Part shown: positions 1 to 64,000 of the stretch, one piece after another
Layout: each line of letters begins with the position of its first letter
Position numbering within the stretch: position 1 is the first letter of the stretch
Assembly: GCA_963708025.1 (NCBI GenBank)
Contig: CAVPSB010000030.1
Coordinates: forward strand, 32,001-96,000
Length of the DNA stretch: 64,000 bases
Direction of reading: 5' to 3'
Source of the DNA: an uncultured Candidatus Rokubacteria bacterium
Lineage (GTDB): Bacteria > Methylomirabilota > Methylomirabilia > Rokubacteriales > DASRDR01
Made by a program: the position numbers and the translations under genes
The notes under the pieces: generated by a model
Told to the model about the DNA's origin: nothing
Databases searched by the model: none
The model's input: only the letters and a program-made list of their open reading frames with translations

Positions 1-1536
1 GAGGGAGACGAGCCCGAAGGCGCCCAGGTTGGCCAGGAGCGACCAGAAGAGGCCGTGGCTCACCGAGTCGAGCCCGGCCAGGCCGAACAGGGCGGTCGGC
101 CGCAACAGCGCCAGGCCGAAGGGGCCGTCGGTGAGGAGCGCCGCCGGGACGAAGCCCTCCTTGACCAGCGCCGGGACGATGAGCGTGTAGAACCAGAGCG
201 CGAAGCCGGCCGAGATCCCGACGAACGCGCCACGCCGGTTGCCCCGCGGCCAGGCCAGCCCCAGCAGGATGGCCGGCGCGCACTGGGTGACCGCCACGAA
301 CGAGAGGAGGCCCATCTCGACCAGCAGGAACTGCCCGCGGGCCATCATCGCCCACACGTAGCCGAGGAAGACCACCAGGAGGATGCAGCAGCGCATCGCG
401 TGGAGGCTCGCCCGGTAGATGTCCCCGCTCCGGTTGCGCAGGAGGATGGGCACCACGATGTCGTTCGTCAGCATCTTGGAGATCGCCAGGGAGTCGACGA
501 CGATCATCGCGGTGGCCGCCGAGAAGCCGCCGAGGAAGACCAGGACCGACAGCGCCTGCGCCCCGGCCGACAGCGGCAGGAGGAGGATGAAGTGGTCGGC
601 CTGGGCCCGGGGCAGCAGCAGGAGCCCCGCGAAGGCCACCGGGAGGACGAAGAGGTTGATGAGGAAGAGGTAGAGCGGGAACATCCAGGCGGCGGCGTTG
701 ACGTGACCCTCGTCCTGATTCTGGACCACCAGGACGTGGAACTGCCGGGGCAGGAACATCACGGCCATCATCGAGATGAACAGGAGCGCCGCCCAGCGCG
801 CGAACGACGCCGACGGAGGCGTGTCGAGCGTCACCAGGCGGGACAGCTCGGGGTCGGCCAGGACCCGGGCGAAGATGTCGCCGAACCCGCCGAACAGGCC
901 CCAGGTCACGTAGGCGCCGGCGGTGAGGAAGGCCAGGAGCTTGACGACCGACTCCACCGCCACCGCGGAGAGCAGTCCCCGCTGGACCCGGGTGAAGTCG
1001 GGGTTGCGGGCCCCGAACAGGATCCCGAAGACGCCGAGCACCACGGCCACCAGGAGCGTCGGATCGAAGAAGTCGAGGATGGTCTCCCGCCCCAGGATCA
1101 ACTTGAAGGACTCGGACACCGCCTGGAGCTGGAGGGCGATGTACGGGATGAGGCCGAGCGCGACCAGCGCGGCCACCAGCGCGCCCAGCGGGGCCGACTT
1201 GCCGTAGCGGCTCGCGATGAAGTCGGAGATCGAGGTGATGCGCTGCTCCTTGACGACCCGCACCAGCCGCCGCAGCAGGAACGGCCAGAGCAGCGCCACC
1301 AGCGCCGGGCCCAGGTAGATGGTGAGGAACTCCACGCCCCGGTGGGCGGCCAGGCCGACGCTTCCGTAGAACGTCCAGGCTGTGCAGTACACCGAGGCGG
1401 TGAGCACGTAGGTGAGCATCGCCAGCCGCGGGGAGTGGAGGCGATCGCTCCGCTCGGCGGCCCAGGCGACCCCGAACAGGAAGAGGAGGTAGCCGACGAC
1501 GATGGAGAGGAGCGGACCGTAGCCGAGCCAGCTCAC
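1..1536 (-). CDS. SLC5/Na+:solute-symporter-like membrane domain of a CrbS/CbrA-type sensor kinase (runs off window start)
   Basis: Manual minus-strand translation from GTG 1536: MSWLGYGPLLSIVVGYLLFLFGVAW...SVYCTAWTFYGSVG...RITSISDFIASRYGKS...LPRQFHV...GGFSAATAM, typical of SLC5-STAC kinases. Not in the ORF track, which shows only the antisense shadow. Confidence 0.85.
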   Translation of the reverse strand, partial: MSWLGYGPLLSIVVGYLLFLFGVAWAAERSDRLHSPRLAMLTYVLTASVYCTAWTFYGSVGLAAHRGVEFLTIYLGPALVALLWPFLLRRLVRVVKEQRITSISDFIASRYGKSAPLGALVAALVALGLIPYIALQLQAVSESFKLILGRETILDFFDPTLLVAVVLGVFGILFGARNPDFTRVQRGLLSAVAVESVVKLLAFLTAGAYVTWGLFGGFGDIFARVLADPELSRLVTLDTPPSASFARWAALLFISMMAVMFLPRQFHVLVVQNQDEGHVNAAAWMFPLYLFLINLFVLPVAFAGLLLLPRAQADHFILLLPLSAGAQALSVLVFLGGFSAATAMIVVDSLAISKMLTNDIVVPILLRNRSGDIYRASLHAMRCCILLVVFLGYVWAMMARGQFLLVEMGLLSFVAVTQCAPAILLGLAWPRGNRRGAFVGISAGFALWFYTLIVPALVKEGFVPAALLTDGPFGLALLRPTALFGLAGLDSVSHGLFWSLLANLGAFGLVSL

Positions 1537-1545
1537 GGGGATTTT

Positions 1546-1600
1546 CGGGCCGGGGGGGAGCTGCGCTCCTCCCCCGGACCCCCCCCTCCGGGTCCCCCGT
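1546..1600. repeat. GC-rich intergenic hairpin (REP-like)
   Basis: ccgggggggag-ctgcg-ctcctcccccgg imperfect inverted repeat between two genes. Confidence 0.4.
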
Positions 1601-1633
1601 CGCTCGGGATCCTCGAACGTGCCGTCAAGGCGC

Positions 1634-1816
1634 TCAGCCCTCCAGCCGCCGGGTCACCCAGAAGAGGAGGACGATGATGCCCGCCCAGACGGCGAAGAGG
1701 TAGAGCACCAGGAGGGGGATCCCGAGCACCGCCCGGGGGGCGTTGAAGATCGTCAGGAACGGCCAGGACAAGAGGACCGCGCCCAGGACGAAGAGCGCGA
1801 CGACCAGCTCTCTCAT
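1634..1816 (-). CDS. Small two-TM membrane protein upstream of the SLC5 sensor
   Basis: MRELVVALFVLGAVLLSWPFLTIFN...GIPLLVLYLFAVWAGIIVLLFW, 60 aa; TATAAT on the minus strand at 1876-1881. Confidence 0.75.
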   Translation of the reverse strand: MRELVVALFVLGAVLLSWPFLTIFNAPRAVLGIPLLVLYLFAVWAGIIVLLFWVTRRLEG

Positions 1817-1933
1817 GGTCCCTGGTCCTCGGGGGGCGGCTCGGCCGACGCCGTCGTCAGCCACGGGTGCCAGGGATTATAGGCCAGTCGGCCCGACCGG
1901 CGCCATCCCGCCCGGTCGGCGGTACACTGGGGA

Positions 1934-2045
1934 TCAGGAGGGCAGAAAGGAGCGAGCGTGACGCCCGTAGTACTCGTAGAGCCGCAGCTCCTCGTCCCGC
2001 TCGATCGGCCGGGACGGATCGTGCTCCGGCGAGTTCCGGATCGAT
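1934..2045 (-). pseudogene. Possible C-terminal remnant of a PRC-barrel-domain protein
   Basis: IRNSPEHDPSRPIERDEELRLYEYYGR resembles PRC-barrel protein tails; no start and no upstream part. Confidence 0.35.
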
Positions 2046-2109
2046 GCGCCAGCTGGTGTGACCGTGGGGCGGTGGCCCCCCGGGGCACCTTCACGGGATC
2101 TGGAGCGGG

Positions 2110-2679
2110 TCAGCCTCCCGGTTCGGCGAGGAGCGTGGCGAGGTCGATGCCGACGCGGCCGAGGTCCGACGGGCCGTAGCGGGCGCGGATCACGCCGGCG
2201 CCATCGATCAGGACGACGAGGCAGTCGTGGCTCGGGTGGCCGTCCGGCCGCCGCACTCCGACGCCGTACCAGCGGGTCACCAGATCGATCTCGGCCGGCT
2301 TGCCGGTGAGGAGCAGCCAGGCGGCGGGTTCCAGCCCCTGCTCGCGGGCGAAGCGACGCAGCTCCGCCGCGGTATCGTGGGCCGGGTCGACCGTCACCAC
2401 CACGAAGAAGACGCGCCGCCCGGCGGCCTCCCCCACCCCGCGCGCCGCCTGCCGCAGAGCCGGCAGCAGGCGGGGGCACGCCGTACAGGTGGCGCAGGTG
2501 AACGTCAGGACGACCGCGCGCTCCCGGAGATGGGCCAGCCAGATCCGGTCGTTCAGCTGCGTGGTGAGGGCGAAGTTCGGAGCGGGGCCGAGTCGGGGCA
2601 GCGGCGGCGCCGCGGCGGCCCACCCCGACAGCAAGGCCCCCAGCGCGAGGCCGGCCGCCGTCTGACGGAGTCCCCTCAT
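2110..2679 (-). CDS. SCO family (SCO1/SenC) protein
   Basis: Signal peptide, APNFALTTQ, TFTCATCTACP, VTVDPAHDT, WLLLTG, distal His in SHDCLVVLID. Confidence 0.85.
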   Translation of the reverse strand: MRGLRQTAAGLALGALLSGWAAAAPPLPRLGPAPNFALTTQLNDRIWLAHLRERAVVLTFTCATCTACPRLLPALRQAARGVGEAAGRRVFFVVVTVDPAHDTAAELRRFAREQGLEPAAWLLLTGKPAEIDLVTRWYGVGVRRPDGHPSHDCLVVLIDGAGVIRARYGPSDLGRVGIDLATLLAEPGG

Positions 2680-2817
2680 GCCCTCAGAGCCCGTGAAGAA
2701 ATGCCGGCGGCTCCCATTCCCACCGCCCATCGGCTCCTCGCAACTCCCCGGCTCCCGCCGCGCGGCCCCGGCGTTCCACTTCGAGCCGCGGCTCCGCCGC
2801 GGCCTCCGAGGGGGGGG

Positions 2818-2851
2818 TCTCGGGGGGTCTTCCAAGACCCCCCCGAAGATC
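2818..2851 (-). repeat. REP-like stem-loop/terminator after the malic enzyme stop; family member also at 20912
   Basis: GGGGGGTCTT-cc-AAGACCCCCC stem; reverse complement resembles ggggggtctcggaagactcctccga at 20919. Confidence 0.55.
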
Positions 2852-4294
2852 CTACTGCGGCGCCGGGGCGCCGACCGGCGTCTTTCGCCGGCGCCGGGCC
2901 ACCCCGGTGTGGGCGGCCGCCCGGGCCACGCCCTCGGCCACCGCCTCGACCACGCGCTTGTCGAAGACCGAGGGGATGATGTACTCGTCGGAAAGCTCGC
3001 CGGCGCTGACGATCGACGCGATGCCCCGGGCCGCCTCGATCTTCATCGCCTCGTTGACCAGCCGGGCCCGCACGTCGAGCAGCCCCCGGAAGAAGCCGGG
3101 GAAGCACAGCACGTTGTTGATCTGGTTCGGGTAGTCCGAGCGGCCGGTGGCCATGACCCGCACGATGCCCTGGACTTCCTCCGGCATGATCTCGGGGGTC
3201 GGGTTCGCCATGGCGAAGACGATCGGGTTCTTGGCCATGCGCTTGATGTCCTTGGCGGTGGCGACGCCGGGCCCGGAGAGCCCGATGAAGACGTCGGCCC
3301 CGCTGAGCGCGTCGGCCAGCGATCCGCGCACAGGCTTCTCGTTGGTGTGCTGGGCGAACCACTCCTTCACCGGGTTCATGTTCTCCTTCCGGCCCCGGTA
3401 GAGTGCGCCGGACCGGTCGCACCCGATGATGTGCTTGCAGCCGACCGCCATCAGGAGCCGGGCAGTGGCGATGCCGGAGGCACCGGCGCCCGAGAACACC
3501 ACGCGGATGTCGCCCATCTTCTTCTTGACCACCCGGAGCGCGTTGATGAGCGCGGCCAGGACGACCACCGCGGTCCCGTGCTGGTCGTCGTGGAAGACGG
3601 GGATGTCCAGCTCCTTGCGGAGCCGCTCCTCGATCTCGAAGCAGCGGGGGGCGGAGATGTCCTCGAGGTTGATCCCGCCGAAGACGGGCGAGACGGCCCG
3701 CACGATCCCGACGATCTCGTCCACGTCCTTGGTGGCCAGGCAGAGGGGAAAGGCGTCCACGCCGGCGAACTCCTTGAACAGGAGGGCCTTCCCCTCCATG
3801 ACCGGCATCGCCGCCTTGGGCCCGATGTCGCCCAGGCCGAGGACGGCGGTGCCGTCGGTCACGACCGCGACGGCGTTCTGCTTGATCGTCAGCGTGTACG
3901 CCTTCTGGGGGTCGTCGTGGATGGCCATGCACACCCGGGCGACGCCGGGGGTGTAGGCCATGGAGAGATCGTCACGGGTCTTGACCGGAACCTTGCCCCG
4001 GACCTCGATCTTGCCGCCGAGGTGCATGAGGAAAGTCCGGTCCGAGACGTTCACCACCCGCACCCCGGCGACCTTCCGGACGGCGTCGATGATGGTCTGG
4101 CCGTGCTTGTCGTCGCGGGCGTTGAACGTGATGTCCCGGACGCGGATCTCGCCGCCCGGCTGGACCAGGTCGATGGCGCCGATGTCGGCGCCGGCGCGGC
4201 TCAGGGCGGAGGTGACCTTCCCGAGCATGCCGGGCCGATTCTTGATCTCGAGCCGGACCGTCATGCTGTAGCTGGCGCTGGGTGCGGTCATCAT
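2852..4294 (-). CDS. NAD(P)-dependent malic enzyme with N-terminal ACT domain
   Basis: ACT domain (NRPGMLGKV), AYTPGVA, VTDGTAVLGLG, INLEDI, FHDDQHGTA, GAGASG, ATGRSDYPNQINN. Confidence 0.93.
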   Translation of the reverse strand: MMTAPSASYSMTVRLEIKNRPGMLGKVTSALSRAGADIGAIDLVQPGGEIRVRDITFNARDDKHGQTIIDAVRKVAGVRVVNVSDRTFLMHLGGKIEVRGKVPVKTRDDLSMAYTPGVARVCMAIHDDPQKAYTLTIKQNAVAVVTDGTAVLGLGDIGPKAAMPVMEGKALLFKEFAGVDAFPLCLATKDVDEIVGIVRAVSPVFGGINLEDISAPRCFEIEERLRKELDIPVFHDDQHGTAVVVLAALINALRVVKKKMGDIRVVFSGAGASGIATARLLMAVGCKHIIGCDRSGALYRGRKENMNPVKEWFAQHTNEKPVRGSLADALSGADVFIGLSGPGVATAKDIKRMAKNPIVFAMANPTPEIMPEEVQGIVRVMATGRSDYPNQINNVLCFPGFFRGLLDVRARLVNEAMKIEAARGIASIVSAGELSDEYIIPSVFDKRVVEAVAEGVARAAAHTGVARRRRKTPVGAPAPQ

Positions 4295-4440
4295 GGGGCG
4301 TGTCCTCCGATGCCTCCCCCGGGGGGCGGCGGTTTTCGCGTCCGGAAAGGTGACCGCTATTCTACCGTATCGAAGTAGACGCATGAAGGGCACGCCAGAT
4401 CGCCGGTAGTGGGTGGCAGAACGCGGCAAAGCGCGGCACG

Positions 4441-4464
4441 ATCCGCAACCCCGGCGCAACCGGC
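4441..4464 (+). repeat. 24-bp direct repeat, copy 1
   Basis: atccgcaaccccggcgcaaccggc; 23/24 identical to 6759-6782. Confidence 0.7.
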
Positions 4465-4735
4465 CGGGGCGCATGAGCCTCCAGGCCCGTCGGGCCTCGC
4501 CGGCGGGAGCTTGAGGCGCACCGGCCCGCAAAGCGCCAGCTCCGAGCCCCACCCCCGCGAAGCCCAGGACGCCGCCAGGACGCCATTCGACGCTTCTGCC
4601 GCCTTTGCTGACGCCGGAGGGCCGCCAGCGAGTCCTGCGGGCCCTCGTGGCGCACGTCGTGGTCAGGGACGGGACGCTGGAGATTCAGTGGCCTTCGCCA
4701 CCCAGGCCGACCCGCAGTATCCAGGCCAGAACCCC

Positions 4736-5401
4736 TCAGGGCAATAGCAACAGGCGGACCGTGTCGCGGCCGTAGGTCTGGACCAGGCGCTCGACCACCC
4801 GGGAGATCAGCGGCCCGAGGTCGGGAGCCTCCCGGTCGATCGCCTTGCGGAGCAGGTCGAGGTCGGAAGACTCCATGGGCAGGCCGTGATATCGCGCGGC
4901 GAGGACGATAGCGAGCCGCGCGGTGCGGTTCTCCGGGTGAACCAGCCGGTCGAGCACGCGAGCGCCGGCCGAGAGCATCGCCGAACGGTGGAGCGCGCGG
5001 ACCGTGTGGCGAAAAAGTCCGCTCTCGCCGTTCACCGCCCGGTTGAGCGCGAGCATATCGGTGATAAGCCCGTGGAGTATGGCCAGATGGCGCGACGGGG
5101 TCGTCAGGACGTCGTGGAACAAGGCGTCGGGCAGGCTTGGTAGCTCCCCGACCACCACACCGGCGCCGTCGGCCACGTTGAGCAGGACGACGTCGGGACT
5201 TCGCAGGAGACCGGCCAGCTCCCGGGCCTGGTCGGGGGTGAGCGGAAGGAGTGCCCAGAGGGTCCGCTCCACCACCGGCTGCCCGACCACGGGCGTCAAC
5301 GGCGCGCCGACGCCGAATGCCAGGATCCCTGCGCAGACGAGTCGTTTTAGGACAGCAGCGTTCACGGCATGACTATATCGCGAATCACGTGAGTTGGTCA
5401 T
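4736..5401 (-). CDS. Hypothetical exported helical protein (start may be further downstream)
   Basis: ORF with signal-like segment KRLVCAGILAFGVGAPL and protein-like composition. Confidence 0.55.
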   Translation of the reverse strand: MTNSRDSRYSHAVNAAVLKRLVCAGILAFGVGAPLTPVVGQPVVERTLWALLPLTPDQARELAGLLRSPDVVLLNVADGAGVVVGELPSLPDALFHDVLTTPSRHLAILHGLITDMLALNRAVNGESGLFRHTVRALHRSAMLSAGARVLDRLVHPENRTARLAIVLAARYHGLPMESSDLDLLRKAIDREAPDLGPLISRVVERLVQTYGRDTVRLLLLP

Positions 5402-5548
5402 CTATCGTCGCGGCGGCCCAGGTGGGCACACCACGTGATGTGCCCGGGCCGGGTACGGCTGAGGTCCAGCAAAGAGCATCGCCCCTGTTTTCCTTCGCTC
5501 TGGAGGGCCCGCCGCGGTAGCGTGGAGGCTGAGGGAGCAAACGAGGCG

Positions 5549-5752
5549 ATGAGCGGTCGGGATGTCATCGCGGTGTTGGTGGTCCTCATGATCGCCGGCG
5601 TGCTCGTCCGGACGGTGACCGCATGGGTGTACACGTCAGCGACAACGAGGGTCTCCGGCACCCTCGTCGGCCTCATGATGGGCGGGCTGTTGCTGTGGGG
5701 GCTCGCGTGGCGGATCGAGACCCGAGGACCGCAGGAGCGACGCCAGATCTGA
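5549..5752 (+). CDS. Small two-TM membrane protein
   Basis: ATG after GAGG; MSGRDVIAVLVVLMIAGVLV...GLMMGGLLLWGLAW. Confidence 0.55.
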   Translation: MSGRDVIAVLVVLMIAGVLVRTVTAWVYTSATTRVSGTLVGLMMGGLLLWGLAWRIETRGPQERRQI

Positions 5753-6141
5753 CACCCCGCCCCCGCGTCCTGCTGATCGACGACTCGCGCACCGTCCAGG
5801 CGACCCTCAGCCGGAGCCTTGGAGAGGCCGGCTTCGAGGTTCTGGTCGCGGGTGACACGATCGAGGCGCTGGATGTCCTGGCCCAACGCCGCTGCGCCGT
5901 GGTGCCTGCCGACTACCAGCTCCCGGGGACAAACGGGCTGGACTTCCTGGCCGCGCTGCGCGGAGCCTACCCCGAGGCGCCCCTGATCCTCTACTCGGCC
6001 TCGATGACCCTGGAGCTCGCGGCGCAGGCCCGGGACTTCGGCGTGGCTGCGCTGCTCGAGAAGCCGGTATCACCCGCACGGCTGGTCGAGGTCGTCCGCA
6101 CCGCTTCGTCCTGGAGACGAAGGCAAAAGGAAAGGAGGTGA
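5749..6141 (+). CDS. Response regulator receiver domain (start uncertain)
   Basis: RVLLIDDS, ADYQLPGTNG (phospho-Asp), ILYSA, LEKP. Confidence 0.75.
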   Translation: MTPRPRVLLIDDSRTVQATLSRSLGEAGFEVLVAGDTIEALDVLAQRRCAVVPADYQLPGTNGLDFLAALRGAYPEAPLILYSASMTLELAAQARDFGVAALLEKPVSPARLVEVVRTASSWRRRQKERR

Positions 6142-6214
6142 GGCGGAGATAACTCGATGTCATCGCTCGAGAGACACATCAGGAGCGCGCCTGGCGGCGC
6201 GTGGGAGGGTACTC

Positions 6215-6745
6215 ATGATCGTCGGAACAGTGCGGGATGCTCGGCTGCTGCTGTTTGCCAGCATCGTTGCCTTCGTCGTCATGGCGGGCTGTGGTGGTGG
6301 CGGCAGCGACAATAAGACGCCGACCACGATACGGAACGCCCCGGTGATCTCGAATCTGGCCGTGGCGTCGTCGTCTCAGGCCTGCACGGCCAGTGGGCTA
6401 TCGGGCAGGGTCCGAACGGTCAGCTTCGACTACTCCGATCCGGATGGCAATGTGTCCGGCGGCCAAGTCAACCTCAGTCTCACCTCCGGCAGTCAGACGC
6501 TGGCGACACTCTCGGTCGGTGTGCCGTCCAGCGGCGCGTCCGTCACCGGGACCACGTCGGGACGGGTCACGCTGTCCAATTTCTGCATCGCGATCCGCGG
6601 GGCGTCGAGCGCGACCCTCAATGTTACGCTGACCGATGCAGTGGGTGACGTGTCCAATCAGATCGCGACGACCGTCGCGGCTCAGCGTCCGGCTTCCGAT
6701 CCGAGCCGACCCGCCGAAGCACCGGCTGGTGCGATTGGTCACTGA
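6215..6745 (+). CDS. Ser/Thr-rich lipoprotein with Ig-like beta domain
   Basis: RBS GGAGGG; lipobox MAGC followed by GGGGS; DYSDPDGN motif. Confidence 0.75.
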   Translation: MIVGTVRDARLLLFASIVAFVVMAGCGGGGSDNKTPTTIRNAPVISNLAVASSSQACTASGLSGRVRTVSFDYSDPDGNVSGGQVNLSLTSGSQTLATLSVGVPSSGASVTGTTSGRVTLSNFCIAIRGASSATLNVTLTDAVGDVSNQIATTVAAQRPASDPSRPAEAPAGAIGH

Positions 6746-6758
6746 CGACGACGCGACC

Positions 6759-6782
6759 ATCCGCAACCCCCGCGCAACCGGC
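6759..6782 (+). repeat. 24-bp direct repeat, copy 2
   Basis: atccgcaacccccgcgcaaccggc. Confidence 0.7.
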
Positions 6783-6867
6783 GACCCCGTGCCCACGGCA
6801 GATGACAAGTTCGGCGCGGTGTTGGACGCGAAGCCTGCTATTTTACCGTAACTCCCCGAGGGGTCGC

Positions 6868-6896
6868 TTGACGGCTCCCGAGCCGAGGCATAGAGT
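6868..6896 (+). promoter_or_regulatory. sigma70-type promoter for the PAS-MBL operon
   Basis: TTGACG (6868)-N17-TAGAGT (6891). Confidence 0.55.
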
Positions 6897-6934
6897 CGCT
6901 TCCACACGGAGGCCGGGGACCTCGAGGAGCGGTG

Positions 6935-7330
6935 ATGCCGCAGAAGCCGGTCGAGATCATCCTCATGCGCCAGCTCGCCAGCTATCTGGCCATGCCCATC
7001 TTCGTGGTCGATCCCGCCGGTCGCCTCCTCTACTACAACGAGTCGGCCGAGCTCCTGCTCGGGCGTCGCTACGAGGACACCGGCGAGATGCCGCTCGAGG
7101 AGTGGTCGGCGATCTTCACGCCGACCGCCGAGGACGGCTCGCGGCTCCCGCCCGAAGCCCTGCCCCTCGTCATCGCCCTCGAGAAGCACCAGGCGGCTCA
7201 CCGGGCATTCTGGATCCGCGGCCTCGACGGCGTGCGGCGACGGATCGAGGTCACCGCCTTCCCGCTGGAAGGACAGGGCCGCCGGCGCCTCGGGGCGGTG
7301 GCCATCTTCTGGGAGCGGCCGCCGTCGTGA
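6935..7330 (+). CDS. Stand-alone PAS domain protein
   Basis: MPIFVVDPAGRLLYYNESAELLLG PAS core; GAVAIFWE end; GTGA overlap with the next gene. Confidence 0.85.
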   Translation: MPQKPVEIILMRQLASYLAMPIFVVDPAGRLLYYNESAELLLGRRYEDTGEMPLEEWSAIFTPTAEDGSRLPPEALPLVIALEKHQAAHRAFWIRGLDGVRRRIEVTAFPLEGQGRRRLGAVAIFWERPPS

Positions 7331-8175
7331 AGGTCACGCTGTGGGGCACCCGGGGATCGGTGGCGTCGGCCGGACCCGACACCGTGCGGTACGGGGGGAA
7401 CACCTCGTGCGTCGAGGTCCGCGGTGCCGACGGGACCCGCCTCGTCCTGGACGCCGGCACCGGCATCCAGCGCCTCGGCGCGACCATCGACGGCGATGCG
7501 GCGCGGATCGACGTCCTGTTGACCCACCTCCACATGGACCACATCCAGGGACTGGGCTTCTTCGACCCGCTCTTCAGGCCGGACCTGGAGGTGCACCTCT
7601 GGGGTCCACCCTCGGCGACGCTCGACCTGCGGGCCCGCCTCACCCGATACTTCTCGCCGCCGCTCTTCCCGGTGCGCCTGCGCGAGCTGCCGTGCCGACT
7701 GCGGCTCCACGACGTGCCCATGGAGGAGAGCTTCGAGGTGGGTGGGCTCCGGATCCTGGCCGGGCTCGTCTGCCACCCGGGTCCCACCGTCGGCTACCGG
7801 ATCACGGAGCGGGCGGCCTCGCTGGCGTATCTGCCGGACCACGAGCCGGCGCTCGGAGCGCCCCACTTCCCGGAGGGGCCCGACTGGACCTCGGGGTTCG
7901 AGCTGGCCGCCGGGGTCGGTCTCCTCATCCACGACGCGCAGTACACGGAGGCGGAGTACGGCGAGCGGGTGGGATGGGGACACAGCGCCCTGTCGCACGT
8001 CCTCGCCTTCGCCGCCCTGGCCCGCACCCAGCGGCTGGTGACGTTTCACCACGACCCGACCCACGACGACCGGACGCTGGACGGCCTGCTCGACGAGGCC
8101 CGGCGCTCCCGTCCGCTCTCCTTCGAGGTCCTGCCCGGGATCGAGGGGCGGAGCTTCGACCTCGATGCCGGCTAG
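7327..8175 (+). CDS. MBL-fold metallo-hydrolase (TaR3-like, putative phosphodiesterase)
   Basis: WGTRGS...YGGNTSCVEV, LDAGTG, THLHMDHIQG, HDAQY, GWGHS, FHHDP. Confidence 0.9.
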   Translation: MKVTLWGTRGSVASAGPDTVRYGGNTSCVEVRGADGTRLVLDAGTGIQRLGATIDGDAARIDVLLTHLHMDHIQGLGFFDPLFRPDLEVHLWGPPSATLDLRARLTRYFSPPLFPVRLRELPCRLRLHDVPMEESFEVGGLRILAGLVCHPGPTVGYRITERAASLAYLPDHEPALGAPHFPEGPDWTSGFELAAGVGLLIHDAQYTEAEYGERVGWGHSALSHVLAFAALARTQRLVTFHHDPTHDDRTLDGLLDEARRSRPLSFEVLPGIEGRSFDLDAG

Positions 8176-8190
8176 ACCTCCCGGAGGACT

Positions 8191-8907
8191 CTAGGGCGAG
8201 GCCCCCCCGGCGGTCGGGAGCGCCGGGAGACGCAGCCCCTTCCGCAGCTCCTTGTCGCCGCGCTCGCGGACGTCCACGCCGCGGACGATATAGATGACGT
8301 CCTCGGCGATGTTGGTGGCGTGGTCGGCGATCCGCTCGAGGTTCCGGGAGACCAGGATCAGCGCCAGGGCCCGGGGGATGGTGGCGGTGTCGGCCATCAT
8401 GTAGGTGAGCAGCTCGCGGAAGACCTGGTCGCGGAGGCTGTCCACCTCGTCGTCCGAGTCGATGACACTCCGGGCGAGCTCCGGATCCCTCCGGACGAAC
8501 GCGTCGAGGCTCTTGCGGACCATCTCCTGGGCCAGGCTCGCCATCCGGGGGATGTCGATCAGCGGCTTGACCTCGGGCTGGGTGATCAGGGACTGAGCCC
8601 GGAGCGCGATGCTGACCGTCTGGTCGGCGATCCGCTCCAGGTCGCTGTTGATCTTGATGGCGGCGACCAGGAAGCGGAGGTCGGAGGCCATCGGCTGGTG
8701 GAGCGCCAGCAGCGTGAAGGCTCGGTCGTCGACGTCGATGCAGAGGAGATCCATCTCCTCCTCGTGGGCGAGGACGGTCTGGACGAGCCCCTCGTCCCGG
8801 CTCACCAGGGCCTTGACGGCCTCGTGGATCATGGTCTCGGCGAGACTCCCCATCGCGAGCAAGCGCTCCCGCAACTCCTGCAGGTTGCCGTCGAAATGCC
8901 GCTCCAT
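8191..8907 (-). CDS. phoU: Phosphate signalling protein PhoU
   Basis: QPMASDLR, two LERIAD motifs; last gene of the pst operon. Confidence 0.95.
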   Translation of the reverse strand: MERHFDGNLQELRERLLAMGSLAETMIHEAVKALVSRDEGLVQTVLAHEEEMDLLCIDVDDRAFTLLALHQPMASDLRFLVAAIKINSDLERIADQTVSIALRAQSLITQPEVKPLIDIPRMASLAQEMVRKSLDAFVRRDPELARSVIDSDDEVDSLRDQVFRELLTYMMADTATIPRALALILVSRNLERIADHATNIAEDVIYIVRGVDVRERGDKELRKGLRLPALPTAGGASP

Positions 8908-8916
8908 ACCCGCCCC

Positions 8917-9741
8917 CTATCCGAACCGGCCGGTGATGTACGCCTCCGTTTTCGGGTCCTTCGGCGTCGTGAAGAGCTCCTTGGTCACGCCGACCTCGAT
9001 CAGCTCGCCGAGGAGCATGAACCCGGTGAGGTCGGACACCCGCGCCGCCTGCTGCATGTTGTGGGTCACGATGACGATCGTGTAGCTGGCCTTCAGCTCG
9101 ATCATCAGCTCTTCGATCTTCGCGGTGGCGATCGGGTCCAGGGCCGAGCACGGCTCGTCCATGAGCAGGATCTCGGGCTCCACCGCCAGGGCCCGGGCGA
9201 TGCACAGCCGCTGCTGCTGCCCGCCCGACATCCCCAGCGCCGACTCGTGGAGCCGGTCGGAGACCTCGTCCCACAGCGCGGCGGCCCGGAGGCTCCGCTC
9301 GACGATGGCGTCGAGGTCGCTCCGGCTCCGGACGCCGAGGATCCGCGGGCCGAAGGCGACGTTCTCGTAGATCGACTTCGGGAACGGGTTCGACTTCTGG
9401 AAGACCATCCCGACGCGCTTGCGCAGCTCGGTGACATCCGTCGCCGGGTCGTAGATGTCGGTGCCGCCGATCCGGATCTGGCCGGCGATCCGGACCCCGT
9501 CCACCAGGTCGTTCATGCGGTTCAGACAGCGGAGCAGCGTGCTCTTCCCGCAGCCGGAGGGGCCGATGTACGCGGTGATCCGCTGCTTGGGGACCGTCAT
9601 CGAGACGTCCTTGAGGGCCAGCTTGGGGCCGTACCAGAGCGACACGTGGTCGATCTCGATCATCGGGACTTCCAGCATCGGCAGCATCGGCAGCGCCGCG
9701 CTCGGATTCAGGTCCTGGGCCATCCGGATGTCCGCCATCAT
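8917..9741 (-). CDS. pstB: Phosphate ABC transporter ATPase
   Basis: [46 protein letters not shown]. Confidence 0.96.
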
Positions 9742-9752
9742 TATGACCCCTT

Positions 9753-11372
9753 CTACACGGCCGACCCGACGAACTTCTTCCGGAGGCGGTTCCGGGTGGT
9801 GATCGCCGCCAGATTGAGCACCAGAACGATCATCAGCAGGAGCAGCGTGGTCATGTACACCATCGGCCGGGCGGCGTCCACGTTCGGGGACTGAAAGCCG
9901 ACGTCGTAGATGTGGAAACCCAGGTGCATGAACTTGCGATCGAGGTGCACGAACGGCCAGAAGCCGTCGACTGGCAGCGCCGGCGCCAGCTTCACGACGC
10001 CGGTGATCATCAGCGGCGCCACCTCGCCGGCGGCCCGGGCCATCGCCAGGATGAGGCCGGTGAGGATGCTGGGCATGACCGCCGGCAGCACCACCCGCCA
10101 GGTCGTCTCGAACTTGGTGGCGCCGAGGGCCAGCGAAGCCTCCCGCGTTCCGAGCGGAAGCTGGGCCAGCCCCTCCTCGGTGGCGACGATCACGACCGGC
10201 ACCGTGAGCAGCGCCAGGGTGAGCGAGGCCCAGAGGATCCCGCCGGTGCCGAAGGTGGGCGTCGGCAGCGACTCCGCGAAGAACAGCCGGTCGAGCGATC
10301 CGCCCACGAAGTAGACGAAGAAGCCGACCCCGAAGACGCCGTATACGATCGAGGGCACCCCGGCCAGGTTGTTCACGGCGATCCGCACCGCGCTCACGAA
10401 CGTCCCCTGTCGAGCGTACTCGCGCAGGTACAGCGCGGCCAGCACACCGAGGGGGGTGACCATGACGCTCATGATCATTACCATCATGACGGTGCCGAAG
10501 ATCGCCGGGAAGACACCGCCCTCGGTGTTCGACTCCCGGGGCTCGTCGGCGACGAACTCCCACACGCGCGCCAGGTACAGGCCGACCTTACCGGTCAGGC
10601 CCATGGCGTTGGGCCGGTAGACGCGGACGACCTGGGCGAGCGGGAGATCCTTCTCCTTCCCGCCCGCGGCGGCGACGACCACGCTCCCCAGGGGCTGTGC
10701 CCTCAGCGTGGCCAGCCGCGAGGCCTGCTCGGCGTACCGCGTCTGGAGCGTCGCCGCCTCCTGCCGGAGCCGGTCAACCTCGACCCCCCCGGTCACTCCC
10801 CGCAGCTCCAGCCGGCGAAGCCGGAGCCGAACGCGCTCCTGGGCGTAGTTGGTCCCCCCGATTTCGTCCTTCTCCAGGCGCCGGATCTCGCGGGCGAGCC
10901 GCACGGCTCCCGGGAGGCGGTCCTGGAGCGCGGCCCACCCGGCCTCGGGGTCCCGGGCGACCACCCGGTCGCCTTCCTTGACCGACACGATGGTACCGAA
11001 CAGCGGGCCCCACTCTCGGCGCTCCACGACCACGACTTCCGGCGGGACCTCGCGGCGCTCGATCGCGGCCTCGTCGATCCAGACGAAGTCCGCCCCGTAG
11101 AGGTCGCGGTTGCCTTGCTTGACCTGGACTCGGTACCTCGGCGACGTGCCCCGCGGGGCGCCCGGCTCGGGGATCGCCTCCCGGGCCGTCACCTGCCCCA
11201 GGACGACCTTGCCGTCGCGGAGGCCGAAGCGCACGAGGTCGGCCGGCCAGAAGAATCCGAGGCCGTTCGCGAGAACGAGCCCGACCAGGCCGGCCACCAT
11301 GATCAGGGAGCACGCCAGTGCCGCGCCCGTCAGCCAGATGAACGGCTCGCCGCTCCGCCAGAGCCGGTTCAC
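9753..11372 (-). CDS. pstA: Phosphate ABC permease PstA (long form)
   Basis: [48 protein letters not shown]. Confidence 0.95.
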
Positions 11373-13657
11373 AGCGAGCGGTACCGCTGGCGGAGCCGGA
11401 GCCGGACCAGCTCGGCCACGGTGTTGACGGTGAATGTCATGGCGAAGAGGAGGAGCGCAGCCAGGAAGAGCACGCGGTAGAGGGTGCCCCCTTCCGGCGC
11501 CTCCGGGATCTCGACCGCGATGTTGGCGGACAGCGCGCGGAAGCCGTTGAAGATCGACCAGTCCATGACCGGCGTGTTTCCGGTCGCCATCAGGACGATC
11601 ATCGTCTCCCCCACCGCCCGGCCGAAGCCGATCATGATCGCGGAGAAGATGCCGGGGCTGGCCGTCGGCAACACCACCCGGAGGGCGGTCTGCCAGCGAG
11701 TGGCGCCCAGCGCGAGCGAGCCGGCGGTCAGGTGGCGCGGCACGTTGGACAGCGAATCCTCCGCGATGGTGAAGATGATGGGGATCACCGCGAAGCCCAT
11801 GGCGAAGCCCACCACCAGCGAGTTCCGCTGATCGTAGGTGAGCCCGAGCGTCTGCAGCAGCCAGCCGCGATAGTTGCCGTCTAGCAGGACCCGCTCGAGG
11901 ACCCCGCCGAGCGCGAGGGCCAGCCCGGCGCCGACGAGCACGACGGGGACGAGGAGAAAGACCTCCGTCCCCGCCCGCACCCGGCCTCGCAGCCGCAGCG
12001 GGGCCAAGCGCCAGCCAAGCAGGGTGATCAGCACGAGGGCCGAGACGACCCATGGCATGAGGAACAGGCCCGGCACGTGTCGCTCCACCATCGGCGCCAG
12101 CCACAGCCCCGCGATGAAGCCCAGGACGACGCTCGGCAGGGCTGCCATGATCTCCACCGTCGGCTTGACGTACCCCTTGATCGTCGGGTGCATGAACTGG
12201 GAGGCGTAGAGCGCGCTCAGGAGCGCCACCGGGATGGCGAAGAGGAGCGCGTAGAAGGTCCCCTTCAGCGTCCCGTAGACGAGCGGCGTCAGGCTGAGCT
12301 TCGGCTCGAAGTCGTCGGTGCCCCCGGTGGATTGCCACACGTAGTCGGGCTGCCCGTAGCCCTCGTACCACACCTTGCCGAAGAGGCTCCGCCAGGTCAC
12401 CTCGGGATGGGGGTTGACGAGCGCCCAGTGCGACAGGCGCCCCGCGGCGTCGAGCCCGAGGATCGCGTCCGCCTTCGGCGCGAAGGCCACCGCCCGCGGG
12501 TTCCCGGCCGGGGTCCCGACGGTGAGCAGGGTCGCGCCCGTCGTCCCGTACCGCACGCGAGCCGTCCGGTCGGTGCCGATGGTTACGAAGCCCTTGTCCC
12601 GGCGAGACGCGGCGAACGCGACGACCGCGCCGTCGTGCGGCGCGAACTCGTGGATCCGCTCGAGACGCCGCTGCTGCCCGGCGCCCGGGAGGACCTGCCA
12701 GGAGGTCACGCCCCCGGCGGCGTCACCGACGATCAGCGTCCGGTCTCCGATCAGGAATCCCAGCACCGTGAGCGGGGCGCCGGGCCGCCGCGCCACCGTC
12801 ACGGTCTCGGCGATCCGGGCGCCGCCGGCCTCGCGCAGATCCACCCGGACGAGCTGGCCGCCGGTCGTCCCGGCGAACAGGTCTTCGCCCCGTCCATCGA
12901 CCAGGAGTCCGGCGATCTCCCCCTGGATCGGGAGCATCAGCGTCTCCCGCGCCTCCTCCTTCGTGGACGGCCCGACCAGCGCCTTCCGCTCCCGCACGCG
13001 AACCAGCGCCAGCTCAGCCCCGCCGACGGCGGCGACCGTGAGTGGCCCGTTCGGCGTGACGGCGTAGGCGACCTGGCGGACGGTCCGGCGCGCCGGATCC
13101 ACCACGATCGGATCGCCGGACGCCACCTCGGCCTCCACCCGGCGGTGCCCGTCGGGAAATGTGACGTCGAACTTCACCTCGACCGGGAGCACGCGACCGT
13201 CGGCCAGGCCAAGGGCCAGAGACGCACGGTCGGTCGCGGAGATCGAGACGACCCGCGCGTCGCCGAGAGCGCCCGGCACCCGGGCCGGCAGGGGGACGCC
13301 GTCGACTACCCGGAAGAGCCGGACGCCGCCGGCCGTCACCGCGAACCCGACCTCGCGGTACTCGTCAACCTGGAGCCCGAGCGGTGACTGCCCGCCCGGC
13401 ACCGTGATCGGCCCGCCGACGGCGGCGACCAGGGTGGCCGTCGGCGGCCTGAAGAGCGGGTACACCTCGGCGGCGATCACGACAAGGATCGCGAGGATCG
13501 ATACGATGATGGCCGCGCCGCCCAGCGTCACCACGCCGCGGGCGAGGCGGTCCACCAGGAGCCGGCGGCTCACGCGCGCGCGCGGAAGCGGCAGCGGGCG
13601 GGCCGGAACGACCGGCCCGCCCGCTCTCAGGGTCTCGACATTCGCGCCTACTGGCAC
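11369..13657 (-). CDS. pstC: Phosphate ABC permease PstC with large beta-propeller-like periplasmic insert
   Basis: KVWYEGY, WQSTGGTDDFEPK, GRAVGETMIVLMATGN, LSANIAVE. Confidence 0.93.
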   Translation of the reverse strand: MPVGANVETLRAGGPVVPARPLPLPRARVSRRLLVDRLARGVVTLGGAAIIVSILAILVVIAAEVYPLFRPPTATLVAAVGGPITVPGGQSPLGLQVDEYREVGFAVTAGGVRLFRVVDGVPLPARVPGALGDARVVSISATDRASLALGLADGRVLPVEVKFDVTFPDGHRRVEAEVASGDPIVVDPARRTVRQVAYAVTPNGPLTVAAVGGAELALVRVRERKALVGPSTKEEARETLMLPIQGEIAGLLVDGRGEDLFAGTTGGQLVRVDLREAGGARIAETVTVARRPGAPLTVLGFLIGDRTLIVGDAAGGVTSWQVLPGAGQQRRLERIHEFAPHDGAVVAFAASRRDKGFVTIGTDRTARVRYGTTGATLLTVGTPAGNPRAVAFAPKADAILGLDAAGRLSHWALVNPHPEVTWRSLFGKVWYEGYGQPDYVWQSTGGTDDFEPKLSLTPLVYGTLKGTFYALLFAIPVALLSALYASQFMHPTIKGYVKPTVEIMAALPSVVLGFIAGLWLAPMVERHVPGLFLMPWVVSALVLITLLGWRLAPLRLRGRVRAGTEVFLLVPVVLVGAGLALALGGVLERVLLDGNYRGWLLQTLGLTYDQRNSLVVGFAMGFAVIPIIFTIAEDSLSNVPRHLTAGSLALGATRWQTALRVVLPTASPGIFSAIMIGFGRAVGETMIVLMATGNTPVMDWSIFNGFRALSANIAVEIPEAPEGGTLYRVLFLAALLLFAMTFTVNTVAELVRLRLRQRYRSL

Positions 13658-13659
13658 GC

Positions 13660-14628
13660 CTACTGGACCTTACCCAACTCTTCCTTGGCGATCGTCGCCG
13701 GGATCGGGAAGTAGCCGTCCTTCACCACGACCTCCTGGCCCTCCCGGGACATCACCAGCTTCACGAACTCCCGGGTCAGCGGCTCGAGCGGCTTGCCGGG
13801 GGCCCGGTTGACGTAGACGAAGAGGAACCGGGCCAGCGGGTACCGGGCGGCGTAGGCCTCGTCCGCGCTGGCCTCGTGGCAGCCGTCGCCTTCCTTTTCT
13901 GCAAGCGGGATCGCCCGCACCCCGGACGTGGCGTAGCCGATCCCGCTGTACCCGGCGGCGTACCGGTCCACGGTCACGCCCTGGACGACCGCCGCCGACC
14001 CCGGCTGCTCCTTGACCTCGTCCTTGTAGTCGCCGTTCTTCAGCGTGTGCTCCTTGAAGAAGCCGTAGGTGCCCGAGGCCGAGTTGCGGCCGTAGAGGCT
14101 GATCGGGCGGTTGGCCCAGTCCCCGGTCAGACCGAGCTGCCCCCAGGTCTTGATGTCCTCCTTGTAGCCGGCGCGGCGGGACTTCGAGAAGACCGCGTCC
14201 ACCTGGGCCATCGTCAGGCACTTGACCGGGTTGTCCTTGTTGACGAACAACGCCAGCGCGTCGACCGCCGTCCGGATCGGCGTCGGCTTGTAGCCGTACT
14301 TCTTCTCGAACTGATCGATCTCGGTCCCCTTCATGGTCCGGGACATCGGGCCGAGCTGGGCGGTGCCGGCGATCAGCGCCGGCGGGGCTGTCGAGGAGCC
14401 CTTGCCCTCGATCTGCACCTTGACGTTGGGATAGAACCGCTGGAACGTCTCGCTCCAGAGCGTCATGACGTTGTTCAGCGTGTCGGAGCCGACGCTCGAC
14501 AGGTTCCCCGAGATGCCACTGACCGCCTTGTAGGACGGCAGCGCCGGGTCGACCGGCACCTGGGCGGCGGCGTGGCCAGTGAGCAGCGTGACGGCGGCCA
14601 GCACCGCCGCGATCGTGAGACGGGTCAT
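13660..14628 (-). CDS. pstS: Phosphate-binding protein PstS
   Basis: Signal peptide, GSDTL, GKGSSTA, GRNSASGTYGFF, YPLAR. Confidence 0.95.
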   Translation of the reverse strand: MTRLTIAAVLAAVTLLTGHAAAQVPVDPALPSYKAVSGISGNLSSVGSDTLNNVMTLWSETFQRFYPNVKVQIEGKGSSTAPPALIAGTAQLGPMSRTMKGTEIDQFEKKYGYKPTPIRTAVDALALFVNKDNPVKCLTMAQVDAVFSKSRRAGYKEDIKTWGQLGLTGDWANRPISLYGRNSASGTYGFFKEHTLKNGDYKDEVKEQPGSAAVVQGVTVDRYAAGYSGIGYATSGVRAIPLAEKEGDGCHEASADEAYAARYPLARFLFVYVNRAPGKPLEPLTREFVKLVMSREGQEVVVKDGYFPIPATIAKEELGKVQ

Positions 14629-14656
14629 GGACTGTTCCTCCTCGGGTCAGGCGTTG

Positions 14657-15424
14657 TCATCGTCCGGGCTCGCGGAAGCGGTATCCAACCCCGCGCACGG
14701 TCTCGACATCGGGCGGAGGCAGCTTCACGCTCAGGAACTTCCCGCGCAGCCGGGCTAGGTGGACGTCGATGGTGCGGGGCTCCACGAAGCCGTCCCGCCC
14801 CCACACCCGATCGAGCAGCTCCTCCCGCCCGAAAACCCGCCCCGGCTCCGCCGCCAGGGTGGCGAGCAGAGCGAACTCCTTGGGGGTGAGCGGCACCGGC
14901 CGGCCCTTCAGCGTGACCTCGAACCGGCGCCGATCGATCGCGAGGTCGCCCACCTGCAGGTGGGCCGTCTTCTCCCCGGGGTCCGCGCCGGCGCTCCGCC
15001 GGATCACCGCCCGGATCCGGGCGACCAGCTCGCGGACCGCGAACGGCTTGGTGACGTAGTCGTCGGCGCCCATCTCGAAGCCCAGCACCTTGTCCCCCTC
15101 CTCCACCCGTGCCGTCACGATGATCACGGGGATGGCGCGGGTCGCCGGGTCCTGCTTGAGCCGGCGGCAGACCTCCCAGCCGTTGAGCTGGGGGATCATG
15201 AGGTCGAGGAGAATCAGGTCGGGGGCACCGTCGTGCGCCTGCCGGAGGGCCTCGGCGCCGTTGGCCGCCTGGAGGACCTCGTAGCCTTCTTTGATGAGAT
15301 TGTACCGGATCAGCACCGCGACGTCGGGCTCGTCCTCCACCACGAGGATCCGGCCCGCCTGCCGCCGGGCCGTGACGGCGCCGCTACCACCGTTCGTCCG
15401 GCTCGCCTCCCCCAGGCTCTGCAT
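14657..15424 (-). CDS. phoB: PhoB/OmpR-family response regulator
   Basis: REC (VVEDE, LLDLMIP, DYVTKPF) plus wHTH (LTPKEF, RTIDVH, TVRGVGY); directly upstream of pstS. Confidence 0.85.
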   Translation of the reverse strand: MQSLGEASRTNGGSGAVTARRQAGRILVVEDEPDVAVLIRYNLIKEGYEVLQAANGAEALRQAHDGAPDLILLDLMIPQLNGWEVCRRLKQDPATRAIPVIIVTARVEEGDKVLGFEMGADDYVTKPFAVRELVARIRAVIRRSAGADPGEKTAHLQVGDLAIDRRRFEVTLKGRPVPLTPKEFALLATLAAEPGRVFGREELLDRVWGRDGFVEPRTIDVHLARLRGKFLSVKLPPPDVETVRGVGYRFREPGR

Positions 15425-15434
15425 CACCGGGGGT

Positions 15435-15488
15435 AGTGTCGCCCGGCGGGGTTACGGACGCTTGACCGTCAAGTAAATTGTGAGTGAC
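15435..15488 (-). promoter_or_regulatory. Pho-box array and -10 for phoB-pstSCAB-phoU
   Basis: Minus strand GTCAC-N6-TTTAC-N6-GTCAA-N6-GTAAC-N10-GACACT. Confidence 0.8.
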
Positions 15489-15636
15489 GGCGGAGCGGGG
15501 GCAGGACGGACGGGGCGAGCCTACGCAGAGAGGTCTCGGCAGGATCGGCGGCTGAGGAACTCCGCTTCGAGCGGACACCCACGCGGAGACGCTTCGTGCC
15601 TCTGGCGTGAGTACCCGGCCGCCGCAACCCTCTCCT

Positions 15637-15690
15637 GGGGAGGTTCCGGAGGGGCTCCTTGACGATCAGTGGGCCCCCCTCCGGTGGCCT
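15637..15690. repeat. Intergenic hairpin/REP-like element
   Basis: ccggaggggctcc...gggcccccctccgg inverted repeat just after the transglutaminase stop. Confidence 0.45.
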
Positions 15691-16784
15691 CAGACGCCCA
15701 GCTCCCGCGAGGTCATCTTGTAGCGGAACTTGTCCGGGTCGAGACTGTCGAGGCGGGCCCCGGCGGTCTCGGCCTGCGGGTACATCAGGAACGCGACCGG
15801 ACCGTGCGCCGATTGGGGCAGCTTCAGGTCGTGAGCGTAGTTGTAGGCGAGCCAGTTCATCTCCCAGGCGCCGAAGAGCTTGCCACGGGCTTGCTTCACC
15901 AGGGGGTCGCTCAGCGGGATCCCGCCCCGCTCCTCGAGCACGAGCTTGCGGACGTCGGCCGGGTCGACCGGGATCCAACCCTGTCCGGTGAGGTAGAACT
16001 CGGCGCGGCAGTGCTGCGCCCTGGTGATGTCGCCGCTCCGGCCGAGGCTCTTGTAGTCGGCGGAATCGGCGACCCGCACGCCGTAGACGTCCCGGGCGGG
16101 GATGCCGACGGCACGCGCCAGGCCCACGAACAGCGCGTTGAGATCGGCGCACTTGCCGCCCAGGTTGCCGGTCTCGAGCATGCCGCGGATGTCGCCGATC
16201 CCGCAGCCCCGCACCTTGGGATCGCGGAAGGTGTTCTCGACGATCCACTCGTAGATGGCGTGCGCCTTGTCGAGGTCGGTCTTGCTCCCCTTGGTGATCT
16301 CCCGGGCCGTCTTCTCCACGATGCCGTCGGTCCGGATCAGCTCCGTGGACTCGAGGTACCGGGCCAGGGCGGCCTTGTCCTCCCGGACCCCGGCGCCGGG
16401 GCCCCGGGGATCGACGGCGCGGTCGCGGGTGGCGAAGCGGGTGGTCAGCTCCACGACCGGCGCCGCCTCGCCCTCGGCCCACTCGGCGAAGAAGATGCCG
16501 GCGCCATACTTGGGGTCCTGGACGACGCGGGCCGCCTTCGGGTTGCCGGTCCAGCTCTGACCGAGACCCTTCTGGTAGTCCGTGTCGGTCGTGAGCGGCA
16601 GGGGCAGCCACGCCCGCGTGACCCCGGCGGGGCCCGCCACCTCGACACGGGTCGTGATCTCGAAGGTGCGCCACCGCTCTCCAGCCTTCGGCTCGCCCGC
16701 GGCGCGGACCCAGCGCGGCGCGGCGCCGAGCGCGGCGGCAGCGGGGAGGGCAGCCGTCAGCCTGATGAACGTCCGTCGGTCCAT
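15690..16784 (-). CDS. Tat-exported transglutaminase-like protein
   Basis: MDRRTFI Tat motif; GKCADLN (Cys), AQHCRAEF (His), WIPVDP (Asp). Confidence 0.9.
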   Translation of the reverse strand: MDRRTFIRLTAALPAAAALGAAPRWVRAAGEPKAGERWRTFEITTRVEVAGPAGVTRAWLPLPLTTDTDYQKGLGQSWTGNPKAARVVQDPKYGAGIFFAEWAEGEAAPVVELTTRFATRDRAVDPRGPGAGVREDKAALARYLESTELIRTDGIVEKTAREITKGSKTDLDKAHAIYEWIVENTFRDPKVRGCGIGDIRGMLETGNLGGKCADLNALFVGLARAVGIPARDVYGVRVADSADYKSLGRSGDITRAQHCRAEFYLTGQGWIPVDPADVRKLVLEERGGIPLSDPLVKQARGKLFGAWEMNWLAYNYAHDLKLPQSAHGPVAFLMYPQAETAGARLDSLDPDKFRYKMTSRELGV

Positions 16785-17009
16785 TCCGGTCTCCTTGTCT
16801 GCTGGCGTGGCGGGTCCGAAACCCGATACGGCTCCGTGGTCGATCCCCTCATGCTGGGCACAAGCACGACCCTAGTCAAATCGGAAATTCCCGTGAGATC
16901 AGCGATTCTGCATTGGGCCGGGCGATGAACCCGCCTCCGGCTCGCCACCGGCTCGCCGCCCTCTTGACGGCGGACGGGTCCCGGCCCCACCCTGAGCCAA
17001 GTCCCACGC

Positions 17010-17507
17010 ATGCGCCTCCTCATCATCCGCCACGCCATCGCGGTACCCCGGGGGACGCCCGGTATTCCGGACGACGAGCGCCCCCTCACCGCCCGGGGCC
17101 GCCGGCGCTTCCGGAGGGCGGCGCGCGGCCTGGCGCGGATCGTCGACCGCCCCGATGTGCTCCTCACAAGCCCGCTGATCCGTGCCCTGGCGACGGCCGA
17201 GATCGCGGCCCGGGCGTGGGGCCGGATCAAGCCGACGGTCGAGCCGGCGCTGGCGCACGGCAACCCCGCGCGGGTGCTGGCCGCCCTCGCCGCCGGGCCG
17301 GCCGACGCGACCATCGCGGTGGTCGGCCACGAACCGTATCTCTCGGGGCTCCTGTCGACGCTCCTGGGGGGCGCCGAGGCCGACCGCCTCACCTTCCGCA
17401 AGGGCGGCGCGGCGCTGTTGGAGCTGGCCAGCCCACCGGCGGAGGGTGGGCGGCTCCTGTGGTTCCTGCCCCCGAAGCTCCTCCGGCGGCTGGCCCGCCG
17501 GGGATGA
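17010..17507 (+). CDS. sixA: SixA-like phosphohistidine phosphatase
   Basis: IIRHAIA, RPLT, TSPLIRALATA, VGHEP. Confidence 0.9.
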   Translation: MRLLIIRHAIAVPRGTPGIPDDERPLTARGRRRFRRAARGLARIVDRPDVLLTSPLIRALATAEIAARAWGRIKPTVEPALAHGNPARVLAALAAGPADATIAVVGHEPYLSGLLSTLLGGAEADRLTFRKGGAALLELASPPAEGGRLLWFLPPKLLRRLARRG

Positions 17508-17581
17508 CGTGACAGGACCGTGTCGAGCAGGCGACAATCGCATGAAGGTGCACATCCCGGTGGATAGGGGTGGATATCTCC

Positions 17582-17627
17582 GTAACGGATGGGTAATTTG
17601 ACCCGTAAAGCCTCGGCCAGGCATACT
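17582..17627 (+). promoter_or_regulatory. Possible Pho box and -10 for ppx-ppk1
   Basis: GTAAC (17582), GTAAT (17593), GTAAA (17605), CATACT (17622); spacing imperfect. Confidence 0.5.
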
Positions 17628-17633
17628 CGACGC

Positions 17634-18563
17634 GTGTCCGAGCTGGTCGCCCTGCTGGAGCTCGGCTCGAACGCCACCCGCTGCCTGCTCGCCCGGATCA
17701 CCCCGGGCGTGGGCTTCCGTGTCCTCGCCGAGGAACGGGTGCAGACACGGCTCGGCGACGGTCCACCCGGCGCGCTCTCCCGGGAATCGGTGGACGCGAC
17801 GGCGGACACGGTCCATCGGTTCCTGAGCCGGGTCCGGAACGGGAACGACGAGCCACCCCGCGTCATCGGCGTGGCGACGTCCGCCGTCCGCGACGCGGAG
17901 AACCGCGACCGCCTCCTGGCGCGGCTCCGGCGGCGCGAGGGCGTGGACGTCCAGGTGCTGAGCCCGGGCCAGGAGGCCCGGCTCGGCGTGCTGGCCGCCC
18001 GCTGGAGCCTCACGTTCCGGAGCGGCCTCATCGCGGACCTCGGCGGATCGAGTCTCCAGCTCACGCGGCTCCGCCGCGGGGAGGTCGTGTCCACCGCGAG
18101 CCTGCCGCTCGGGTCGGTGCGGGCCACCCGCCGGTTCTTTCACCACGATCCGCCGAAGCCCAAGGAGCTGCGGGCGTTCCGGCGAGCGGTCGGCGAGGCC
18201 CTCCTCGACGCCCTCCCGCCCACCCGGCGCGGCGAGAGCGTCGTGGGACTCGGCGGCACCGTGCGCACGCTGGCCCGGATGCACCTGCGGGCTCACGGGA
18301 TCCGCCGGGCTTCGCGCCAGGGCCTGCGCCTCCGGCAGTCCGACGTGACCGAGATCCGCGAGCGGCTGGAGCCGCTGCCGGCGCGGCGGCGGCGACGGCT
18401 CCGGGGGCTCAAGGCCGAGCGGGCGGACGTGATCCTGGCCGGAGCCATCGTGATCGAGGAGCTGATGCGGCTGGGCGGTTACCTGACGATGATCGTGTGC
18501 ACGCACGGCGTGCGCGACGGACTGCTCCTGCGGGAGGCGTTCGACGGGGAGGGGGAGCAATGA
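17634..18563 (+). CDS. ppx: Ppx/GppA exopolyphosphatase (short form)
   Basis: ELGSNATR, VATSAVRDAEN, QEARLG, DLGGSS, GLGGT, RADVILAG, GVRDG. Confidence 0.9.
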   Translation: MSELVALLELGSNATRCLLARITPGVGFRVLAEERVQTRLGDGPPGALSRESVDATADTVHRFLSRVRNGNDEPPRVIGVATSAVRDAENRDRLLARLRRREGVDVQVLSPGQEARLGVLAARWSLTFRSGLIADLGGSSLQLTRLRRGEVVSTASLPLGSVRATRRFFHHDPPKPKELRAFRRAVGEALLDALPPTRRGESVVGLGGTVRTLARMHLRAHGIRRASRQGLRLRQSDVTEIRERLEPLPARRRRRLRGLKAERADVILAGAIVIEELMRLGGYLTMIVCTHGVRDGLLLREAFDGEGEQ

Positions 18564-20644
18564 CACCGGACGGGCTCGTCAACCGGGAGATGTCCTGGCT
18601 GGAGTTCAACCGCCGGGTCCTGGAGGAGGCGCAGGACGAGAGCGTGCCGCTCCTGGAGCGGGTGAAGTTCCTGTCGATCTTCAGCTCGAACCTCGACGAA
18701 TTCTTCATGATCCGGGTGGCGGGGCTCAAGCGGCAGGTCCACGCCGGCGATCACGAGCGGGGATTGGATGGGCTGACCCCGGCCGAGGCCATGGCCGCCG
18801 TCGCGGTGCGCACGCACGAGCTGGCCGACGAGCAGCACCGTTGCTTCCTGGAGGACATCCAGCCCCGGCTCGCCGCCGAGGGGATCCGGATCCTCCGGCC
18901 CAAGGAGATCACCGAGGCGCAGCACGGGTTCCTCGACGGGTACTTCCGGCACACGCTGCTCCCGATCCTGACGCCGCTGGCGATCGACCCCGGGCATCCG
19001 TTCCCCTACCTCGGCAACCGCTCGCTGGTCCTGGTGGCCTCTATCCGGCCGGTGGCCGCCTCGGCCCTGCCCCGGACCACGCTGGCGGTCGTCCACATCC
19101 CCGGCCAGGTGGTGCCGCGCTTCGTCGCCCTCCCCGGGCCGGCCGGCCAGCACGCCTTCATGCTGCTGGAAGACGTGATCCGGCTGCACCTGCCGAGCCT
19201 GTATCACGGCTACGAGATCCTCTCCTGCCACGCCATCCGCGTGACGCGCGACGCCGAGATCGAGCTGCCGCGGGGCCGCATCCAGGACCTCATGACCAGC
19301 ATCGAGGAGAGTCTGCGGGAGCGGCGCATGGCGACGGCGGTGCGGCTGCAGTACGAGGCCGACCTGCCGGCGGGGGTGCTGGCGACCCTGGTTGACGAGC
19401 TGGAGCTGGGCCCCGAGGACTTGTACGAGGGCGAGGGGTTCGCGGCCTTTTCCGACCTCATGCAGCTCTACGCGGCGGTGGACCTCCCACGCCTCAAGGA
19501 CCGCCCGCTGCCGCCCCACCCGGTGCCGGCCTTCGAGGCGGCGCCCGATCTCTGGGCGGCCATCCGGGAGGGCGACGTCCTCGTCCACCACCCCTACCAG
19601 CCGTTCGACGCCGTGACACGCTTCGTCCGGGATGCCGCCGTCGATCCCCGGGTGCTGGCCATCAAGATGACGCTCTATCGGGTGAGCCCGACCTCCCCCA
19701 TCGCTCAGGCGCTCACGCTGGCCGCGGAGAAGGGCAAGGAGGTCGCGGTGCTCGTCGAGCTGCGGGCGCGCTTCGACGAGGAAGCCAACATCCGGTGGGC
19801 GCGGGCGCTGGAGGAGGTCGGCGCCCACGTCGTCTACGGCCTCGTCGGCTTCAAGACCCACTGCAAGGCGTGCCTGGTCGTCCGCCAGGACGCCGATGGG
19901 ATCCGCCGCTATTGCCACCTGGCGACGGGCAACTACAACGTCCGTACCGGCGGGCTCTACTCCGATCTCGGGCTCTTCACCTGCCGCGAGTCGTTCGGCG
20001 AGGACCTCACCGAGCTGTTCAATCTCCTCACGGGCTACACGCACCCCCGCGGCTTCAACCACCTCATCGTCGCGCCCTTCCAGCTCCGCGACGCCGTCAT
20101 CGAGCGCATCCGGCGGGAAGCCGAGCACGCGCGGGCCGGCCGGCCGGCCCGGCTCATCGCCAAGATGAACAGCCTGGTCGATGTCAAGCTCATCGAGGAG
20201 CTGTACGCGGCGAGCCAGGCCGGGGTCGAGACCGACCTGATCGTGCGGGGCATCTGCTGCCTGCGACCCGGGGTCCCCGGCCTCTCCGACCGGATCCGGG
20301 CCATCTCCATCATCGACCGCTTCCTCGAGCACGCGCGGATCTTCTACTTCGAGAACGACGGGACGCCCGAGTATCTCCTGGCGTCGGCCGACTGGATGCC
20401 CCGCAACCTCGACAAGCGGGTCGAGGTCGCCTTCCCGATCCTGGATCCCCGCCTGCAGGCGCAGATCCGGCAGATCCTGGACGTCCAGCTCGCGGACACG
20501 GTCAAGGCGCGGGAGATCCTGCCCGACGGGCGGTCGCGGCGGATCGCCCACGAGGGGAGCTCGCCGCTCCGGTCCCAGGAGCGGCTGTACGAGCTGGTCG
20601 GCGCCCTGGGCTCGGCTCCGGAGCGGCGGGTCACCGAAACGTAA
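18560..20644 (+). CDS. ppk1: Polyphosphate kinase 1
   Basis: NREMSWLEFNRRVL, NLDEFFMIRV, HHPY, KMTLYR, ELRARFDEEAN, KTHCK, TGNYN, SADWMPRN. Confidence 0.97.
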   Translation: MTPDGLVNREMSWLEFNRRVLEEAQDESVPLLERVKFLSIFSSNLDEFFMIRVAGLKRQVHAGDHERGLDGLTPAEAMAAVAVRTHELADEQHRCFLEDIQPRLAAEGIRILRPKEITEAQHGFLDGYFRHTLLPILTPLAIDPGHPFPYLGNRSLVLVASIRPVAASALPRTTLAVVHIPGQVVPRFVALPGPAGQHAFMLLEDVIRLHLPSLYHGYEILSCHAIRVTRDAEIELPRGRIQDLMTSIEESLRERRMATAVRLQYEADLPAGVLATLVDELELGPEDLYEGEGFAAFSDLMQLYAAVDLPRLKDRPLPPHPVPAFEAAPDLWAAIREGDVLVHHPYQPFDAVTRFVRDAAVDPRVLAIKMTLYRVSPTSPIAQALTLAAEKGKEVAVLVELRARFDEEANIRWARALEEVGAHVVYGLVGFKTHCKACLVVRQDADGIRRYCHLATGNYNVRTGGLYSDLGLFTCRESFGEDLTELFNLLTGYTHPRGFNHLIVAPFQLRDAVIERIRREAEHARAGRPARLIAKMNSLVDVKLIEELYAASQAGVETDLIVRGICCLRPGVPGLSDRIRAISIIDRFLEHARIFYFENDGTPEYLLASADWMPRNLDKRVEVAFPILDPRLQAQIRQILDVQLADTVKAREILPDGRSRRIAHEGSSPLRSQERLYELVGALGSAPERRVTET

Positions 20645-20683
20645 CCGACGCGTCATCAAACCGCAACACGCCCGGTCTAAGGT
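20630..20683 (+). promoter_or_regulatory. Pho-box array and -10 overlapping the ppk1 stop
   Basis: GTCAC-N6-GTAAC-N6-GTCAT-N6-GCAAC-N10-TAAGGT. Confidence 0.75.
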
Positions 20684-20692
20684 CGGAGCGTC

Positions 20693-20911
20693 ATGACCAC
20701 GGTCGGGCAGTCGCTGCAGCAGCTCGTCCTGTTCGGGCTCTTCGTCCTCGTCTTCCTGGGCTCGACCCAGCTCTTCCTCGCCTACCGCTGGCGGCGGGCG
20801 CTCGACCGGGACGAGGCGCGGGCATACGTCCCCCACGCCGACCCGTGGCTGCCGGCCCTGCTGACCCTGATCGGGGCCGGCTGGACCCTCCTGCTGTACG
20901 TCCTCCGCTAG
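20693..20911 (+). CDS. Small two-TM membrane protein
   Basis: 72 aa with two hydrophobic segments, directly after the Pho-type promoter. Confidence 0.7.
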   Translation: MTTVGQSLQQLVLFGLFVLVFLGSTQLFLAYRWRRALDRDEARAYVPHADPWLPALLTLIGAGWTLLLYVLR

Positions 20912-20982
20912 ATCCTTTGGGGGGTCTCGGAAGACTCCTCCGATGTCCCCGCGTCGTGGGGGCGGCGAAGCCGCCGCCGCTC
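20912..20982 (+). repeat. REP-like double hairpin
   Basis: ggggggtctcggaagactcctcc plus ggcggcgaagccgcc hairpin, directly after a stop codon as at 2818. Confidence 0.55.
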
Positions 20983-21108
20983 GGACGGTCGTCGTGGCCC
21001 ACACGTTGCACTGCACGCGACAGGACATGCTCCGACGAGCTCCTAACTCGCGCGTCGCGACTGGCCCCGGCGGGCCGCAGTGTCGCATCGGCAGAGTCCG
21101 CCGTGACC

Positions 21109-21153
21109 GTAACAGTTTCGTAACTGGAAACCGCTCGTCCGGGCTCCTACACT
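21109..21153 (+). promoter_or_regulatory. Pho-box-like pair and -10 for the fez-like operon
   Basis: GTAAC-agtttc-GTAAC, 23 nt, TACACT; same layout at 44571-44614 and 53311-53356. Confidence 0.65.
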
Positions 21154-21248
21154 GACCGCGAGTGCCGTGCGCGACGCCGCCGGAGTCGCCGTTCGGCGGC
21201 ACGCGCATCCGATCGGATCACCACATCGCATGTCGGAGGGCTTCCCAG

Positions 21249-21548
21249 ATGGGGTTTCATCCTCTGTCTTTCTTTCTCGGTCTCGGTGCGGCCGCCGCGA
21301 TGCCGCTGCTGACTCGCGTGTTCCGTCCCGCCGCGGTCCAGATCGCGGTGGCCGGCATGGGCGTGTTCGACGAGGTCCGTCGGGTCCTCGCCGAGCAATT
21401 CGAGGCCATGGAAGACATCGCCGCCGAGGCACGGGCCAAGCGTGAAGAGAGCCTGGCCGAGGCCGCGATGGAACCGTCGAACGGCTCAGAGGCCGAGGCG
21501 GCGGTCGGACGCCCGAGTCGGCGGCCCCGGAGGCAGCGGACCGCATAG
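21249..21548 (+). CDS. DUF5132-like / FezA-like small protein
   Basis: RBS GGAGGG; hydrophobic FFLGLGAAAAMPLL, RPAAV, then helical EAMEDIAAEARA. Confidence 0.75.
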   Translation: MGFHPLSFFLGLGAAAAMPLLTRVFRPAAVQIAVAGMGVFDEVRRVLAEQFEAMEDIAAEARAKREESLAEAAMEPSNGSEAEAAVGRPSRRPRRQRTA

Positions 21549-21550
21549 CC

Positions 21551-22051
21551 GTGGCGACCCTCCAGGTCGCCCACGACATTCCCGGGAGACTCCGCCTCCG
21601 CCTGCGCGCGGCCGTCGAGGGGGACAGCCTGGCGGCGGCGATGCGCGAGCATCCCGGCGTGACGGACTGCGTGTGGGCGGCCCGCACCGGGAGCCTGCTC
21701 CTCCACTACCGTCCGCAGGTGACGAGCGGGACGCTCCTCCGCGACGCCGTGGCGGCCCGAACCGGTCTGTCGCCGGCCGGCCCGGACGGCGCACCGGCGA
21801 CCAGCGCCCGGAACGGCGAGCCGCCCCAGCTGGCCACTGCCATCACCCAGGGCATGACCGACCTGAACGCTCAGGTGACGCAGGTGACGGGTGGCGCGCT
21901 CGATCTCCGCACGCTCCTGCCGCTCGCGCTGGGGGCATGGGCGCTCGCCGAGATCTTCCGGGGGCGGGCCGGACCGATGGCCTGGTCAACGGCCCTCTGG
22001 TACGCCCATGGCCTGTTCCGCGACTACAACCTGCCCGGCGGCGAGCGGTAG
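21551..22051 (+). CDS. HMA2-domain membrane protein (FezC-like)
   Basis: HDIPGRLRLR...RTGSLLLHY, C-terminal DLRTLLPLALG...WSTALWYA. Confidence 0.8.
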   Translation: MATLQVAHDIPGRLRLRLRAAVEGDSLAAAMREHPGVTDCVWAARTGSLLLHYRPQVTSGTLLRDAVAARTGLSPAGPDGAPATSARNGEPPQLATAITQGMTDLNAQVTQVTGGALDLRTLLPLALGAWALAEIFRGRAGPMAWSTALWYAHGLFRDYNLPGGER

Positions 22052-22055
22052 CGCC

Positions 22056-24189
22056 GTGACGGGCCGGGTCGCCCACTCGGTCCGGGGTCGGCTCCGGCTC
22101 CGGTATCCGCCCGATTGGCTGCGGCCGCGCCAGGCCGCGATCGAGGGCGAGCTGGCCCGCGTCCCCGGGGTGCGTGGGGTCACCGCGAGCGGCGTCACGG
22201 GCAGCGTCGTGGTCAGATACGACCCGGCCCGCACCGCCGAGCAGGTCCTGGTCAACACGCTGTCCGCGATGCACGGGGGATCCCCCCCCGCCGCGCCGAC
22301 CTCGAACGGAAGGCACACGGTCACGGCGGCCGTCGGGACTCACGCCGCCCCTGCTCCCGTTCCTGGCCGCCAGCGGCATGTTCGCGGCGACCTTCCTGCC
22401 GCTCCCTGGCCCTGTCCTGGCGGGACTCACCCTCGGCTCGGGCTGGCCACTCATCCGGCGCGCGGGGCGAACCCTGGCGCGGGACGGTCGCCTCAACGTC
22501 GAGGTGCTCGACGCGGCGACGCTCGTCGTGCTCGCCATCCGCGGCAACTACCGCGCGGCCGCCCTGCTCGTGTGGCTCCTGTCGGCCGGCCAGTACGTCC
22601 TGGACAGCACCGTCGTCCGGATCCGCCGGTCCATCCGCGACCTCCTGGCTTCCCCGGCCGATCCGGTCTGGCGCGAAGACGGCGGAGAGCGCACGCAGGT
22701 CCCGATCGGCGCGGTCCAGGCGGGCGACACGATCGTGCTGGCCACGGGAGAGCGGGTCCCGGTGGACGGCACCGTCGTCCACGGCGAGGCGCTGATCGAC
22801 CAGCAGCGGGTCACGGGGGAGGGTCTGCCGGTCGAGCGGGTGGCCGGTGACCGCGTGTACGCCTCGACGATGGTCGAGGACGGCGAGATCGCCGTCCGAG
22901 TCGAGCGGGTCGGCATGGAGACCTCCGTCGGCCGGATCATCGAGGCGGTCGAAGGGGCGGAAGGCGAGAAGCCCGAGCTCCAGCTCTTCGCCGAGGAGCT
23001 GGCCGACCGGCTGGTGCTGCAGACGGTCGGCCTGGCGGCGCTGGCATCCGCGGCGACACGGAGCCTCGATACCGGGATCGCCATCCTCGTCGCCGACTAC
23101 GGAACACCCGTGCGGGTCGCGATTCCCACTGCCGCCATGGCGGCGCGGATCCGCGCCGCGCGCGCCGGCATCCTGTTGAAGGGGCCCGGCGTCCTCGAGC
23201 GGCTGGCCCGGGTCAACACGGTCGTCTTCGACAAGACGGGAACCCTCACCCTCGGCGCGCCACAGGTCACCCGCGTGGCGAGCTACGACCCCGCGCTCGA
23301 TCCGGACGAGATCGTCCGCCTGGCGGCCGCCGCCGAGCGGGGATTCCGGCATCCGGTGGCCCGAGCCATCGTGCGGCTCGCCACCGAGCGGCGACTGCCC
23401 GTCCCCCGGCGGACGGAGACCGAGCTCCGGATGGGTCTCGGCGTCGGCGTCCGGGCCGACGGCCGCCACGTCCTCGTGGGCAGCCGGCGCTTCATGGAGT
23501 CGCACGGCGTCCGGCTGGACCGGGCGGCGGATGACGAGGCGGCCAGCCACCGGGATGGCGGCGCCCCGACCTTCGTCGCGGTGGACGGCCAGCTGGCCGG
23601 GCTCCTCCGGCTGCAGGACGAGCTGCGGCCCGAGGCGCCGGACGCCGTGCTCGCGCTCCGGGCCCGCCGGATGCGGAACGTGATCATGGTCTCCGGCGAC
23701 CACGCCGAGCCGACGCGGGTCATCGCCGAGTCCCTCGGCGTCCGGCACTACTACCCGGACCTCCTCCCCGACGAGAAGGCCGAGCTCATCCGGAAGCTTC
23801 GCGCCGAGGGTCGGGTCGTCGCGATGGTGGGCGACGGCGTGAACGACGCCCTGGCCCTCCACCAGGCCGACGTCGGGATCGCCGTGCCGGGAGGCGCCGA
23901 GGTCGTGGCCGAGGCGGCCGGCGTCGTCCTCCTGGGGGGCGGCCTGGACAAGGTCGTCCAGGGTCTCGACATCGCCCGGGAGACCATGGTCGTGTTCCGG
24001 CGGGTCGTGGACGTCGCAGCCCAGGTGAATCTCGGCGTGATCGGCCTGGCGTCGGTGGGCCTGGCGGGCCCGGTCACCTCGATCCTCCTGAGCAACGGAG
24101 CGGTCGTCGGGGTGGCGCTCTACACGCTGATTGGAGCCCCGTCCGTGGGCAATGCCGGGCCGGACCGGGCCCGGGCGGGGTCACGGTGA
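22056..24189 (+). CDS. P1B-type ATPase, P1B-6/FezB-like, with HMA2 N-terminus; +1 frameshift near the C8 tract at 22282-22289
   Basis: HSVRGRLRLR...TGSVVVRYD in one frame; VTGEGLP, ADYGTPVRVAIP, DKTGT, HPVA, GDGVND in the next frame; removing one C joins them. Confidence 0.85.
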
Positions 24190-24233
24190 CGTCAACTATT
24201 CGTCATCGTCCCGTCACGCCTATCCCTTATCCT
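24180..24233 (+). promoter_or_regulatory. Strong Pho-box array and -10
   Basis: GTCAC-N6-GTCAA-N6-GTCAT-N6-GTCAC-N10-TATCCT. Confidence 0.8.
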
Positions 24234-24276
24234 GTCGTGCAGGAAGGATACCCTTGGCAAAGGGGGGCCTGCCTGT

Positions 24277-24429
24277 ATGATTGCGCAGCTGCTGATGGGC
24301 TTCGTCACGGACGTGCTCTTCGGCTGGGTCTCGTCGGGCGGCCGGTCGTTCCAGGCCGAGGTCACGCAGTACATGGAGCGCCGGGGTCTCGTCAACCCGC
24401 GGGAGGTGAAGAAGAGCACCACCCGGTAG
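24277..24429 (+). CDS. Unlisted 50-aa protein
   Basis: MIAQLLMGFVTDVLFGWVSSGGRSFQAEVTQYMERRGLVNPREVKKSTTR*; G-rich RBS, GC3-rich codons, promoter immediately upstream. Confidence 0.7.
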   Translation: MIAQLLMGFVTDVLFGWVSSGGRSFQAEVTQYMERRGLVNPREVKKSTTR

Positions 24430-24495
24430 TCCTCGGCCCCGCCCCTCGCCCGCCCTCGCCGTAAGCCAGGCTGAGTCGCCTCGCCTCAGCATCGC

Positions 24496-27490
24496 ATGTC
24501 CGCCCCATCTCCTGTCCGACCCGCCGGAGGCACCGCCCCGGTGACAGCTCTCTGCGTCGCCGTCCCCGGGCGCGCCCGGCTCCGTGTCGAACGGGTTGCG
24601 AAACGGGAGTGCGGTCGCCCGGCAGCTCGAGACTCGCCTCCATGGTCATCAGGCGATTGCCGCCGTTCAGGCGAACCCGCTCACCGGCAACCTGCTCGTC
24701 CTGTTCGACCCGGCCCGGCTGACCGTGCGGGAGCTGATCGCCGAGGTCGTGCGATCCCGGGCTCCGGCGCGTCGCCGCCGCAACGGGCGAGGCGGCCGCG
24801 TCACGGCCCCGCGGTCGGCGCCGCCCGACGGGCCGGCGTGGCATGCCCTGCCCGCCCGCGCGGTCGTCAGGGAGCTGGAGGTCGCCCCCGACACCGGCCT
24901 GTCGGGCGTCGAGGCGGAGCGGCGGCTGGCCACGGTGGGACCGAACCGCCTGCCGGCGCCCGAGCCCCGGTCGGCGCTGGCCACGCTGTGGGACCAGGTG
25001 GCCTCGCTGCCGGTCGGGCTCCTCGCCGGAGCCGCGGCGCTCTCCCTCGCCGGCGGCGCCGTGTTCGACGCCCTCGTCATCCTGGGCGTGGTCGGGATCA
25101 ACGCGGCGGTCGGCTACGTCACCGAGCGCCGGGTGGATCGCATCCTCGGCGGCCTGCGGAATGCGACGGTGCCGACGGCGCTCGTCCGCCGCGATGGGAA
25201 GGAGACCTTCCTGCCGGCGGCGGCCCTCGTCCCCGGCGACGTCGTCGTCCTCCAGGCCGGCTACGACGTGCCCGCCGACGGTCGCGTGATCGCGGCCGAC
25301 CGGCTCGCGCTCGACGAATCGGCGCTGACCGGTGAGAGCCTGCCGGTGCCGAAGGCGGCCGGCACGGTCTACGCCCCGGAGACACTCCTCGCCGACCGGG
25401 CGAACATGGTCTACTCGGGCACCAGTGTCGCCGAGGGCTCGGGCCTGGCTCTCGTCACCGGCACCGGCGTCGCCACCGAGATGGGACGCATCCGCCAGCT
25501 CATCGCCGCGGCGGTGGCGCCTCCGACTCCACTCGAGCGCGAGCTGGACCGGATGGGCCGCCGGCTGGTCGGCCTCTGCCTCGGGCTTTCCAGCGTCGCG
25601 CTGGGGCTCGGGCTGCTCCGGGGTGTGGCGGCCCTCGAGATGCTGCGGACCTCGATCTCCCTCGCGGTGGCGGCGGTGCCCGAGGGCCTGCCGGCCGTCG
25701 CGACCACCACCCTGGCGCTCGGCATGCAGCGCATGCTGCGCCGCAACGCGCTCATCCGGCGTCTCTCCGCCGTGGAGAGCCTCGGCGCCACGACCGTCAT
25801 CTGCGTCGACAAGACGGGCACGCTCACCGAGAACCGGATGAGCGTGCACGCCTGGCACCTGGGCGGGAGCGATCTCGTCGTGAACGGCCGCGCGGCCGAG
25901 CTGTCCGACCCGCGACTCCGCTGGGCGCACATGATCGGCGTGCTGTGCAACGAGGCGGACCTGACCCGGCAGCAGGGCGGAGGCTGGGAGGTGAACGGCA
26001 GCGGCACCGAGGGCGCGCTGCTGGCCGCCGCCCGGCAAGCGGGGCTCGACTACCGGCGCCTGCGGGAGGATCACCCGCTGGTGAGCCTGCGCCCTCGGCT
26101 CGCGGACGAGAACTGGATGGCGACGGTTCACGAGGCCGGGCCCGGTCGCCGGCTGATGATGGTCAAGGGGGCACCGGAGGAGGTCGTGCGGCTCTGCGCC
26201 CGACGCCTCGACGGGGCCACCGCGCCGGGCCTGGACGACGACGCCCGGCGCAGCATCCTGGAGGCGAACGCCGCCCTGGCGAACCAGGGCATGCGCGTGC
26301 TCGGGCTCGCGTTCAAGGAGATCCCGGCCGCGGCGAGCCCGAGCTACGACGACCTCGCGTGGGTCGGGCTGGTCGGACTCCGGGATCCGATTCGCGAGGG
26401 CGTGCGCGAGGCGATCGCGGCCTGCCAGCGGGCGGGCATCCGCACCATCATGATCACCGGCGACCAGAGCCTCACCGCCCTGGCCGTTGCCCGCGAGCTC
26501 GACCTCGTGCGCAACGGACAGATGCGGGTGGTGGAGGCCTCGCAGCTCGGCGGGGCGTCGGAGGCCGCCGTGCGGAATTTCGCGCGGGACGTGGCGGTCT
26601 TCGCCCGCGTCTCGCCGGCCCACAAGTACCAGATCGTCCGGGCGCTCCAGGCCGAGGGCGAGATCGTCGCCATGACCGGTGACGGCATCAACGACGCGCC
26701 CGCCCTGAAGGCAGCCGACATCGGGGTGGCGATGGGCGCCCGGGGGACCCAGGTCGCCCGGGACCTGGCCGACGTCGTGCTGCTCGACGACAATTTCGGC
26801 TCCATCGTCGGCGCCGTGGAGCAGGGCCGGACGATCCACGCCAACGTCGGCAAGGCGCTCCGCTTCCTCCTGGCGACCAACTTCAGCGAGATCCTGGTGA
26901 CCATCGGCGCGCTGGCGCTCGGGATCGCCCGTCCGCTGACGGCCATCCAGCTCCTCTGGATCAACCTGCTCTCCGACGTGGTGCCGGCGCTGGCGCTCGC
27001 CGTGGAGCCGGCGGAGCCCGACATCATGGCGCGGCCGCCCCGGGATCCGGCGGCGCCGGTCCTGTCCGGGGATGCCCTCCTCCGGATCGCCGGCGACGGC
27101 GCGCTGCTCTCGGCCACGACGCTCGGCGCGTACGGCGCGGCACTGGCCCGCCACGGCGCGGGCCCTCAGGCCGCCAGCGTGGCGTTCGCCACCCTGGCCT
27201 CGGGCCAGCTCCTGTACGCGCTCACCTGCCGCTCCGAGCACCGGCCCGCGGTCACGGGCCTCCATCGGAGCCCCGCGCTGCTCGGTGCGGTGGGCGGCAC
27301 CGTGGCCCTCCAGGTCGCCGCGGTCGCCGTCCCGTCGCTGCGACGTCTCTTGGGGATCGCGCCCCTCGGACCGGGTGATTGGGGCCTGGTGGCGGCCGGG
27401 GCGGCGCTTCCGCTCCTGGTGACGGAGGTAACCAAGGCGCTCCGCGCCCGGCCGGTGTTGACCGCCGAGCCGACGAGAAGGAGGCGATGA
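24496..27490 (+). CDS. P2A (Ca2+-type) P-type ATPase with HMA2 N-terminus, copy 1; +1 frameshift at about 24591
   Basis: AVPGRARLRVE|GLRNG...ANPLTGNLLVLFD, TGES, AVPEGLP, DKTGT, KGAPE, GDGIND, LATNFSE, WINLLSD. Confidence 0.9.
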
Positions 27491-28096
27491 ATGGCGACCA
27501 AGCGAGAGGACCAGTCGCGGGAGACCACGCAGGACGGCGGCGCGATGCACCGCGCCATCCGCGGCACCATCACCGGCAGCGAGATCATCTCGGTGGGGGT
27601 GCTCAACCTGGTGCGGAGCACGCTCGTGACCGCGCTGTCCGGCGCCCGGGACGTCGGAAGCGAGGTGGGGATCACCGCGGTGGCGACCGTCCGCGGGACC
27701 ATCAAAGCCGCCCACGAGATCGGCGGCGACCTCGGCATGGTGGCCCAGTCCGCCGCTCGCGGCGCGGTCCGGGCCGCCCAGGAGGTTGGCGGCGACGTAG
27801 CCGGCGCGGCCCGCCGGGCAGTCGAGGGCACGATCGAGGCAGCGCGCGAGATCGGCGGCGACGTGGTCGGCGCGGCCCGCAAGGCCGCCGAGGGCGCGAT
27901 CGACGCCGCCGACCGGATCGGCTCGGCCACCGGCCGAGCAGTGCGACGGACGGTCGGCGTGGCGGTGCGGCAGGCCCGGGGGGTCAGGCCCGCCCGGGCG
28001 ACGCGAAAGCAGGCGCTCCGCGCGCGGCCGGTGCGACTCCGCCGCCCCGGGCGCCCGCGGCCGAAGGGCGGTGGGAGGGGGGCGAGGGCAGAATAG
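27491..28096 (+). CDS. 22-aa Ala/Gly helical-repeat protein with Arg-rich tail, copy 1
   Basis: RBS AGGAGG; five repeats of xAAxE(I/V)GGD(L/V)xxAAxxAxxG(T/A)(I/V); paralogs at 30991(-) and 44321(-). Confidence 0.85.
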   Translation: MATKREDQSRETTQDGGAMHRAIRGTITGSEIISVGVLNLVRSTLVTALSGARDVGSEVGITAVATVRGTIKAAHEIGGDLGMVAQSAARGAVRAAQEVGGDVAGAARRAVEGTIEAAREIGGDVVGAARKAAEGAIDAADRIGSATGRAVRRTVGVAVRQARGVRPARATRKQALRARPVRLRRPGRPRPKGGGRGARAE

Positions 28097-28101
28097 GGCC
28101 G

Positions 28102-28230
28102 CTAGCCGGACTCGAAGCCGTTGCGCAGAGGGGTGGACATGTCGGTCACCCCCCACACGTTGCCATGCCGGTAGAAGGCGAGGTTCTCGACGGCGGGGAA
28201 GCCCGCCCCACCCTCCGAGCCGGCCTCGCC
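28102..28230 (-). pseudogene. phoX: Internal fragment of PhoX-type alkaline phosphatase
   Basis: Manual translation GEAGSEGGAGFPAVENLAFYRHGNVWGVTDMST resembles the PhoX GF-x2-DNL-x-FD-x2-GNLW-x2-TD blade. Confidence 0.6.
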
Positions 28231-28253
28231 GCGCCCGACCGGTAACCGCCTCG

Positions 28254-28557
28254 CTACCCGAGGCGGCGGGCGGCTCGTTTCAGCGCCTCGACCCGGTCCT
28301 CACGCTCCCGCGGCACGTCGAGATCGGTTGGTCCGAAAAGGCCGTAGGCCGCCAGCCGCGCGTAGAAGCTCGTCGGAGTAGCCGATGTCGCGGATGGACC
28401 CGCCGCGCCGAGGACCGCCACGACGAGCGCGCTGGCGAGGCCCGCCCCGTGCCCGCCCGGGAGAGCGTCACCCGCGGCATCGCCGCCGGATCCGACCGGG
28501 CCGACGATCCGCCTGCCGCCGGGCAACGTCCACTCCGGGACCGTCATCCGGTTCTCG
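28254..28557 (-). pseudogene. Deleted duplicate of the ATPase2-metK operon (three joined fragments)
   Basis: 28254-28370 matches 31027-31143; 28370-28409 matches about 32007-32045; 28410-28557 matches 33783-33930. Confidence 0.85.
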
Positions 28558-28737
28558 CCCGCCGTTGGCCACTCGCTCGAGGATACCCGCGAATGGTCGG
28601 GCAGGCGCTCGACCGCGAAGCGGAGCGGGCATGGCCGCGCAATAGAAGCGGCCGTTCGGCACGTGACTCCCTCTCGAGCGCGACAGGGGCAGTCCGGCGA
28701 CAAGGGGCGACCGCTGGCGCGTCCGCGCAGTCGAGAT

Positions 28738-28780
28738 GTCGTGTCAACGTCATCAACCCGTGACGTCCCCCGCGTAGGGT
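28738..28780 (+). promoter_or_regulatory. Pho-box array and -10 for the phosphatase gene
   Basis: GTCGT-N6-GTCAT-N6-GTGAC-N10-TAGGGT. Confidence 0.7.
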
Positions 28781-28876
28781 TCCCTCCGGTGCTGTGCGGA
28801 CCGGTCCGCGCGGGCCGTCCACCCACAAGTCCGAGCCGCCGCCGTCCGGTGCGGCGCGAAGCCGGAGGTTCACGCC

Positions 28877-30628
28877 ATGGCGTCCACCGTCCGCCCACTG
28901 CTCCACGCCCTCCTCGCTGCTGTTGTACCCCGGCGGCTCTGCGCGGTCTTGCTGGTCCTGGCCGGCGTAGTGCTCGCCGGGGTGGCCCCGGCAGCCCCGC
29001 GGGTCATCGTCATCTCGCTCGACGGCGCCACCCCGCGCTTCGTGGACGACTACCTGGCCCGGGGGGTGCTCGAGCGGGACAGGGGACTCGGCCTCCTCAG
29101 GCGGCACGGCATCACCGCGCGGCAGAACGTGACGATCAACCCCTCGCTGACCGCGCCCGGCCACATCGCCATCGCCACCGGCTCCATCGCCGCTCACAAC
29201 GATATCGCCGCCAATACCTTCCACCTGCAGGCCAGCCCGTTCACGGCGACCATCAGCGGGTTCTCGGCTCCGATCGGCGGCTACGACATTCACGGGCCAG
29301 CGGAGGCGGCCGAGATCACGGCGGAGCCCTTGTGGCTGCCGCTGCGGGCGGCCGGCAAGGTGGTGGCGACCGCCACCTTCCCCGGCGGCGATGGCCTCGA
29401 CATCCGTGTGCCCGGACGCTCACCGAGCCCGATCGTCCAGCCGGCCGCCGAGCGCACCGTGGACTACACGGTTCCCTTCGGTGCGTTCGCCGGCGTCGGA
29501 GCCCAGGGCTTCAGTCTGACCGCGGCCGACTTCTCGGTCGCTCCCAGTTCGACCACCGGCCAGCTCGCCGCCGCCGGTCGGACGTCCTTCAGCCCGACAC
29601 TCCAGAAGGTGACCCCCCTCGAGACATTCACGGTGGGCGGCGTGAGCTACCAGATCCAGGTGGCGGCACTCGACACGACGAATGACGGCCTGGTCAACTA
29701 TGACATGCTGGTGTTCTTCGATACGGCTCACGGGATCCCGCCCGGCCCCTTCAACCCTCCGTCCACCGGACCGGCCTACGTCCGCCCGGCGGACAAGCGC
29801 TCGGGCCCCTTCTACCTGGAGGGCAGCAGCACCAGAGCGGGCACGGGCTTCTACGTGAGCCGGCTCGAGCCCGACCTTTCCAGCGTGCGGATCGCCCGGT
29901 ACTCTGCCAACGCCATCCCCCGCAACGCCGCCGTCCTCGGCGACGTGGACGACGTCAACAACCACGCCGGATTCTGGGCGCCCCAGCCCGACTTCCGGAT
30001 CCCCGAGCGACTGAGCCCGGGTTTCGATCCCTTTCCCGACCTCGAGTTGGAAGCGATCTACCAGGATCTCGTGCGACTGTTCGTGGACTACCAGACCCGG
30101 GTGGGGCTTCGGGCCATCGAACGCTTTCCCGACGCCGACCTGATCATGATCTACATCGAGCAGCCGGACGGATCGGGCCACCAGTTCCTGCTGACCGATC
30201 CCCGCCAGCCCACCGACCCCCGCAACCCGGACTCGATCGGCGGCGGGCAGGACCCGGACAAGGTGGCTCGCTACGCCCGCTACCACGAGGCCGCCTACCG
30301 GGCGGCCAGCACCGCCGTGCAGCGGATCATCGAGGCGGTCGGCACCGATCGCCACGGCATGCCGAGGAGCAACATCATCGTCGTCTCCGACCACGGCTTC
30401 GAGATCTTTCACACTGCGGTCAGCATGATGAACCTGCTCGTCAGCCGCGGCTTCGACCCGACCAAAGTCCGGGCGGTGACATCGGGTCCGGCTGTCAACG
30501 TCTACGTCAACCTGATCGGACGCGGCCCGAGCGGTACCGTGACCCCAGCCGAATACCTGGTCCTCCAGGGCCAGATCGCCGACGCGCTGGCGGAGCTCGT
30601 GGACACCAACCCGAATTACACCAACGGC
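28877..30628 (+). pseudogene. Secreted alkaline phosphatase/nucleotide pyrophosphatase-family protein, 3' truncated (ORF reads on to 31120 as antisense)
   Basis: ISLDGA, PSLTAPGH (Thr nucleophile), QPDGSGH, VSDHG; after DTNPNYTNG the sequence becomes the antisense of the repeat gene. Confidence 0.8.
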
Positions 30629-30991
30629 CTCGACCGCCGTCGCCACCGCGGCCTTGCTCGCCGTCCGGGCAACCTCCGCGAGGTCGCCGCCCACCTCCTG
30701 GGCTGCCTGGATGGTGCCTTGCACGGCATGCTTCGCGGCGAGTCCGACGTCACCTCCGATCTCGGACGTCGCCCGGATGATGCCGCGCACCGCCGTGATC
30801 CCGACCGTCGCCACGAGGCCTCCCAGTTCGGCCACGCCCGACAGGCTCGTGAGCAGGCTGTTCCGGGCCAGGTGGATCACACCGGCGGCGACGATCTCCG
30901 CGCCGCTGATCGATCGTTGGAGGGCCGAGGATCCGTTGTCGGCTTCGCTCGATGGTCGGGGTCGCGTTCCGGTCCTCCGCTTCGTGGTCAT
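30626..30991 (-). pseudogene. 22-aa helical-repeat protein, copy 2, 3' truncated
   Basis: MTTKRR...GAEIVAAGVIHLARNSL...EIGGDVGLAAKHAVQGTIQAAQEVGGDL; no own stop, runs into the phosphatase antisense. Confidence 0.8.
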
Positions 30992-31026
30992 GATGCGTCC
31001 CCTGTCTCGGATCCTTCCGCCCAAGG

Positions 31027-32250
31027 TTACCCGAGGCGGCGGGCGGCTCGTTTCAGCGCCTCGACCCGGTCCTCACGCTCCCACGGCACGTCGAGATCGG
31101 TTCGTCCGAAGTGGCCGTAGGCTGCCAGCCGCGCGTAGAAGCTGCCTTCGTGCCGGATGGGCAGCTGGCGCAGGCCGAGGTGGTGGACCACCGCCGCCGG
31201 CCGCAGGTCGATGGTCTCCTGCAGGACGCGCGCGAGGTCGGTGTCGGACGCCACGCCGGACCCGTACGTCTCGACCGACACGGCGAGCGGCCGGGCCTGG
31301 CCGATCGCGTAGGCCAGGTGCACCTCGCACTCCCGGGCCAGCTCGGCGGCGACGAGGGTCCGGGCCGCGTAGCGGGCGACGTACGCCCCGAGGCGATCGA
31401 TGTGATCCGGGTTCTTCCCGGACAGCGCGCCGCCGCCGTGTCGCGTGTATCCCCCGTAGGTGTCCACCATGTTCTTCCGGCCGGTGAGCCCCGCATCCCG
31501 ACGGGGGCCTCCGACGAGAAAGGCGCCGCCGGGGTTGACGAAGAGCCGGGCCTCGGCGTCGAAGCTCAGCTCGGTGCGATCCAGGGCCGGACGCAGGACC
31601 GCGTCCCGGATGTCGCCCTCGAGCCGGCGCCGGGTGGCGGTGGACGTGCCCGGCGCGCCGACCGCGGTCGTGTGCTGGACATTGATCACGACCGTGTGAA
31701 TCCGCACGGGACGCCGATCCTCGAACTGCACGGCCACCTGGACCTTGCCGTCCGGCCCCAGGTACGGCACGGCCTTCTCGCGCCGCGCCTGATCGAGCCG
31801 CCGGGCCAGCCGATGGGCCAGGGCGATGGGCGCCGGCATCCGCTCGGGTGTGTGCGTGCACGCATACCCGAAGACGGACGCCTGGTCCGAGGCCACGCCG
31901 GCGTCGAGCTCCTCCTCCGTCGACTCGACGTCGGGAGCCGGATCGCGGCCGGGACGGTGGGCGAAGTTGGTGATGACGCTCGCGTTCTCGGGGTCGAAGC
32001 CCTGCTCGTCGGAGTAACCGATGTCGCGGATGACCTGCCGCGCCACGCCGGCCGGGTCCACGCTCACCGCCGAGGCCGCCGTGACCGCCAGGAACACGAG
32101 CCCCGTGGCCACGGCACATTCGGCGGAGACCCGGGCTTCCGGGTCGAGATAGAGGAACGCGTCGATCACGGCGTCGGAGATCTGGTCGCACATCTTGTCG
32201 GGGTGCCCCTGGGTGACCGACTCCGAGGTGAAGACGCTCGTCTTGCTCAC
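31027..32250 (-). CDS. metK: Divergent methionine adenosyltransferase (MetK paralog)
   Basis: FTSESVTQGHPDK, DGKVQV, DAGLTGRK, HGGGALSGK, YGHFGR, PWE; coupled to ATPase2 by a GTGA overlap. Confidence 0.88.
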   Translation of the reverse strand: MSKTSVFTSESVTQGHPDKMCDQISDAVIDAFLYLDPEARVSAECAVATGLVFLAVTAASAVSVDPAGVARQVIRDIGYSDEQGFDPENASVITNFAHRPGRDPAPDVESTEEELDAGVASDQASVFGYACTHTPERMPAPIALAHRLARRLDQARREKAVPYLGPDGKVQVAVQFEDRRPVRIHTVVINVQHTTAVGAPGTSTATRRRLEGDIRDAVLRPALDRTELSFDAEARLFVNPGGAFLVGGPRRDAGLTGRKNMVDTYGGYTRHGGGALSGKNPDHIDRLGAYVARYAARTLVAAELARECEVHLAYAIGQARPLAVSVETYGSGVASDTDLARVLQETIDLRPAAVVHHLGLRQLPIRHEGSFYARLAAYGHFGRTDLDVPWEREDRVEALKRAARRLG

Positions 32251-35240
32251 GGGCCTGGCCTCCTTCCGGCGTCGCCCGGCGCGGGCCGGGACTTGAGCAT
32301 CTCTCGCGCGAGCAGCGGGGCCACCGCGCCCGCCGCGACGACCCCCCAGGCGCCGGCGCCGAGGGGGGACGTGCCGAGTAGCCGGCGGAGCGCCGGCACC
32401 GTGACGGCCCCGACCTGAAGCGCCAGCGTCCCCGCAAGCGCCCCGATCAGGGGCGGGTTCTGCGAAAGGCCGCTCAGCGCCGGGCGCGTCTCGGACCGAC
32501 ACGCCAGCGCGTACAGGAGCTGGGCGGTGGTCAGGGTGACGAACGGCACGGTGGAGCCGGCCGCGCCCGGCCGGCCACCGGCGATCGCGTGCGCTCCGAG
32601 GGCCGAGGCGGTCATCACGGCCGCGTCCACGGCGATCCGCCGCATGTCCGCGGTCGAGAGAAGCGGCTCGTCGCGTGGCCCGGGGGCTCGCCGCATCACG
32701 TCCGGCTCGGCCGGCTCCATCGCGAGCGCGAGAGCCGGGAACACGTCGGACAGGAGGTTCATCCACAGCAGCTGCACCGCGGTCAAGGGTCGGGCGATGC
32801 CCAGGGCCATGCCGACGACCGTGAGTAGCACCTCGCCGAGGTTGGTGGCGAGCAGGAAGCGCACGGCCTTCCGGACGTTGGCGCGGATCGTGCGGCCCTG
32901 CTCCACCGCGCCCACGATCGAGCCGATGTTGTCGTCCAGCAGGACGACGTCGGCCAGGTCCCGGGCCAGTTCCGTCCCGCCCACCCCGATGGCGACGCCG
33001 ACGTCCGCCGCGCGGAGGGCGGGTCCATCGTTGATCCCGTCACCGGTCATCGCCACCACCTCGTCGTCCGCCTGCAGGGTCTGGACGATGCGGTACTTGT
33101 CGGCGGGCGACACCCGGGCGAAGATGTCCACCTCCCGCGCCAGCCCCCGGAGGGCTTCCGGCGGGAGCTGGGCGATCTGCGCCGCCTCGGCCACCCGCAG
33201 CTCCCCGTTCCGGTCGAGGCCGAGCGCCCGCCCGACGGCGATCGCGGTGGGGCTCTGGTCGCCGGTCAGCATGACGACCCGGATGCCGGCCGCCCGGCAG
33301 GCGTTCAGGGCCTCCCGCACGCCGGGTCGGATCGGGTCCACCATCCCGACCAGACCCGCCCAGACGAGCTGGTCGATCGCGGGCGGCTCGGCTGCCATCC
33401 CGTCGTCGTCGCGATAGGCCAGGCCGAGGACCCGGAGGGCGTCGCTGGCCATGCGGGCATTGGTGCCGAGGATCGCCCGGCGGTCGCTCGCGGTCAGCAC
33501 CCGCGAGTCGCCGTTCCGGCCAGCAACGTGGCTGGCGAGTCGCAGGACCTCCTCCGGCGCCCCCTTGACCGCGATAAGCCGATGGCCGTTATCGGTCGAG
33601 TGCACCGTCGCCATCCAGTTCTGGCCGACGGCCCTGGGCCGGACCCCGATCCGCGGGTGGCGGGCTCGCAGCGCCCGGCCATCCACGCCGAGGGCGCGGG
33701 CGGACTCCAGGAGGGCGACCTCGGTCCCGCTGCCCAGGATCGTGCCGCCCTCGGCCTCCGCGACGAGCTCGGCCTCGTTGCAGAGGACCGCCACGACGAG
33801 CGCGCTGGCGAGGCCCGCCCGGTGCCCGCCCGGGAGAGGGTCACCCGCGGCATTGCCGCCGGATACGACCGGGCCCACGATCCGCGTGCCGCCGGGCAGC
33901 CTCCACTCCTGGACCGTCATCCGGTTCTCGGTGATCGTGCCCGTCTTGTCGACGCAGATGACCGTCGTCGCTCCGAGGCTCTCGACGACCTCGAGCCGCC
34001 GGACGAGCACGTTCCGCCTGAGCATCCGCTGCATCCCGAGGGCGAAGGTCGTCGTCGCGACGGCGGGCAGACCTTCCGGCACGGCGGCGACGCCGAGGGC
34101 GATGGCCGTTCTCACCATCTCCAGCGCGGAGATGCCGCGCAGCAGGCCAAGCCCGAGGACGGCGGCGCAGAGCGAGACCGTGATCCCGACGAGGGTCCGG
34201 CCCATCCGGTCGAGCTGCCGCTCGATCGGCGCCGGTGGTGGCTCGACCCCGGCGACCAGGGCGCGCACCCGGCCGAATTCCGTGCGACTCCCGGTCCCGG
34301 TCACGACCGCGAGGCCAGCGCCCTCGCTGACCACGGTTCCGGCGTAGACCATGTTGGCCCGGTCGGCGAGCGGGGTGCCTTCGGCGTGGACGTGGTCAGC
34401 CCGCTTGGCCACCGGCAGGCCTTCCCCGGTCAGAGCGGACTCGTTGACGCTCAGCCCGCCCGTCACATCCACCAGGCGGCCGTCGGCGCCGACGTCGTGT
34501 CCCGCCCTGAGGATCAGGACGTCCCCAGGCACCAGCGAGGCCGTGGAGACGGTGCGCTCGCGACCATCACGCCGAACCAGCGCCACCGGGTGCGTCAGGC
34601 GCTGCAGGGAGCTGAGGATGCCCTCGACGCGGCTCTCGGTCGCGTATCCGACCAGCGCGTTGGCGGCGACGACACCGAGAATCACGATCGCCTCGAAGGG
34701 GGCTCCGCTCACCAGGGACAGGCCGGCGGCGCCGGCCAGGAGCGCCACCGGCAGGGAGGTGACCTGTCCGGCCAGGATCGCAAGGCCCGAGCGAGGAGTC
34801 GGGGCGGGGACACGATTCGAACCGAACCGCGCGAGCCGGGCCTCGGCCTCCTCGCCGGTCAGGCCGACGGACGGCAGCGTGGCCAGGCGCGCCACGACGT
34901 CGGCGGCCGTCGTGGCATGCCAGCGGTCGCCGTCGCGCTCGAGTATCTCGTGATCTCCCCCGCGGGTCGGCGGTCGCGACCGCCGCCGCGGCGGCCCCCC
35001 GTCGCGATAGCGACGCAGCTCGGCCGCGACCTGGCGGGGGCTGAGGGCCTCGGCGTCGAAGAGCACGAGGACGCTGCCGGTCAGCGGGTTGGCGTGAACT
35101 TCGCGGATGCCGACCCGGATCGCCAGCCGGTCAACGATGCGCCGCGCGACGTCGGGACGGTGGCGCAGACCCTCGACCCGGGCGCGGATTCGTCCACGCA
35201 CGGCGACCGAGAGGAAGATCACAGATGGCTGGGCCGTCAT
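32247..35240 (-). CDS. P2A (Ca2+-type) P-type ATPase with HMA2 N-terminus, copy 2
   Basis: AVRGRIRARVEGL...ANPLTGSVLVLFD, TGEGLP, AVPEGLP, DKTGT, KGAPE, GDGIND, LATNLGE, WMNLLSD. Confidence 0.93.
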   Translation of the reverse strand: MTAQPSVIFLSVAVRGRIRARVEGLRHRPDVARRIVDRLAIRVGIREVHANPLTGSVLVLFDAEALSPRQVAAELRRYRDGGPPRRRSRPPTRGGDHEILERDGDRWHATTAADVVARLATLPSVGLTGEEAEARLARFGSNRVPAPTPRSGLAILAGQVTSLPVALLAGAAGLSLVSGAPFEAIVILGVVAANALVGYATESRVEGILSSLQRLTHPVALVRRDGRERTVSTASLVPGDVLILRAGHDVGADGRLVDVTGGLSVNESALTGEGLPVAKRADHVHAEGTPLADRANMVYAGTVVSEGAGLAVVTGTGSRTEFGRVRALVAGVEPPPAPIERQLDRMGRTLVGITVSLCAAVLGLGLLRGISALEMVRTAIALGVAAVPEGLPAVATTTFALGMQRMLRRNVLVRRLEVVESLGATTVICVDKTGTITENRMTVQEWRLPGGTRIVGPVVSGGNAAGDPLPGGHRAGLASALVVAVLCNEAELVAEAEGGTILGSGTEVALLESARALGVDGRALRARHPRIGVRPRAVGQNWMATVHSTDNGHRLIAVKGAPEEVLRLASHVAGRNGDSRVLTASDRRAILGTNARMASDALRVLGLAYRDDDGMAAEPPAIDQLVWAGLVGMVDPIRPGVREALNACRAAGIRVVMLTGDQSPTAIAVGRALGLDRNGELRVAEAAQIAQLPPEALRGLAREVDIFARVSPADKYRIVQTLQADDEVVAMTGDGINDGPALRAADVGVAIGVGGTELARDLADVVLLDDNIGSIVGAVEQGRTIRANVRKAVRFLLATNLGEVLLTVVGMALGIARPLTAVQLLWMNLLSDVFPALALAMEPAEPDVMRRAPGPRDEPLLSTADMRRIAVDAAVMTASALGAHAIAGGRPGAAGSTVPFVTLTTAQLLYALACRSETRPALSGLSQNPPLIGALAGTLALQVGAVTVPALRRLLGTSPLGAGAWGVVAAGAVAPLLAREMLKSRPAPGDAGRRPGP

Positions 35241-35271
35241 CGCTACGGGCGGCTCTGGCTCCGTCCACGAC

Positions 35272-35314
35272 ACCCTACCAGTGGTTCGTTACCATGACGC
35301 TACGACAACGTTAC
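35272..35314 (-). promoter_or_regulatory. Pho-box array and -10 for ATPase2-metK-repeat operon
   Basis: GTAAC-N6-GTAGC-N6-GTAAC-N10-TAGGGT. Confidence 0.75.
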
Positions 35315-35407
35315 GAAACCTCGAGTCCGGAGGAAGGACCAGCTTGACCTATCATGGGCCCTGGGGTGGTGCCCAGCGAGTCCTCGGTGCAGGCTCGGGA
35401 AGGATGC

Positions 35408-36817
35408 ATGAAGCGCCTGTTCGTCATCGGGCTCGGGCTCGTGGCCGTGTTGCTGGTGGCGGCGCTGGCGGCGGCGCTTGCCATCGGGCTGCCACGCAAC
35501 GCGGCCGGCATGGCCGCCCGCAGCGTGTGCTCGGGAGCCTTCGTCGCCGAACGGCCGTGGCAGAAGGTGCTGACCGAGGACGTGCTGCCGGCCAGCGGCG
35601 TGCTGCAGTTGGTCAACGTGACCGTCAACGTCGCAGCACGCACGGTGAGCGCACGCTTTGCCGGCGGCTTCGAGCGCCGCGCGTCGCATCTGGGGCGGCG
35701 CGGCTGCGTGCTCGACGCCGAGCCCGACCGCGCCGCCGCGCCGCCGACCCCGCTCGTCGCTCGCGGCGCGCCCTGGCCCCAGGGTGATTCGCCGCTGCCC
35801 CCGGCGCAATGGGGGGACGGGGTCGCCGCCGCTCGGCTGCAGGCCCTGGTGGACGAGGCCTTCGTCGGCGCCGGCGATCCCGCCGCGGCGAACGCACGCG
35901 GCCTTGCCGTCGTGCACCGCGGCCGGCTGCTCCTGTTGCGCCATGGCCACGGGTTCGACGCCACGACGCCGTTGCACGGCTGGTCGATGACCAAGACCGT
36001 GCTGGGCATGCTCACCCACAAGATCGCTGCCGAGCGGAGGCTCGCGCTCGGCCGCCCGGTGGTCGAGGCGTTCGGCCCCGGCCGCGAACCGGCCTGGGTC
36101 GCCCTCTGGCGCGCCGATGCGCGCAAGGGCATCACCGTGCAAGACCTGCTGTGGATGCGCGACGGCCTGGCCAACGTCGAGGACTACGCGCCCTGGGGCG
36201 CGGTGCCACGCCTGCTGTGGGGCGGCAAGGACGTTGCCGCCCATGCCGCGGGTGCCGAGGCCGAGGTGCCGCCGGCCACGCGCTGGCGGTATTCGAGCGC
36301 CACCTCGAACCTGCTCGCGCGAGTGCTGCGCGGCAGCTTTGCGACCGATGCCGAATACTGGGCCTATGCGAAGCAAGCCCTCTTCGACCCGATCGGCGCC
36401 GGCACCGCGGTGCTCGAGACCGACGCCGACGGCACCTGGATCGCGTCGTCATACCTGTGGGCGAGCACCGGCGACTGGGCCCGCCTGGGCCTGTTGATGC
36501 TGCAAGACGGCCGCTGGGGCGAGCGCCAGGTGCTGCCGCCCGGTTGGCTGGCGCGTGCGGCGACGCCCTCGCTCGGGAAGGGGGATGGACTTGGCTACGG
36601 CGCGCAGACCTGGCTCATCGGCCACCCGAGCGAACGCATGTGCCGTGGCCGCGGCCTGCCGCCGGATACGATGGCGATGATGGGCCACTGGGGTCAGATC
36701 GTCGCCATCGTGCCGTCCCGCCAGGTGGTGACGGTGCGCCTGGGCTGGACCCTCGACCCCGACGCGTTCCGGCCCTGCGAGTTCGTGGCCGAGGTGCTGA
36801 AGGCCGTGAAGGACTAG
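35408..36817 (+). CDS. Serine hydrolase, beta-lactamase/AmpC-like family, membrane anchored
   Basis: WSMTK (SxxK), RYSS, WARLG, GHWGQ; N-terminal TM. Confidence 0.88.
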   Translation: MKRLFVIGLGLVAVLLVAALAAALAIGLPRNAAGMAARSVCSGAFVAERPWQKVLTEDVLPASGVLQLVNVTVNVAARTVSARFAGGFERRASHLGRRGCVLDAEPDRAAAPPTPLVARGAPWPQGDSPLPPAQWGDGVAAARLQALVDEAFVGAGDPAAANARGLAVVHRGRLLLLRHGHGFDATTPLHGWSMTKTVLGMLTHKIAAERRLALGRPVVEAFGPGREPAWVALWRADARKGITVQDLLWMRDGLANVEDYAPWGAVPRLLWGGKDVAAHAAGAEAEVPPATRWRYSSATSNLLARVLRGSFATDAEYWAYAKQALFDPIGAGTAVLETDADGTWIASSYLWASTGDWARLGLLMLQDGRWGERQVLPPGWLARAATPSLGKGDGLGYGAQTWLIGHPSERMCRGRGLPPDTMAMMGHWGQIVAIVPSRQVVTVRLGWTLDPDAFRPCEFVAEVLKAVKD

Positions 36818-36870
36818 CCGCGACCGGCGATTTTCAACGGTACGCCGCCCGCACGAGCGGGCATCGCCGC

Positions 36871-36946
36871 GTAACGCTCTCGACACCCACGCGTCCAGAT
36901 CTTTTGGCGCTCCCGTCAGGCTTGCGTCACGTGACGCTGGTAGCGT
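36871..36946 (+). promoter_or_regulatory. Pho-box array and -10 for the porin remnant
   Basis: GTAAC (36871), GACAC (36882) ... GTCAG (36915), GTCAC (36926), all in 11-bp phase, then N10-TAGCGT. Confidence 0.6.
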
Positions 36947-36960
36947 CGAACCACTTGGAG

Positions 36961-37472
36961 GCCTCGGTCTCAAGGGCGAATACGTCCAGCAGATGGACGA
37001 GCGGAAGAACCTGGGCCCGGGTGGGAGCAATCTCGACGACGTCACGTCGAAAGGCTACTACGTGACGGCGACGTTCCTCCTGACCGGTGAGGACTCCGTG
37101 CTGAACGGGCCGGTGGTGCCGCGACGGCCGTTCTCCCCGTTCGCCGGGGCGCTGGGGCCGGGAGCGTGGGAGATCGCCCTCCGCTTCTCGCAGATCGAGT
37201 TCGATTCGGACGACCCTCTCGACTTCTTCGACGGGAACCTGGCCAACGGGGTCACGGCGGGCAACGGGACGAACCGGGCTCAGGCGCTGACGGCTGGGGT
37301 CAACTGGTACCTGAACTCGCGGGTCCGGCTGATGGCCAACTACACCCACTACTGGTACGACAACGACTTCGCCACCCCGACGAGCTGTCGCCGGAACACC
37401 TGCGCCGCCGGGGACCTGCGGCGGGGCGACGACGCCTGGGAGTTCCTCACCCGCCTCCAGTTCTGGTTCTGA
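36961..37472 (+). pseudogene. C-terminal fragment of an OprO/OprP phosphate-selective porin
   Basis: GLKGEYVQ, GYYVTATFLLTGE, GAWEIALRFS, TAGVNWYLN, RLQFWF terminus; signal peptide and N-terminal part missing. Confidence 0.8.
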
Positions 37473-37646
37473 GGCATCGTCGGCCGGCGACGCCCACTCC
37501 CGTAGAGTCCGGACGGGGGGACCCCGATCCGGGCGACGACCCCGCCGAGGGGCCCGGAAGGCGCGCCCCGAGCTCCAGGCGGGATCGGCGGGGCCGGCAT
37601 GGTCGCCGACCGGGCCGGGACCGTCTCGCTTCCGCCCGCCGGTTTC

Positions 37647-37689
37647 GTCGCGCGGCCGTCATCACGCTGTAACGCGGCCAGGCTACCCT
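37647..37689 (+). promoter_or_regulatory. Pho-box array and -10
   Basis: GTCGC-N6-GTCAT-N6-GTAAC-N10-TACCCT. Confidence 0.65.
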
Positions 37690-37731
37690 CAGAACCCAGC
37701 GTGCGGGCGACGACCGCAGAGCCATCGGGTC

Positions 37732-38059
37732 GTGCTGACACAGACGCCCCGGCTGGGCGAGGAGCTCTGGGCTCGCGTCCGCCGCCGGTGGCGGAGGCCG
37801 TGTGGTGGCGATCCACCGGAAGAACCTCCGGCTGGCTCTGGTGCGCCCGATGCCCGAGGCACCGCTCACGAAGGAGGTCACGGTCGGCTGGGTGTATGTC
37901 GAGACCGAGCAGGAGATCCGGCGAGAGTGCCCCGCCGAGCCCCTGGCGTTGGAGTGGCAGACGCCTGAGCCTGGCAACGACGGGCCGCCACCCGCGGGAG
38001 AGATCGAAGGATGGGATGGCAGGTATTCCGTGAGTCGGTCGCAATCATCGGGGGACTGA
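37732..38059 (+). CDS. Small hypothetical protein, probably split by a +1 frameshift at about 37800
   Basis: MLTQTPRLGEELWARVRRRW then VAIHRKNLRLALVRPMPEAPLTKEVTVGWVYVETEQ in the next frame; promoter upstream. Confidence 0.4.
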
Positions 38060-38280
38060 TCGCTCTCGGCCTGGCGCTCGGCCTCCTGCTGACGAGCGGC
38101 CACTGAGCGGGGCCGTTCGGGTGCCCCCGAAACCGCGGCCCGACACCGCCTCGGCGTGAGGCTCCCATGCCGGTCCTGACCATCGGCACGCTCGAGGCCA
38201 TCGAGGTCCCGGCCTCACCCCAGCCGGCCGGCGGCTGGAAGCGGCCGCCCCGAAAGCGTGGGTGAAGCGGAGGCCCTGGA

Positions 38281-39841
38281 ATGGCTGACATGCTGGGTGC
38301 GCAGAATCCCCTGACGGCCGGGCTGCTGCCGACGCTCATCCCCCAGCCGTGCACGCTGGTCATCTTCGGCGGCGCCGGCGACCTGAGCCGGCGCAAGCTG
38401 CTGCCTGCCGTGTACAACCTGTCCCTCGACGGCTTGCTCCCCGCCAACTTCGCCGTGGTCGGCTTCTCCAAGTCCGAGATCGGATGACGCGGCCTTCCGC
38501 GCCTTCGCCCGCGAGGGCGTGGAGCAAGTTCTCGCGACGGCCGATCGAGGAGACGTCGTGGGAGGAATACTCGCGCCTGCTCTTCTACGTGCCCGGCAGC
38601 TTCGACGACCCCGGGCCTACGTCGAGCTGCGGCGCCGGCTGGAGAAGATCGAGGGCGAGCTGCGGCATCCCCGGCAACCGCGTCTTCTACCTCTCCATTC
38701 CGCCGAGCCTCGATCGGGACCTGCGTGAACCAGCTCGAGGCCGCGGGATTCGTGGCCGACCCGCAGGAGGGGCCGACCTCGCGCATCATCGTCGAGAAGC
38801 CGATCGGCCGCGACCTGGCCAGCGCACGCGCCATCAACGCCACCCTGGCCCGCGCCGTTCGACGAGAGCCAGATCTTCCGCATCGACCACTACCTCGGCA
38901 AGGAGACGGTCCAGAACATCCTGGTCCTGCGCTTCGCCAACTCCATCTTCGAGCCGCTGTGGAACCCGAAGTACGTCGACCACGTGCAGATCACGGTGGT
39001 CCGAGGAGGAAGGCGTCGGCACGCGCGCCGGCTACTACGAGGAGGCGGGCGCGCTGCGCGACATGGTGCAGAACCACATCCTGCAGCTCCTGTGCCTGAT
39101 CGCGATGGAGCCGCCGTGGTCGCTCGACCCCGGACGTCGTGCGCGACGCACAAGCTGGAGGTGCTGCACTGCCTGCGCCCGATCGCGCGGCGCCGACGTC
39201 GAGCAGCACGTGCGTGCGCGCGCAGTACGGGCCGGGCTACCACCACGGCGTCGAGGTGCCCGGGCTACCGGCGCGAGGACGGCGTGACGCCCGACTCGAC
39301 CACCGAGACCTACGTCGCGCTCAAGGTGCTTCATCGACAACTGGCGCTGGGCGGGCGTGCCGTTCTACCTGCGCACCGGCAAGCGCCTGCCGAAGCGCGC
39401 CAGCGAGATCGCGGTCCAGTTCAAGGACGGTGCCGCCGATCCTCTTCAACGTCGACCGCGACGCGCCGCTCGAGCCGAACGTGCTGACGCTGCGCATCCA
39501 GCCCGACGAGGGCATCTCGCTCGCGCATCGTCGTCGAAGCTGCCCGGGCCGAAGGTGCGCATCTATCCCGTCAAGATGGACTTCCGCTACGGCACGACCT
39601 TCGGCGAGTCAGTCGCCCGAGGCCTACGAGCGGCTGCTGCTCGACGTCATGGCCGGCGACGCCACGCTGTTCATGCGCCGCGACGCGGTCGAGGCGTCGT
39701 GGACGTGGGTGACGGCCATCCTCGAGGCGTGGGAGGCGAGTCGGCATCCGCTTGCTGCCGGAGTACCCCGCGGGCAGCTGGGGGCCGATCGAGGCCGACC
39801 GGCTCATCGAGACCGACGGCCGCAGGTGGCGGACACTGTGA
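38281..39841 (+). CDS. zwf: Glucose-6-phosphate 1-dehydrogenase with many indels (probable assembly errors)
   Basis: [50 protein letters not shown], spread over shifting frames. Confidence 0.9.
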
Positions 39842-39857
39842 GGGCGGAAGGGCCGCG

Positions 39858-40967
39858 ATGAGCCCCACTACGCTGGTCGCCGAGCCACCGCGCACGGTGC
39901 GCGTCAGCGCCGTCGAGCACGAGCTGGCGCGACCCTGGCGTCATCCCGACGCGTCGCCCGACGAGGCGCCGGCCTCCCGGGCCCTGATGGCCAACCTCGT
40001 CATCTTCTGCCGCAGCGACGCCGAGGCCGCCGACGTGACCGGCAACATCGCCACCATCGTGCCGCGCCATCCCTCGCGGGTGATCCTGCTGGTCGCCGAC
40101 CCGTCCAGCGACGCCGGCGAGATCACCGCGTCGGTGGCGATCCACGGCCGTCTGATGGACGGTTCGCAGCACGTGTGCGGCGAGGTCATCACGCTGCGCG
40201 CGGGCGCCCCCGCCCTCCGCAGCCTGCCCGCGACCGTCCGGTCCCTCCTGCTCGGCGACCTGCCCACCGCGCTCTGGTGGGCGACTCCCGACGCGCCGCC
40301 GCTGGCCGGCGAGCTCTTCACCGACCTGGCCCAGCTCGCCGACCAGATCATCTACGACAGCTTCGCCTGGACGGATCCGCTGCGGCAGCTCGTCGTCACC
40401 GCCGGCTGGATCACCGGCGCCGCTGCCAGCGTTACGTCAGACCTGGCCTGGCGGCGGCCCAAGCTGTGGCGGCGCATCCTGGCCCAGTCGCTCGATGCCG
40501 GCCTGGCACCCGGCGCGTTCGACAACATCAGTGAGGTCCACATCGAGCACGGCCCGCACACGCTGACCCAGGCGTGGCTCCTCACTGGCTGGCTCGCCTT
40601 CCGCCTGGGCTGGCAGCCGCGCGGGGGCAAGGTGCTCCCGGGCCCCGAGGTGTCGTGGTCGTTCCAGTGGGCGCACGGCTCGCCGCGCGTGCAGATCAAA
40701 CGGCTGGCCGAGGGCGTGTCGGACATCCGCGCCATCCGCATTGTCACCAAGGTCGGCAGCCGCGCCGTCACCTTCCGGTTCCAGCTCTCGGAACCAGGCC
40801 ACGCCAGCGTCATCGCCGACGGACTCTCCGACCGAGTCCTCACCATGACCGCGCCGGTGCAGTCGCGGGCGGAGCTGGTGGCGCGGCAGCTGCCCGACAT
40901 CGCGCGTGACCGGCTCTTCCAGTCGAGCGTGGCGCTGGCGCGCACGATGGCCGAGGCGGTGCTGTGA
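39858..40967 (+). CDS. opcA: G6PDH assembly protein OpcA
   Basis: [32 protein letters not shown]; follows zwf. Confidence 0.85.
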
Positions 40968-41902
40968 AGTCGCCTGCACCGCCACGGATCCGGGTCCTCG
41001 TGAGCGGCAGCTCCGGATTGATCGGCTCCGCGCTGCTTCCACGCCTGGCCAGCATGGACTGGTCGGTCACCCGGCTCATCCGCTCGAAGCCGGGCCGCGG
41101 CGAGGCCGCCATAGCCTGGGATCCTGCCGGCGGCACCATCGACGCCGGCGCCATCGACGGGTTCGACGCGGTCGTGCACCTGGCTGCCGAGAACCTGGGT
41201 GGCGAGCGCTGGAATCACGGCAAGAAGGCGCGCATCCGTGACAGCCGCGTCGGAGGCACGCGGTTGCTCGTCGCCGCTCTGGCCGCCCGCGCCCGCCGCC
41301 CGCGCACACTCGTCACCGCGTCGGCCACCTCGTACTACGGGGACCGGGGCGCCCGGTGGGTTAACGAGACGACTCCCGCCGGCAGCGGCTTCCTCGCCCA
41401 CGTATGCCGCGACGGAGAGGCGGCCGCCGAGGGGGCGGCATGGCGAGGGCTCCGCGTCGTCCATCTCCGGTTCGGTGCGGTGCTGAGCGCACGGGGAGGC
41501 GCGCTGGCGGCGCTGCTGCAGCCGTTCCGGCAGGGGCTGGGCGGTCCGATCGGGTCCGGGGACCAGTACGTGAGCTGGGTCGCCATCGACGACGCGGTGG
41601 CGGCGATCCTGCACGCCGTCCGGACACGGAGCGTGCACGGGCCCGTCAACGTCGTCGCACCCGATCCGGTGACGAACCGGGAGTTCGTCGAAACGCTCGG
41701 ACGCGTGATCGGTCGGAAGGCAGGGGCTGGGATGCCAGCCTTCGCCGCCCGGCTGCTGCTGGGCGAGATGGTGGACGAAGTGATCCTGCCGAGCATCCGG
41801 GTCCGACCGACCCGGCTCCTCGAGACCCGCTTCACGTTCCGCCATCCAAGGCTGGAAGACGCGCTTCGGGCGCTGCTCGGAGACGCGGCGGGCTCGGGGT
41901 GA
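40964..41902 (+). CDS. TIGR01777/YfcH-like NAD-dependent epimerase
   Basis: [39 protein letters not shown]. Confidence 0.9.
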
Positions 41903-42108
41903 GATGGCCGACACCCTTCGGCGGACAATCGCGACGGTGATCACGGCGCCGAGCCGGCCCACCACGCGAGGCGAGTGCGTAGACGAAGGTTCACGGGCGC
42001 GTCGCGCGGAGTCTGCGACGCTGCGGCGACGTCGAGTCAGAGAGGAGATTCCCATGGACCGCTCCTCCGACCCCGAGAGCGTCGTAGCCAACGACTCATG
42101 CTGACGGG

Positions 42109-42555
42109 ATGCCCGACGTGACGAGCGAGGACCGTCGCACGCTGGTCCGAGATCTGATGACTCCCAACCCCGTCGTGGTCCATACCGAGGACGACGCCGA
42201 ACAGCTGCTTGACCTCTTCGAGCGGCGGGACTTCAACGCGGTTCCGGTCGTGGATGGCGAAGGAAACCTAATCGGGGTCGTGACGAAGTTGAGCTTGCTG
42301 CGCCTGTTTCACGGAGCGGCGGACCGCGGATCCGCCGGCCCTACGGCATCGCCAACGCTGCGGGTGAGCGATATCATGGACACGCGCACTGTTTCGGTGG
42401 ATCCCGCGGATTCCCTCGACGCTCTAGTGAAGCAGATGACGCGGAATCGCGTGCGGAGCGTCCCGGTGGTCGAGCGATCACGAAGCCGTCGCCGGCTGGT
42501 TGGCATCGTGAGCCGCGGCGACTTGCTACGGGGCCTCGCCAGGGGCCACGCCTAA
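42109..42555 (+). CDS. CBS-domain protein
   Basis: VRDLMT, VPVVD...LIGVVT, VSDIMD, LVGIVSRGDL. Confidence 0.85.
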   Translation: MPDVTSEDRRTLVRDLMTPNPVVVHTEDDAEQLLDLFERRDFNAVPVVDGEGNLIGVVTKLSLLRLFHGAADRGSAGPTASPTLRVSDIMDTRTVSVDPADSLDALVKQMTRNRVRSVPVVERSRSRRRLVGIVSRGDLLRGLARGHA

Positions 42556-42645
42556 AGGGGGTTCGGACGGGCGAGCCGGGCCTCGGCCGATTCTCGATGC
42601 GGCGCTCGGCCCTCGCCCCCGGGGAATCGCCCGGCTAGTCTGAAG

Positions 42646-43719
42646 TTAGGCGTCGGCGGCGATGAACCGGTCGAGCCGTTCCCGGGCGACGTCGTCCGGC
42701 CACTGCTCGGGCGGCGCCTTCATGAGATAGGCGGATGGAGCGAGCAGGGCCCCCTTGACGCCCCGGTCGAGGGCGATCCGGCAGCACCGGATGGCATCGA
42801 CGACGACTCCCGCCGAATTGGGGGAGTCCCACACCTCGAGCTTCAGCTCGACGGTGATCGGCTGATCGCCGAAGCCGCGTCCCTCGAGCCGGATGTGGGC
42901 CCACTTCCGGTCCTCGAGCCACGGCACATAGTCACTCGGTCCGATGTGGACGGCGGTCTCCGGCAGGTCGTGGCGCAGCTCGGCGCGGACGGCGTCGGTC
43001 TTCGACATCTTCTTCGACGCGAGCCGCTCCCGCTCCAGCATGTTGTAGAAGTCGGTATTCCCCCCGACGTTGAGCTGGCTGGTACGCTCCAGGCGCACGC
43101 CGCGGTCCATGAAGAGCCGGGTGAGCGCGCGATGCACGATCGTCGCGCCGACCTGCGACTTGACGTCGTCTCCCACGACCGGCAGCGCCGCCTCCTCGAA
43201 GCGCCGCCGCCAGTAGGCCTCCCGGGCGATGAACACCGGGATACAGTTCACGAAGCCGCAGCCGGCGTCGAGGACCTGCTCGACGTACCACTTGGTCGCC
43301 ATCTCGCTCCCGACCGGGAGGAAGTTCACGACGACGTCGGTGCGCGTATCCCGGAGGATGCCGGCGATGTCCGCGGTCGAACCCGGCGCCTTCCGGATCA
43401 GGCGCGAGAGATACTGGCCGAGCCCGTCGTGCGTCATCCCGCGCTGAACGGGGACCTCGAGCCGAGGCACGTCGGCGAACCGCACCGTGTTGTTCGGCGG
43501 GGCGAAGATCGCCTCGCCGAGGTCGCGCCCGACCTTCTGCTCGTCGATGTCGAACGCGGCCGAGAACTCGATGTCGCCGACGTGGTACTCGCCGAGCCGC
43601 GGACGCATCAGACCGGGGATGAATCCTTGCTCGGGTGCCGATCGATAGTAGTGAACACCCTGGACGAGAGCCGAGGCGCAGTTCCCGATGCCGATGATCG
43701 CGACGCGGACCTTCGGCAT
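42646..43719 (-). CDS. ino1: myo-inositol-1(3)-phosphate synthase
   Basis: [48 protein letters not shown]. Confidence 0.95.
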
Positions 43720-43721
43720 TG

Positions 43722-44321
43722 CTACTCCGCCCCCGCCCGCCCGCTCTCTTTCCGCCGCCCGCGCCCCGGCCGCGATGCAGCCCGCGCACGGGGTGCCGAC
43801 TTCACAGGTCGCGAAGCCGGGTTCACACGCTTGGCGCCCTGCATGGCGGCCCGGACCGTCAGCCGCACCGCTCGACCGGCGGCCGTGCCGATCCGGTCGG
43901 CGGCCTCGATCGCCCCCTGGCCGGCCTTTCGAGCGGCTGCCCCGACGTCGGCCCCGATGTCCTGGGCCGCCTGAATCGTGCCCTCGACGGCCTTCCGCGC
44001 GACAGCGCCCACGTCGCCGCCGACCTCGCCGGCCGCCCGGACCGCCCCCCGGGCCGCGGACTGGGCTACCATCCCGAGGTCGCCGCCGATCGCGTACGCG
44101 GCCCGGATGGCCCCGCGGACCGTCGCCACCGCGGTGAGGCCCAGTTCACTCCCAACGTCGCGCGCGCCCGACACGGCGGTGACCAGCGTGTTCCGGACCA
44201 GGTTCAGCACGCCCACCGAAATGATCTCGCCACCGGTGAACGTGCGGCGGATCGCCCGCTGCACCGCACCGGCGTCCTGGCCGGGCTCGCGCTGCGGCCG
44301 GCCCTTTCGCTTGGTCGCCAT
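43722..44321 (-). CDS. 22-aa helical-repeat protein with Arg/Lys-rich tail, copy 3
   Basis: [24 protein letters not shown]...[19 protein letters not shown]; close paralog of copy 1; 2 nt upstream of ino1. Confidence 0.88.
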
Positions 44322-44570
44322 CAAGTCCTCCCTCTCGCAGCCGCAACGCGGCGGACCACACCGTGGAGCCCATGCCAGATGCGGCCATTCGGACGGCCGC
44401 CGGGTGGAAAACGCGGGGTGAGCAGGAACATCGCGGCGGTGGCGTGACCCAGGACGAACACGAGTGGGTGACGTCCCATCCGAAAGCCCTCCGACGACTG
44501 AGATGACAATCGGCTCGAGGGCCCGCAGCTTGGCGGGCAGCCTCAGTGCGCCGCGCGGGACCCTTCATCC

Positions 44571-44614
44571 AGTGTAGGGACCGTTGGCAAAAGACTACGT
44601 TACGAAAGGGTTAC
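44571..44614 (-). promoter_or_regulatory. Pho-box-like pair and -10 for repeat protein-ino1
   Basis: GTAAC-cctttc-GTAAC, 22 nt, TACACT. Confidence 0.65.
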
Positions 44615-44733
44615 GATCCGGGCTTCCCGACGCACCCCGAGGCCGGTGCGGCGCACAGGCCCAGATGTATCGGCGCCGTCATCGAGAAGCAATCGAGCGC
44701 CGGTACGCTGGCCCTATCGACGGGAGGCCCGAG

Positions 44734-45165
44734 ATGAAAGCGATACGCCCGGCCGGGACCGCGCATGCCGCGCCCCAGACCCTCGCCGTGATCGCTCACG
44801 ACAACAAGAAGGTTGACATGGTCGCGTGGGCGACCTTCAACCGTGACACGCTGGGCCGCTTTCGGCTGCTGGCCACCCGCCACACCGCCCGGCTCGTCCG
44901 GGACAAGATCGGGCTCCCGGTCGACGAACTGCTCAGCGGCGCGGAAGGCGGCGACGCTCAGATCGCCGCCCTCGTGGCCACCGGCGAGATCGATGCGGTG
45001 TTCTTCTTCGTCGATCCGCTCTGCGCGCTGCCTCACGACCCGGACGTTCGCGCCCTGCTGCGGGTCTGCAACGTCCACAACGTGCCACTGGCCACGAACC
45101 TGGCCACCGCGGATCTGATCATCGCCGCGCTGTCCGGGGCCGAGCCCGTCGTCCTGCGCGAATAG
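44734..45165 (+). CDS. mgsA: Methylglyoxal synthase
   Basis: IAHDNKK, SGAEGGDAQI, FFVDP, PHDPDV, PLATNLATAD. Confidence 0.93.
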   Translation: MKAIRPAGTAHAAPQTLAVIAHDNKKVDMVAWATFNRDTLGRFRLLATRHTARLVRDKIGLPVDELLSGAEGGDAQIAALVATGEIDAVFFFVDPLCALPHDPDVRALLRVCNVHNVPLATNLATADLIIAALSGAEPVVLRE

Positions 45166-45676
45166 AGCGGCGCCCGACGACTCCGCTTCGGCGGCCGGAG
45201 ACGGGCTGGTGCGGAACGCGGTGTCGGCGACCTCCGGCGGCCCGATCACCGTCTGCGCGAACTCTGAGCCGAGGAATGACGATGGCCGATGAACCCGTGG
45301 CGGCGCCTGGGAACAGCTGCCTCCGCACGAGATCATCCCGTCGATTCTCGGGTAGCCGATTCTGGTCGGCATCCGGGTTCGGTCGCGAGCGAAGCTGAGC
45401 CCGTATTTGCAGATTTGATCTCTCGAATCGCCACCACGCACGACCACGGAACGAAGACTCGAAGCCCGCCTGACATCTCCTCTGACTGCCCCCACCGCCG
45501 TCCGTCCTCGCGACAACCCCGGCAGGGTGGCCGAGATCGACGAGCGTGCACGCGAGCGCGACGACGGGTGCTCCCGGTTGCCGAAGGACCGCCGGATCCA
45601 GAAGGTGCGGAGACCACGCACACTTCTCGATCCACGTCCGGTCAACAACGAGCTCGATCCGGTCACCCGCTTTCAT
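45119..45676 (-). CDS. Hypothetical protein (3' extent doubtful, overlaps mgsA)
   Basis: ATG 45676 lies about 50 nt after a Pho-type promoter; MKAGDRIELVVDRTW start. Confidence 0.35.
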   Translation of the reverse strand: MKAGDRIELVVDRTWIEKCAWSPHLLDPAVLRQPGAPVVALACTLVDLGHPAGVVARTDGGGGSQRRCQAGFESSFRGRAWWRFERSNLQIRAQLRSRPNPDADQNRLPENRRDDLVRRQLFPGAATGSSAIVIPRLRVRADGDRAAGGRRHRVPHQPVSGRRSGVVGRRSIRAGRRARPRTARR

Positions 45677-45734
45677 GGTCTTCGCCGATGAACGTGATGG
45701 CGGGCGATGCCCTCGCCGCTCGACGGGCGGAAGC

Positions 45735-45777
45735 AGCCTACCTGGCGAAGGTTACGACGCCATCACTTGCTCGTTAC
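45735..45777 (-). promoter_or_regulatory. Pho-box array and -10
   Basis: GTAAC-N6-GTGAT-N6-GTAAC-N10-TAGGCT. Confidence 0.7.
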
Positions 45778-46025
45778 AAGATTGCGGCGGTTGCGCGCTT
45801 CTCGACCACCCGCGTGAAGTCTGTCGGCTCGAAGCGGCGGTCGCTATGTTCCCGAGCAGGTCGGTATTACCCAGGGTTTCGCGAACTCCGCGCTCCCCTG
45901 CCAGGTGGACTGTGCGGTGAGGCCTTGGTTGTAGTGACGAGCGTGTGGCGCGCTTCGACCCCCGCTCGGCGTGGTAAGCTCCCAAGCTGTCCTCGGACAA
46001 CCTCCGCTCGCGTGGGAAGGCGGCC

Positions 46026-46229
46026 ATGGCCCAGGGATCGGCTCCCGATCTCGCTCGGATGATCGAAGGGCGTGACTTCGTCGCGCTCCACGAGATGCTC
46101 AAGCACTGGTCGCCGCCGACCGCGGCGCGCCTCATCGAAGGTCTCGCCGTGGAACAGCAGGCCGTTGCCTTCCGGGCGCGAGTTCGCGGCTCGTGGTCGA
46201 GTCCTGCCGCTGGAGCGGAGCAGCGCTGA
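46026..46229 (+). pseudogene. mgtE: N-terminal fragment of an MgtE magnesium transporter
   Basis: PDLARMIEGRDFVALHEMLKHWSPPTAARLIEGLAVEQQAVAFR resembles MgtE_N; similarity stops after about 50 aa. Confidence 0.55.
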
Positions 46230-47138
46230 AGGTCTGCCGAGCAGGGAGGAGCGCGACGTCGAACGGGGTGGCACCGGGGCGCTGTCACGTTGACCGATCG
46301 CCTGGGTGCTCCCGTGTCTGCCCTCAGACGTGCTCGGGCCGGACATCGGACAATTCGATCCGGGTCTGTCCCGACGCCGGCCCTCCACCGGATGGCCTCG
46401 TGGCCGAGGCCTGCCCGGAGTGCGGGATCACCATGGAGTTCAAGATGCCACATCCGGATCCGCCGGCCGATCGCGTCGAGACGAGGGTCGCGCGATCGCA
46501 CCGACAGACGTTCGGCGTGCAGCACGTCGTCGAGTCAGCCGCCTACCCGGGAGCGCGCCACGCTCGGTGAGGCGCGGATCCGAGCTCAACGGAGATGCCC
46601 CGGCGCTAGGGGTTGGCAGGTCGTGTCTGGTGTCACGGAGCGAGCTTGCACTGCCAGCAAAGGAGACCTTTCGCGGGCGACGTGCCGGGCCTGCGCGGGA
46701 GGGCATCGGACACCGAGATCACGGCGGAGACGCCGTGGTGCGGCATCGTCTCGAGCCGGCCGGACCGCGGGAAGGCCGGCACGGTCAACGCAGCAGTGGG
46801 AGCCGGCCGGGCGCCAGCGGCCCCGTCGTCGAAACGTGACGGCGTCGTCATCCGATCGCAGGCGGCGCTGGCTATGGTAGCGCTGGAACGACGTGGGTCG
46901 AAATGGCCGGCCGCCAGACTACCGACGCTGGATCCGAACACGATCGGCGACCAGAGGGGTGCGTGGTGGTCGCGGGTTCGCCGCCGATCGCGGACGTGAC
47001 CTCCTTCCCCCTGAGCTGCCGGGAGGCGCTCGCGCGATGCTGCCTCGGCATCGCGGACTGAGTCGAGACACCGAGCCGACCCGGTCACCGGTCGCACGGT
47101 GTCCGGATCGGCCGCCGGGCCGGTATCGGAGTTAGCCG

Positions 47139-48230
47139 ATGACCACGGCCAGGGCGGGGGTGCTGGAGGTCCCGGGCGCGCCGTTCGGGCTGCGGGAGTA
47201 CCCGCTCCGGGATCCGGGGCCGGGCGAGGCGTTGGTCCGCGTGCGCCTGGCCACCATCTGCCGTTCCGACGTCCACACCTGGGCGGGGCGACGTCCCGGC
47301 CCGCTGCCCACGATCCTGGGCCACGAGATCACGGGGACCGTGGCCGCGCTCGGACCCCGGATGGAGCGCGACCTTCGCGGCGACCCGCTGGCGGTCGGAG
47401 ACCCGGTCACCTGGACGCTGTGCGTCTCGTGTGGGGGCTGTTACTACTGTCGCGATCGGGGGCTGCCCCAGAAGTGCGTGTCCCTTCGGAAGTACGGGCA
47501 CGAGAGCGCCTCCGAGGCCCCTCATCTGCTGGGCGGATTCGCGGAGTACTGCTACCTCTTGCCCGGCACCGGGATCGTGCGCCTGCCCCCGGGCCTGGCC
47601 GCCGAGGAGGCGGCGCCGCTGAACTGCGGCGCCGCGACGATGGTCGCCGCGGTCGAGGCGGCCGACATCGGAGCCGGCGACACCGTGGTGGTCCTCGGTC
47701 TCGGCCTGCTCGGTCTGTACGCGGTCGCCCTGGCCCGCGCCCGGCGAGCCGGCCGGGTGATCGCGCTCGATGGGATGGCGTCCCGCCGAGCGCTGGGCGA
47801 GCGGTTCACGGCCGACGTGGTCCTGGACCCGGCGGCGCTCGGGCCGGACGCCACGGTGGCCCGGGTGCGGGCGCTCGCGCCACCGGATGGAGCCGACGCG
47901 GTGATCGAGGCGGCCGGCGACCCCGCGCTGGTGCCTCTCGGGCTGCGGATGCTTCGCAAGGGCGGTCGCGCCGTCGTCACCGGCCTCGTCTTCCCCGGCG
48001 CCGCCCTCACCTTCGATGGGGATCTGCTGGTCCGCCACGCGCTCACGCTGCGCGGGGTTCACAACTATCTGCCGAGGCACCTGGTGGAAGCCGTCGACTT
48101 CGCGGCACGGCACGGAGCCTGTCTCCCGCTGCGTGACCTGGTTGACTCCCGGTTTCCGCTGGACCGCCTCGACGAGGCCTTCCAGGCCGCCGCCGAGCGC
48201 CGAGCGCTCCGGGTCGGGGTGGTGCCGTAG
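47139..48230 (+). CDS. Zn-dependent alcohol dehydrogenase, phosphonate-catabolism-associated (TIGR03366-like)
   Basis: ICRSDVH, LGHE, CGGCYYC...C, KYGHE, GLGLLG, GVHNY; adjacent to phnC. Confidence 0.85.
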   Translation: MTTARAGVLEVPGAPFGLREYPLRDPGPGEALVRVRLATICRSDVHTWAGRRPGPLPTILGHEITGTVAALGPRMERDLRGDPLAVGDPVTWTLCVSCGGCYYCRDRGLPQKCVSLRKYGHESASEAPHLLGGFAEYCYLLPGTGIVRLPPGLAAEEAAPLNCGAATMVAAVEAADIGAGDTVVVLGLGLLGLYAVALARARRAGRVIALDGMASRRALGERFTADVVLDPAALGPDATVARVRALAPPDGADAVIEAAGDPALVPLGLRMLRKGGRAVVTGLVFPGAALTFDGDLLVRHALTLRGVHNYLPRHLVEAVDFAARHGACLPLRDLVDSRFPLDRLDEAFQAAAERRALRVGVVP

Positions 48231-48253
48231 GACGAGCGCCCCGTGGCGGCAAC

Positions 48254-48296
48254 TTCACGGAATCGTCACGGCTTCTCAACCATCGGACGATAGGGT
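48254..48296 (+). promoter_or_regulatory. Pho-box array and -10 for phnCED
   Basis: TTCAC-N6-GTCAC-N6-TCAAC-N10-TAGGGT. Confidence 0.75.
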
Positions 48297-48306
48297 CTCG
48301 GCAGCC

Positions 48307-49140
48307 ATGGCGATCGGTGTGTCTCCCGCCATCACGCTGGACCGGGTCAGCCGGACGTTCGGGGCCACCCGGGCGCTCGACCGGATCTCGCTGCACATCC
48401 CGCCGGGGCAATTCGTCGCGGTGATCGGCCGCTCGGGCGCCGGCAAGACGACCCTGCTTCGGTGTCTGGCGGCGGCCACGCCGCCGACGGAAGGGAGGAT
48501 CCGCGTGGGAGAGGTCGACCTCGCGACCCTCGGCAGCCCCCAGCTCCGCGTCTACCGGGCCCACGTCGCGATGATCTACCAGCAGTTCAACCTGGTGCGG
48601 CGGCTCGGTGTCCTCGACAACGTGCTGGCCGGTCGTCTCGCGCACCAGGGCGGGTGGCGGGACCGGCGACACTGGATGGCGCTGCTCCGGTGGTTCACCC
48701 TGGCCGAGCGGGGCGTCGCCCTCCGGTGTCTCGACCACGTCGGGCTCCTCGACCGGGCGTGGCAGCGCACCGACACCCTCTCCGGTGGCGAGCAGCAACG
48801 GGTGGCGATCGCCCGCGCCCTGGCCCAGGCGCCGGGGTTGATCCTCGCCGACGAGCCGGTGGCGAGTCTGGATCAGATCAACGGCACCCAGGTACTGGAG
48901 ACCTTGCGCGACACGGCCTCGGTGGCCGGGCTGACGGTGGTCGCCACGCTCCACCACCTGGACTACGCGCGACGGTACGCCGACCGGATCGTAGCCCTGG
49001 CGGGGGGGCGCCTGGTGTTCGACGGAGCGCCGGCGGACCTGACCGACGCCGGCGTGAGCCGCATCCTGGACGAGGCGACGCGGACCCCGACTCCCGCGGC
49101 GCCGGCGGTCCTGGCCCGGGCGGGGTGGGCGGCATCGTGA
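48307..49140 (+). CDS. phnC: Phosphonate ABC transporter ATPase
   Basis: [44 protein letters not shown]. Confidence 0.92.
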
Positions 49141-49952
49141 GCGGGCTCCTGGCGGACGTGCTGGGCGGCCCGCCCCCGGTCGCGCCGCCTCGGCCGAGGC
49201 GACTGGGGCGAAGTCTCGGCGCGACGGTGGCCTTCGGCCTGATCCTGGCGGCGACGGCCAGGCTCGTCGAGTTGCGCCCCCTGGAGCTCTTGCGGGATGC
49301 CGGCAACATCGCGGTGTTCCTGCGCGGCTACCTCCACCCGTCCTTCGTGCACCTCGACGCGTACCTGTGGGAGTCCCTGGTGACGCTCTCGATCGCGCTC
49401 TGGGGCACCGTGCTGGCGGTCCTGATCGCCACGCCGCTGGGCCTCCTGGGCGCGCGCAATCTGGCCCCGCACCCCGTCGTCTATCAGCTGGCGCGGCGCG
49501 CCATGGATGTCCTCCGCGCGGTCAACGAGTTCGTCTTCGCGCTGATGTTCGTGACCGCGGTCGGGCTCGGTCCGTTCGCCGGCATGCTCGCCCTCGGCCT
49601 CCACACCGGCGGCGTGCTCGGCAAGCTGCTCTCGGAGACGGTGGAGGCCATCGACCCCGGCCAGGTCGAGGGCGTCGCCGCCACCGGGGCCTCGCGGCTG
49701 CACGTCGTCAGCTTTGCCGTGGCACCGCAGGTGCTGCCGAACTTCGTGTCCTACGTCCTGCTCCGGTTCGAATCGGACATCCGCTCGGCGTCGGTCATCG
49801 GCATGATCGGCGGTGGGGGGATCGGCTTCTACCTGTGGGACACCATCCGCGCCTTCAATGACCGCGAAGCGGCCACCGTGATCCTGCTCATCGTGGCCAT
49901 GGTGATGCTGACCGACGTCGTCTCGGCGCGCGTGCGCCGGATGACCATCTGA
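49137..49952 (+). CDS. phnE: Phosphonate ABC permease
   Basis: GPFAGMLAL, GVLGKLLSE, RFESDIRSASVIGMIGGGGIG. Confidence 0.93.
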   Translation: MSGLLADVLGGPPPVAPPRPRRLGRSLGATVAFGLILAATARLVELRPLELLRDAGNIAVFLRGYLHPSFVHLDAYLWESLVTLSIALWGTVLAVLIATPLGLLGARNLAPHPVVYQLARRAMDVLRAVNEFVFALMFVTAVGLGPFAGMLALGLHTGGVLGKLLSETVEAIDPGQVEGVAATGASRLHVVSFAVAPQVLPNFVSYVLLRFESDIRSASVIGMIGGGGIGFYLWDTIRAFNDREAATVILLIVAMVMLTDVVSARVRRMTI

Positions 49953-49965
49953 GGAGGTTCTGCCG

Positions 49966-50865
49966 ATGCCGAACCGCCGCGCCGTGCTCCGCAGCCTGGC
50001 CGCCACCACGATCGGCCTTCTCGTGCTCTCGGCCGGTGCCCGCGGCGAGGACGCCGGCTGGCCGAAGGAGATCACCTTCGCCATCCTCTCGACCGAGTCG
50101 GCGCCGGAGATCGCCCGTCGCTGGCGGCCGATTCTCGACCAGGTCGAGAAGGACCTGAAGATCCGGGTCAAGCACGTGACCGCCACGGATTACCGCGGGA
50201 CCATCGAGGCCCTCAAGTTCAAGAAGGCCGAGGTCGGCTGGCTGGGGCCCAAGGCCTACGTCGAGGCGACCAACAACAACTACGCGAACGTGGACGCCAT
50301 CGCCCAGGTCCGGAACGAGAATGGCTCGCTCGGCTACCGGTCCTGCCTGATCGTCCACACGGACTCCGACGTCTTCATGCCCGAGGACCTGGCCGGAAAG
50401 ACGTTCGCGTACAACGACCCGAACTCGACCTCGGGCTATCTGGTGCCCACGACCTTCTTCCTGGGCGAGATGGGGATCGATCCCAAGACGTACTTCGGGA
50501 AGGTCACGTTCTCCGGCTCGCACGAGGCGTCGATCCTGGCGGTGGCCAACAAGAAGGTGGACGTGGCTTCGACCAATCTGCCGGACCTCCAGCAGCTGGT
50601 CCGGGAGGGGAAGGTACCCCGTGGCGCGCTGCGCGTGATCTGGGTGTCCAAGCTGATTCCCAACGACCCGGTGGTCGTGCGCAAGGACTTGCCGGCGACC
50701 CTCCGTCAGGCGATCCAGGAGTCCCTGGTGTCCATGAAGCAGCGGGCGCCGGAGGCCTTCGCCCAGGCGGGCGCCTTCTTCGGCGGCGGGTTCGTGAAGG
50801 TCGACGACTCGAAGTACCAGATCGTTCGCGAGCTCAACGAGACCGCCAAGCGCCTCAAGCAGTAG
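49966..50865 (+). CDS. phnD: Phosphonate-binding protein
   Basis: STES, DYRGTIEAL, DPNSTSGYLVP, SGSHE, IPNDP. Confidence 0.92.
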   Translation: MPNRRAVLRSLAATTIGLLVLSAGARGEDAGWPKEITFAILSTESAPEIARRWRPILDQVEKDLKIRVKHVTATDYRGTIEALKFKKAEVGWLGPKAYVEATNNNYANVDAIAQVRNENGSLGYRSCLIVHTDSDVFMPEDLAGKTFAYNDPNSTSGYLVPTTFFLGEMGIDPKTYFGKVTFSGSHEASILAVANKKVDVASTNLPDLQQLVREGKVPRGALRVIWVSKLIPNDPVVVRKDLPATLRQAIQESLVSMKQRAPEAFAQAGAFFGGGFVKVDDSKYQIVRELNETAKRLKQ

Positions 50866-51053
50866 CTCGCGCCGTCAGCGGTTCGGCGGCGCCGGGTCGG
50901 CGCCCCCGGCTGTCGCCTCGGTGCCGCGCCCATGGCGTCGTGGAGCAGGACGCGAAGCGCCCGCGCCGCGCTCCGGCGCCGATTCATCCGAGCCCACCGG
51001 CCAGCCACCATTACCGGGACGCGACGTCACCCTAGGATGCGCGGTGTCCGGAC

Positions 51054-51107
51054 TTCGCCGAGACTTCACCGGCCGGTCATCGGCCAGCAACACCGCCGGC
51101 GCACCCT
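51054..51107 (+). promoter_or_regulatory. Pho-box array and -10 for the usp-CBS operon
   Basis: TTCGC-N6-TTCAC-N6-GTCAT-N6-GCAAC-N10-CACCCT. Confidence 0.6.
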
Positions 51108-51142
51108 CGATCATGCCACCATTCAGACGAGGAGGTTGACAG

Positions 51143-51598
51143 ATGTACGGACGCATCCTGGTTGCGCTGGACGGAAGCCCGCCCGGCGGGCGTATCGTGC
51201 CGTGGGTCCGATTGCTCGCCCGAGGCTCGGGGAGTGCGGTGCGCCTGCTGACGGTATGTCGCCCGGTGCGCGAACCGATCACGGCCCGGGGCCGAACCGT
51301 CGCCTACGTGGACCAGCTCGAGGACCGGGCGCGCGGCCACGCGCTGGCGTACCTCCAGGGCCTCGCCGCGCGGCTGCAGGAGGACGGCATCCCGGCGGCG
51401 GTGGAGGTGCGGTTCGGCGATCCGGTCGAGACGATCCTGACCGTGGCCCGTGACTCCGCGGTCGATTTGATCGTGATGGGGACCCGGGGAACCCGAGGTC
51501 TGGGACGCGTGCTGTCACCGAGCGTGACGCGCGCCATCCTGACACGCGCCCCGCTCCCCGTCCTGATCGCGCGGCTCCGCGGTCAGCGAGCGGCCTGA
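51143..51598 (+). CDS. Universal stress protein
   Basis: RILVALDGS, GDPVETIL, DLIVMGTRG, PVLI. Confidence 0.9.
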   Translation: MYGRILVALDGSPPGGRIVPWVRLLARGSGSAVRLLTVCRPVREPITARGRTVAYVDQLEDRARGHALAYLQGLAARLQEDGIPAAVEVRFGDPVETILTVARDSAVDLIVMGTRGTRGLGRVLSPSVTRAILTRAPLPVLIARLRGQRAA

Positions 51599-51608
51599 GG
51601 AGGCGAGA

Positions 51609-52457
51609 ATGCAGGTCAAGACCCTGATGAAGACGTCCTTGGTGACCATCGATCCGACCGCCACCCTGGCTCAGGCGCGAGAGCTGATGGCGGCGGAGGG
51701 AGTGAGGGAGCTGCCGGTGGTGAGGGACGCCCGGCTGGTCGGCATGCTGACGGACCGGGACATGCGAGCGGCTGCCGCCTCGACCCTCCCGCCGCTGGCC
51801 CGGTACGAGCACCCGCCCCTCCTGGACCGCATGGCGGTGGCCGAGGTCATGACCCACGACATCGTCACGGCTGGACCGGACACGCCAGTGCGGGAAGCGG
51901 CCTGCCTGCTCTCGGGCCTGGGCGGGTCCAGCCTCCCCGTTGTCGATGATGGGCTGTTCCTGGGCCTGGTTTCCACCCGCGAGCTTCTGGGAGTGCTGGC
52001 GGGCGTGCTCGACCATCGACGGCCGGCCGGCTTCCGCCACATCCTGATTCCGATCGACGGCACGCTGGCCGGCGCCGACGCTCTCGCCGCCGGCCTCGCC
52101 CTCGCCCGCCAGCACGGCGGCGAGACGACGATGTTGCACGTGCTCGTCCCCTTCGGCCGGTACGCGGTCGCCGAGCTCGTTCCCGCCGCCCTGCTGACCG
52201 AGCTGGTGGCTGCCCGAAAGGCGGGTGCGTGTCGTCTGTTGCGCAAGGAGATGCCATCCCTGGAAGGCGGCCTGGAGGCGGTCGAGGACGACCCGGTCCA
52301 GGGCATCGTCCGGGTGGCGGCGCGGATCGACGCCCAGCTGATCGTCATGGCGCGCCGTTCCCGGGCCCGGTCCCTCGTCGAGGCCGTCGTGCGGGCGGCC
52401 CCGTGTCCCGTGCTCGTGGTCGATAGCGGAAAGGAGCCGCCCGATGCTCGTGCGTGA
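51609..52457 (+). CDS. CBS pair-Usp fusion protein
   Basis: LPVV...LVGMLTDRD, VAEVMT, then HILIPIDG...APCPVLVV. Confidence 0.85.
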   Translation: MQVKTLMKTSLVTIDPTATLAQARELMAAEGVRELPVVRDARLVGMLTDRDMRAAAASTLPPLARYEHPPLLDRMAVAEVMTHDIVTAGPDTPVREAACLLSGLGGSSLPVVDDGLFLGLVSTRELLGVLAGVLDHRRPAGFRHILIPIDGTLAGADALAAGLALARQHGGETTMLHVLVPFGRYAVAELVPAALLTELVAARKAGACRLLRKEMPSLEGGLEAVEDDPVQGIVRVAARIDAQLIVMARRSRARSLVEAVVRAAPCPVLVVDSGKEPPDARA

Positions 52458-52866
52458 CTGCATGGTGCGCTCGGTCGCGACGATCGAGGCCGACGTCGCC
52501 CTCGGCGGGGCGGCCGCCTCGATGGCGCGTCATGGCGTTCGCCATCTTCCGGTCGTGCACCGGGGGCGGATGGTGGGGCTGGTGAGCGACCGCGAGCTGC
52601 TGGCGGCGCGGCCGTCGCCGGCCACCAGCCTGACCATCGGGGAGATCCGCGCACGCCTGAACCAGATCCCGGTGGCCGAGGTCATGGTACGCGATCCGAC
52701 CTGGGTCGTGCCGGCCACGCCGCTCGCCGAGGCGGCCCGGCTCATGCGAGACCACGCGCTGGAGGCCCTGCCGGTGCTCAGGGACGGTCGGCTCGTGGGC
52801 CTGGTCACCGAAGGGATCGTGCTCCGCGTGCTGGCGGCGCTCCTCGAACAGCAGTCGCCCGGCTAG
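52444..52866 (+). CDS. CBS-domain protein (AcuB-like)
   Basis: MLVRDCM, VRHLPVV, SPATSL, VAEVM, LVGLVT. Confidence 0.88.
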   Translation: MLVRDCMVRSVATIEADVALGGAAASMARHGVRHLPVVHRGRMVGLVSDRELLAARPSPATSLTIGEIRARLNQIPVAEVMVRDPTWVVPATPLAEAARLMRDHALEALPVLRDGRLVGLVTEGIVLRVLAALLEQQSPG

Positions 52867-53300
52867 GCGTCCGCAGCGATGAAGCGACCCGTTCCCGGAC
52901 GACGTCGTCCGGCCACTGCTCGGGCGGCGCCTTCATGAGATAGGCGGAAGGAGCGAACGGGGCGCCCTTCACGCCCCGGTCGAGGGCGATCCGGCAGCAC
53001 CGGATGGCGTCGGCGACGACGCCCACCGAGTTCGGAGAGTCCCACACATCGAGCTTCAACTCGACGGCAATCGGCTGATCGCCGGAGCCTGCCCCTCGAG
53101 CCGGATGTGAGCCCACTTCCGGTCCTCGCGCCACGGCACGTATTCGCTCGGCCCGACGTGGACGGCGGGAATCGTGCCCTCGACGGCCTTCCGTGCGACC
53201 GCGCCCCCTCGCCGCCAACCTTGCCGGCCGCCCGGACCTCCCCTCGGGCCGCGGGATTGGGCCGCCATCCCGAGGTCGCCGTCGATCGAGTACGCGACCG
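52863..53300 (-). pseudogene. ino1: Decayed, internally deleted duplicate of the repeat protein-ino1 operon
   Basis: 52863-53166 matches the ino1 3' end (42646-42955) with frameshifts; 53168-53300 matches the repeat gene (about 43973-44110). Confidence 0.85.
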
Positions 53301-53310
53301 GATCCCCGAG

Positions 53311-53356
53311 CGTGTAGGAGTCGGTGGTAGGAGATTCCCAGTTGCGAAAGTGTTAC
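53311..53356 (-). promoter_or_regulatory. Pho-box-like pair and -10 of the decayed operon copy
   Basis: GTAAC-actttc-GCAAC, 24 nt, TACACG; similar to 21109 and 44571. Confidence 0.55.
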
Positions 53357-53519
53357 TGTCCTGGGAGGCACTGCGGGGCCGGACCGTTGCCCCCTTTCGG
53401 CTTTCGAGACGACGAGCGCCGTCGTATCGTGGGCTTTACCCGACTGGACCGGGTCGAAGGCTCGGGAGGGGGTGTTCCCAAGTCTGAGCGGCTCCGGTGA
53501 CTCATACGGGGGGACGTGG

Positions 53520-54848
53520 GTGAGCACTCATCGGGAAGTTGGGCCTCGGTCGAGGCAGATCGTCGAGCAGGAGCGCCCGTTCATGGCTCCTGGTCTTCAG
53601 GGCTTCGCGCAATACGCAGGCCTGGCGATGGCGCGGGGCCGCGGCTGCACGCTGATCGACGAGGACGGTCACGAATACATCGACTTCATCGCCGGGATCG
53701 GCGTCGGCAGCGTCGGGCACTGCCACCCGGACTACGTGGAAGCGCTCAAGCGTCAAGTCGAGACGCTGACCTTCGGCAGCTTCACCACCGAGATGCGGGC
53801 GCGGTTCCTGGAGCGCCTGGCGTCGGTCACGCCGGCCGGACTGACCCGCATCCAGCTCTTCTCCGGCGGCGCCGAAGCCGTCGAGGCAGCGCTGCGGCTG
53901 GCCAAGGCGGCGACCGGGCGACACGAGATCATCGGGTTCTGGGGAGGATTCCACGGCAAGACGGGCGGGGTTCTGGGTCTGCTCGGTAGCGAGTTCAAGC
54001 ATCACCTGGGGCCATTCATGCCGGGCCAGTACCTCACGCCGTACGCCGACTGCTACCGCTGCCCCTTCCGCCTCCGCTATCCAGCCTGCGGCATCGCCTG
54101 CGCCGAGTACGTCCGCGACGTGATCCGCTACCAGACGGCAGGCGAGATCGCCGCCATCATCGTCGAGCCCATCCAGGGGACGGCCGGCAACGTGGTGCCG
54201 CCCGACGGCTTCCTCCGGGCGGTCCAGGCGGTGGCCAAGGACCATGGGGCCTTGCTGATCGCCGACGAGATGCTGACGGGCTTCGGCCGCACCGGCACCA
54301 TGTGGGGCTCTCAGCACGACGGCGTCGTCCCGGACGTGATGACGGTGGGCAAGGGCATGGGCGGGGGATTTCCGCTGAGTGGGGTCATCTCGACGGAGGC
54401 CCTGACCAGTCGTCCGCCGTGGTCCAATCCGAGCGCCAGCTCCTCGAGCTACGGTGGCAACCCGCTGGCCTCGGCGGCGGGGGCCGTGGTCCTGGAGATC
54501 CTCTTGAAGGAGGACCTCGTCACGAACGCCGAGCGGGTGGGACGTGCCATGCTCACGCGGCTCGAAGCGCTGAAGGAAAAGTATCAGTGCGTGGGCGAGG
54601 TGCGTGGCAAGGGCCTGATGCTGGGGGTCGAGCTCGTCAGCGACCGGCGGACCAAGGAGCCGCTGGCCAGGGACGTCTCCCGAGCGCTGTACCAGGAGTG
54701 CCTGCGGCGCGGGCTCGTCGCCATGACGTACTCGCCCTCGATCCGGATCAACCCTCCGCTGGTGATCCGCGAGGACGAGGCGCTGGCGGGGCTCGCCATC
54801 CTGGACGAGGCGCTGGCCGCCGTCGTCAGCGAATACCGGCTCGCCTAG
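53520..54848 (+). CDS. Class III PLP aminotransferase-fold enzyme
   Basis: YIDFIAGIG, SGGAEAVE, GFHGKT, EPIQG, DEMLTGFGRTG, GKGMGGG, SYGGNP. Confidence 0.92.
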   Translation: MSTHREVGPRSRQIVEQERPFMAPGLQGFAQYAGLAMARGRGCTLIDEDGHEYIDFIAGIGVGSVGHCHPDYVEALKRQVETLTFGSFTTEMRARFLERLASVTPAGLTRIQLFSGGAEAVEAALRLAKAATGRHEIIGFWGGFHGKTGGVLGLLGSEFKHHLGPFMPGQYLTPYADCYRCPFRLRYPACGIACAEYVRDVIRYQTAGEIAAIIVEPIQGTAGNVVPPDGFLRAVQAVAKDHGALLIADEMLTGFGRTGTMWGSQHDGVVPDVMTVGKGMGGGFPLSGVISTEALTSRPPWSNPSASSSSYGGNPLASAAGAVVLEILLKEDLVTNAERVGRAMLTRLEALKEKYQCVGEVRGKGLMLGVELVSDRRTKEPLARDVSRALYQECLRRGLVAMTYSPSIRINPPLVIREDEALAGLAILDEALAAVVSEYRLA

Positions 54849-55886
54849 ATGCTGCGCGGCGCGATGATCGGGCTGGGCAACGTCGCCCTCCACGGGCACC
54901 TGCCCGGGTGGCGGGGGCGCCATGATGTGGAGATCGTGGCGGCGACCGACCGGCAGGGCCGCCAGCGCCTCGAGCTCGCGCGACACCTTCCAGCCGCGCG
55001 CTGGTGCGACTCCGCCGCCGCCCTCCTCACCGTCCCGGGCCTGGACTTCGTCGACATCTGCACGCCGCCCTCCAGCCACGCCGCCCTGATCCGCACTGCC
55101 CTCGAGTGCGGGCTTCACGTGCTCTGCGAGAAACCCCTGGTGGGCTCGCTCGGCGAGCTGGTGTCGCTGGCTCGCCTGGCCGCCACGAAGGGCGCCGTCC
55201 TCCACACCGTTCACAACTGGCACTACGCTCCCATCGTGGACCGCGCTGCCCGGCTGATTCGTGACGGCCGGGTCGGGCAGGTGACGCGGGTCGTGTGGCA
55301 CACGCTCCGAACCCAGCCCGCGACGGGGGGCGACGAGTGCCACGGCAACTGGCGAGTGGACCCCGACGTGGCCGGTGGGGGCGTGCTCACCGACCACGGC
55401 TGGCACGTGAGCTACGTGCTCCGGCACTGGATTGGCGCCCATCCGACCGCGGTGAGCGCGCGGCTGGAGACACGTCGGCACACCCAGTGGCCGGTGGAAG
55501 ATACGGCCACCCTCCAGCTGGCCTTCCCCGGCGCCACGGCCGAAATCCTGCTCACCTGGGCCGGCGACGTCCGGCGCAACTGGGCGGAGGTGACCGGCAC
55601 CGCCGGGCAGATCGAGCTGTGCGACGACACGCTGGTGCTCCGGCACGGCCGCCAGGAGCGTCGCTGGCTGTGCCCGCCCGCGCTGTCCAACGGCTCCCAT
55701 CACCCGGACTGGTTCGGCTCCGTCGCCGAGGATTTCCTGACGCGGGTCAGGGGCGGGGCGCCGTCCCACGGCAATCTGACCGAGGCGGCGCTGTGCCTGG
55801 CCCTGGAGAGCCAGGCGCGCGAATCGAGCCGTCGCGATGGCGAGGCGCTACCGCTCCGAGTGCCGGAGCTCGACGACGTCGTCTGA
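54849..55886 (+). CDS. Gfo/Idh/MocA family oxidoreductase
   Basis: GLGNVA, ICTPP, LCEKP, GGGVLTDHGWH. Confidence 0.92.
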   Translation: MLRGAMIGLGNVALHGHLPGWRGRHDVEIVAATDRQGRQRLELARHLPAARWCDSAAALLTVPGLDFVDICTPPSSHAALIRTALECGLHVLCEKPLVGSLGELVSLARLAATKGAVLHTVHNWHYAPIVDRAARLIRDGRVGQVTRVVWHTLRTQPATGGDECHGNWRVDPDVAGGGVLTDHGWHVSYVLRHWIGAHPTAVSARLETRRHTQWPVEDTATLQLAFPGATAEILLTWAGDVRRNWAEVTGTAGQIELCDDTLVLRHGRQERRWLCPPALSNGSHHPDWFGSVAEDFLTRVRGGAPSHGNLTEAALCLALESQARESSRRDGEALPLRVPELDDVV

Positions 55887-56040
55887 GAAGGCGGAAATCG
55901 AGCCCGATCGCGCATTTGCTTTCCCGCGCGACAAGGGGTCTCGACGCGTGGTGAGTGCCGGGCTGGTGCCAGGCTCCGGCCGCCAGCGGCCCGATCAGAC
56001 GGTCCGGGAGGAGGCCCGGGCGAGACCAGGAACGGTCGGG

Positions 56041-56232
56041 TCAGGCTTCATCGACGCATCGGACGTGGACGCGTCCGCGCCCGCCCGCATCGTAGTATTC
56101 CTCGCCGGTGCGAATCTGCCGCCGGCAGCGCAGGCAGCGATACGGCGCGGTCCGGCCATGCCGCTGCGTGGACCGGCGCCGGGGGTACCGGCGAGCCTGC
56201 GGGTCCGTCAGCGGGCGAGGTGCGCGCGGCAT
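56041..56232 (-). CDS. Small basic zinc-finger-like protein
   Basis: C-x2-C-x17-H-x2-C (CLRC...HVRC); 14 nt after the methyltransferase stop. Confidence 0.55.
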   Translation of the reverse strand: MPRAPRPLTDPQARRYPRRRSTQRHGRTAPYRCLRCRRQIRTGEEYYDAGGRGRVHVRCVDEA

Positions 56233-56246
56233 GGCCGTCCGGGAAT

Positions 56247-56921
56247 TCAGCTCGGCGACGGGCGTCGGCGCCCGAGCATCGCGAACCGGGTGAGGTTCGC
56301 CGGAAAGTCACCGGCGTGGAGCGTCTCCACCCGGATGTCGCCGAATCCGGCGCTCTCCAGCGCGAGGCGGAGCTGCGGGACGCGGTACGGCCGGAAGCGA
56401 TACAGCTGGCCGAGGAGCGCGCCGGGTGGGCCCGCGCGGACCCCGAGCACCAGCAACAGCCCCCCCGGCTTGAGCAAGAGGTGGAGGCGCTCGAGGGTTT
56501 CTTGCAGCGGGACGTGCTCGAGAGCGGCGCCCGCGGTGATCGCGTCGTAGCCCCCGGGCGGCGGCACCAGCATCCGGCCGTCGTCCAGGCGGCGGAGTCG
56601 CTCGGGAGCCCCCAGATCCCCTTCGGCGATCGTCAGTCGCTCGGAGACCTCGGGCCGGCGCCGGGCGGAGCGTCGCATGACGGCTAGCATACGACGGTCA
56701 ACGTCGAACGCAACCACTGCCGCCTGGGGGCAACGCCGGAGGAGGTAGTAGGCGATGAGCCCGGTGCCGCAGCCGGCGTCCAGGATGTGTGGTTGCCCGG
56801 GTAGATCGAGAGGGAGCCGGTCCAGGAACCGTGTCAGCCCACGCCTGAATCCGGAGAGCGTCAGGGTCACGTCGTAGAGTGAGGCGATCCGCCCGTACGG
56901 CAGGCGCCCGGCCTCGCTCAT
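56247..56921 (-). CDS. Class I SAM-dependent methyltransferase
   Basis: ILDAGCGTG, AFDVD, YDAI, LLKPGG. Confidence 0.9.
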   Translation of the reverse strand: MSEAGRLPYGRIASLYDVTLTLSGFRRGLTRFLDRLPLDLPGQPHILDAGCGTGLIAYYLLRRCPQAAVVAFDVDRRMLAVMRRSARRRPEVSERLTIAEGDLGAPERLRRLDDGRMLVPPPGGYDAITAGAALEHVPLQETLERLHLLLKPGGLLLVLGVRAGPPGALLGQLYRFRPYRVPQLRLALESAGFGDIRVETLHAGDFPANLTRFAMLGRRRPSPS

Positions 56922-56935
56922 CGCGCGCGTGTCCG

Positions 56936-58492
56936 TCAGGACAAGAGCGGCTCGCGCTGGCGCTGCCGGGCCTCCAGAAGTCCGTCAACCACGGAGCGGT
57001 CATTGGTCACACGGGGTATCTTGTGCTGATCGCCCAGCTTGCCGTGCTCGCGCATCCAGCGGTGGAAGCTGCCGGGCGGTAGCTCCACCAGGCGGGGCGG
57101 CAGCATTCCGACGCCATCGGCTCGCTTCGTCCGGTAGTCCGGGTTGAGCCCGGCCAGGGCCTCGTCGAGCGCGCGCTCGAAGTCCTCGGGGCGGCGGGGC
57201 GGACGGCAGAACTCCACGAGCCAGTCGTGGCCCCCCCGCGGCTCCGATGCCGACGGGTAGCGGGGCGCCACCGTGAACTCGACGACCTCGGCGTCCGTCC
57301 GCCGGCAGGCGTCCCGGAGCGTCCGCTCGACCTCCTCGACGATGACGTTCTCGCCGAAGGCGTTGACGAAGTGACGGACGCGGCCGGTGATGACGAGCCG
57401 GAGCGGGTCGCGCGCCGTGAAGCGCACGGTGTCGCCGAGAAGATAGGACCAGAGGCCGGCCGGAGTGGAGAGCGCGACCGCATACGGCCTATCCAGCTCG
57501 ACATCGGCGACGCTGTGACGGCACGGCCACGCGCGCTCCAGGTCCTCGACCGGGACGAACTCGTAGAAGAGGCCGTAGTCGAGCATGAGGGTGAGGCCGC
57601 CGCTCCGCTCGGTCTGGACCGCCACGAATCCCTCGGAGGCGGGGTACACCTCCAGGTAGTCGAGGGGCCGTCGAAGCCAGGCGTCGAAGAGCGAGCGGTA
57701 TGGCACGAACGAGACCCCGCCGTGGATGAAGACCGAGAGGTTGGGCCAGCAGTCGGCCAGTGCGCCCTCCGCCCCGCCGGCCCCGGCGCCGGGCCGCCGC
57801 AGCTGGGCCACGCGCTCGAGGAGGATCAGCATCCAGGACGGCATGCCGGCCAGCAACCGGAGGTCCTGCCGCGCCACCAGCGAGGCCGTGGCGGCCAGCC
57901 GCGTCTCCCAGTCGCCGATGGCGGCGATCGCGGCCCCCGGCGAGTAGCGCTCGCGGAACCCGGGCGGCAGCGCGCGCACCGCGAGACCGGAGAGGTCGCC
58001 GAGCTGACCGCCGTCGCCGTAGGGCGCCAGGGTGGTGGTCCCGCCGAGGAAGAGCATCGGCCCGCCCAGCAGGTGACGGGCACCCGCCCGCTCGGCGGCC
58101 AGCAGGAAGGCGTCCCAGCCGCCCTTGCGGTGGGCGGCCAGCGCCTCGGGCGTCACCGGGAGGGTCTTCTCCCCGGCCGTCGTCCCGGCCGTCTTGACCC
58201 ACCGGAGCGGTCGTCCCGGCCAGGTGACGTCGCGTTCGCCGCGCGCGGCCCGGCCCCACCAGGACTGGAAGTCGAGGTAGCCGCGCAACGGAACCCGGGC
58301 CTGGTAGGCGGTGATCGATCGGATGCCCGCGAAGTCGTGCTGCAGGCCGAAGTCCGTGCGCGCCGCCCTCGCGACCAGCCGGAAGAGCGTCCCCTCCTGG
58401 GTCTCGGGGGCCCGCCGCCACAGGGCATCGAGGGCCCGCCGCCGTCGCGGTCCGTACCAGGCGAGCGCCGCCGCCACCGCCCGCGCGATCAT
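56936..58492 (-). CDS. GH3 family acyl-acid amido synthetase-like protein
   Basis: KTAGTT, EVYPASEGF, GLFYEF, GLWSYLLGD, GDQHKIPR. Confidence 0.9.
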   Translation of the reverse strand: MIARAVAAALAWYGPRRRRALDALWRRAPETQEGTLFRLVARAARTDFGLQHDFAGIRSITAYQARVPLRGYLDFQSWWGRAARGERDVTWPGRPLRWVKTAGTTAGEKTLPVTPEALAAHRKGGWDAFLLAAERAGARHLLGGPMLFLGGTTTLAPYGDGGQLGDLSGLAVRALPPGFRERYSPGAAIAAIGDWETRLAATASLVARQDLRLLAGMPSWMLILLERVAQLRRPGAGAGGAEGALADCWPNLSVFIHGGVSFVPYRSLFDAWLRRPLDYLEVYPASEGFVAVQTERSGGLTLMLDYGLFYEFVPVEDLERAWPCRHSVADVELDRPYAVALSTPAGLWSYLLGDTVRFTARDPLRLVITGRVRHFVNAFGENVIVEEVERTLRDACRRTDAEVVEFTVAPRYPSASEPRGGHDWLVEFCRPPRRPEDFERALDEALAGLNPDYRTKRADGVGMLPPRLVELPPGSFHRWMREHGKLGDQHKIPRVTNDRSVVDGLLEARQRQREPLLS

Positions 58493-59280
58493 CGGCACCC
58501 TCCGACCGCGAGCGCGGGCCGGCGCCGAGCCCGGGTGTCCTCGAGCCAGTCCTGCACGGCCGCCGCGAACACCTCGGGGCGCTCCAGCATCGGCGCATGG
58601 CCGCACTCCCCCAGGAGCACGAGGGTCGAGTCGGGAATCAGCGCGTGAAAGCGCCGGGCAACCTCGAGCGGCGTGACCCGATCGTCCCTCCCCCAGATGA
58701 GCAGGGTCGGCACGCGGATCTCGGGCAGCCGCGCCGCCAGGCTGTGGCGCTTGGCCGAGGCGGCGAGGCAAACCACCCGGCGGGCCAGCGCCCGGTCGGT
58801 CACGATGCGGCGGATCCGCTCCACCCATTCGGGCGTCACCAGGTCGGGATCGTACAACACCTCCGTCATCTTCTGCCGCACGTACTCAGAGGTCGGGCGG
58901 TGCGGCACCCCGCGGGAGAACCCGCGCTCGAACAAGCCCGACGACCCGGCGAGGATCAGCCCCGACACGCGATCAGGCCGGCTCAGGGCGAGCTCCAGCG
59001 CCAGATGGCCCCCGAGGGAGTTGCCGCCGACCACGGCGGTCGGGAAGTCCAGGACGTCCAGGAAGTGCTGGACGTAGCTCGTCAGCTCCGGGAGCGAGAC
59101 GGCCGGGACGGCCGGATCGAACAGCGGAAGGGACAGGGCCATGGCGCGGCAGGCGTCCTCCAGGGCGATCAGCGACGCCTCCCAGTGATCCATCTCGCCC
59201 ATGAGGCCGTGCAACAGCAACACGGGCTCCCCGTCACCGCGCTCGAGCCAGCGAAAGCTCGAATGACCGACCGTGCTCAT
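58489..59280 (-). CDS. Alpha/beta-fold hydrolase
   Basis: LLHGLMG, GNSLGG, WGRDDRV, CGHAPM. Confidence 0.92.
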   Translation of the reverse strand: MSTVGHSSFRWLERGDGEPVLLLHGLMGEMDHWEASLIALEDACRAMALSLPLFDPAVPAVSLPELTSYVQHFLDVLDFPTAVVGGNSLGGHLALELALSRPDRVSGLILAGSSGLFERGFSRGVPHRPTSEYVRQKMTEVLYDPDLVTPEWVERIRRIVTDRALARRVVCLAASAKRHSLAARLPEIRVPTLLIWGRDDRVTPLEVARRFHALIPDSTLVLLGECGHAPMLERPEVFAAAVQDWLEDTRARRRPALAVGGCR

Positions 59281-60104
59281 GTGATCCTCCTCGTGAGCTG
59301 GGGGTAGACCATGGCGCCCCGGTGCCGGAGGGCCAGGAACCGGAGGAGGCTCCGGATCTGGAGGGAGAGGTGGCGGGGCACCTTGCCCGCGGTCCAGGAC
59401 CAGTTGACGTGAGCCCGCGTCCGGCCGGCGGTCAGCGCGCGCCACAGCGCCGCGGAGTCCCGGCCGGGAAACCGGGTGACGGCACTGCCCAGGTACCAGA
59501 CGTCGTGGGCGTCGCTGCCGGCCGTGACGGGGAGCAGCCACTCGACGTTCCGGAACGCTGCCCAGGCGTCGTAGAGCCAGGAGAAGACGCCCGCGTTGTT
59601 GACCACCTCGAGGCCGTCCAGGGCGAGGTCCGGGATCATCTGTCCGAGAGAAGGGTGACCGCGAGCCCGACCGCGGTACGGATGGAAGGGATGGGCGGCG
59701 ACGGCCAGGCCGCCCTGCGCGTGGATGAGGTCGATGGTCTCCCGCGCCGGCAGCCGAGGCGGCACCCGCTCCCGGAGGTACAGGCCGAGCAGGTGACCGT
59801 TGAGCGTGCTGATCTCCTCGCCGACGATCACGTTGACGCCGAGCTCCGGGTGCTCCCGCGCGAACTCCCGGCCCTGGAGCGCGCCGCGGATCTCGTCGTG
59901 GTCGGTGATGGCCAGCACGTCCACGCGTCCTGCCGCCGCCTGAACGACCGTCTCGGGCCAGTCGGCCCCATCGCTCCAGCAGGTGTGCACGTGGAGGTCG
60001 GCCCGGCCCGAGGCGAGCAGCCGCTGCCGTCCGTAACGGCGCGGCCGCCTCGGGCGCCGGGCGGGCGGCGTGAAGACCGGTCCGGTTCCGACAGGCGTGA
60101 TCAT
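59277..60104 (-). CDS. PHP-domain metal-dependent phosphoesterase
   Basis: DLHVHT..SDG, ITDHD, GEEI, AHP, GSDAH. Confidence 0.88.
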   Translation of the reverse strand: MITPVGTGPVFTPPARRPRRPRRYGRQRLLASGRADLHVHTCWSDGADWPETVVQAAAGRVDVLAITDHDEIRGALQGREFAREHPELGVNVIVGEEISTLNGHLLGLYLRERVPPRLPARETIDLIHAQGGLAVAAHPFHPYRGRARGHPSLGQMIPDLALDGLEVVNNAGVFSWLYDAWAAFRNVEWLLPVTAGSDAHDVWYLGSAVTRFPGRDSAALWRALTAGRTRAHVNWSWTAGKVPRHLSLQIRSLLRFLALRHRGAMVYPQLTRRIT

Positions 60105-60234
60105 CCGAGGCCAGCATGCCCGCCTTCGGTCAAGGCGCTGCCAGCGCATTCGTGAAGTTTCCGTCTCGCTTCGATGGCGCCCGGTAATCCGAGGGTCATC
60201 GAGCTCGAGCCGGCCGTCGGGTACTGTGGACGGG

Positions 60235-60897
60235 ATGACGCCCCGACCCTCAGGCTGGCTGGCTGCCGAGCTGGTCGCCCTCTGGTTTCTGGTCCCCTTG
60301 CTGCTCTGGGCGGGGGCGTTCCCGGGCGTCCATCTCCTGGTCGTCCTCGCCCTGGCCGGGGGCGGCACCGCCGTGCTGGCGGTCGCGGCTGGAGCCCGCG
60401 GTCCGGCGCTCGGCCTTCGCGCGCGGCCTGGCCTCGGCGAATCCCTTCGGGCCGGCGCGCCGGGTGTCGCGGCCGCCGTCACCCTGCTCCCGCTGGTCGC
60501 GCTCGTCCTGCTCGGGCGCGACGGCCTGGGCGCGTGGCCCCGGGCCAGCGCGGAGGGACTGGTGGGGTTCCTTGTCGTCTACGCGGTCGTCTCGGTCACC
60601 GCGCAGGAGTGGCTGTTCTCCTCGTTCTTCTTCTGGCGCTATCGCCGGCTCGCCCGGGCGTCCATTCTCGACGCCGTCAACGTGGTCAGCTTCGGGCTGG
60701 CGCACCTCGTCTACGGGTCAGCGATCTCGGTCGGACTGTCGATGCTCGGACGGATCCTGCTGGTTCGCGTGTACCGGCGGCAGAGGAACGTCTGGGCGGT
60801 CTGGATCCTTCATGTCGTGCTCGGCGTCGTCGTGTTTCTCGTCGGACTGGGGCGGTACTTCTATCGGCCGCTGGATCTTCCGATCGCACCGTACTGA
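60235..60897 (+). CDS. CPBP/CAAX-family intramembrane protein
   Basis: Multi-TM; AQEWLF, FGLAH, ILH motifs. Confidence 0.75.
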   Translation: MTPRPSGWLAAELVALWFLVPLLLWAGAFPGVHLLVVLALAGGGTAVLAVAAGARGPALGLRARPGLGESLRAGAPGVAAAVTLLPLVALVLLGRDGLGAWPRASAEGLVGFLVVYAVVSVTAQEWLFSSFFFWRYRRLARASILDAVNVVSFGLAHLVYGSAISVGLSMLGRILLVRVYRRQRNVWAVWILHVVLGVVVFLVGLGRYFYRPLDLPIAPY

Positions 60898-61625
60898 ATG
60901 CGCGGCCTCTCCGGGAGCGGTGTGGAGGGCCACCCCGCCGGGTGCCGGGACGTGTCAGTCGCCTCGCTCGGCCGAGCGCGGATGGCCGCCCCGGCGGCGA
61001 GGGTTGGCGCCGGGGCCGGGTCGGACGATGGCTCGCCGGCTCGATCGGGGGCGCCGGGAGCCGGTAATCGGAGGGCTGCGCGCACCCCACCGTCCTCGAG
61101 GCGGGCGCCGACGATGTAGTACACCGTTTCGAGAGCGGGGAGGAGGGACCAGGCGTCGTTCGGAAAGCGCACCGCCAGGAAGAAGCCCCAGATCGACAGC
61201 ACGGTGCCGACGTACTGGGGGTGCGAGAGGACCGAGAACGGGAAATCGCGGCACCAGGGGACCTCGTGGCCCAGGATGTTCCCGTAGAAGACGCCCGCCG
61301 AGCCCAGGCGGTAGAACACGCTCCCGTTCAGGAGCTGCCCGGCGACGATCAGGACGCCGCCGATCACGAGTGCCGCCGCGCTATTGTCCGGAGGCGCCGA
61401 CGACCCCTGCTGGTGAACCCAGCACCAGCCCACGAACACCGACATCTGCAGCGCCTTGAAGCCGTAGAAGAGCTTCCGCACGATGGCGACCGGCTCGCCG
61501 AAGCGCGCGAGCCAGGGACGGGCGCACAGCCGCCGAAACGCACCGGGGGAACGCGCGATGCCCACGTAGCACGCCCGCTCGAGGGCCAGCACGACGGCGG
61601 CGACCAGCAGCGACCAGAGGGTCAC
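60861..61625 (-). CDS. PEMT-family phospholipid N-methyltransferase (plant PLMT-like)
   Basis: LERACY, KALQ, GQLLN.SVFYRLG..GVFYG, PW...FPFS...HPQYVG. Confidence 0.82.
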   Translation of the reverse strand: MTLWSLLVAAVVLALERACYVGIARSPGAFRRLCARPWLARFGEPVAIVRKLFYGFKALQMSVFVGWCWVHQQGSSAPPDNSAAALVIGGVLIVAGQLLNGSVFYRLGSAGVFYGNILGHEVPWCRDFPFSVLSHPQYVGTVLSIWGFFLAVRFPNDAWSLLPALETVYYIVGARLEDGGVRAALRLPAPGAPDRAGEPSSDPAPAPTLAAGAAIRARPSEATDTSRHPAGWPSTPLPERPRIQYGAIGRSSGR

Positions 61626-61664
61626 TGCCGGTCGCCTCGTTGCGTGCGCGAGGTCGGCTGCACT

Positions 61665-63911
61665 TCACAGGCGACCGAGGTAACGGGGCGAGTAGGCGGC
61701 GACGTCCGTGATGGGATCGGTGAGGAGCTTCACGAACCACACCATCGCCAGACGCAGGTTGTGCGCCCACACGAGATAGGCCACGCGCCCGCCGACGACC
61801 ACCAGCGTCCAGACGAACCACTCTCGCGCGACCGCCGCCGCCATCGATCCGAATGCGGCGCCGGTCCAGGAGTCGGCCTGCACCAGGTGAGCGACGGGGA
61901 TCAGCAGATAGGCGGCGAGGATCATCGTCTTGTTGCGCGTGTTGAACCCCAGCAGCAGCGCTTCCTTGTCGTGGCATGGCGGCTCCAGGACGGCGTGGCC
62001 GATTTGCCGCAGGAACAGGGCGGCCAGCCCGATCCACATCGCCGCGGTGAGATCCCAGAACACGAGCGCGTAGCAGCCGATGAACGCGCTCGAGCTGATG
62101 ATGTGGAACAGCTGATTGACCACGTTGCTGTGCGATGCGTGGTGGTCGTCCCTCTTGCGCCGCATCACCTCCGCGTGGAAGCTCTGCACGGGTCGCGGGA
62201 TCTGCACCAGGCTCCCCACCATTTCCCGCACGAGACGGACTCGCATGATCTTCTCCCTCCCGGGTTGCAGCTCGGCGCTCAGCCACCAGCCGTCGTCCTT
62301 CATGCGGCGAGCGGCCTGGATGAGCTTCGCCTGCAATGCCGCGTAGTCATCGGACGTGAAGTCCATGCTGGTCAGGCACCGACCCGTGCCCACCCAGCTC
62401 AGCGTAACCCCCTCGGCCCGGAGATAGTACTGCAGCAGCCAGTTGTAGCGGCCGGGCTCCGTGAAGAGCACCGTCCAGATGGTGCCGAGGTGCACCACCC
62501 GGAGGGGCAGCGTCGCCTCGGCGAGTCCCCGATTGGTCGCCTGCACCCACCGGGCGCACCGCTCGTTCATGTCCTCGTAGAGGGAGGCCGTCGCCGGCTC
62601 GGCCAGCCAGCGAAGGAACTCGTTCATGGCCCCCATCACGACCGGGTGGGCGGAGAACGTGCCGACCACGAACGCCACGCGCATGGGGTGATCGGGATCG
62701 AAGCGCTGCATGAGCGCCCGCTTCCCGCAGACGACACCGATGGGCATGCCGCCGCCCACGGTCTTGCCGTAGACCACCATGTCCGCCTGGACTCCGAAGT
62801 ACTCCTGCGCCCCGCCGGGAGCGAGCCGGAACCCCGTGTAGACCTCGTCGAAGACGAGCGGGATGGCGCACCGGTCGCAGAGCTCGCGCAGCTGGCGCAG
62901 CCACCGGGCATACGCCGCCGAGGACTCGCTCATCTTCCGGACGCCGCTGGTCAGGAGGATGGCATCGCTCGGCGGCGGGGCGTTGGGGTGAAAGGACTGG
63001 ATCGGATTGATCAGCACCGCCGCGATCTCCTTCGCACGCCGGCGAATGACGCCCAGCGATGCCGGATCGAGGTCCTTGAGCGTGAGACAGTCGTCGAGGG
63101 CGCGCTCGCTGCCCAGCCCGGGCTGCACGCCGTCCCACCAGCCGTGATAGGCCCCGGCGAAGCTCACGATGAGCTTCCGGCGGGTGTTGAAGCGGGCCAG
63201 CCGGACGGCGGCCATGACCGCTTCGGTGCCGCTCATGTGAAAGGACACTTCGTCCTGCTTCGACACGGCGCGGAGCATGGCGATGTTGTCGGCGACCAGC
63301 GGGTGGAGGGGCCCCAGCACCGGCCCGAGGTCCTGGACCCGCTCCAGGCCCTTGCGCATCCACTCCTTGTAACGCGTGAACCCCGCGACGTTGACGCCGT
63401 ACGAGCCGCTCACGTCGAGCGTCGCGTGACCGTCGAGGTGCCGGAGCCGGGGACCCTCCGACGCGGTGACGACGGCGCACAGGTTGAAGTGCTCCCGCAT
63501 GAAGCGCGCGAAGGGGAACGGCACCCGGCTGGCGTCGGTGAAGCGCAGATCCGAGAAGCTGTCGCGGACTGCACGCTCCCAGGCAATGGACTGGGGATAC
63601 TCCGCCCGGAAGGCGGCGGCCAGACGGCCGATGGCCGCCCGGCGACGCTCCACCCAGGGTTCCCCGGCGCCATCGGCCCGGAAGAACGCCTCATCCGAGT
63701 AGTCGCGCGCTTTCACCCAGCGCGACAGGCGCCGGGCCAGCATCGGCGTCAACGCCAGCGCGCGCCACGTCGCGACCGCCGCGACGGCCCGGCGCACGGC
63801 CAGGATGACGACGAGCCCACCGAGAGCGAGACCGAAGAGCAGCCAGCCGTTGCCGATCGACGGCAACCCGAAACACGTCGCCCAGCTCTGCAGCGGTTCG
63901 ATCAGGAACAT
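61665..63911 (-). CDS. Class III aminotransferase-fold enzyme with N-terminal TM and C-terminal multi-TM domain
   Basis: DVSGSYGVN, SGTEAV, AYHGWWD, FDEVYTGFR, YGKTVGGG, GTFSAHP; C-terminal HSNVVNQLFHI...RQIGHAVLE. Confidence 0.88.
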   Translation of the reverse strand: MFLIEPLQSWATCFGLPSIGNGWLLFGLALGGLVVILAVRRAVAAVATWRALALTPMLARRLSRWVKARDYSDEAFFRADGAGEPWVERRRAAIGRLAAAFRAEYPQSIAWERAVRDSFSDLRFTDASRVPFPFARFMREHFNLCAVVTASEGPRLRHLDGHATLDVSGSYGVNVAGFTRYKEWMRKGLERVQDLGPVLGPLHPLVADNIAMLRAVSKQDEVSFHMSGTEAVMAAVRLARFNTRRKLIVSFAGAYHGWWDGVQPGLGSERALDDCLTLKDLDPASLGVIRRRAKEIAAVLINPIQSFHPNAPPPSDAILLTSGVRKMSESSAAYARWLRQLRELCDRCAIPLVFDEVYTGFRLAPGGAQEYFGVQADMVVYGKTVGGGMPIGVVCGKRALMQRFDPDHPMRVAFVVGTFSAHPVVMGAMNEFLRWLAEPATASLYEDMNERCARWVQATNRGLAEATLPLRVVHLGTIWTVLFTEPGRYNWLLQYYLRAEGVTLSWVGTGRCLTSMDFTSDDYAALQAKLIQAARRMKDDGWWLSAELQPGREKIMRVRLVREMVGSLVQIPRPVQSFHAEVMRRKRDDHHASHSNVVNQLFHIISSSAFIGCYALVFWDLTAAMWIGLAALFLRQIGHAVLEPPCHDKEALLLGFNTRNKTMILAAYLLIPVAHLVQADSWTGAAFGSMAAAVAREWFVWTLVVVGGRVAYLVWAHNLRLAMVWFVKLLTDPITDVAAYSPRYLGRL

Positions 63912-64000
63912 CCCACTCTCCCTTCGCTGGTCAGGAGCGTTTCGAACCGACTCACCACACGCTGCCAATCGACCGAGATCGCGTGCAGTCGAGCCTCCCG

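Follow-up and report, generated by a model that had tools for sequence, protein, structure and literature searches.

A probably phosphate-controlled operon with two CoBaHMA-fused cation pumps in uncultured soil bacteria: a candidate fez-like cation/(poly)phosphate system

The window analyzed here, a 64,000-nucleotide stretch of DNA from an uncultured Candidatus Rokubacteria bacterium, harbors a gene cluster downstream of ppx (17589-18563, + strand; Pfam Ppx-GppA, E 6e-47) and ppk1 (18497-20644, +; four PPK domains, E 1e-41 to 2e-70). An earlier note on this DNA had placed three units after this pair, and all of the genes it named were found where it put them. Unit 1 (+) contains a DUF5132-like gene (21249-21548; Pfam DUF5132, E 0.001, 19 bits, which falls below the Pfam cutoff of 25 bits), a CoBaHMA (HMA_2)-hairpin gene (21551-22051; PF19991, E 8e-13, 49 bits) and a gene for a P1B-like ATPase with an N-terminal CoBaHMA domain (22056-24189), which scores 446 bits against TIGR01525 (cutoff, 346 bits). 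Unit 2 (+) consists of a 50-aa ORF (24277-24429) with homologs in other loci, a CoBaHMA-P2A ATPase (copy 1, 24496-27490) carrying the Pfam P2 ATPase domain set, and the repeat protein rep1 (27491-28096), with five 22-aa units in register. Unit 3, on the − strand, contains an intact second CoBaHMA-P2A ATPase (copy 2, 32247-35273; Pfam matches including HMA_2, E 3e-7, 30.8 bits), a 407-aa MetK paralog (31027-32250; TIGR01034, 381 bits) and a truncated repeat gene, rep2 (30620..30994, start at 30994). Between units 2 and 3 lie a Phosphodiest (NPP) family gene (+, from 28877, in the region 28738..30700) and two − strand remnants detected by tblastn, one of a P2A ATPase (28410-28613; 68% identical over 68 aa) and one of the C terminus of a MetK paralog (28269-28370; 91% over 34 aa). 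Outside 21109-35314, a fourth-unit-like gene, rep3 (43737-44321, −), encodes a protein 69% identical to rep1, and 8191..15700 (−) holds phoU, pstC/A-like and pstS-like genes and a gene for a PhoB-like regulator. Gene starts in the cluster overlap or abut the stop codons of the genes before them; for example, the GTG start of the MetK paralog overlaps the TGA stop of P2A copy 2, and the rep1 start abuts the stop of P2A copy 1. A 72-aa hydrophobic ORF (20693-20911, +) has a GC3 of 0.97, and a homolog of it is absent from the other loci compared.

The co-occurrence survey that the earlier note had called for revealed that the components recur elsewhere as one operon. The identical gene order is present in 9 of 16 loci from other metagenome-assembled genomes (MAGs), mostly of Rokubacteria/Methylomirabilota and also of Terriglobia and Gemmatimonadales. 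Among 251 genomes of the phylum, 21 encode an ortholog of the P1B ATPase and 48 the repeat protein; all 21 of the former also encode the repeat protein, in 20 cases on the same contig and within ~6 kb. The six/seven-gene operon is intact in genome G012, and homologs of the 50-aa ORF were found in eight of nine loci examined (the window, L026, L027, L030, L034, L036, L038 and L039). The locus was found in no run on record as RNA. Collectively, these data support well the notion that the cluster is a single operon conserved among uncultured soil bacteria, of which this genome has a duplicated and partly damaged version. Equally well supported is its ancestral order: small DUF5132-like membrane protein, CoBaHMA-hairpin protein, Cys-less P1B-6-like ATPase, 50-aa membrane peptide, CoBaHMA-P2A ATPase of the Ca2+/Mn2+ type, in some cases a MetK paralog, and a polybasic-tailed protein of helical repeats. 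The cluster seems to be without an earlier description in the literature.

The damage in this genome is evident in several genes. The P1B ATPase shows an apparent frame change near 22330-22367, and a single surplus base, at about 24590, falls within the CoBaHMA domain of P2A copy 1; from 24590 onward, copy 1 is 59% identical to the G012 ortholog, and it is 58% identical to copy 2. A ~94%-identical relative in run X3 has neither frameshift: it lacks 7 nt at 22329-22340 of the P1B gene, as well as the extra P2A base. A near-identical contig of run X1 shows a 1-nt gap within 22170-22573, and thus at least part of the damage may be an assembly error or recent. In rep2, homology to the family is lost after about residue 110-125, leaving the gene with neither tail nor stop codon of its own where it meets the Phosphodiest-family gene head-on; the reading frame of the latter is open to 31120, spanning the rep2 end. 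Such lesions, together with the P2A and MetK debris and further split genes (zwf/opcA in the window, CHAD elsewhere), would fit a chance heap of pseudogenes and duplicated fragments with no joint function. We consider this highly improbable, as P2A copy 2, the MetK paralog, rep1 and rep3 are all intact, the frameshift sites differ in the ~94% relative, and syntenic intact operons exist in many genomes; for the family as a whole, decay is already largely refuted.

The promoters place the cluster in a phosphate context. The Pho boxes that had been noted ahead of the three units are 11-bp-phased repeats far beyond chance. Three such GT(A/C)AC units followed by a TAnnnT −10 element occur 11 times in the 8.2-Mb genome, seven times in the window and four times beside pstS, phoX and phoD, while control periods of 9, 10, 12 and 13 bp gave 0, 2, 4 and 1 matches genome-wide and none in the window. 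The unit 1 promoter (21109..21153, +) reads GTAAC-N6-GTAAC, 17 nt, TACACT; this 16-mer pattern is found five times in the genome, two of these in the window. Unit 2 is preceded by GTCAA/GTCAT/GTCAC at 11-bp phase and then TATCCT (24191..24233, +), and unit 3 by GTAAC/GTAGC/GTAAC, likewise phased, and then TAGGGT (35268..35314, −). The rep3 promoter (44560-44614, −) has the GTAAC-N6-GTAAC ... TACACT form, the Phosphodiest gene has a Pho-box-type promoter (28738-28786, +), and GTCAC/GTAAC/GTCAT repeats of the Pho-box type precede the 72-aa ORF (20630-20662, +). In other genomes, too, such boxes precede the first gene and the P2A unit, with eight matches in 250 kb compared with 0, 0, 1 and 1 for the control periods. 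Read by eye, the unit 1 architecture also precedes the leading gene of L026, L030, L038, L039 and L040, and a variant shorter by one helical turn precedes that of L027 and L036; the box scan also detected the L026 and L036 promoters. A box between the P1B and P2A genes, as in unit 2, is present in L026, L027 and L036. The best family of the window regulator is PhoB, its own promoter contains TTTAC/GTCAA/GTAAC repeats, and TTTAC-N6-GTCAY-N6-GTAAC is common to the regulator-pstS promoters of four genomes, one of them the unpublished G038. PhoB-type control, which the earlier note had proposed, is thus a prediction well supported by promoter comparison within and across genomes, as is membership of the cluster in the phosphate-starvation regulon. 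Its probable controller is the PhoB-like regulator of the 8191..15700 region, which probably binds two to three GT(A/C)AC units that follow one another at 11-bp spacing and end shortly before the −10 element.

Four cluster proteins share the GRxRxR...TG(S/N)(L/V) N terminus, as had been claimed. A genome-wide HMA_2 search gave three matches, all in the cluster, with the fourth copy split by a frameshift. The CoBaHMA-hairpin protein covers positions 3-152 of the 154 in PF19991, and its AF2 model has a beta0-beta-alpha-beta-beta-alpha domain (pLDDT 81-93) followed by a hairpin at residues 119-159; a fold search with this model returned the ATP7B HMA, YajR YAM and KipI as best matches. The DUF5132-like protein combines a hydrophobic N-terminal helix (GLGAAAA) with an Ala/Glu-rich helix, a PacL/FezA-like build. 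All nine orthologs match DUF5132 (best E 6e-6), and two of the nine faintly match DUF1490, the PacL family (E 0.007). In TM4 of the P1B-like ATPase, ADYGTP stands where CPC is expected; the motif is, more broadly, DYG(T/A/Q/M/L)A, with no cysteine, and TM6 reads S(H/N)G. The DKTGT motif is kept in 122 of 123 aligned P1B rows, and both pumps of the cluster are, by their kept motifs, predicted to be of the active type.

The earlier note had taken the cluster for redeployed fez-type machinery, and in architecture the parallel held. According to the accessible text of the fez preprint (Grant et al., 10.1101/2020.01.10.902569), fez operons likewise combine a P1B-type pump whose N terminus bears an R-rich motif, a distinct membrane protein, FezC, in which this motif recurs and an HMA domain is joined to two helices, and small hydrophobic proteins (FezA-type, with GxxxG), and in the pumps of both the TM4 proline after D-Y is replaced (DYSCA in FezB). 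The N-terminal H-x-x-RGRLRVR and TGS motifs of the cluster fit this fez-like build. However, the FezB (P1B-6) motifs given there are D[Y/F]SCA and HNxxT, and the Cys-less pump with its DYGxA and S(H/N)G fails both signatures; the pump is thus no FezB homolog in the strict sense, and a FezB/P1B-6 identity was rejected. In contrast to fez as described in that text, the cluster invariably includes a Ca/Mn-type P2A ATPase as its second pump, encodes a helical-repeat protein and in many cases a MetK paralog, and is predicted to be under phosphate rather than iron control, with no Feo, Fur or DtxR neighbors.

A possible, though rather doubtful, alternative is a plasma-membrane export platform of the "effluxosome" type, in which both pumps would cluster in the cytoplasmic membrane and expel the divalent cations with which phosphate scavenging loads the cytoplasm. 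The Ca2+, Mg2+ or Mn2+ would come from polyphosphate hydrolysis by Ppx or from metal-phosphate import by Pit, and the DUF5132-like and repeat proteins would act like PacL, using the N-terminal CoBaHMA domains of the pumps to stabilize and cluster them. In the accessible portions of PMC13043812 and 10.1101/2021.10.01.462712, the mycobacterial PacL-CtpC effluxosome is shown experimentally in the plasma membrane, and PacL proteins have an N-terminal TM helix with GxxG and Ala/Glu repeats. The latter preprint, in the text available, terms CtpC "P1B6-like" and pairs DUF6110 relatives with P1B-6 pumps. In CtpC, CtpG and CtpV operons, as there described, the gene for a P1B-6-like pump with an N-terminal domain comes just after one for a small TM protein whose cytoplasmic helix is rich in Ala and Glu, as in unit 1. 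Also in favor of this reading, some database sources name the P1B homologs "manganese/zinc-transporting P-type ATPase C". In L027, the cluster has a PHO4/Pit transporter with PhoU_div in its vicinity, L028 and L037 have ORFs homologous to it, and in this genome ppx adjoins the cluster. [quoted passage not shown] The cluster also adds a P2A pump and a FezC-like CoBaHMA-hairpin protein of a kind not found in the PacL operons covered there, and an export platform leaves the polybasic-tailed repeat protein and the MetK paralog without a role.

The second pump points to calcium or manganese. The note had proposed Ca/Mg/Mn-type pumps, and by profile, solved relatives and kept motifs the P2A pumps are predicted to be of the Ca/Mn type, although they fall below the NCBIfam equivalog cutoffs (583 versus 798 bits). 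SPCA1 (E 8e-146) and LMCA1 of Listeria (E 1e-133) are the best solved relatives. As in these and SERCA, TM4 has PEGLP (120 of 120 rows) and TM6 has N..(S/T)D (119 of 120), but the cluster pumps add the N-terminal CoBaHMA domain. The 50-aa protein encoded upstream has a hydrophobic N-terminal helix. Rep1 is composed of a basic N terminus, a hydrophobic helix, the five 22-aa units and a polybasic tail; it models as a compact helical-repeat solenoid (AF2 pLDDT > 90 across residues 81-160), and its lone Phasin_2 match is under the cutoff, so the phasin-like coat suggested earlier did not hold up.

Two pumps for two ion classes would also fit a supply of metals to secreted phosphatases, in which Ca2+ from the P2A pump and Fe2+ or Mn2+ from the P1B-6-like pump would enter the periplasm and there metallate the Pho-induced enzymes PhoX, PhoD and NPP. 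These enzymes need Ca together with Fe or Zn, and P1B pumps that metallate secreted proteins are known, CtpC being a proposed example. The phoX and phoD promoters contain such boxes as well, a box-bearing NPP-family gene lies between units 2 and 3, and in G038 the P2A-repeat pair adjoins phoX. We regard this as unlikely: PhoX and PhoD are typically Tat substrates and would fold with their cofactors before export, Ca2+ is usually ample in soil pore water, the phoX adjacency is seen in one locus only, and the cytoplasmic repeat protein, the CoBaHMA-hairpin protein and the MetK paralog are left unexplained.

The MetK paralog has a full-length three-domain fold and passes TIGR01034. As had been proposed, its sequence predicts loss of the methionine site and retention of the triphosphate site: GHPDK, PDGK and D-x-GLTGRK are kept, the motifs for triphosphate and Mg among them, while GE is changed to V(N/T), the gating loop is replaced by a variable one and the SGKDPxK motif (SGKDPxKVDR in methionine adenosyltransferase) has K changed to H. 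The GE, gating-loop and K-to-H changes are present in five of five orthologs from the cluster and recur in the most frequent variants among 120 homologs. Unlike MetK, the paralog also lacks GAGDQG and carries a 7-aa insert near its C terminus; the genome has a normal MetK at another place (C10).

Compartments offer further comparisons. In Microcystis, which forms intracellular amorphous Ca carbonate, DUF5132 and CoBaHMA-hairpin genes flank ccyA and a Ca2+/H+ exchanger, according to the accessible parts of 10.1101/2024.07.07.602159 and PMC8890360. The clustering of DUF5132 proteins, a CoBaHMA-hairpin protein and a Ca2+ transporter is thus common to both; as far as those parts describe the ccyA neighborhood, the present cluster differs in having no calcyanin or GlyZip protein, a CoBaHMA-fused P2A ATPase instead of the exchanger, and a phosphate rather than carbonate context. 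Acidocalcisomes and membrane-bounded polyphosphate bodies share the idea of Ca pumps plus polyphosphate, and this genome has ppk1, ppx, H+-PPase and CHAD genes, although those for H+-PPase and CHAD lie on different contigs from the cluster. The polyphosphate link drawn from the ppx-ppk neighborhood was not conserved: ppx/ppk lay beside the cluster in none of 15 other distinct loci.

Our best, tentative reading, which we rate as plausible but somewhat short of probable, is that the cluster specifies a Pho-induced, fez-like intracellular cation/(poly)phosphate compartment, the formation of any compartment being pure analogy. Operon conservation, Pho control, the fez-like build, the active-type pumps and the triphosphate site of the MetK paralog argue for it. 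Against it are the failed P1B-6 signatures, the faint DUF1490 likeness of the small protein and the PacL-CtpC platform, which is equally similar in architecture and, in the accessible accounts, works in the plasma membrane. The unconserved ppx-ppk adjacency, the absence of iron or carbonate genes from the cluster, the uncultured state of the hosts and the counterintuitive building of a phosphate-rich body under phosphate starvation also count against it. In such a compartment, phosphate starvation would lead both pumps to shift divalent cations (Ca2+ or Mn2+ by the P2A pump; a hard cation such as Fe2+, Mn2+ or Mg2+ by the DYG-type pump) from the cytoplasm into a space enclosed by a membrane, for which a small vesicle inside the cell, built like a ferrosome, is the likeliest candidate. 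Shaping or marking of this membrane would fall to the FezC-like hairpin protein and the small hydrophobic proteins. An anionic partner, polyphosphate or anionic lipid, would be bound by the basic face of the CoBaHMA domains and by the polybasic repeat-protein tail, and the repeat protein would also serve as a scaffold for the P2A pump. The substrate of the MetK paralog would be a triphosphate or the end of a polyphosphate, and the enzyme would not synthesize S-adenosylmethionine. For these bacteria, such a body would be a store of cations together with (poly)phosphate, kept ready for the time when phosphate next arrives in a pulse.

The gene map, drawn from codon-position G+C (71% G+C over the window) and Pfam/NCBIfam scans, places the cluster beside a block of phosphate genes. 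Upstream of it, at 8191-15427 (-), lie phoU, pstC/A-like and pstS-like genes and the gene for a PhoB-like response regulator (14657-15427, -); between the regulator and the cluster follow, in order, a transglutaminase-like gene, a His-phosphatase gene, ppx and ppk1. The cluster succeeds ppx-ppk1 with exactly the gene list of the earlier note. Unit 1 (+) encodes a DUF5132-like protein (21249-21548), a free-standing HMA_2 protein that we call CoBaHMA-hairpin (21551-22051), and a P1B pump (22056-24189), with the HMA_2 gene starting 2 nt past the DUF5132-like stop and the P1B gene 4 nt past the HMA_2 stop. Unit 2 (+) comprises a 50-aa ORF (24277-24429), a CoBaHMA-P2A pump, P2A_1 (24496-27490), and a repeat protein, rep1 (27491-28096), the ATG of which directly abuts the P2A_1 TGA. 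Unit 3 (-) consists of a second such pump, P2A_2 (32247-35273), a MetK paralog (31027-32250) whose GTG overlaps the P2A_2 TGA, and a truncated repeat protein, rep2 (30620-30994). A profile search of the whole genome found the HMA_2 domain confined to the cluster. Beyond unit 3 lie a phosphate-selective porin O/P gene fragment (36810-37472) and a beta-lactamase-family gene (35354-36817), the latter in a common divergent promoter region with unit 3.

Two pump genes are out of frame in this genome (8.2 Mb in 49 contigs; completeness 99.7, contamination 8.2). The P1B gene is split, with its CoBaHMA part (21975-22367) in one frame and the remainder in another, and P2A_1 carries an extra base at ~24590, within its CoBaHMA domain. 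A relative in the public sequencing run X3 (~94% identical) lacks both that base and 7 nt at 22329-22340, so that the two pump genes would read through without a shift in that relative. In run X1, a near-identical contig has one gap within 22170-22573. The frameshifts may be assembly indels or recent mutations. The larger changes look real: the remnants of another P2A and MetK paralog at 28269-28613, and the truncation of rep2, in which homology to the family ends after about 110-125 residues and which collides with an NPP-family gene whose reading frame is open right across it. Further split genes are zwf/opcA and a CHAD gene. The zwf/opcA region (38266-40967) is broken over several frames, including a lone 73-aa G6PD_N piece and one ORF fusing G6PD_C to OpcA, and either assembly indels or decay could account for this. 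ARAGORN calls a 96-nt tRNA-Pro (anticodon AGG) at 41395-41490, inside an epimerase-like ORF (40910-41902); the call is probably false. None of the public runs listed as containing the locus is recorded as RNA. Short contigs of run X7, whose library text reads metagenomic RNA-Seq (its RNA status being a guess), fall on parts of all units and give no evidence on expression.

A genome of the same family, G012, contains one compact, intact operon (L013 9584-18042) that reads DUF5132-like protein, CoBaHMA-hairpin, P1B pump (761 aa), 50-aa ORF, CoBaHMA-P2A pump (1006 aa), MetK paralog, repeat protein. Related loci were collected by a repeat-protein scan with a 4-row alignment (A2) as query and one genome per species, which gave 16; a 7-row alignment (A1) used as query for related loci yielded no conserved stretch. 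The G012 order is kept in 9 of the 16 (L026, L027, L030, L034, L035, L036, L038, L039 and L040; the match table of L034 is identical to that of the G012 locus, and the two were counted once). Four more (L028, L029, L032, L037) contain the P2A pump and the repeat protein, with the locus cut or its first half missing, and three (L031, L033, L041) are too short to judge. The MetK paralog stands between pump and repeat protein in six loci and is absent from that place in six. Across the phylum, the repeat-protein profile (E ≤ 1e-10) finds 48 of 251 genomes, or 24 of the 104 of good quality, while a P1B ortholog (E ≤ 1e-120) occurs in 21 of 251, all of them among the 48. A repeat-protein match lies within ~6 kb of the P1B gene on the same contig in 20 of these 21; in G194 the two are on separate contigs. 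The co-occurrence of components that the earlier note had proposed to look for is therefore borne out, by the common order in 9 of 16 loci and by the joint presence of P1B pump and repeat protein in 21 of 21 genomes. The adjacency of the cluster to ppx-ppk1 is true in the window but unique to this genome: ppx and ppk had no match in any of the 15 other distinct loci, which rules it out as a family trait. Together, these comparisons show, at the level of predicted proteins, that the operon is conserved and combines two pumps of active type, which carry CoBaHMA domains, with a fixed set of accessory genes. A tRNA-Gln gene (L013 18106-18180) lies directly upstream of the intact G012 operon, the flanks of which are unrelated dehydrogenase genes, and the cluster is also present in a Terriglobia MAG (L026) and a Gemmatimonadales MAG (L030); taken together, these features suggest that it moves between lineages.

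Upstream of every unit are pentamers GT(A/C)A(C/T) at 11-bp spacing beside a TAnnnT box. When sites were defined as three phased units (11 of 12 informative positions) with TAnnnT 2-7 nt further, a search of both strands of the 8.2-Mb genome found 11, seven in the window and four on contig C9, compared with 0, 2, 4 and 1 matches, none in the window, at control periods of 9, 10, 12 and 13. Those in the window precede a 72-aa ORF, unit 2, the NPP gene and unit 3, or lie at 37647 (+), 45777 (-) and 48254 (+); those on C9 stand before a pstS-like gene, before phoX and, in two cases, between phoX and phoD. A GTAAC-N6-GTAAC element, with five occurrences genome-wide, lies ahead of unit 1 and of a third repeat-protein gene, rep3 (43737-44321, -). 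The motif extends to other genomes. In the window, L027, L040 and L024 (the locus of the unpublished genome G038), the regulator-pstS promoter contains TTTAC/TTAAC-N6-GTCA(A/C/T)-N6-GTAAC. Across the 250,398 bases of the 16 related loci, a two-unit version has eight matches versus 0, 0, 1 and 1 at the control periods; six of the eight immediately precede the first gene, the unit of 50-aa ORF and P2A, or a short repeat gene in divergent orientation. Thus, the operon promoters show a predicted regulon-specific motif in common with those of pstS, phoX and phoD. Because the phased boxes exceed the control periods, are common to these promoters and recur in other genomes, control by a PhoB-like regulator is well supported at the sequence level. 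The Pho boxes of the earlier note hold up as direct repeats at 11-bp phase beside a -10 element, common to the pstS and phosphatase promoters of the genome. The best family of the regulator itself is PhoB, at 259 bits, below the 296-bit cut-off.

Phosphate genes also accompany the cluster elsewhere. Orthologs of the regulator and pstS are near it in L027 and L040, with phoU too in L040; phoX, phnH, the regulator and pstS are near it in G038; and L027, L028 and L037 have in common a second PhoB-like regulator, a Cache-HAMP-PAS kinase, a PHO4/Pit transporter and PhoU_div. In this genome a second phosphate island (C9:1-16800, L042) holds pstS-C-...-B, a PEP mutase-nucleotidyltransferase fusion, phoX and phoD, along with a CHAD gene, of a polyphosphate-granule-associated family, split into two frames. 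The window sites at 37647, 45777 and 48254 include one before an unknown 106-aa ORF and one before an unknown ORF at 44611-45672 (-); the remaining one falls within a phosphonate-type ABC transporter operon (47905-50865) or ahead of it.

The family of the P1B pump is large and environmental: of 8000 candidate proteins that were scored, 4932 reach E ≤ 1e-20, and the best 120 share 49-99% identity with it. Of 123 aligned rows, 122 carry DKTGT and 107 have G[RK]xRxR within their first 120 residues, most commonly as HSVRGRLRVRYP. The N-terminus reads H-x-x-RGRLRVR ... TGS and scores 26.9 bits against PF19991, below the 30-bit cut-off. In an alignment to CopA, the Y-G-x of the pump falls on C-P-C, after the Asp. 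TM4 is ADYGTP in the window and ADYGQA in G012, and the 12 commonest TM4 strings (76 of the 123 rows) are all [AS]DYGx[AP]; TM6 is LSNGAV and LSHGAS, respectively, with SHGT(T/A) the commonest form of an S(H/N)G pattern. The pump resembles FezB in its N-terminal R-rich RxRxR motif, its D-Y and its missing TM4 proline. However, the defining motifs of FezB are TM4 D[Y/F]SCA and TM6 HNxxT (10.1101/2020.01.10.902569), and the pump has DYGx and S(H/N)G in their place. With both signatures absent it is not P1B-6, and a reading of it as a FezB homolog is ruled out on motifs. CtpC is called 'P1B6-like' in another study (10.1101/2021.10.01.462712).

The P2A pumps have SPCA1 and Listeria LMCA1 as their best solved relatives and keep the domain set of P2A Ca2+-ATPases (SERCA/SPCA/LMCA1) with the ion-site residues of TM4 PEGL and TM6 N..D; all 120 homologs have PEGLP, and 119 have N..(S/T)D. 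Since NCBIfam equivalog cut-offs are not reached, we only infer their ion specificity from these residues. PF19991 appears in many P2A homologs in precomputed domain lists, and both N-terminal motifs occur in 59 of 120 by our own regular expression; P2A_2 reaches 30.8 bits against the cut-off of 30, while P2A_1, at 15 bits, falls below it. Low phosphate would induce the operon, and divalent cations would then be exported from the cytoplasm. One conceivable purpose is the supply of Ca and Fe to secreted phosphatases, which fits two ion classes and the regulon; it leaves several genes of the cluster without explanation, and we regard it as unlikely.

The free-standing CoBaHMA-hairpin protein matches PF19991 at 49 bits (cut-off 30) over positions 3-152 of 154. 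Its AF2 model (mean pLDDT 74; 81-93 in the domain) is beta0-beta-alpha-beta-beta-alpha followed by a helical hairpin (119-159), strands 3-10 and 13-18 preceding helix 24-32, and H8, G12, R13 and R15 are invariant in nine orthologs. The paper introducing CoBaHMA names as traits an additional strand, beta0, that carries a conserved His, together with basic residues conserved in beta1/beta2, and the protein has them; its nearest folds, HMA domains, the YajR YAM domain and KipI (E 0.002-0.02), are relatives named in the same paper. The protein also has a FezC-type build, an N-terminal HMA domain with an R-rich motif plus two putative membrane helices. With the DUF5132 profile, nine of nine orthologs of the small protein match at E ≤ 1; the best value is 6e-6, and the copy in the window, at 19.4 bits, stays below the 25-bit cut-off. 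DUF1490 finds two of nine (best 0.0067), the window copy giving no match. The N-terminus of the DUF5132-like protein, FLLGLGAAxxxP, has GxG and GxxxA and no strict GxxxG, the motif of fez small proteins; the 50-aa peptide reads LLGLLAD. A PacL-like platform at the plasma membrane would dispose of cations during phosphate scavenging, and experimental precedent for it exists in PacL (10.1101/2021.10.01.462712, PMC13043812). Unlike PacL (DUF1490) proteins, the DUF5132-like orthologs lack a His-rich C-terminal metal-binding tail in their alignment (A6), and we hold such a platform to be possible but doubtful.

The repeat protein has no Pfam, NCBIfam or Atlas name, and for rep1 the ESM Atlas holds unnamed clusters only. 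At E ≤ 0.001 its profile matches 553 of 1.84 billion cluster representatives, 28 of them at E ≤ 1e-30. In rep1 the N-terminus is basic and is followed by a hydrophobic helix and five 22-aa units, and 14 of the 36 residues of the tail are Arg/Lys; the protein is modeled as a helical-repeat solenoid (pLDDT > 90 over residues 81-160). Foldseek against the PDB returned only designed helical repeats (best E 0.012), and in a wider fold comparison designed repeats reach Z 16.3 and natural chains at most Z 8.2, within helical-repeat noise. A phasin-like coat, as suggested before, is ruled out by the solenoid model and by Phasin_2, which does not match rep1 and scores the G012 ortholog at 17.3 bits (E 0.0057), below the cut-off of 24.9. 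Related genes also occur in other settings. A fourth paralog in this genome (C2:407175-407837, L022), with 36-38% identity, has no P-type ATPase nearby, and in genus g5 longer, more distant repeat proteins also stand alone. A shorter second repeat gene precedes the operon in five loci: in L026, L038, L039 and L040 it is divergent and ~300 bp upstream of the first gene, and in L030 it has the orientation of the operon; in L026 the intervening region has boxes on both strands. In the region 42646-44614, rep3 is preceded by a Pho-box-type promoter of its own, and the gene directly downstream of it, in the same orientation, encodes a myo-inositol-1-phosphate synthase; an inositol-monophosphatase-family gene immediately follows the repeat protein in L027, L028 and L036.

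The MetK paralog scores 381 bits against TIGR01034 (cut-off 309) and retains GHPDK, PDGK, F-x-x-GGP-x-x-D-x-GLTGRK and GK..D. GE is changed to V(T/N), the gating (QS) loop and GAGDQG are replaced, and one K is H, in five of five cluster orthologs and in the commonest variants of the best 120 homologs (57-100% identical). We take the altered positions to be those that bind methionine in the E. coli and human structures (E. coli Glu55, Gln98 and Lys269), in line with the methionine-site-less MetK of the earlier note. A normal MetK is encoded on contig C10. The paralog family is widespread and labeled S-adenosylmethionine synthetase in databases; it probably has another activity.

As the destination of the cations we tentatively favor a fez-like intracellular vesicle. 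CoBaHMA-hairpin and DUF5132/GxxxG small proteins with a cation transporter are otherwise known to occur together only in the ferrosome operon and the calcyanin neighborhood, and a cytoplasmic scaffold whose tail is polybasic is in keeping with a body holding polyphosphate. The context of fez clusters is iron, with formation of Fe-P granules; the neighbors here are phosphate genes. More speculative, and in our estimate rather improbable, is a new genetically defined organelle, a membrane-bounded Ca/Mn-(poly)phosphate body induced by phosphate starvation and built from a fez-related module with CoBaHMA docking and a remodeled MetK. Such an organelle would exist in Rokubacteria and other soil phyla as a bacterial counterpart of the acidocalcisome; its CoBaHMA domains would tether both the pumps and the scaffold to either polyphosphate or anionic lipid, and its MetK, rather than producing S-adenosylmethionine, would act on the ends of triphosphate or polyphosphate.

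A literature search (Rokubacteria polyphosphate, Pho regulon pumps, DUF5132, CoBaHMA) found no description of the cluster, in agreement with the earlier claim of an undescribed combination; the ferrosome and PacL supplements or the CoBaHMA architecture paper may list the fusion or the pump. Gaschignard et al. in 2024 reportedly defined CoBaHMA architectures and may list CoBaHMA-ATPase fusions. Through a CoBaHMA domain, a small TM/helix protein and a P1B-6-like pump, the cluster links ferrosomes, mycobacterial effluxosomes and the calcyanin neighborhood, to which it adds a putatively phosphate-controlled member with a Ca-type pump, and it offers a testable handle on the binding partners of CoBaHMA. 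The predicted Rokubacteria Pho box is new and can be used for reading Rokubacteria regulons. More broadly, the cluster could show how cation handling is coupled to phosphorus scarcity in abundant uncultured soil bacteria.

Follow-up and report, generated by a model that had tools for sequence, protein, structure and literature searches.

Within the 64,000 nucleotides of the Candidatus Rokubacteria contig analysed here (the window), a gene resembling metK adjoins the gene of a P-type ATPase, which raises the question of whether its product still makes S-adenosylmethionine (SAM) or has taken on another task. To our knowledge, methionine adenosyltransferase (MAT) is among the most conserved enzymes, and we know of hardly any description of a divergent MAT paralog with a new job. 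The features discussed below are collected in Table 1.

Table 1. Coordinates of the MetK-like gene, its partner pump and the surrounding features in the window.
Feature	Position	Strand	Remarks
PstS-like gene, adjoining the PhoB-like regulator	13741-14517	(-)	
PhoB-like response regulator	14657..15427	(-)	best NCBIfam match PhoB, below its cut-off
Polyphosphate kinase 1 (PPK1)	18497..20644	(+)	
Perfect direct repeat CGTAAC-AGTTT-CGTAAC	21108..21124	(+)	upstream of first module gene
Small hydrophobic protein, first module gene	21162..21548	(+)	FezA-like by position
Free-standing HMA_2 protein (FezC-like)	21551..22051	(+)	GRLRLRLR motif, C-terminal hydrophobic region
P1B-type ATPase	22174..24189	(+)	TM4 VADYGTP, lacking Cys; differs from the related FezB signature D[Y/F]SCA
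P2A ATPase 1	24584..27490	(+)	58-60% identical to ATPase 2; no MetK-like gene after it
Full-length phasin-like EIGGD-repeat protein (REP)	27491..28096	(+)	
Decayed remnant of the ATPase 2 / MetK-like operon, in three pieces	28255..28557	(-)	93-96% identical
Type I phosphodiesterase / nucleotide pyrophosphatase (NPP)	28877..30626	(+)	true coding part seems to stop near 30626
5' part of phasin-like EIGGD-repeat gene (REP')	30620..30991	(-)	cut off near 30620-30630
MetK-like paralog gene	31027..32250	(-)	407 aa; MAT fold, rebuilt methionine pocket (T55, R98, R237, H269), shortened gating loop
Translational coupling element	32247..32267	(-)	GTGA start/stop overlap 32250-32247 and Shine-Dalgarno GGAAGGAGG 32267-32259
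P2A (Ca-type) P-type ATPase 2	32247..35273	(-)	N-terminal HMA_2 / R-rich (RGRIRAR) domain
Imperfect direct repeats CGTAAC-N5-CGTAGC-GTCAT-GGTAACG	35287..35315	(-)	upstream of ATPase 2; candidate operator

The 407 codons of the MetK-like frame are stop-free in translation, and a separate database gene call gives a protein of identical length. All three S-AdoMet_synt domains (N, M and C; PF00438, PF02772 and PF02773) were found above their Pfam cut-offs, solved MATs were matched with a phmmer E-value of 2.5e-107, and the AF2 model (pLDDT 82.9) matched MAT structures with a Foldseek TMq of 0.81-0.86, the canonical MetKs of E. coli and of mycobacteria (3rv2/3s82) having the same three-domain fold (TMq 0.85). 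We considered whether the gene might be a pseudogene and rejected this on account of its unbroken frame, its conserved catalytic residues and a mean column identity of 72% among 48 members. On TIGR01034, the metK equivalog model (EC 2.5.1.6), the protein scored 393.5 bits, above the cut-off of 309.4, and canonical copies scored 553-590 bits; this model does not tell the two classes apart, and relatives of the MetK-like protein carry the public annotation 'methionine adenosyltransferase'.

The first-pass annotation had taken the gene for a paralog, and indeed it is one, because another contig of the same genome has a canonical metK, scoring 590 bits on TIGR01034, with ahcY behind it. A canonical-class metK was likewise present in all eight of the carrier genomes examined (8/8, the copy in G142 being in pieces), so that the MetK-like gene, which adjoins a pump gene where canonical metK adjoins ahcY, always co-exists with the canonical one. 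Its product is 46-50% identical to canonical MetK proteins, and the family includes a 388-aa subgroup. When genome contigs were searched with it, canonical MetKs predominated and only 1 of the 80 loci (L016) was a paralog. In the tree, the ATPase-linked paralogs form a monophyletic, long-branched family, a single clade (118/118, SH-like support 0.973) on a stem of 0.74 substitutions per site.

We then compared 120 paralogs, the nearest database relatives, with 88 canonical MetKs, taking E. coli MetK from NC_000913.3 as the alignment reference for the residues. It had been proposed from this one sequence that the methionine side of the site was lost and the triphosphate site kept, and this holds family-wide. 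Every residue listed as kept is present (H14, D16, E42, D118, D163, K165, D238, R244, K245, K265 and D271), and every listed change was seen (E55 to T, Q98 to R, the QSPDI loop gone, K269 to H, GAGDQG to VASDQA and R229 to A); to these we add G237 to R, which was absent from the earlier list. At 78 positions conservation reaches at least 95% in paralogs and canonical MetKs alike, among them H14, D16, E42, D163, K165, F230, D238, R244, K245, K265 and D271; the ATP, PPPi and metal residues H14, D16, E42, K165, R244, K245, K265 and D271 are present both here and in at least 95% of the 120 members. The HPDK motif and the PPPi loop GLTGRK are shared with canonical MetK as well. Unlike canonical MetK, the MetK-like protein is without E55, Q98, the gating loop, K269 and GAGDQG, and has gained R237 and H269. 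Both K269 to H and G237 to R were found in 120/120 paralogs, and E55 was retained in 0/120 (T or N instead); G54 was replaced by V in 119/120, G120 by A in 118/120 and G117 by S or T in 113/120, while gating-loop positions 102-106 were deleted in 110-120 of the 120 and the GAGDQG motif reads xAS[DHQ]QA across the family. Since the same substitutions recur in 120/120 of the nearest database relatives, the pattern is not a matter of chance. The new invariant residues in the former methionine pocket (R237, H269, V54, A120 and L262) speak for a new constraint rather than for decay.

What these changes might mean for catalysis can be read against the MAT literature. According to the excerpted text of one article (PMC6850014), the methionine nitrogen contacts Glu70 (E55) and Asp258 (D238), the methionine oxygen contacts Gln113 (Q98), the ligand of adenine N1 is S247 in human MAT and T227 in E. 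coli, and the gating loop normally closes over the substrates; in an excerpt of another (PMC3793261), acid/base catalysis of SAM formation is assigned to H14. The earlier contrast, built on E55, Q98 and K269, stands as far as the methionine-side losses are concerned, but Q98 is a weak marker: the human MAT2A variant Q113A, at the same position, keeps 75% of its activity (PMC6850014, same excerpt), so that Q98 to R alone means little. The same excerpt states that SAM formation and PPPi hydrolysis use distinct parts of the MAT pocket. In the MAT1A patient variants Gly257Arg and Lys289Asn, SAM formation is lowered and phosphatase activity unaffected (PMC6850014, citing another paper), and in gating-loop mutants of E. 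coli MetK the kcat for SAM falls more than 200-fold with PPPi hydrolysis unchanged (PMC6850014). Gly257 and Lys289 of human MAT1A correspond to G237 and K269 of E. coli MetK, which are the same two positions changed in the MetK-like family. The patient variants are single deleterious mutations, whereas the changes seen here are fixed across phyla and accompanied by about 30 further family-specific ones, and Lys289Asn introduces Asn where the family has His. The earlier statement that the protein is not a SAM synthetase gains outside support from both the patient variants and the loop mutants, and it is as something we infer that we carry it forward. The family may be regarded as a naturally fixed counterpart of two substitutions from human disease in which SAM synthesis and triphosphate hydrolysis come apart, and as a test case for splitting the bifunctional MAT site.

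The partner pump, ATPase 2, starts at GTG 35273 or at ATG 35240 (the database call has 997 aa). Among solved structures it is closest to LMCA1, the Ca2+-ATPase of Listeria (6zhf, 473 bits), from which it differs by an additional HMA_2/R-rich domain of about 115 aa at the N-terminus; it falls below the NCBIfam cut-offs for the PMR1, SERCA and PMCA types. Judged by this relative it is a Ca-type P2A pump, the transported ion being predicted only by class. All 46 pump sequences compared share PEGLP (399-403), DKTGT (442-446), N811, E814, N839 and D843, and across the pump family PEGLP, DKTGT, KGAPE, TGDGxND, N..E in M5 and N..SD in M6 are invariant or nearly so; the M4, M5 and M6 residues are, we take it, those at the Ca-site positions of SERCA.

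Translational coupling of the two genes had been claimed at the outset and is well founded: the GTG start of the MetK-like gene (32250-32248) overlaps the TGA stop of ATPase 2 (32249-32247), with the Shine-Dalgarno sequence before it, and the pump lies upstream in 37/37 loci. These comprise 29/29 metagenome loci in which 150 nt or more precede the MetK-like gene, where the P2A pump was found directly upstream on the same strand (28 by tblastn and 1 by frame reading), and 8/8 genome loci, and nearly all of the loci have the start/stop overlap. Short ATPase matches in L099, L127 and L142 were considered as a separate small anchor protein, which we rejected as they are deletion/fusion junctions and frameshifted copies; the short match in L132 is just cut by the contig end. 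The pump itself often occurs alone, the MetK-like gene being present in only 7 of the 23 related genomes that have it. Because the other 16 genomes and the first module of the window do without it, the MetK-like gene is not needed for pumping.

Taken together, we think that the MetK-like protein is a triphosphate- or ATP-cleaving enzyme of the MAT fold, not the SAM synthetase of the cell, and an optional accessory of a ferrosome-like module, a reading to which we assign a probability of roughly 0.45. The MAT fold would have been neofunctionalised with its ATP-triphosphate, two-Mg2+ and K+ centre intact, and the rebuilding of the methionine pocket and gating loop (E55 to T/N, Q98 to R, G237 to R, K269 to H) would have given a cationic, more open site. 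Such a site may bind ATP or free tripolyphosphate or short polyphosphate and cleave the triphosphate chain to PPi and Pi without any SAM being made, with Arg237 and His269 occupying the place of methionine or SAM. The start/stop overlap would supply the enzyme and the Ca-type P2A pump in fixed proportion, and the enzyme would serve, as an optional soluble accessory, a module that would handle cations along with phosphate or polyphosphate. Several observations run against triphosphate cleavage: the TIGR01034 equivalog cut-off is still passed, D238, the main methionine amino-group ligand, is retained, as are H14 and the adenosine-holding F230 and D163, the residue corresponding to Q98 is dispensable for most of the MAT2A activity, and the pump family is mostly without the MetK-like gene.

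A pure PPPi hydrolase would have no need of D238, H14, F230 and D163, and the conservation is therefore explained just as well by transfer of the adenosyl group to another acceptor. The protein could be an adenosyltransferase for a different nucleophile, probably anionic and amine-free, which, held by R98, R237 and H269, would attack C5' of ATP and yield a 5'-adenosyl compound and PPPi. The residues that bind adenosine and cleave the C5'-O5' bond (H14, F230, D163 and D238) are kept in 118-120 of the 120 paralogs, the former methionine pocket holds its new invariant residues rather than drifting, and the loss of the acidic E55 with the gain of Arg and His would suit an acidic acceptor. We nevertheless consider this somewhat unlikely, as no candidate acceptor or enzyme using the product recurs among the neighbourhood genes examined, the adenine N1 ligand T227 is Gly in 111/120, the loop that closes over the substrates is deleted, and a literature search on MetK paralogs yielded no such 5'-adenosyl compound.

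The tight pairing with the pump would also agree with a regulatory subunit, non-catalytic or slow, which binds ATP/PPPi, docks on the P2A pump and adjusts the pump to the energy or phosphate state of the cell; the MetK-like gene never occurs without the pump in the 37 loci, its start overlaps the pump's stop in nearly all of them, and mammalian MAT catalytic subunits are described, in the excerpt of PMC6850014, as joining regulatory complexes (MATalpha-beta). Binding alone would not require the catalytic acid/base and the metal ligands to be as fully conserved as they are, though, and most pumps of the family have no such partner (16/23 genomes), which makes this quite improbable. Least probable is a true additional SAM synthetase isozyme, kinetically unusual and co-expressed with the pump. 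It would account for the TIGR01034 score, for the MAT fold (TM 0.85 to solved MATs), for the retention of D238 and H14 and for the public annotation of the relatives, but E55 is missing throughout the family, G237R and K269H, at the positions of the SAM-deficient human variants, are universal in it, the gating loop is deleted and every one of the 8 carrier genomes has a canonical metK.

The preferred reading, triphosphate cleavage as an accessory function, draws its context from a paralogous module in the window whose genes recur in L016, L096, L154 and L155, with a six-gene operon of the L016 / G012 type, and which, in its predicted gene content, resembles ferrosome (fez) clusters. These comprise the P1B-6 ATPase FezB, FezC, FezA and GxxxG proteins, and FezH; the fez description (10.1101/2020.01.10.902569) names N-termini rich in R, an HMA protein that has TM segments, and a P1B pump accompanied by another ATPase, the P1B-6 ATPase having the TM motifs D[Y/F]SCA and HNxxT. 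The module and fez have in common a small hydrophobic protein, an HMA-domain protein whose C-terminal part carries TM segments, a P1B ATPase together with another ATPase, and R-rich RxRxR motifs at the N-termini of several of the proteins. Motifs of the GRLRLR type were seen in the HMA_2 protein and in both the P1B and the P2A pumps, and none in the translation of the MetK-like protein. The small TM protein, conserved in 5 other loci, has GxGxxxA / GxG instead of a strict GxxxG. Against the likeness stands the TM4 motif of the P1B pumps, VADYG[TLQ][PA] in 5/5 of those from modules, in place of the fez-defining P1B-6 motif D[Y/F]SCA. Unlike fez, moreover, the module has a Ca-type P2A ATPase rather than a P1B as its second pump and additionally encodes a MetK-like enzyme and a phasin-like protein, and phosphate and polyphosphate genes are found nearby instead of iron genes. 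The hosts of fez are mainly anaerobes, whereas those of the module are soil bacteria labelled Gemmatimonadales, Terriglobales and Methylomirabilota; and ferrosomes are lipid-bounded metal-phosphate granules, whereas the module is known from its genes alone.

A more far-reaching view would place the MetK-like protein, as the soluble enzyme, in a so far undescribed system of soil bacteria that forms ferrosome-like organelles or granules under the control of phosphate status. The FezA-like and FezC-like HMA_2 proteins, the Cys-free P1B pump and the R-rich P2A pump would load cations into a compartment coated by the phasin-like protein, and the MAT site, locked by Arg237 and His269, would strip the triphosphate from ATP or trim polyphosphate and so feed a cation-phosphate mineral. 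We regard this as unlikely; if true, a MAT-fold enzyme would for the first time have been found in phosphate or biomineral chemistry, and a fez-type system for the first time around a calcium-type pump. Literature searches for MetK paralogs of this kind and for ferrosomes together with SAM synthetase found nothing relevant. The strict linkage to an R-rich Ca-type pump, the fez-like module and PPK1 beside it point to an unexplored system of cation-phosphate handling in Gemmatimonadota, Acidobacteriota and Methylomirabilota. Since public pipelines name the relatives 'methionine adenosyltransferase', metabolic reconstructions from soil MAGs may over-count metK.

Phosphate genes surround the locus. 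Besides those of Table 1, the window has an OprO/P-like fragment, and at other loci we found PhoX (L152 and L154), Phosphoesterase (L121), Metallophos (L117) and a PPK1-like match (L154). The earlier placing of the operon under a Pho promoter is not borne out by consensus scans: upstream of ATPase 2 neither the E. coli-type nor the Streptomyces-type Pho-box consensus had a match within 3 mismatches. Over the whole window, the E. coli-type scan gave 3 matches against 4.6 expected, which is at or near chance, and the Streptomyces-type scan gave 11 against 4.8 expected, none of them near the locus. Besides this phosphate-related neighbourhood there is a conserved direct repeat with an 11-bp period, CGT[AC]A[CT]-N5-CGT[AC]A[CT], common to the module promoters and the phoD promoter and absent upstream of pstS-like genes (5/5). 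From its sequence, the copy before ATPase 2 is a candidate operator for a regulator of the OmpR/PhoB type; further sites lie at 20630-20656 and 24201-24217.

The EIGGD-repeat genes REP and REP' resemble each other at the DNA level (27660-27796 versus 30683-30811), and the cut end of REP' abuts the 3'-truncated phosphodiesterase gene.

As the first-pass annotation had proposed, the gene at window 31027-32250 (-) is a divergent paralog of metK, since the same genome has, on another contig, a canonical metK that scores 590 bits on TIGR01034 and precedes ahcY. The window's MetK-like copy scores 393.5 bits, above the curated cut-off of 309.4, and the two metK classes also occur together in G012, G112, G194, G195, G196, G142 and the Terriglobia MAG G251 (553-590 bits for the canonical copies, 386-391 for the paralogs). 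A canonical-class metK is present in 8/8 genomes that carry the MetK-like gene, both copies being fragmented in G142, a 66%-complete assembly. The MetK-like frame is open throughout its 407 codons, equals in length a separate gene call in the database (P0002), contains all three MetK Pfam domains and matches solved methionine adenosyltransferases (MATs) with E = 2.5e-107. Its AlphaFold2 model (pLDDT 82.9), which is uncertain at 104-109, where a stump of the gating loop remains, and at 252-274, superposes with MAT structures at TMq 0.81-0.86. The GTG start (32250-32248) shares bases with the TGA (32249-32247) that ends the upstream ORF 32247-35273 (-), a P2A ATPase (ATPase 2), which bears out the translational overlap noticed earlier, and GGAAGGAGG is located 8 nt 5' of this start.

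When the protein was aligned with E. coli MetK (K-12 annotation; its numbering is used here) and with the canonical MetK of its own genome, the residues that had been listed by eye as kept (H14, D16, E42, D118, D163, K165, D238, R244, K245, K265 and D271) were all in place, and so were the listed changes: E55 to T, Q98 to R with a shortened loop, K269 to H, GAGDQG to VASDQA and R229 to A. We compared the best 120 database relatives of the protein (56-82% identical) with 88 canonical MetKs from many phyla. K269 is replaced by H and G237 by R in 120/120 relatives, E55 is retained in none (N 85, T 23, H 6, S 5, gap 1), and Q98 is R in 94 and still Q in 6. Other changes in the 120 are G54 to V (119), F262 to L (119), G120 to A (118), I246 to N/T/S (118), Q167 to L (115), G117 to S/T (113) and T227 to G (111), while gating-loop positions 102-106 are absent in 110-120 of them. 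D118 is retained solely in the window's own subgroup, most other relatives having H or Q. At least 95% conservation in both sets was found at 78 positions, among them every ATP/PPPi/Mg/K residue. A FastTree tree (LG+gamma, rooted on E. coli) was built from the 88 canonical sequences and 118 paralogs, two fragments shorter than 370 aa having been left out. It joins the paralogs in a single clade (SH-like 0.973), whose stem measures 0.74 substitutions per site and whose sister group is unreliable. The family is genuine and conserved, and public annotation gives it the wrong name; the source names of its members are Terriglobales, Gemmatimonadales and Methylomirabilota. It is also rare, its pattern being found in 2/41 relatives, in 7/251 genomes of the window's phylum (reversed control 0) and in one of 401 sampled genomes of the phylum of the Terriglobia MAG, which is the query genome itself; these tallies count the unpublished G038 as a non-carrier.

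For human MAT, the available text of PMC6850014 assigns binding of the methionine N to Glu70 (E55) and Asp258 (D238), of the methionine O to Gln113 (Q98) and of adenine N1 to Ser247 (T227), with Phe250 (F230) stacking on the adenine. It also describes patients' MAT1A variants, Gly257Arg and Lys289Asn among them, with reduced SAM formation and unaffected phosphatase activity, as well as E. coli gating-loop mutants in which the SAM kcat falls more than 200-fold and PPPi hydrolysis stays as before. Human G257 and K289 correspond to G237 and K269, so that the family-invariant R237 and H269 occupy the same two positions, where substitution reportedly splits the two MAT activities. These residues and the deleted gating loop weigh against SAM synthesis, to which one may oppose the Q113A mutant (Q98), reportedly still 75% active (PMC6850014), and the retention of F230, D163, D238 and H14, the last reported (as His29) to act as acid/base catalyst when SAM is formed (PMC3793261). 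On balance the loss of SAM synthesis appears well argued from these residues: the protein is very likely not a SAM synthetase, and true SAM synthesis would be highly improbable.

We favor, with a probability of roughly 0.45, a predicted hydrolysis of triphosphate/ATP-triphosphate or short polyphosphate that would serve a cation-phosphate module. The tripolyphosphatase of MAT is activated by SAM, and R237 would mimic the bound SAM. The conservation pattern does not discriminate between such a hydrolase and an adenosyltransferase that has acquired a new acceptor, and the retained H14, F230, D163 and D238 would suit adenosyl transfer too, which we regard as conceivable though rather unlikely. A role as a putative regulatory subunit seems doubtful at best.

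The closest solved relative of ATPase 2 is Listeria LMCA1 (473 bits); its top NCBIfam matches, the PMR1 and SERCA types, are both below cut-off, and it has an extra HMA_2 domain at its N-terminus. In an alignment of 46 pump sequences, the P-type motifs, PEGLP in M4, N811/E814 in M5 and N839/D843 in M6 are invariant and the N-terminus reads GRARLRV. A search with a family-specific DNA pattern (R237 plus H269) gave 48 metagenome loci. Among the 29 with at least 150 nt of 5' sequence, 28 have the pump C-terminus immediately before the MetK-like gene in the same orientation, in most cases with an overlap, and in the remaining one (L111, 173 nt upstream) a pump tail read by eye is encoded. The pump precedes the MetK-like gene in 8/8 genome loci. 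Pumps at least 52% identical are held by 23 of the 183 genomes of the window's order (counted from the table of matches), only seven of which have the MetK-like pattern, and ATPase 1, the window's other P2A pump, is directly followed by the gene for REP, a phasin-like 'EIGGD'-repeat protein, with no MetK-like gene between. The MetK-like gene implies the pump, but the pump does not imply the MetK-like gene.

Related loci L016, L096, L154 and L155 share a six-gene module in the order of genes 1 to 6 below. Its architecture resembles that of the ferrosome (fez) clusters. According to the available text of the fez preprint (10.1101/2020.01.10.902569), those clusters encode a P1B-6 pump marked by D[Y/F]SCA, in some cases a further ATPase, GxxxG proteins, and a FezC whose HMA domain is N-terminal and is accompanied by two TM segments; RxRxR motifs occur at the N-termini of the pump and accessory proteins. 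That text makes no mention of adenosyl- or phasin-type proteins. In contrast, the module's P1B pump does not fit the P1B-6 motif and its second pump is of the Ca type. The TM4 motif of the window's P1B ATPase (22174-24189 (+)), shared by its homologs in the four loci, has no cysteine or histidine at the usual CPC, SPC or SCA site.

Features of the window and of related loci (window positions unless a locus or contig is named)
Feature	Position	Strand	Remarks
PstS-like gene	13741-14517		
Direct repeats in the window	21108-21124, 20630-20656, 24201-24217, 35287-35315		
Direct repeats at phoD promoter	G000:C9:10844-10913		
Module gene 1			small TM protein
Module gene 2			HMA_2 protein, FezC-like; GRLRLR motif, hydrophobic C-terminal part
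Module gene 3			P1B ATPase; TM4 motif VADYG[TLQ][PA]
Module gene 4			HMA_2-P2A ATPase
Module gene 5			MetK-like gene
Module gene 6			REP, 200-230 aa; 22-residue 'EIGGD' repeats, basic tail
Module in L016	1680-9951		
Module in L096	17509-9084	-	
Window module without MetK-like gene	21162-28096	+	
Second, inverted unit	35273-30620	-	ATPase 2, MetK-like gene, truncated REP
PHA_gran_rgn gene (PF09650 / TIGR02610)	L100, L102, L104, L108, L110, L114, L115, L121, L127, L128, L134, L152, L156		convergent, just downstream of MetK-like gene
Mosaic remnant of ATPase 2 / MetK-like operon	28255-28557	-	three pieces, 93-96% identical

A weak profile signal (Phasin_2, E = 0.0057) and a weak nearest Atlas cluster (named phasin family, 0.93) are leads only to REP as a possible phasin. 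Of the 35 metagenome loci that extend 500 nt or more beyond the MetK-like gene, 11 have REP 3' of it, and every one of these belongs to the subgroup of 62-72% identity. In the subgroup of about 57% identity, where REP lies upstream of the pump, a PHA_gran_rgn gene converges on the MetK-like gene from downstream in 11/19 loci tested, as also happens at L156 and L152; the pump/MetK-like pair is thereby linked to another 'granule' protein family.

Near the module are a response regulator whose top match, PhoB, falls short of the cut-off (258.7 against 296.2 bits), PPK1 (polyphosphate kinase 1; 861 bits), an NPP phosphodiesterase gene and an OprO/P-type porin fragment. The PstS-like gene, the PhoB-like regulator and PPK1 (13741-20644) are just upstream of it, and a small hydrophobic ORF of about 70 codons (about 20693-20911 (+)) lies between ppk1 and the module. 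Elsewhere, PhoX was found in L152 and L154, a Phosphoesterase-family gene in L121, Metallophos in L117, a PLD-like gene in L133 and a PPK1-like match in L154. A Pho promoter had been suggested for the pump/MetK-like operon. Upstream of ATPase 2, two Pho box consensi gave no match with up to 3 mismatches. On the other hand, direct repeats CGT[AC]A[CT]-N5-CGT[AC]A[CT] with an 11-bp period, typical of OmpR/PhoB-type regulators, precede the module operons in six loci (both window units, L016, L154, L155 and, on the other strand, L096). Genome-wide, the strict pattern matches 17 times and its reversed control twice; the window's contig accounts for four of these 17 matches, and two flank the promoter of a PhoD gene that lies beside PhoX. 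The core of this repeat was found in 0/5 pstS-like upstream regions. The Pho idea is thus neither established nor ruled out.

Signs of decay and REARRANGEMENT were seen in the window and in L127, L099 and L142. One piece of the mosaic remnant was copied from ATPase 2 (33780-33930) and two from the MetK-like gene (32004-32044 and 31028-31143), and their identity indicates that part of the operon was duplicated and that this copy decayed recently. At about 30620-30630, the NPP gene (+) and the REP gene (-) that follows the MetK-like gene, which converge, are each truncated at the 3' end; this junction may have arisen by deletion, by rearrangement or in the assembly. Long ORFs at 28877-31120 (+) and 29420-31024 (-) each continue into the antisense of the other. 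In L127 (1-1170), an intact MetK-like gene is preceded by an in-frame fusion of an ABC-transporter ATPase with the final ~120 pump residues, and in L099 and L142 the MetK-like genes are frameshifted, with a REP-pump-fragment fusion; these three are decaying copies. The pump and/or MetK-like gene is split over frames in L154 (G195), L155 (G196) and L156 (G142), which could reflect either long-read indel errors or real decay.
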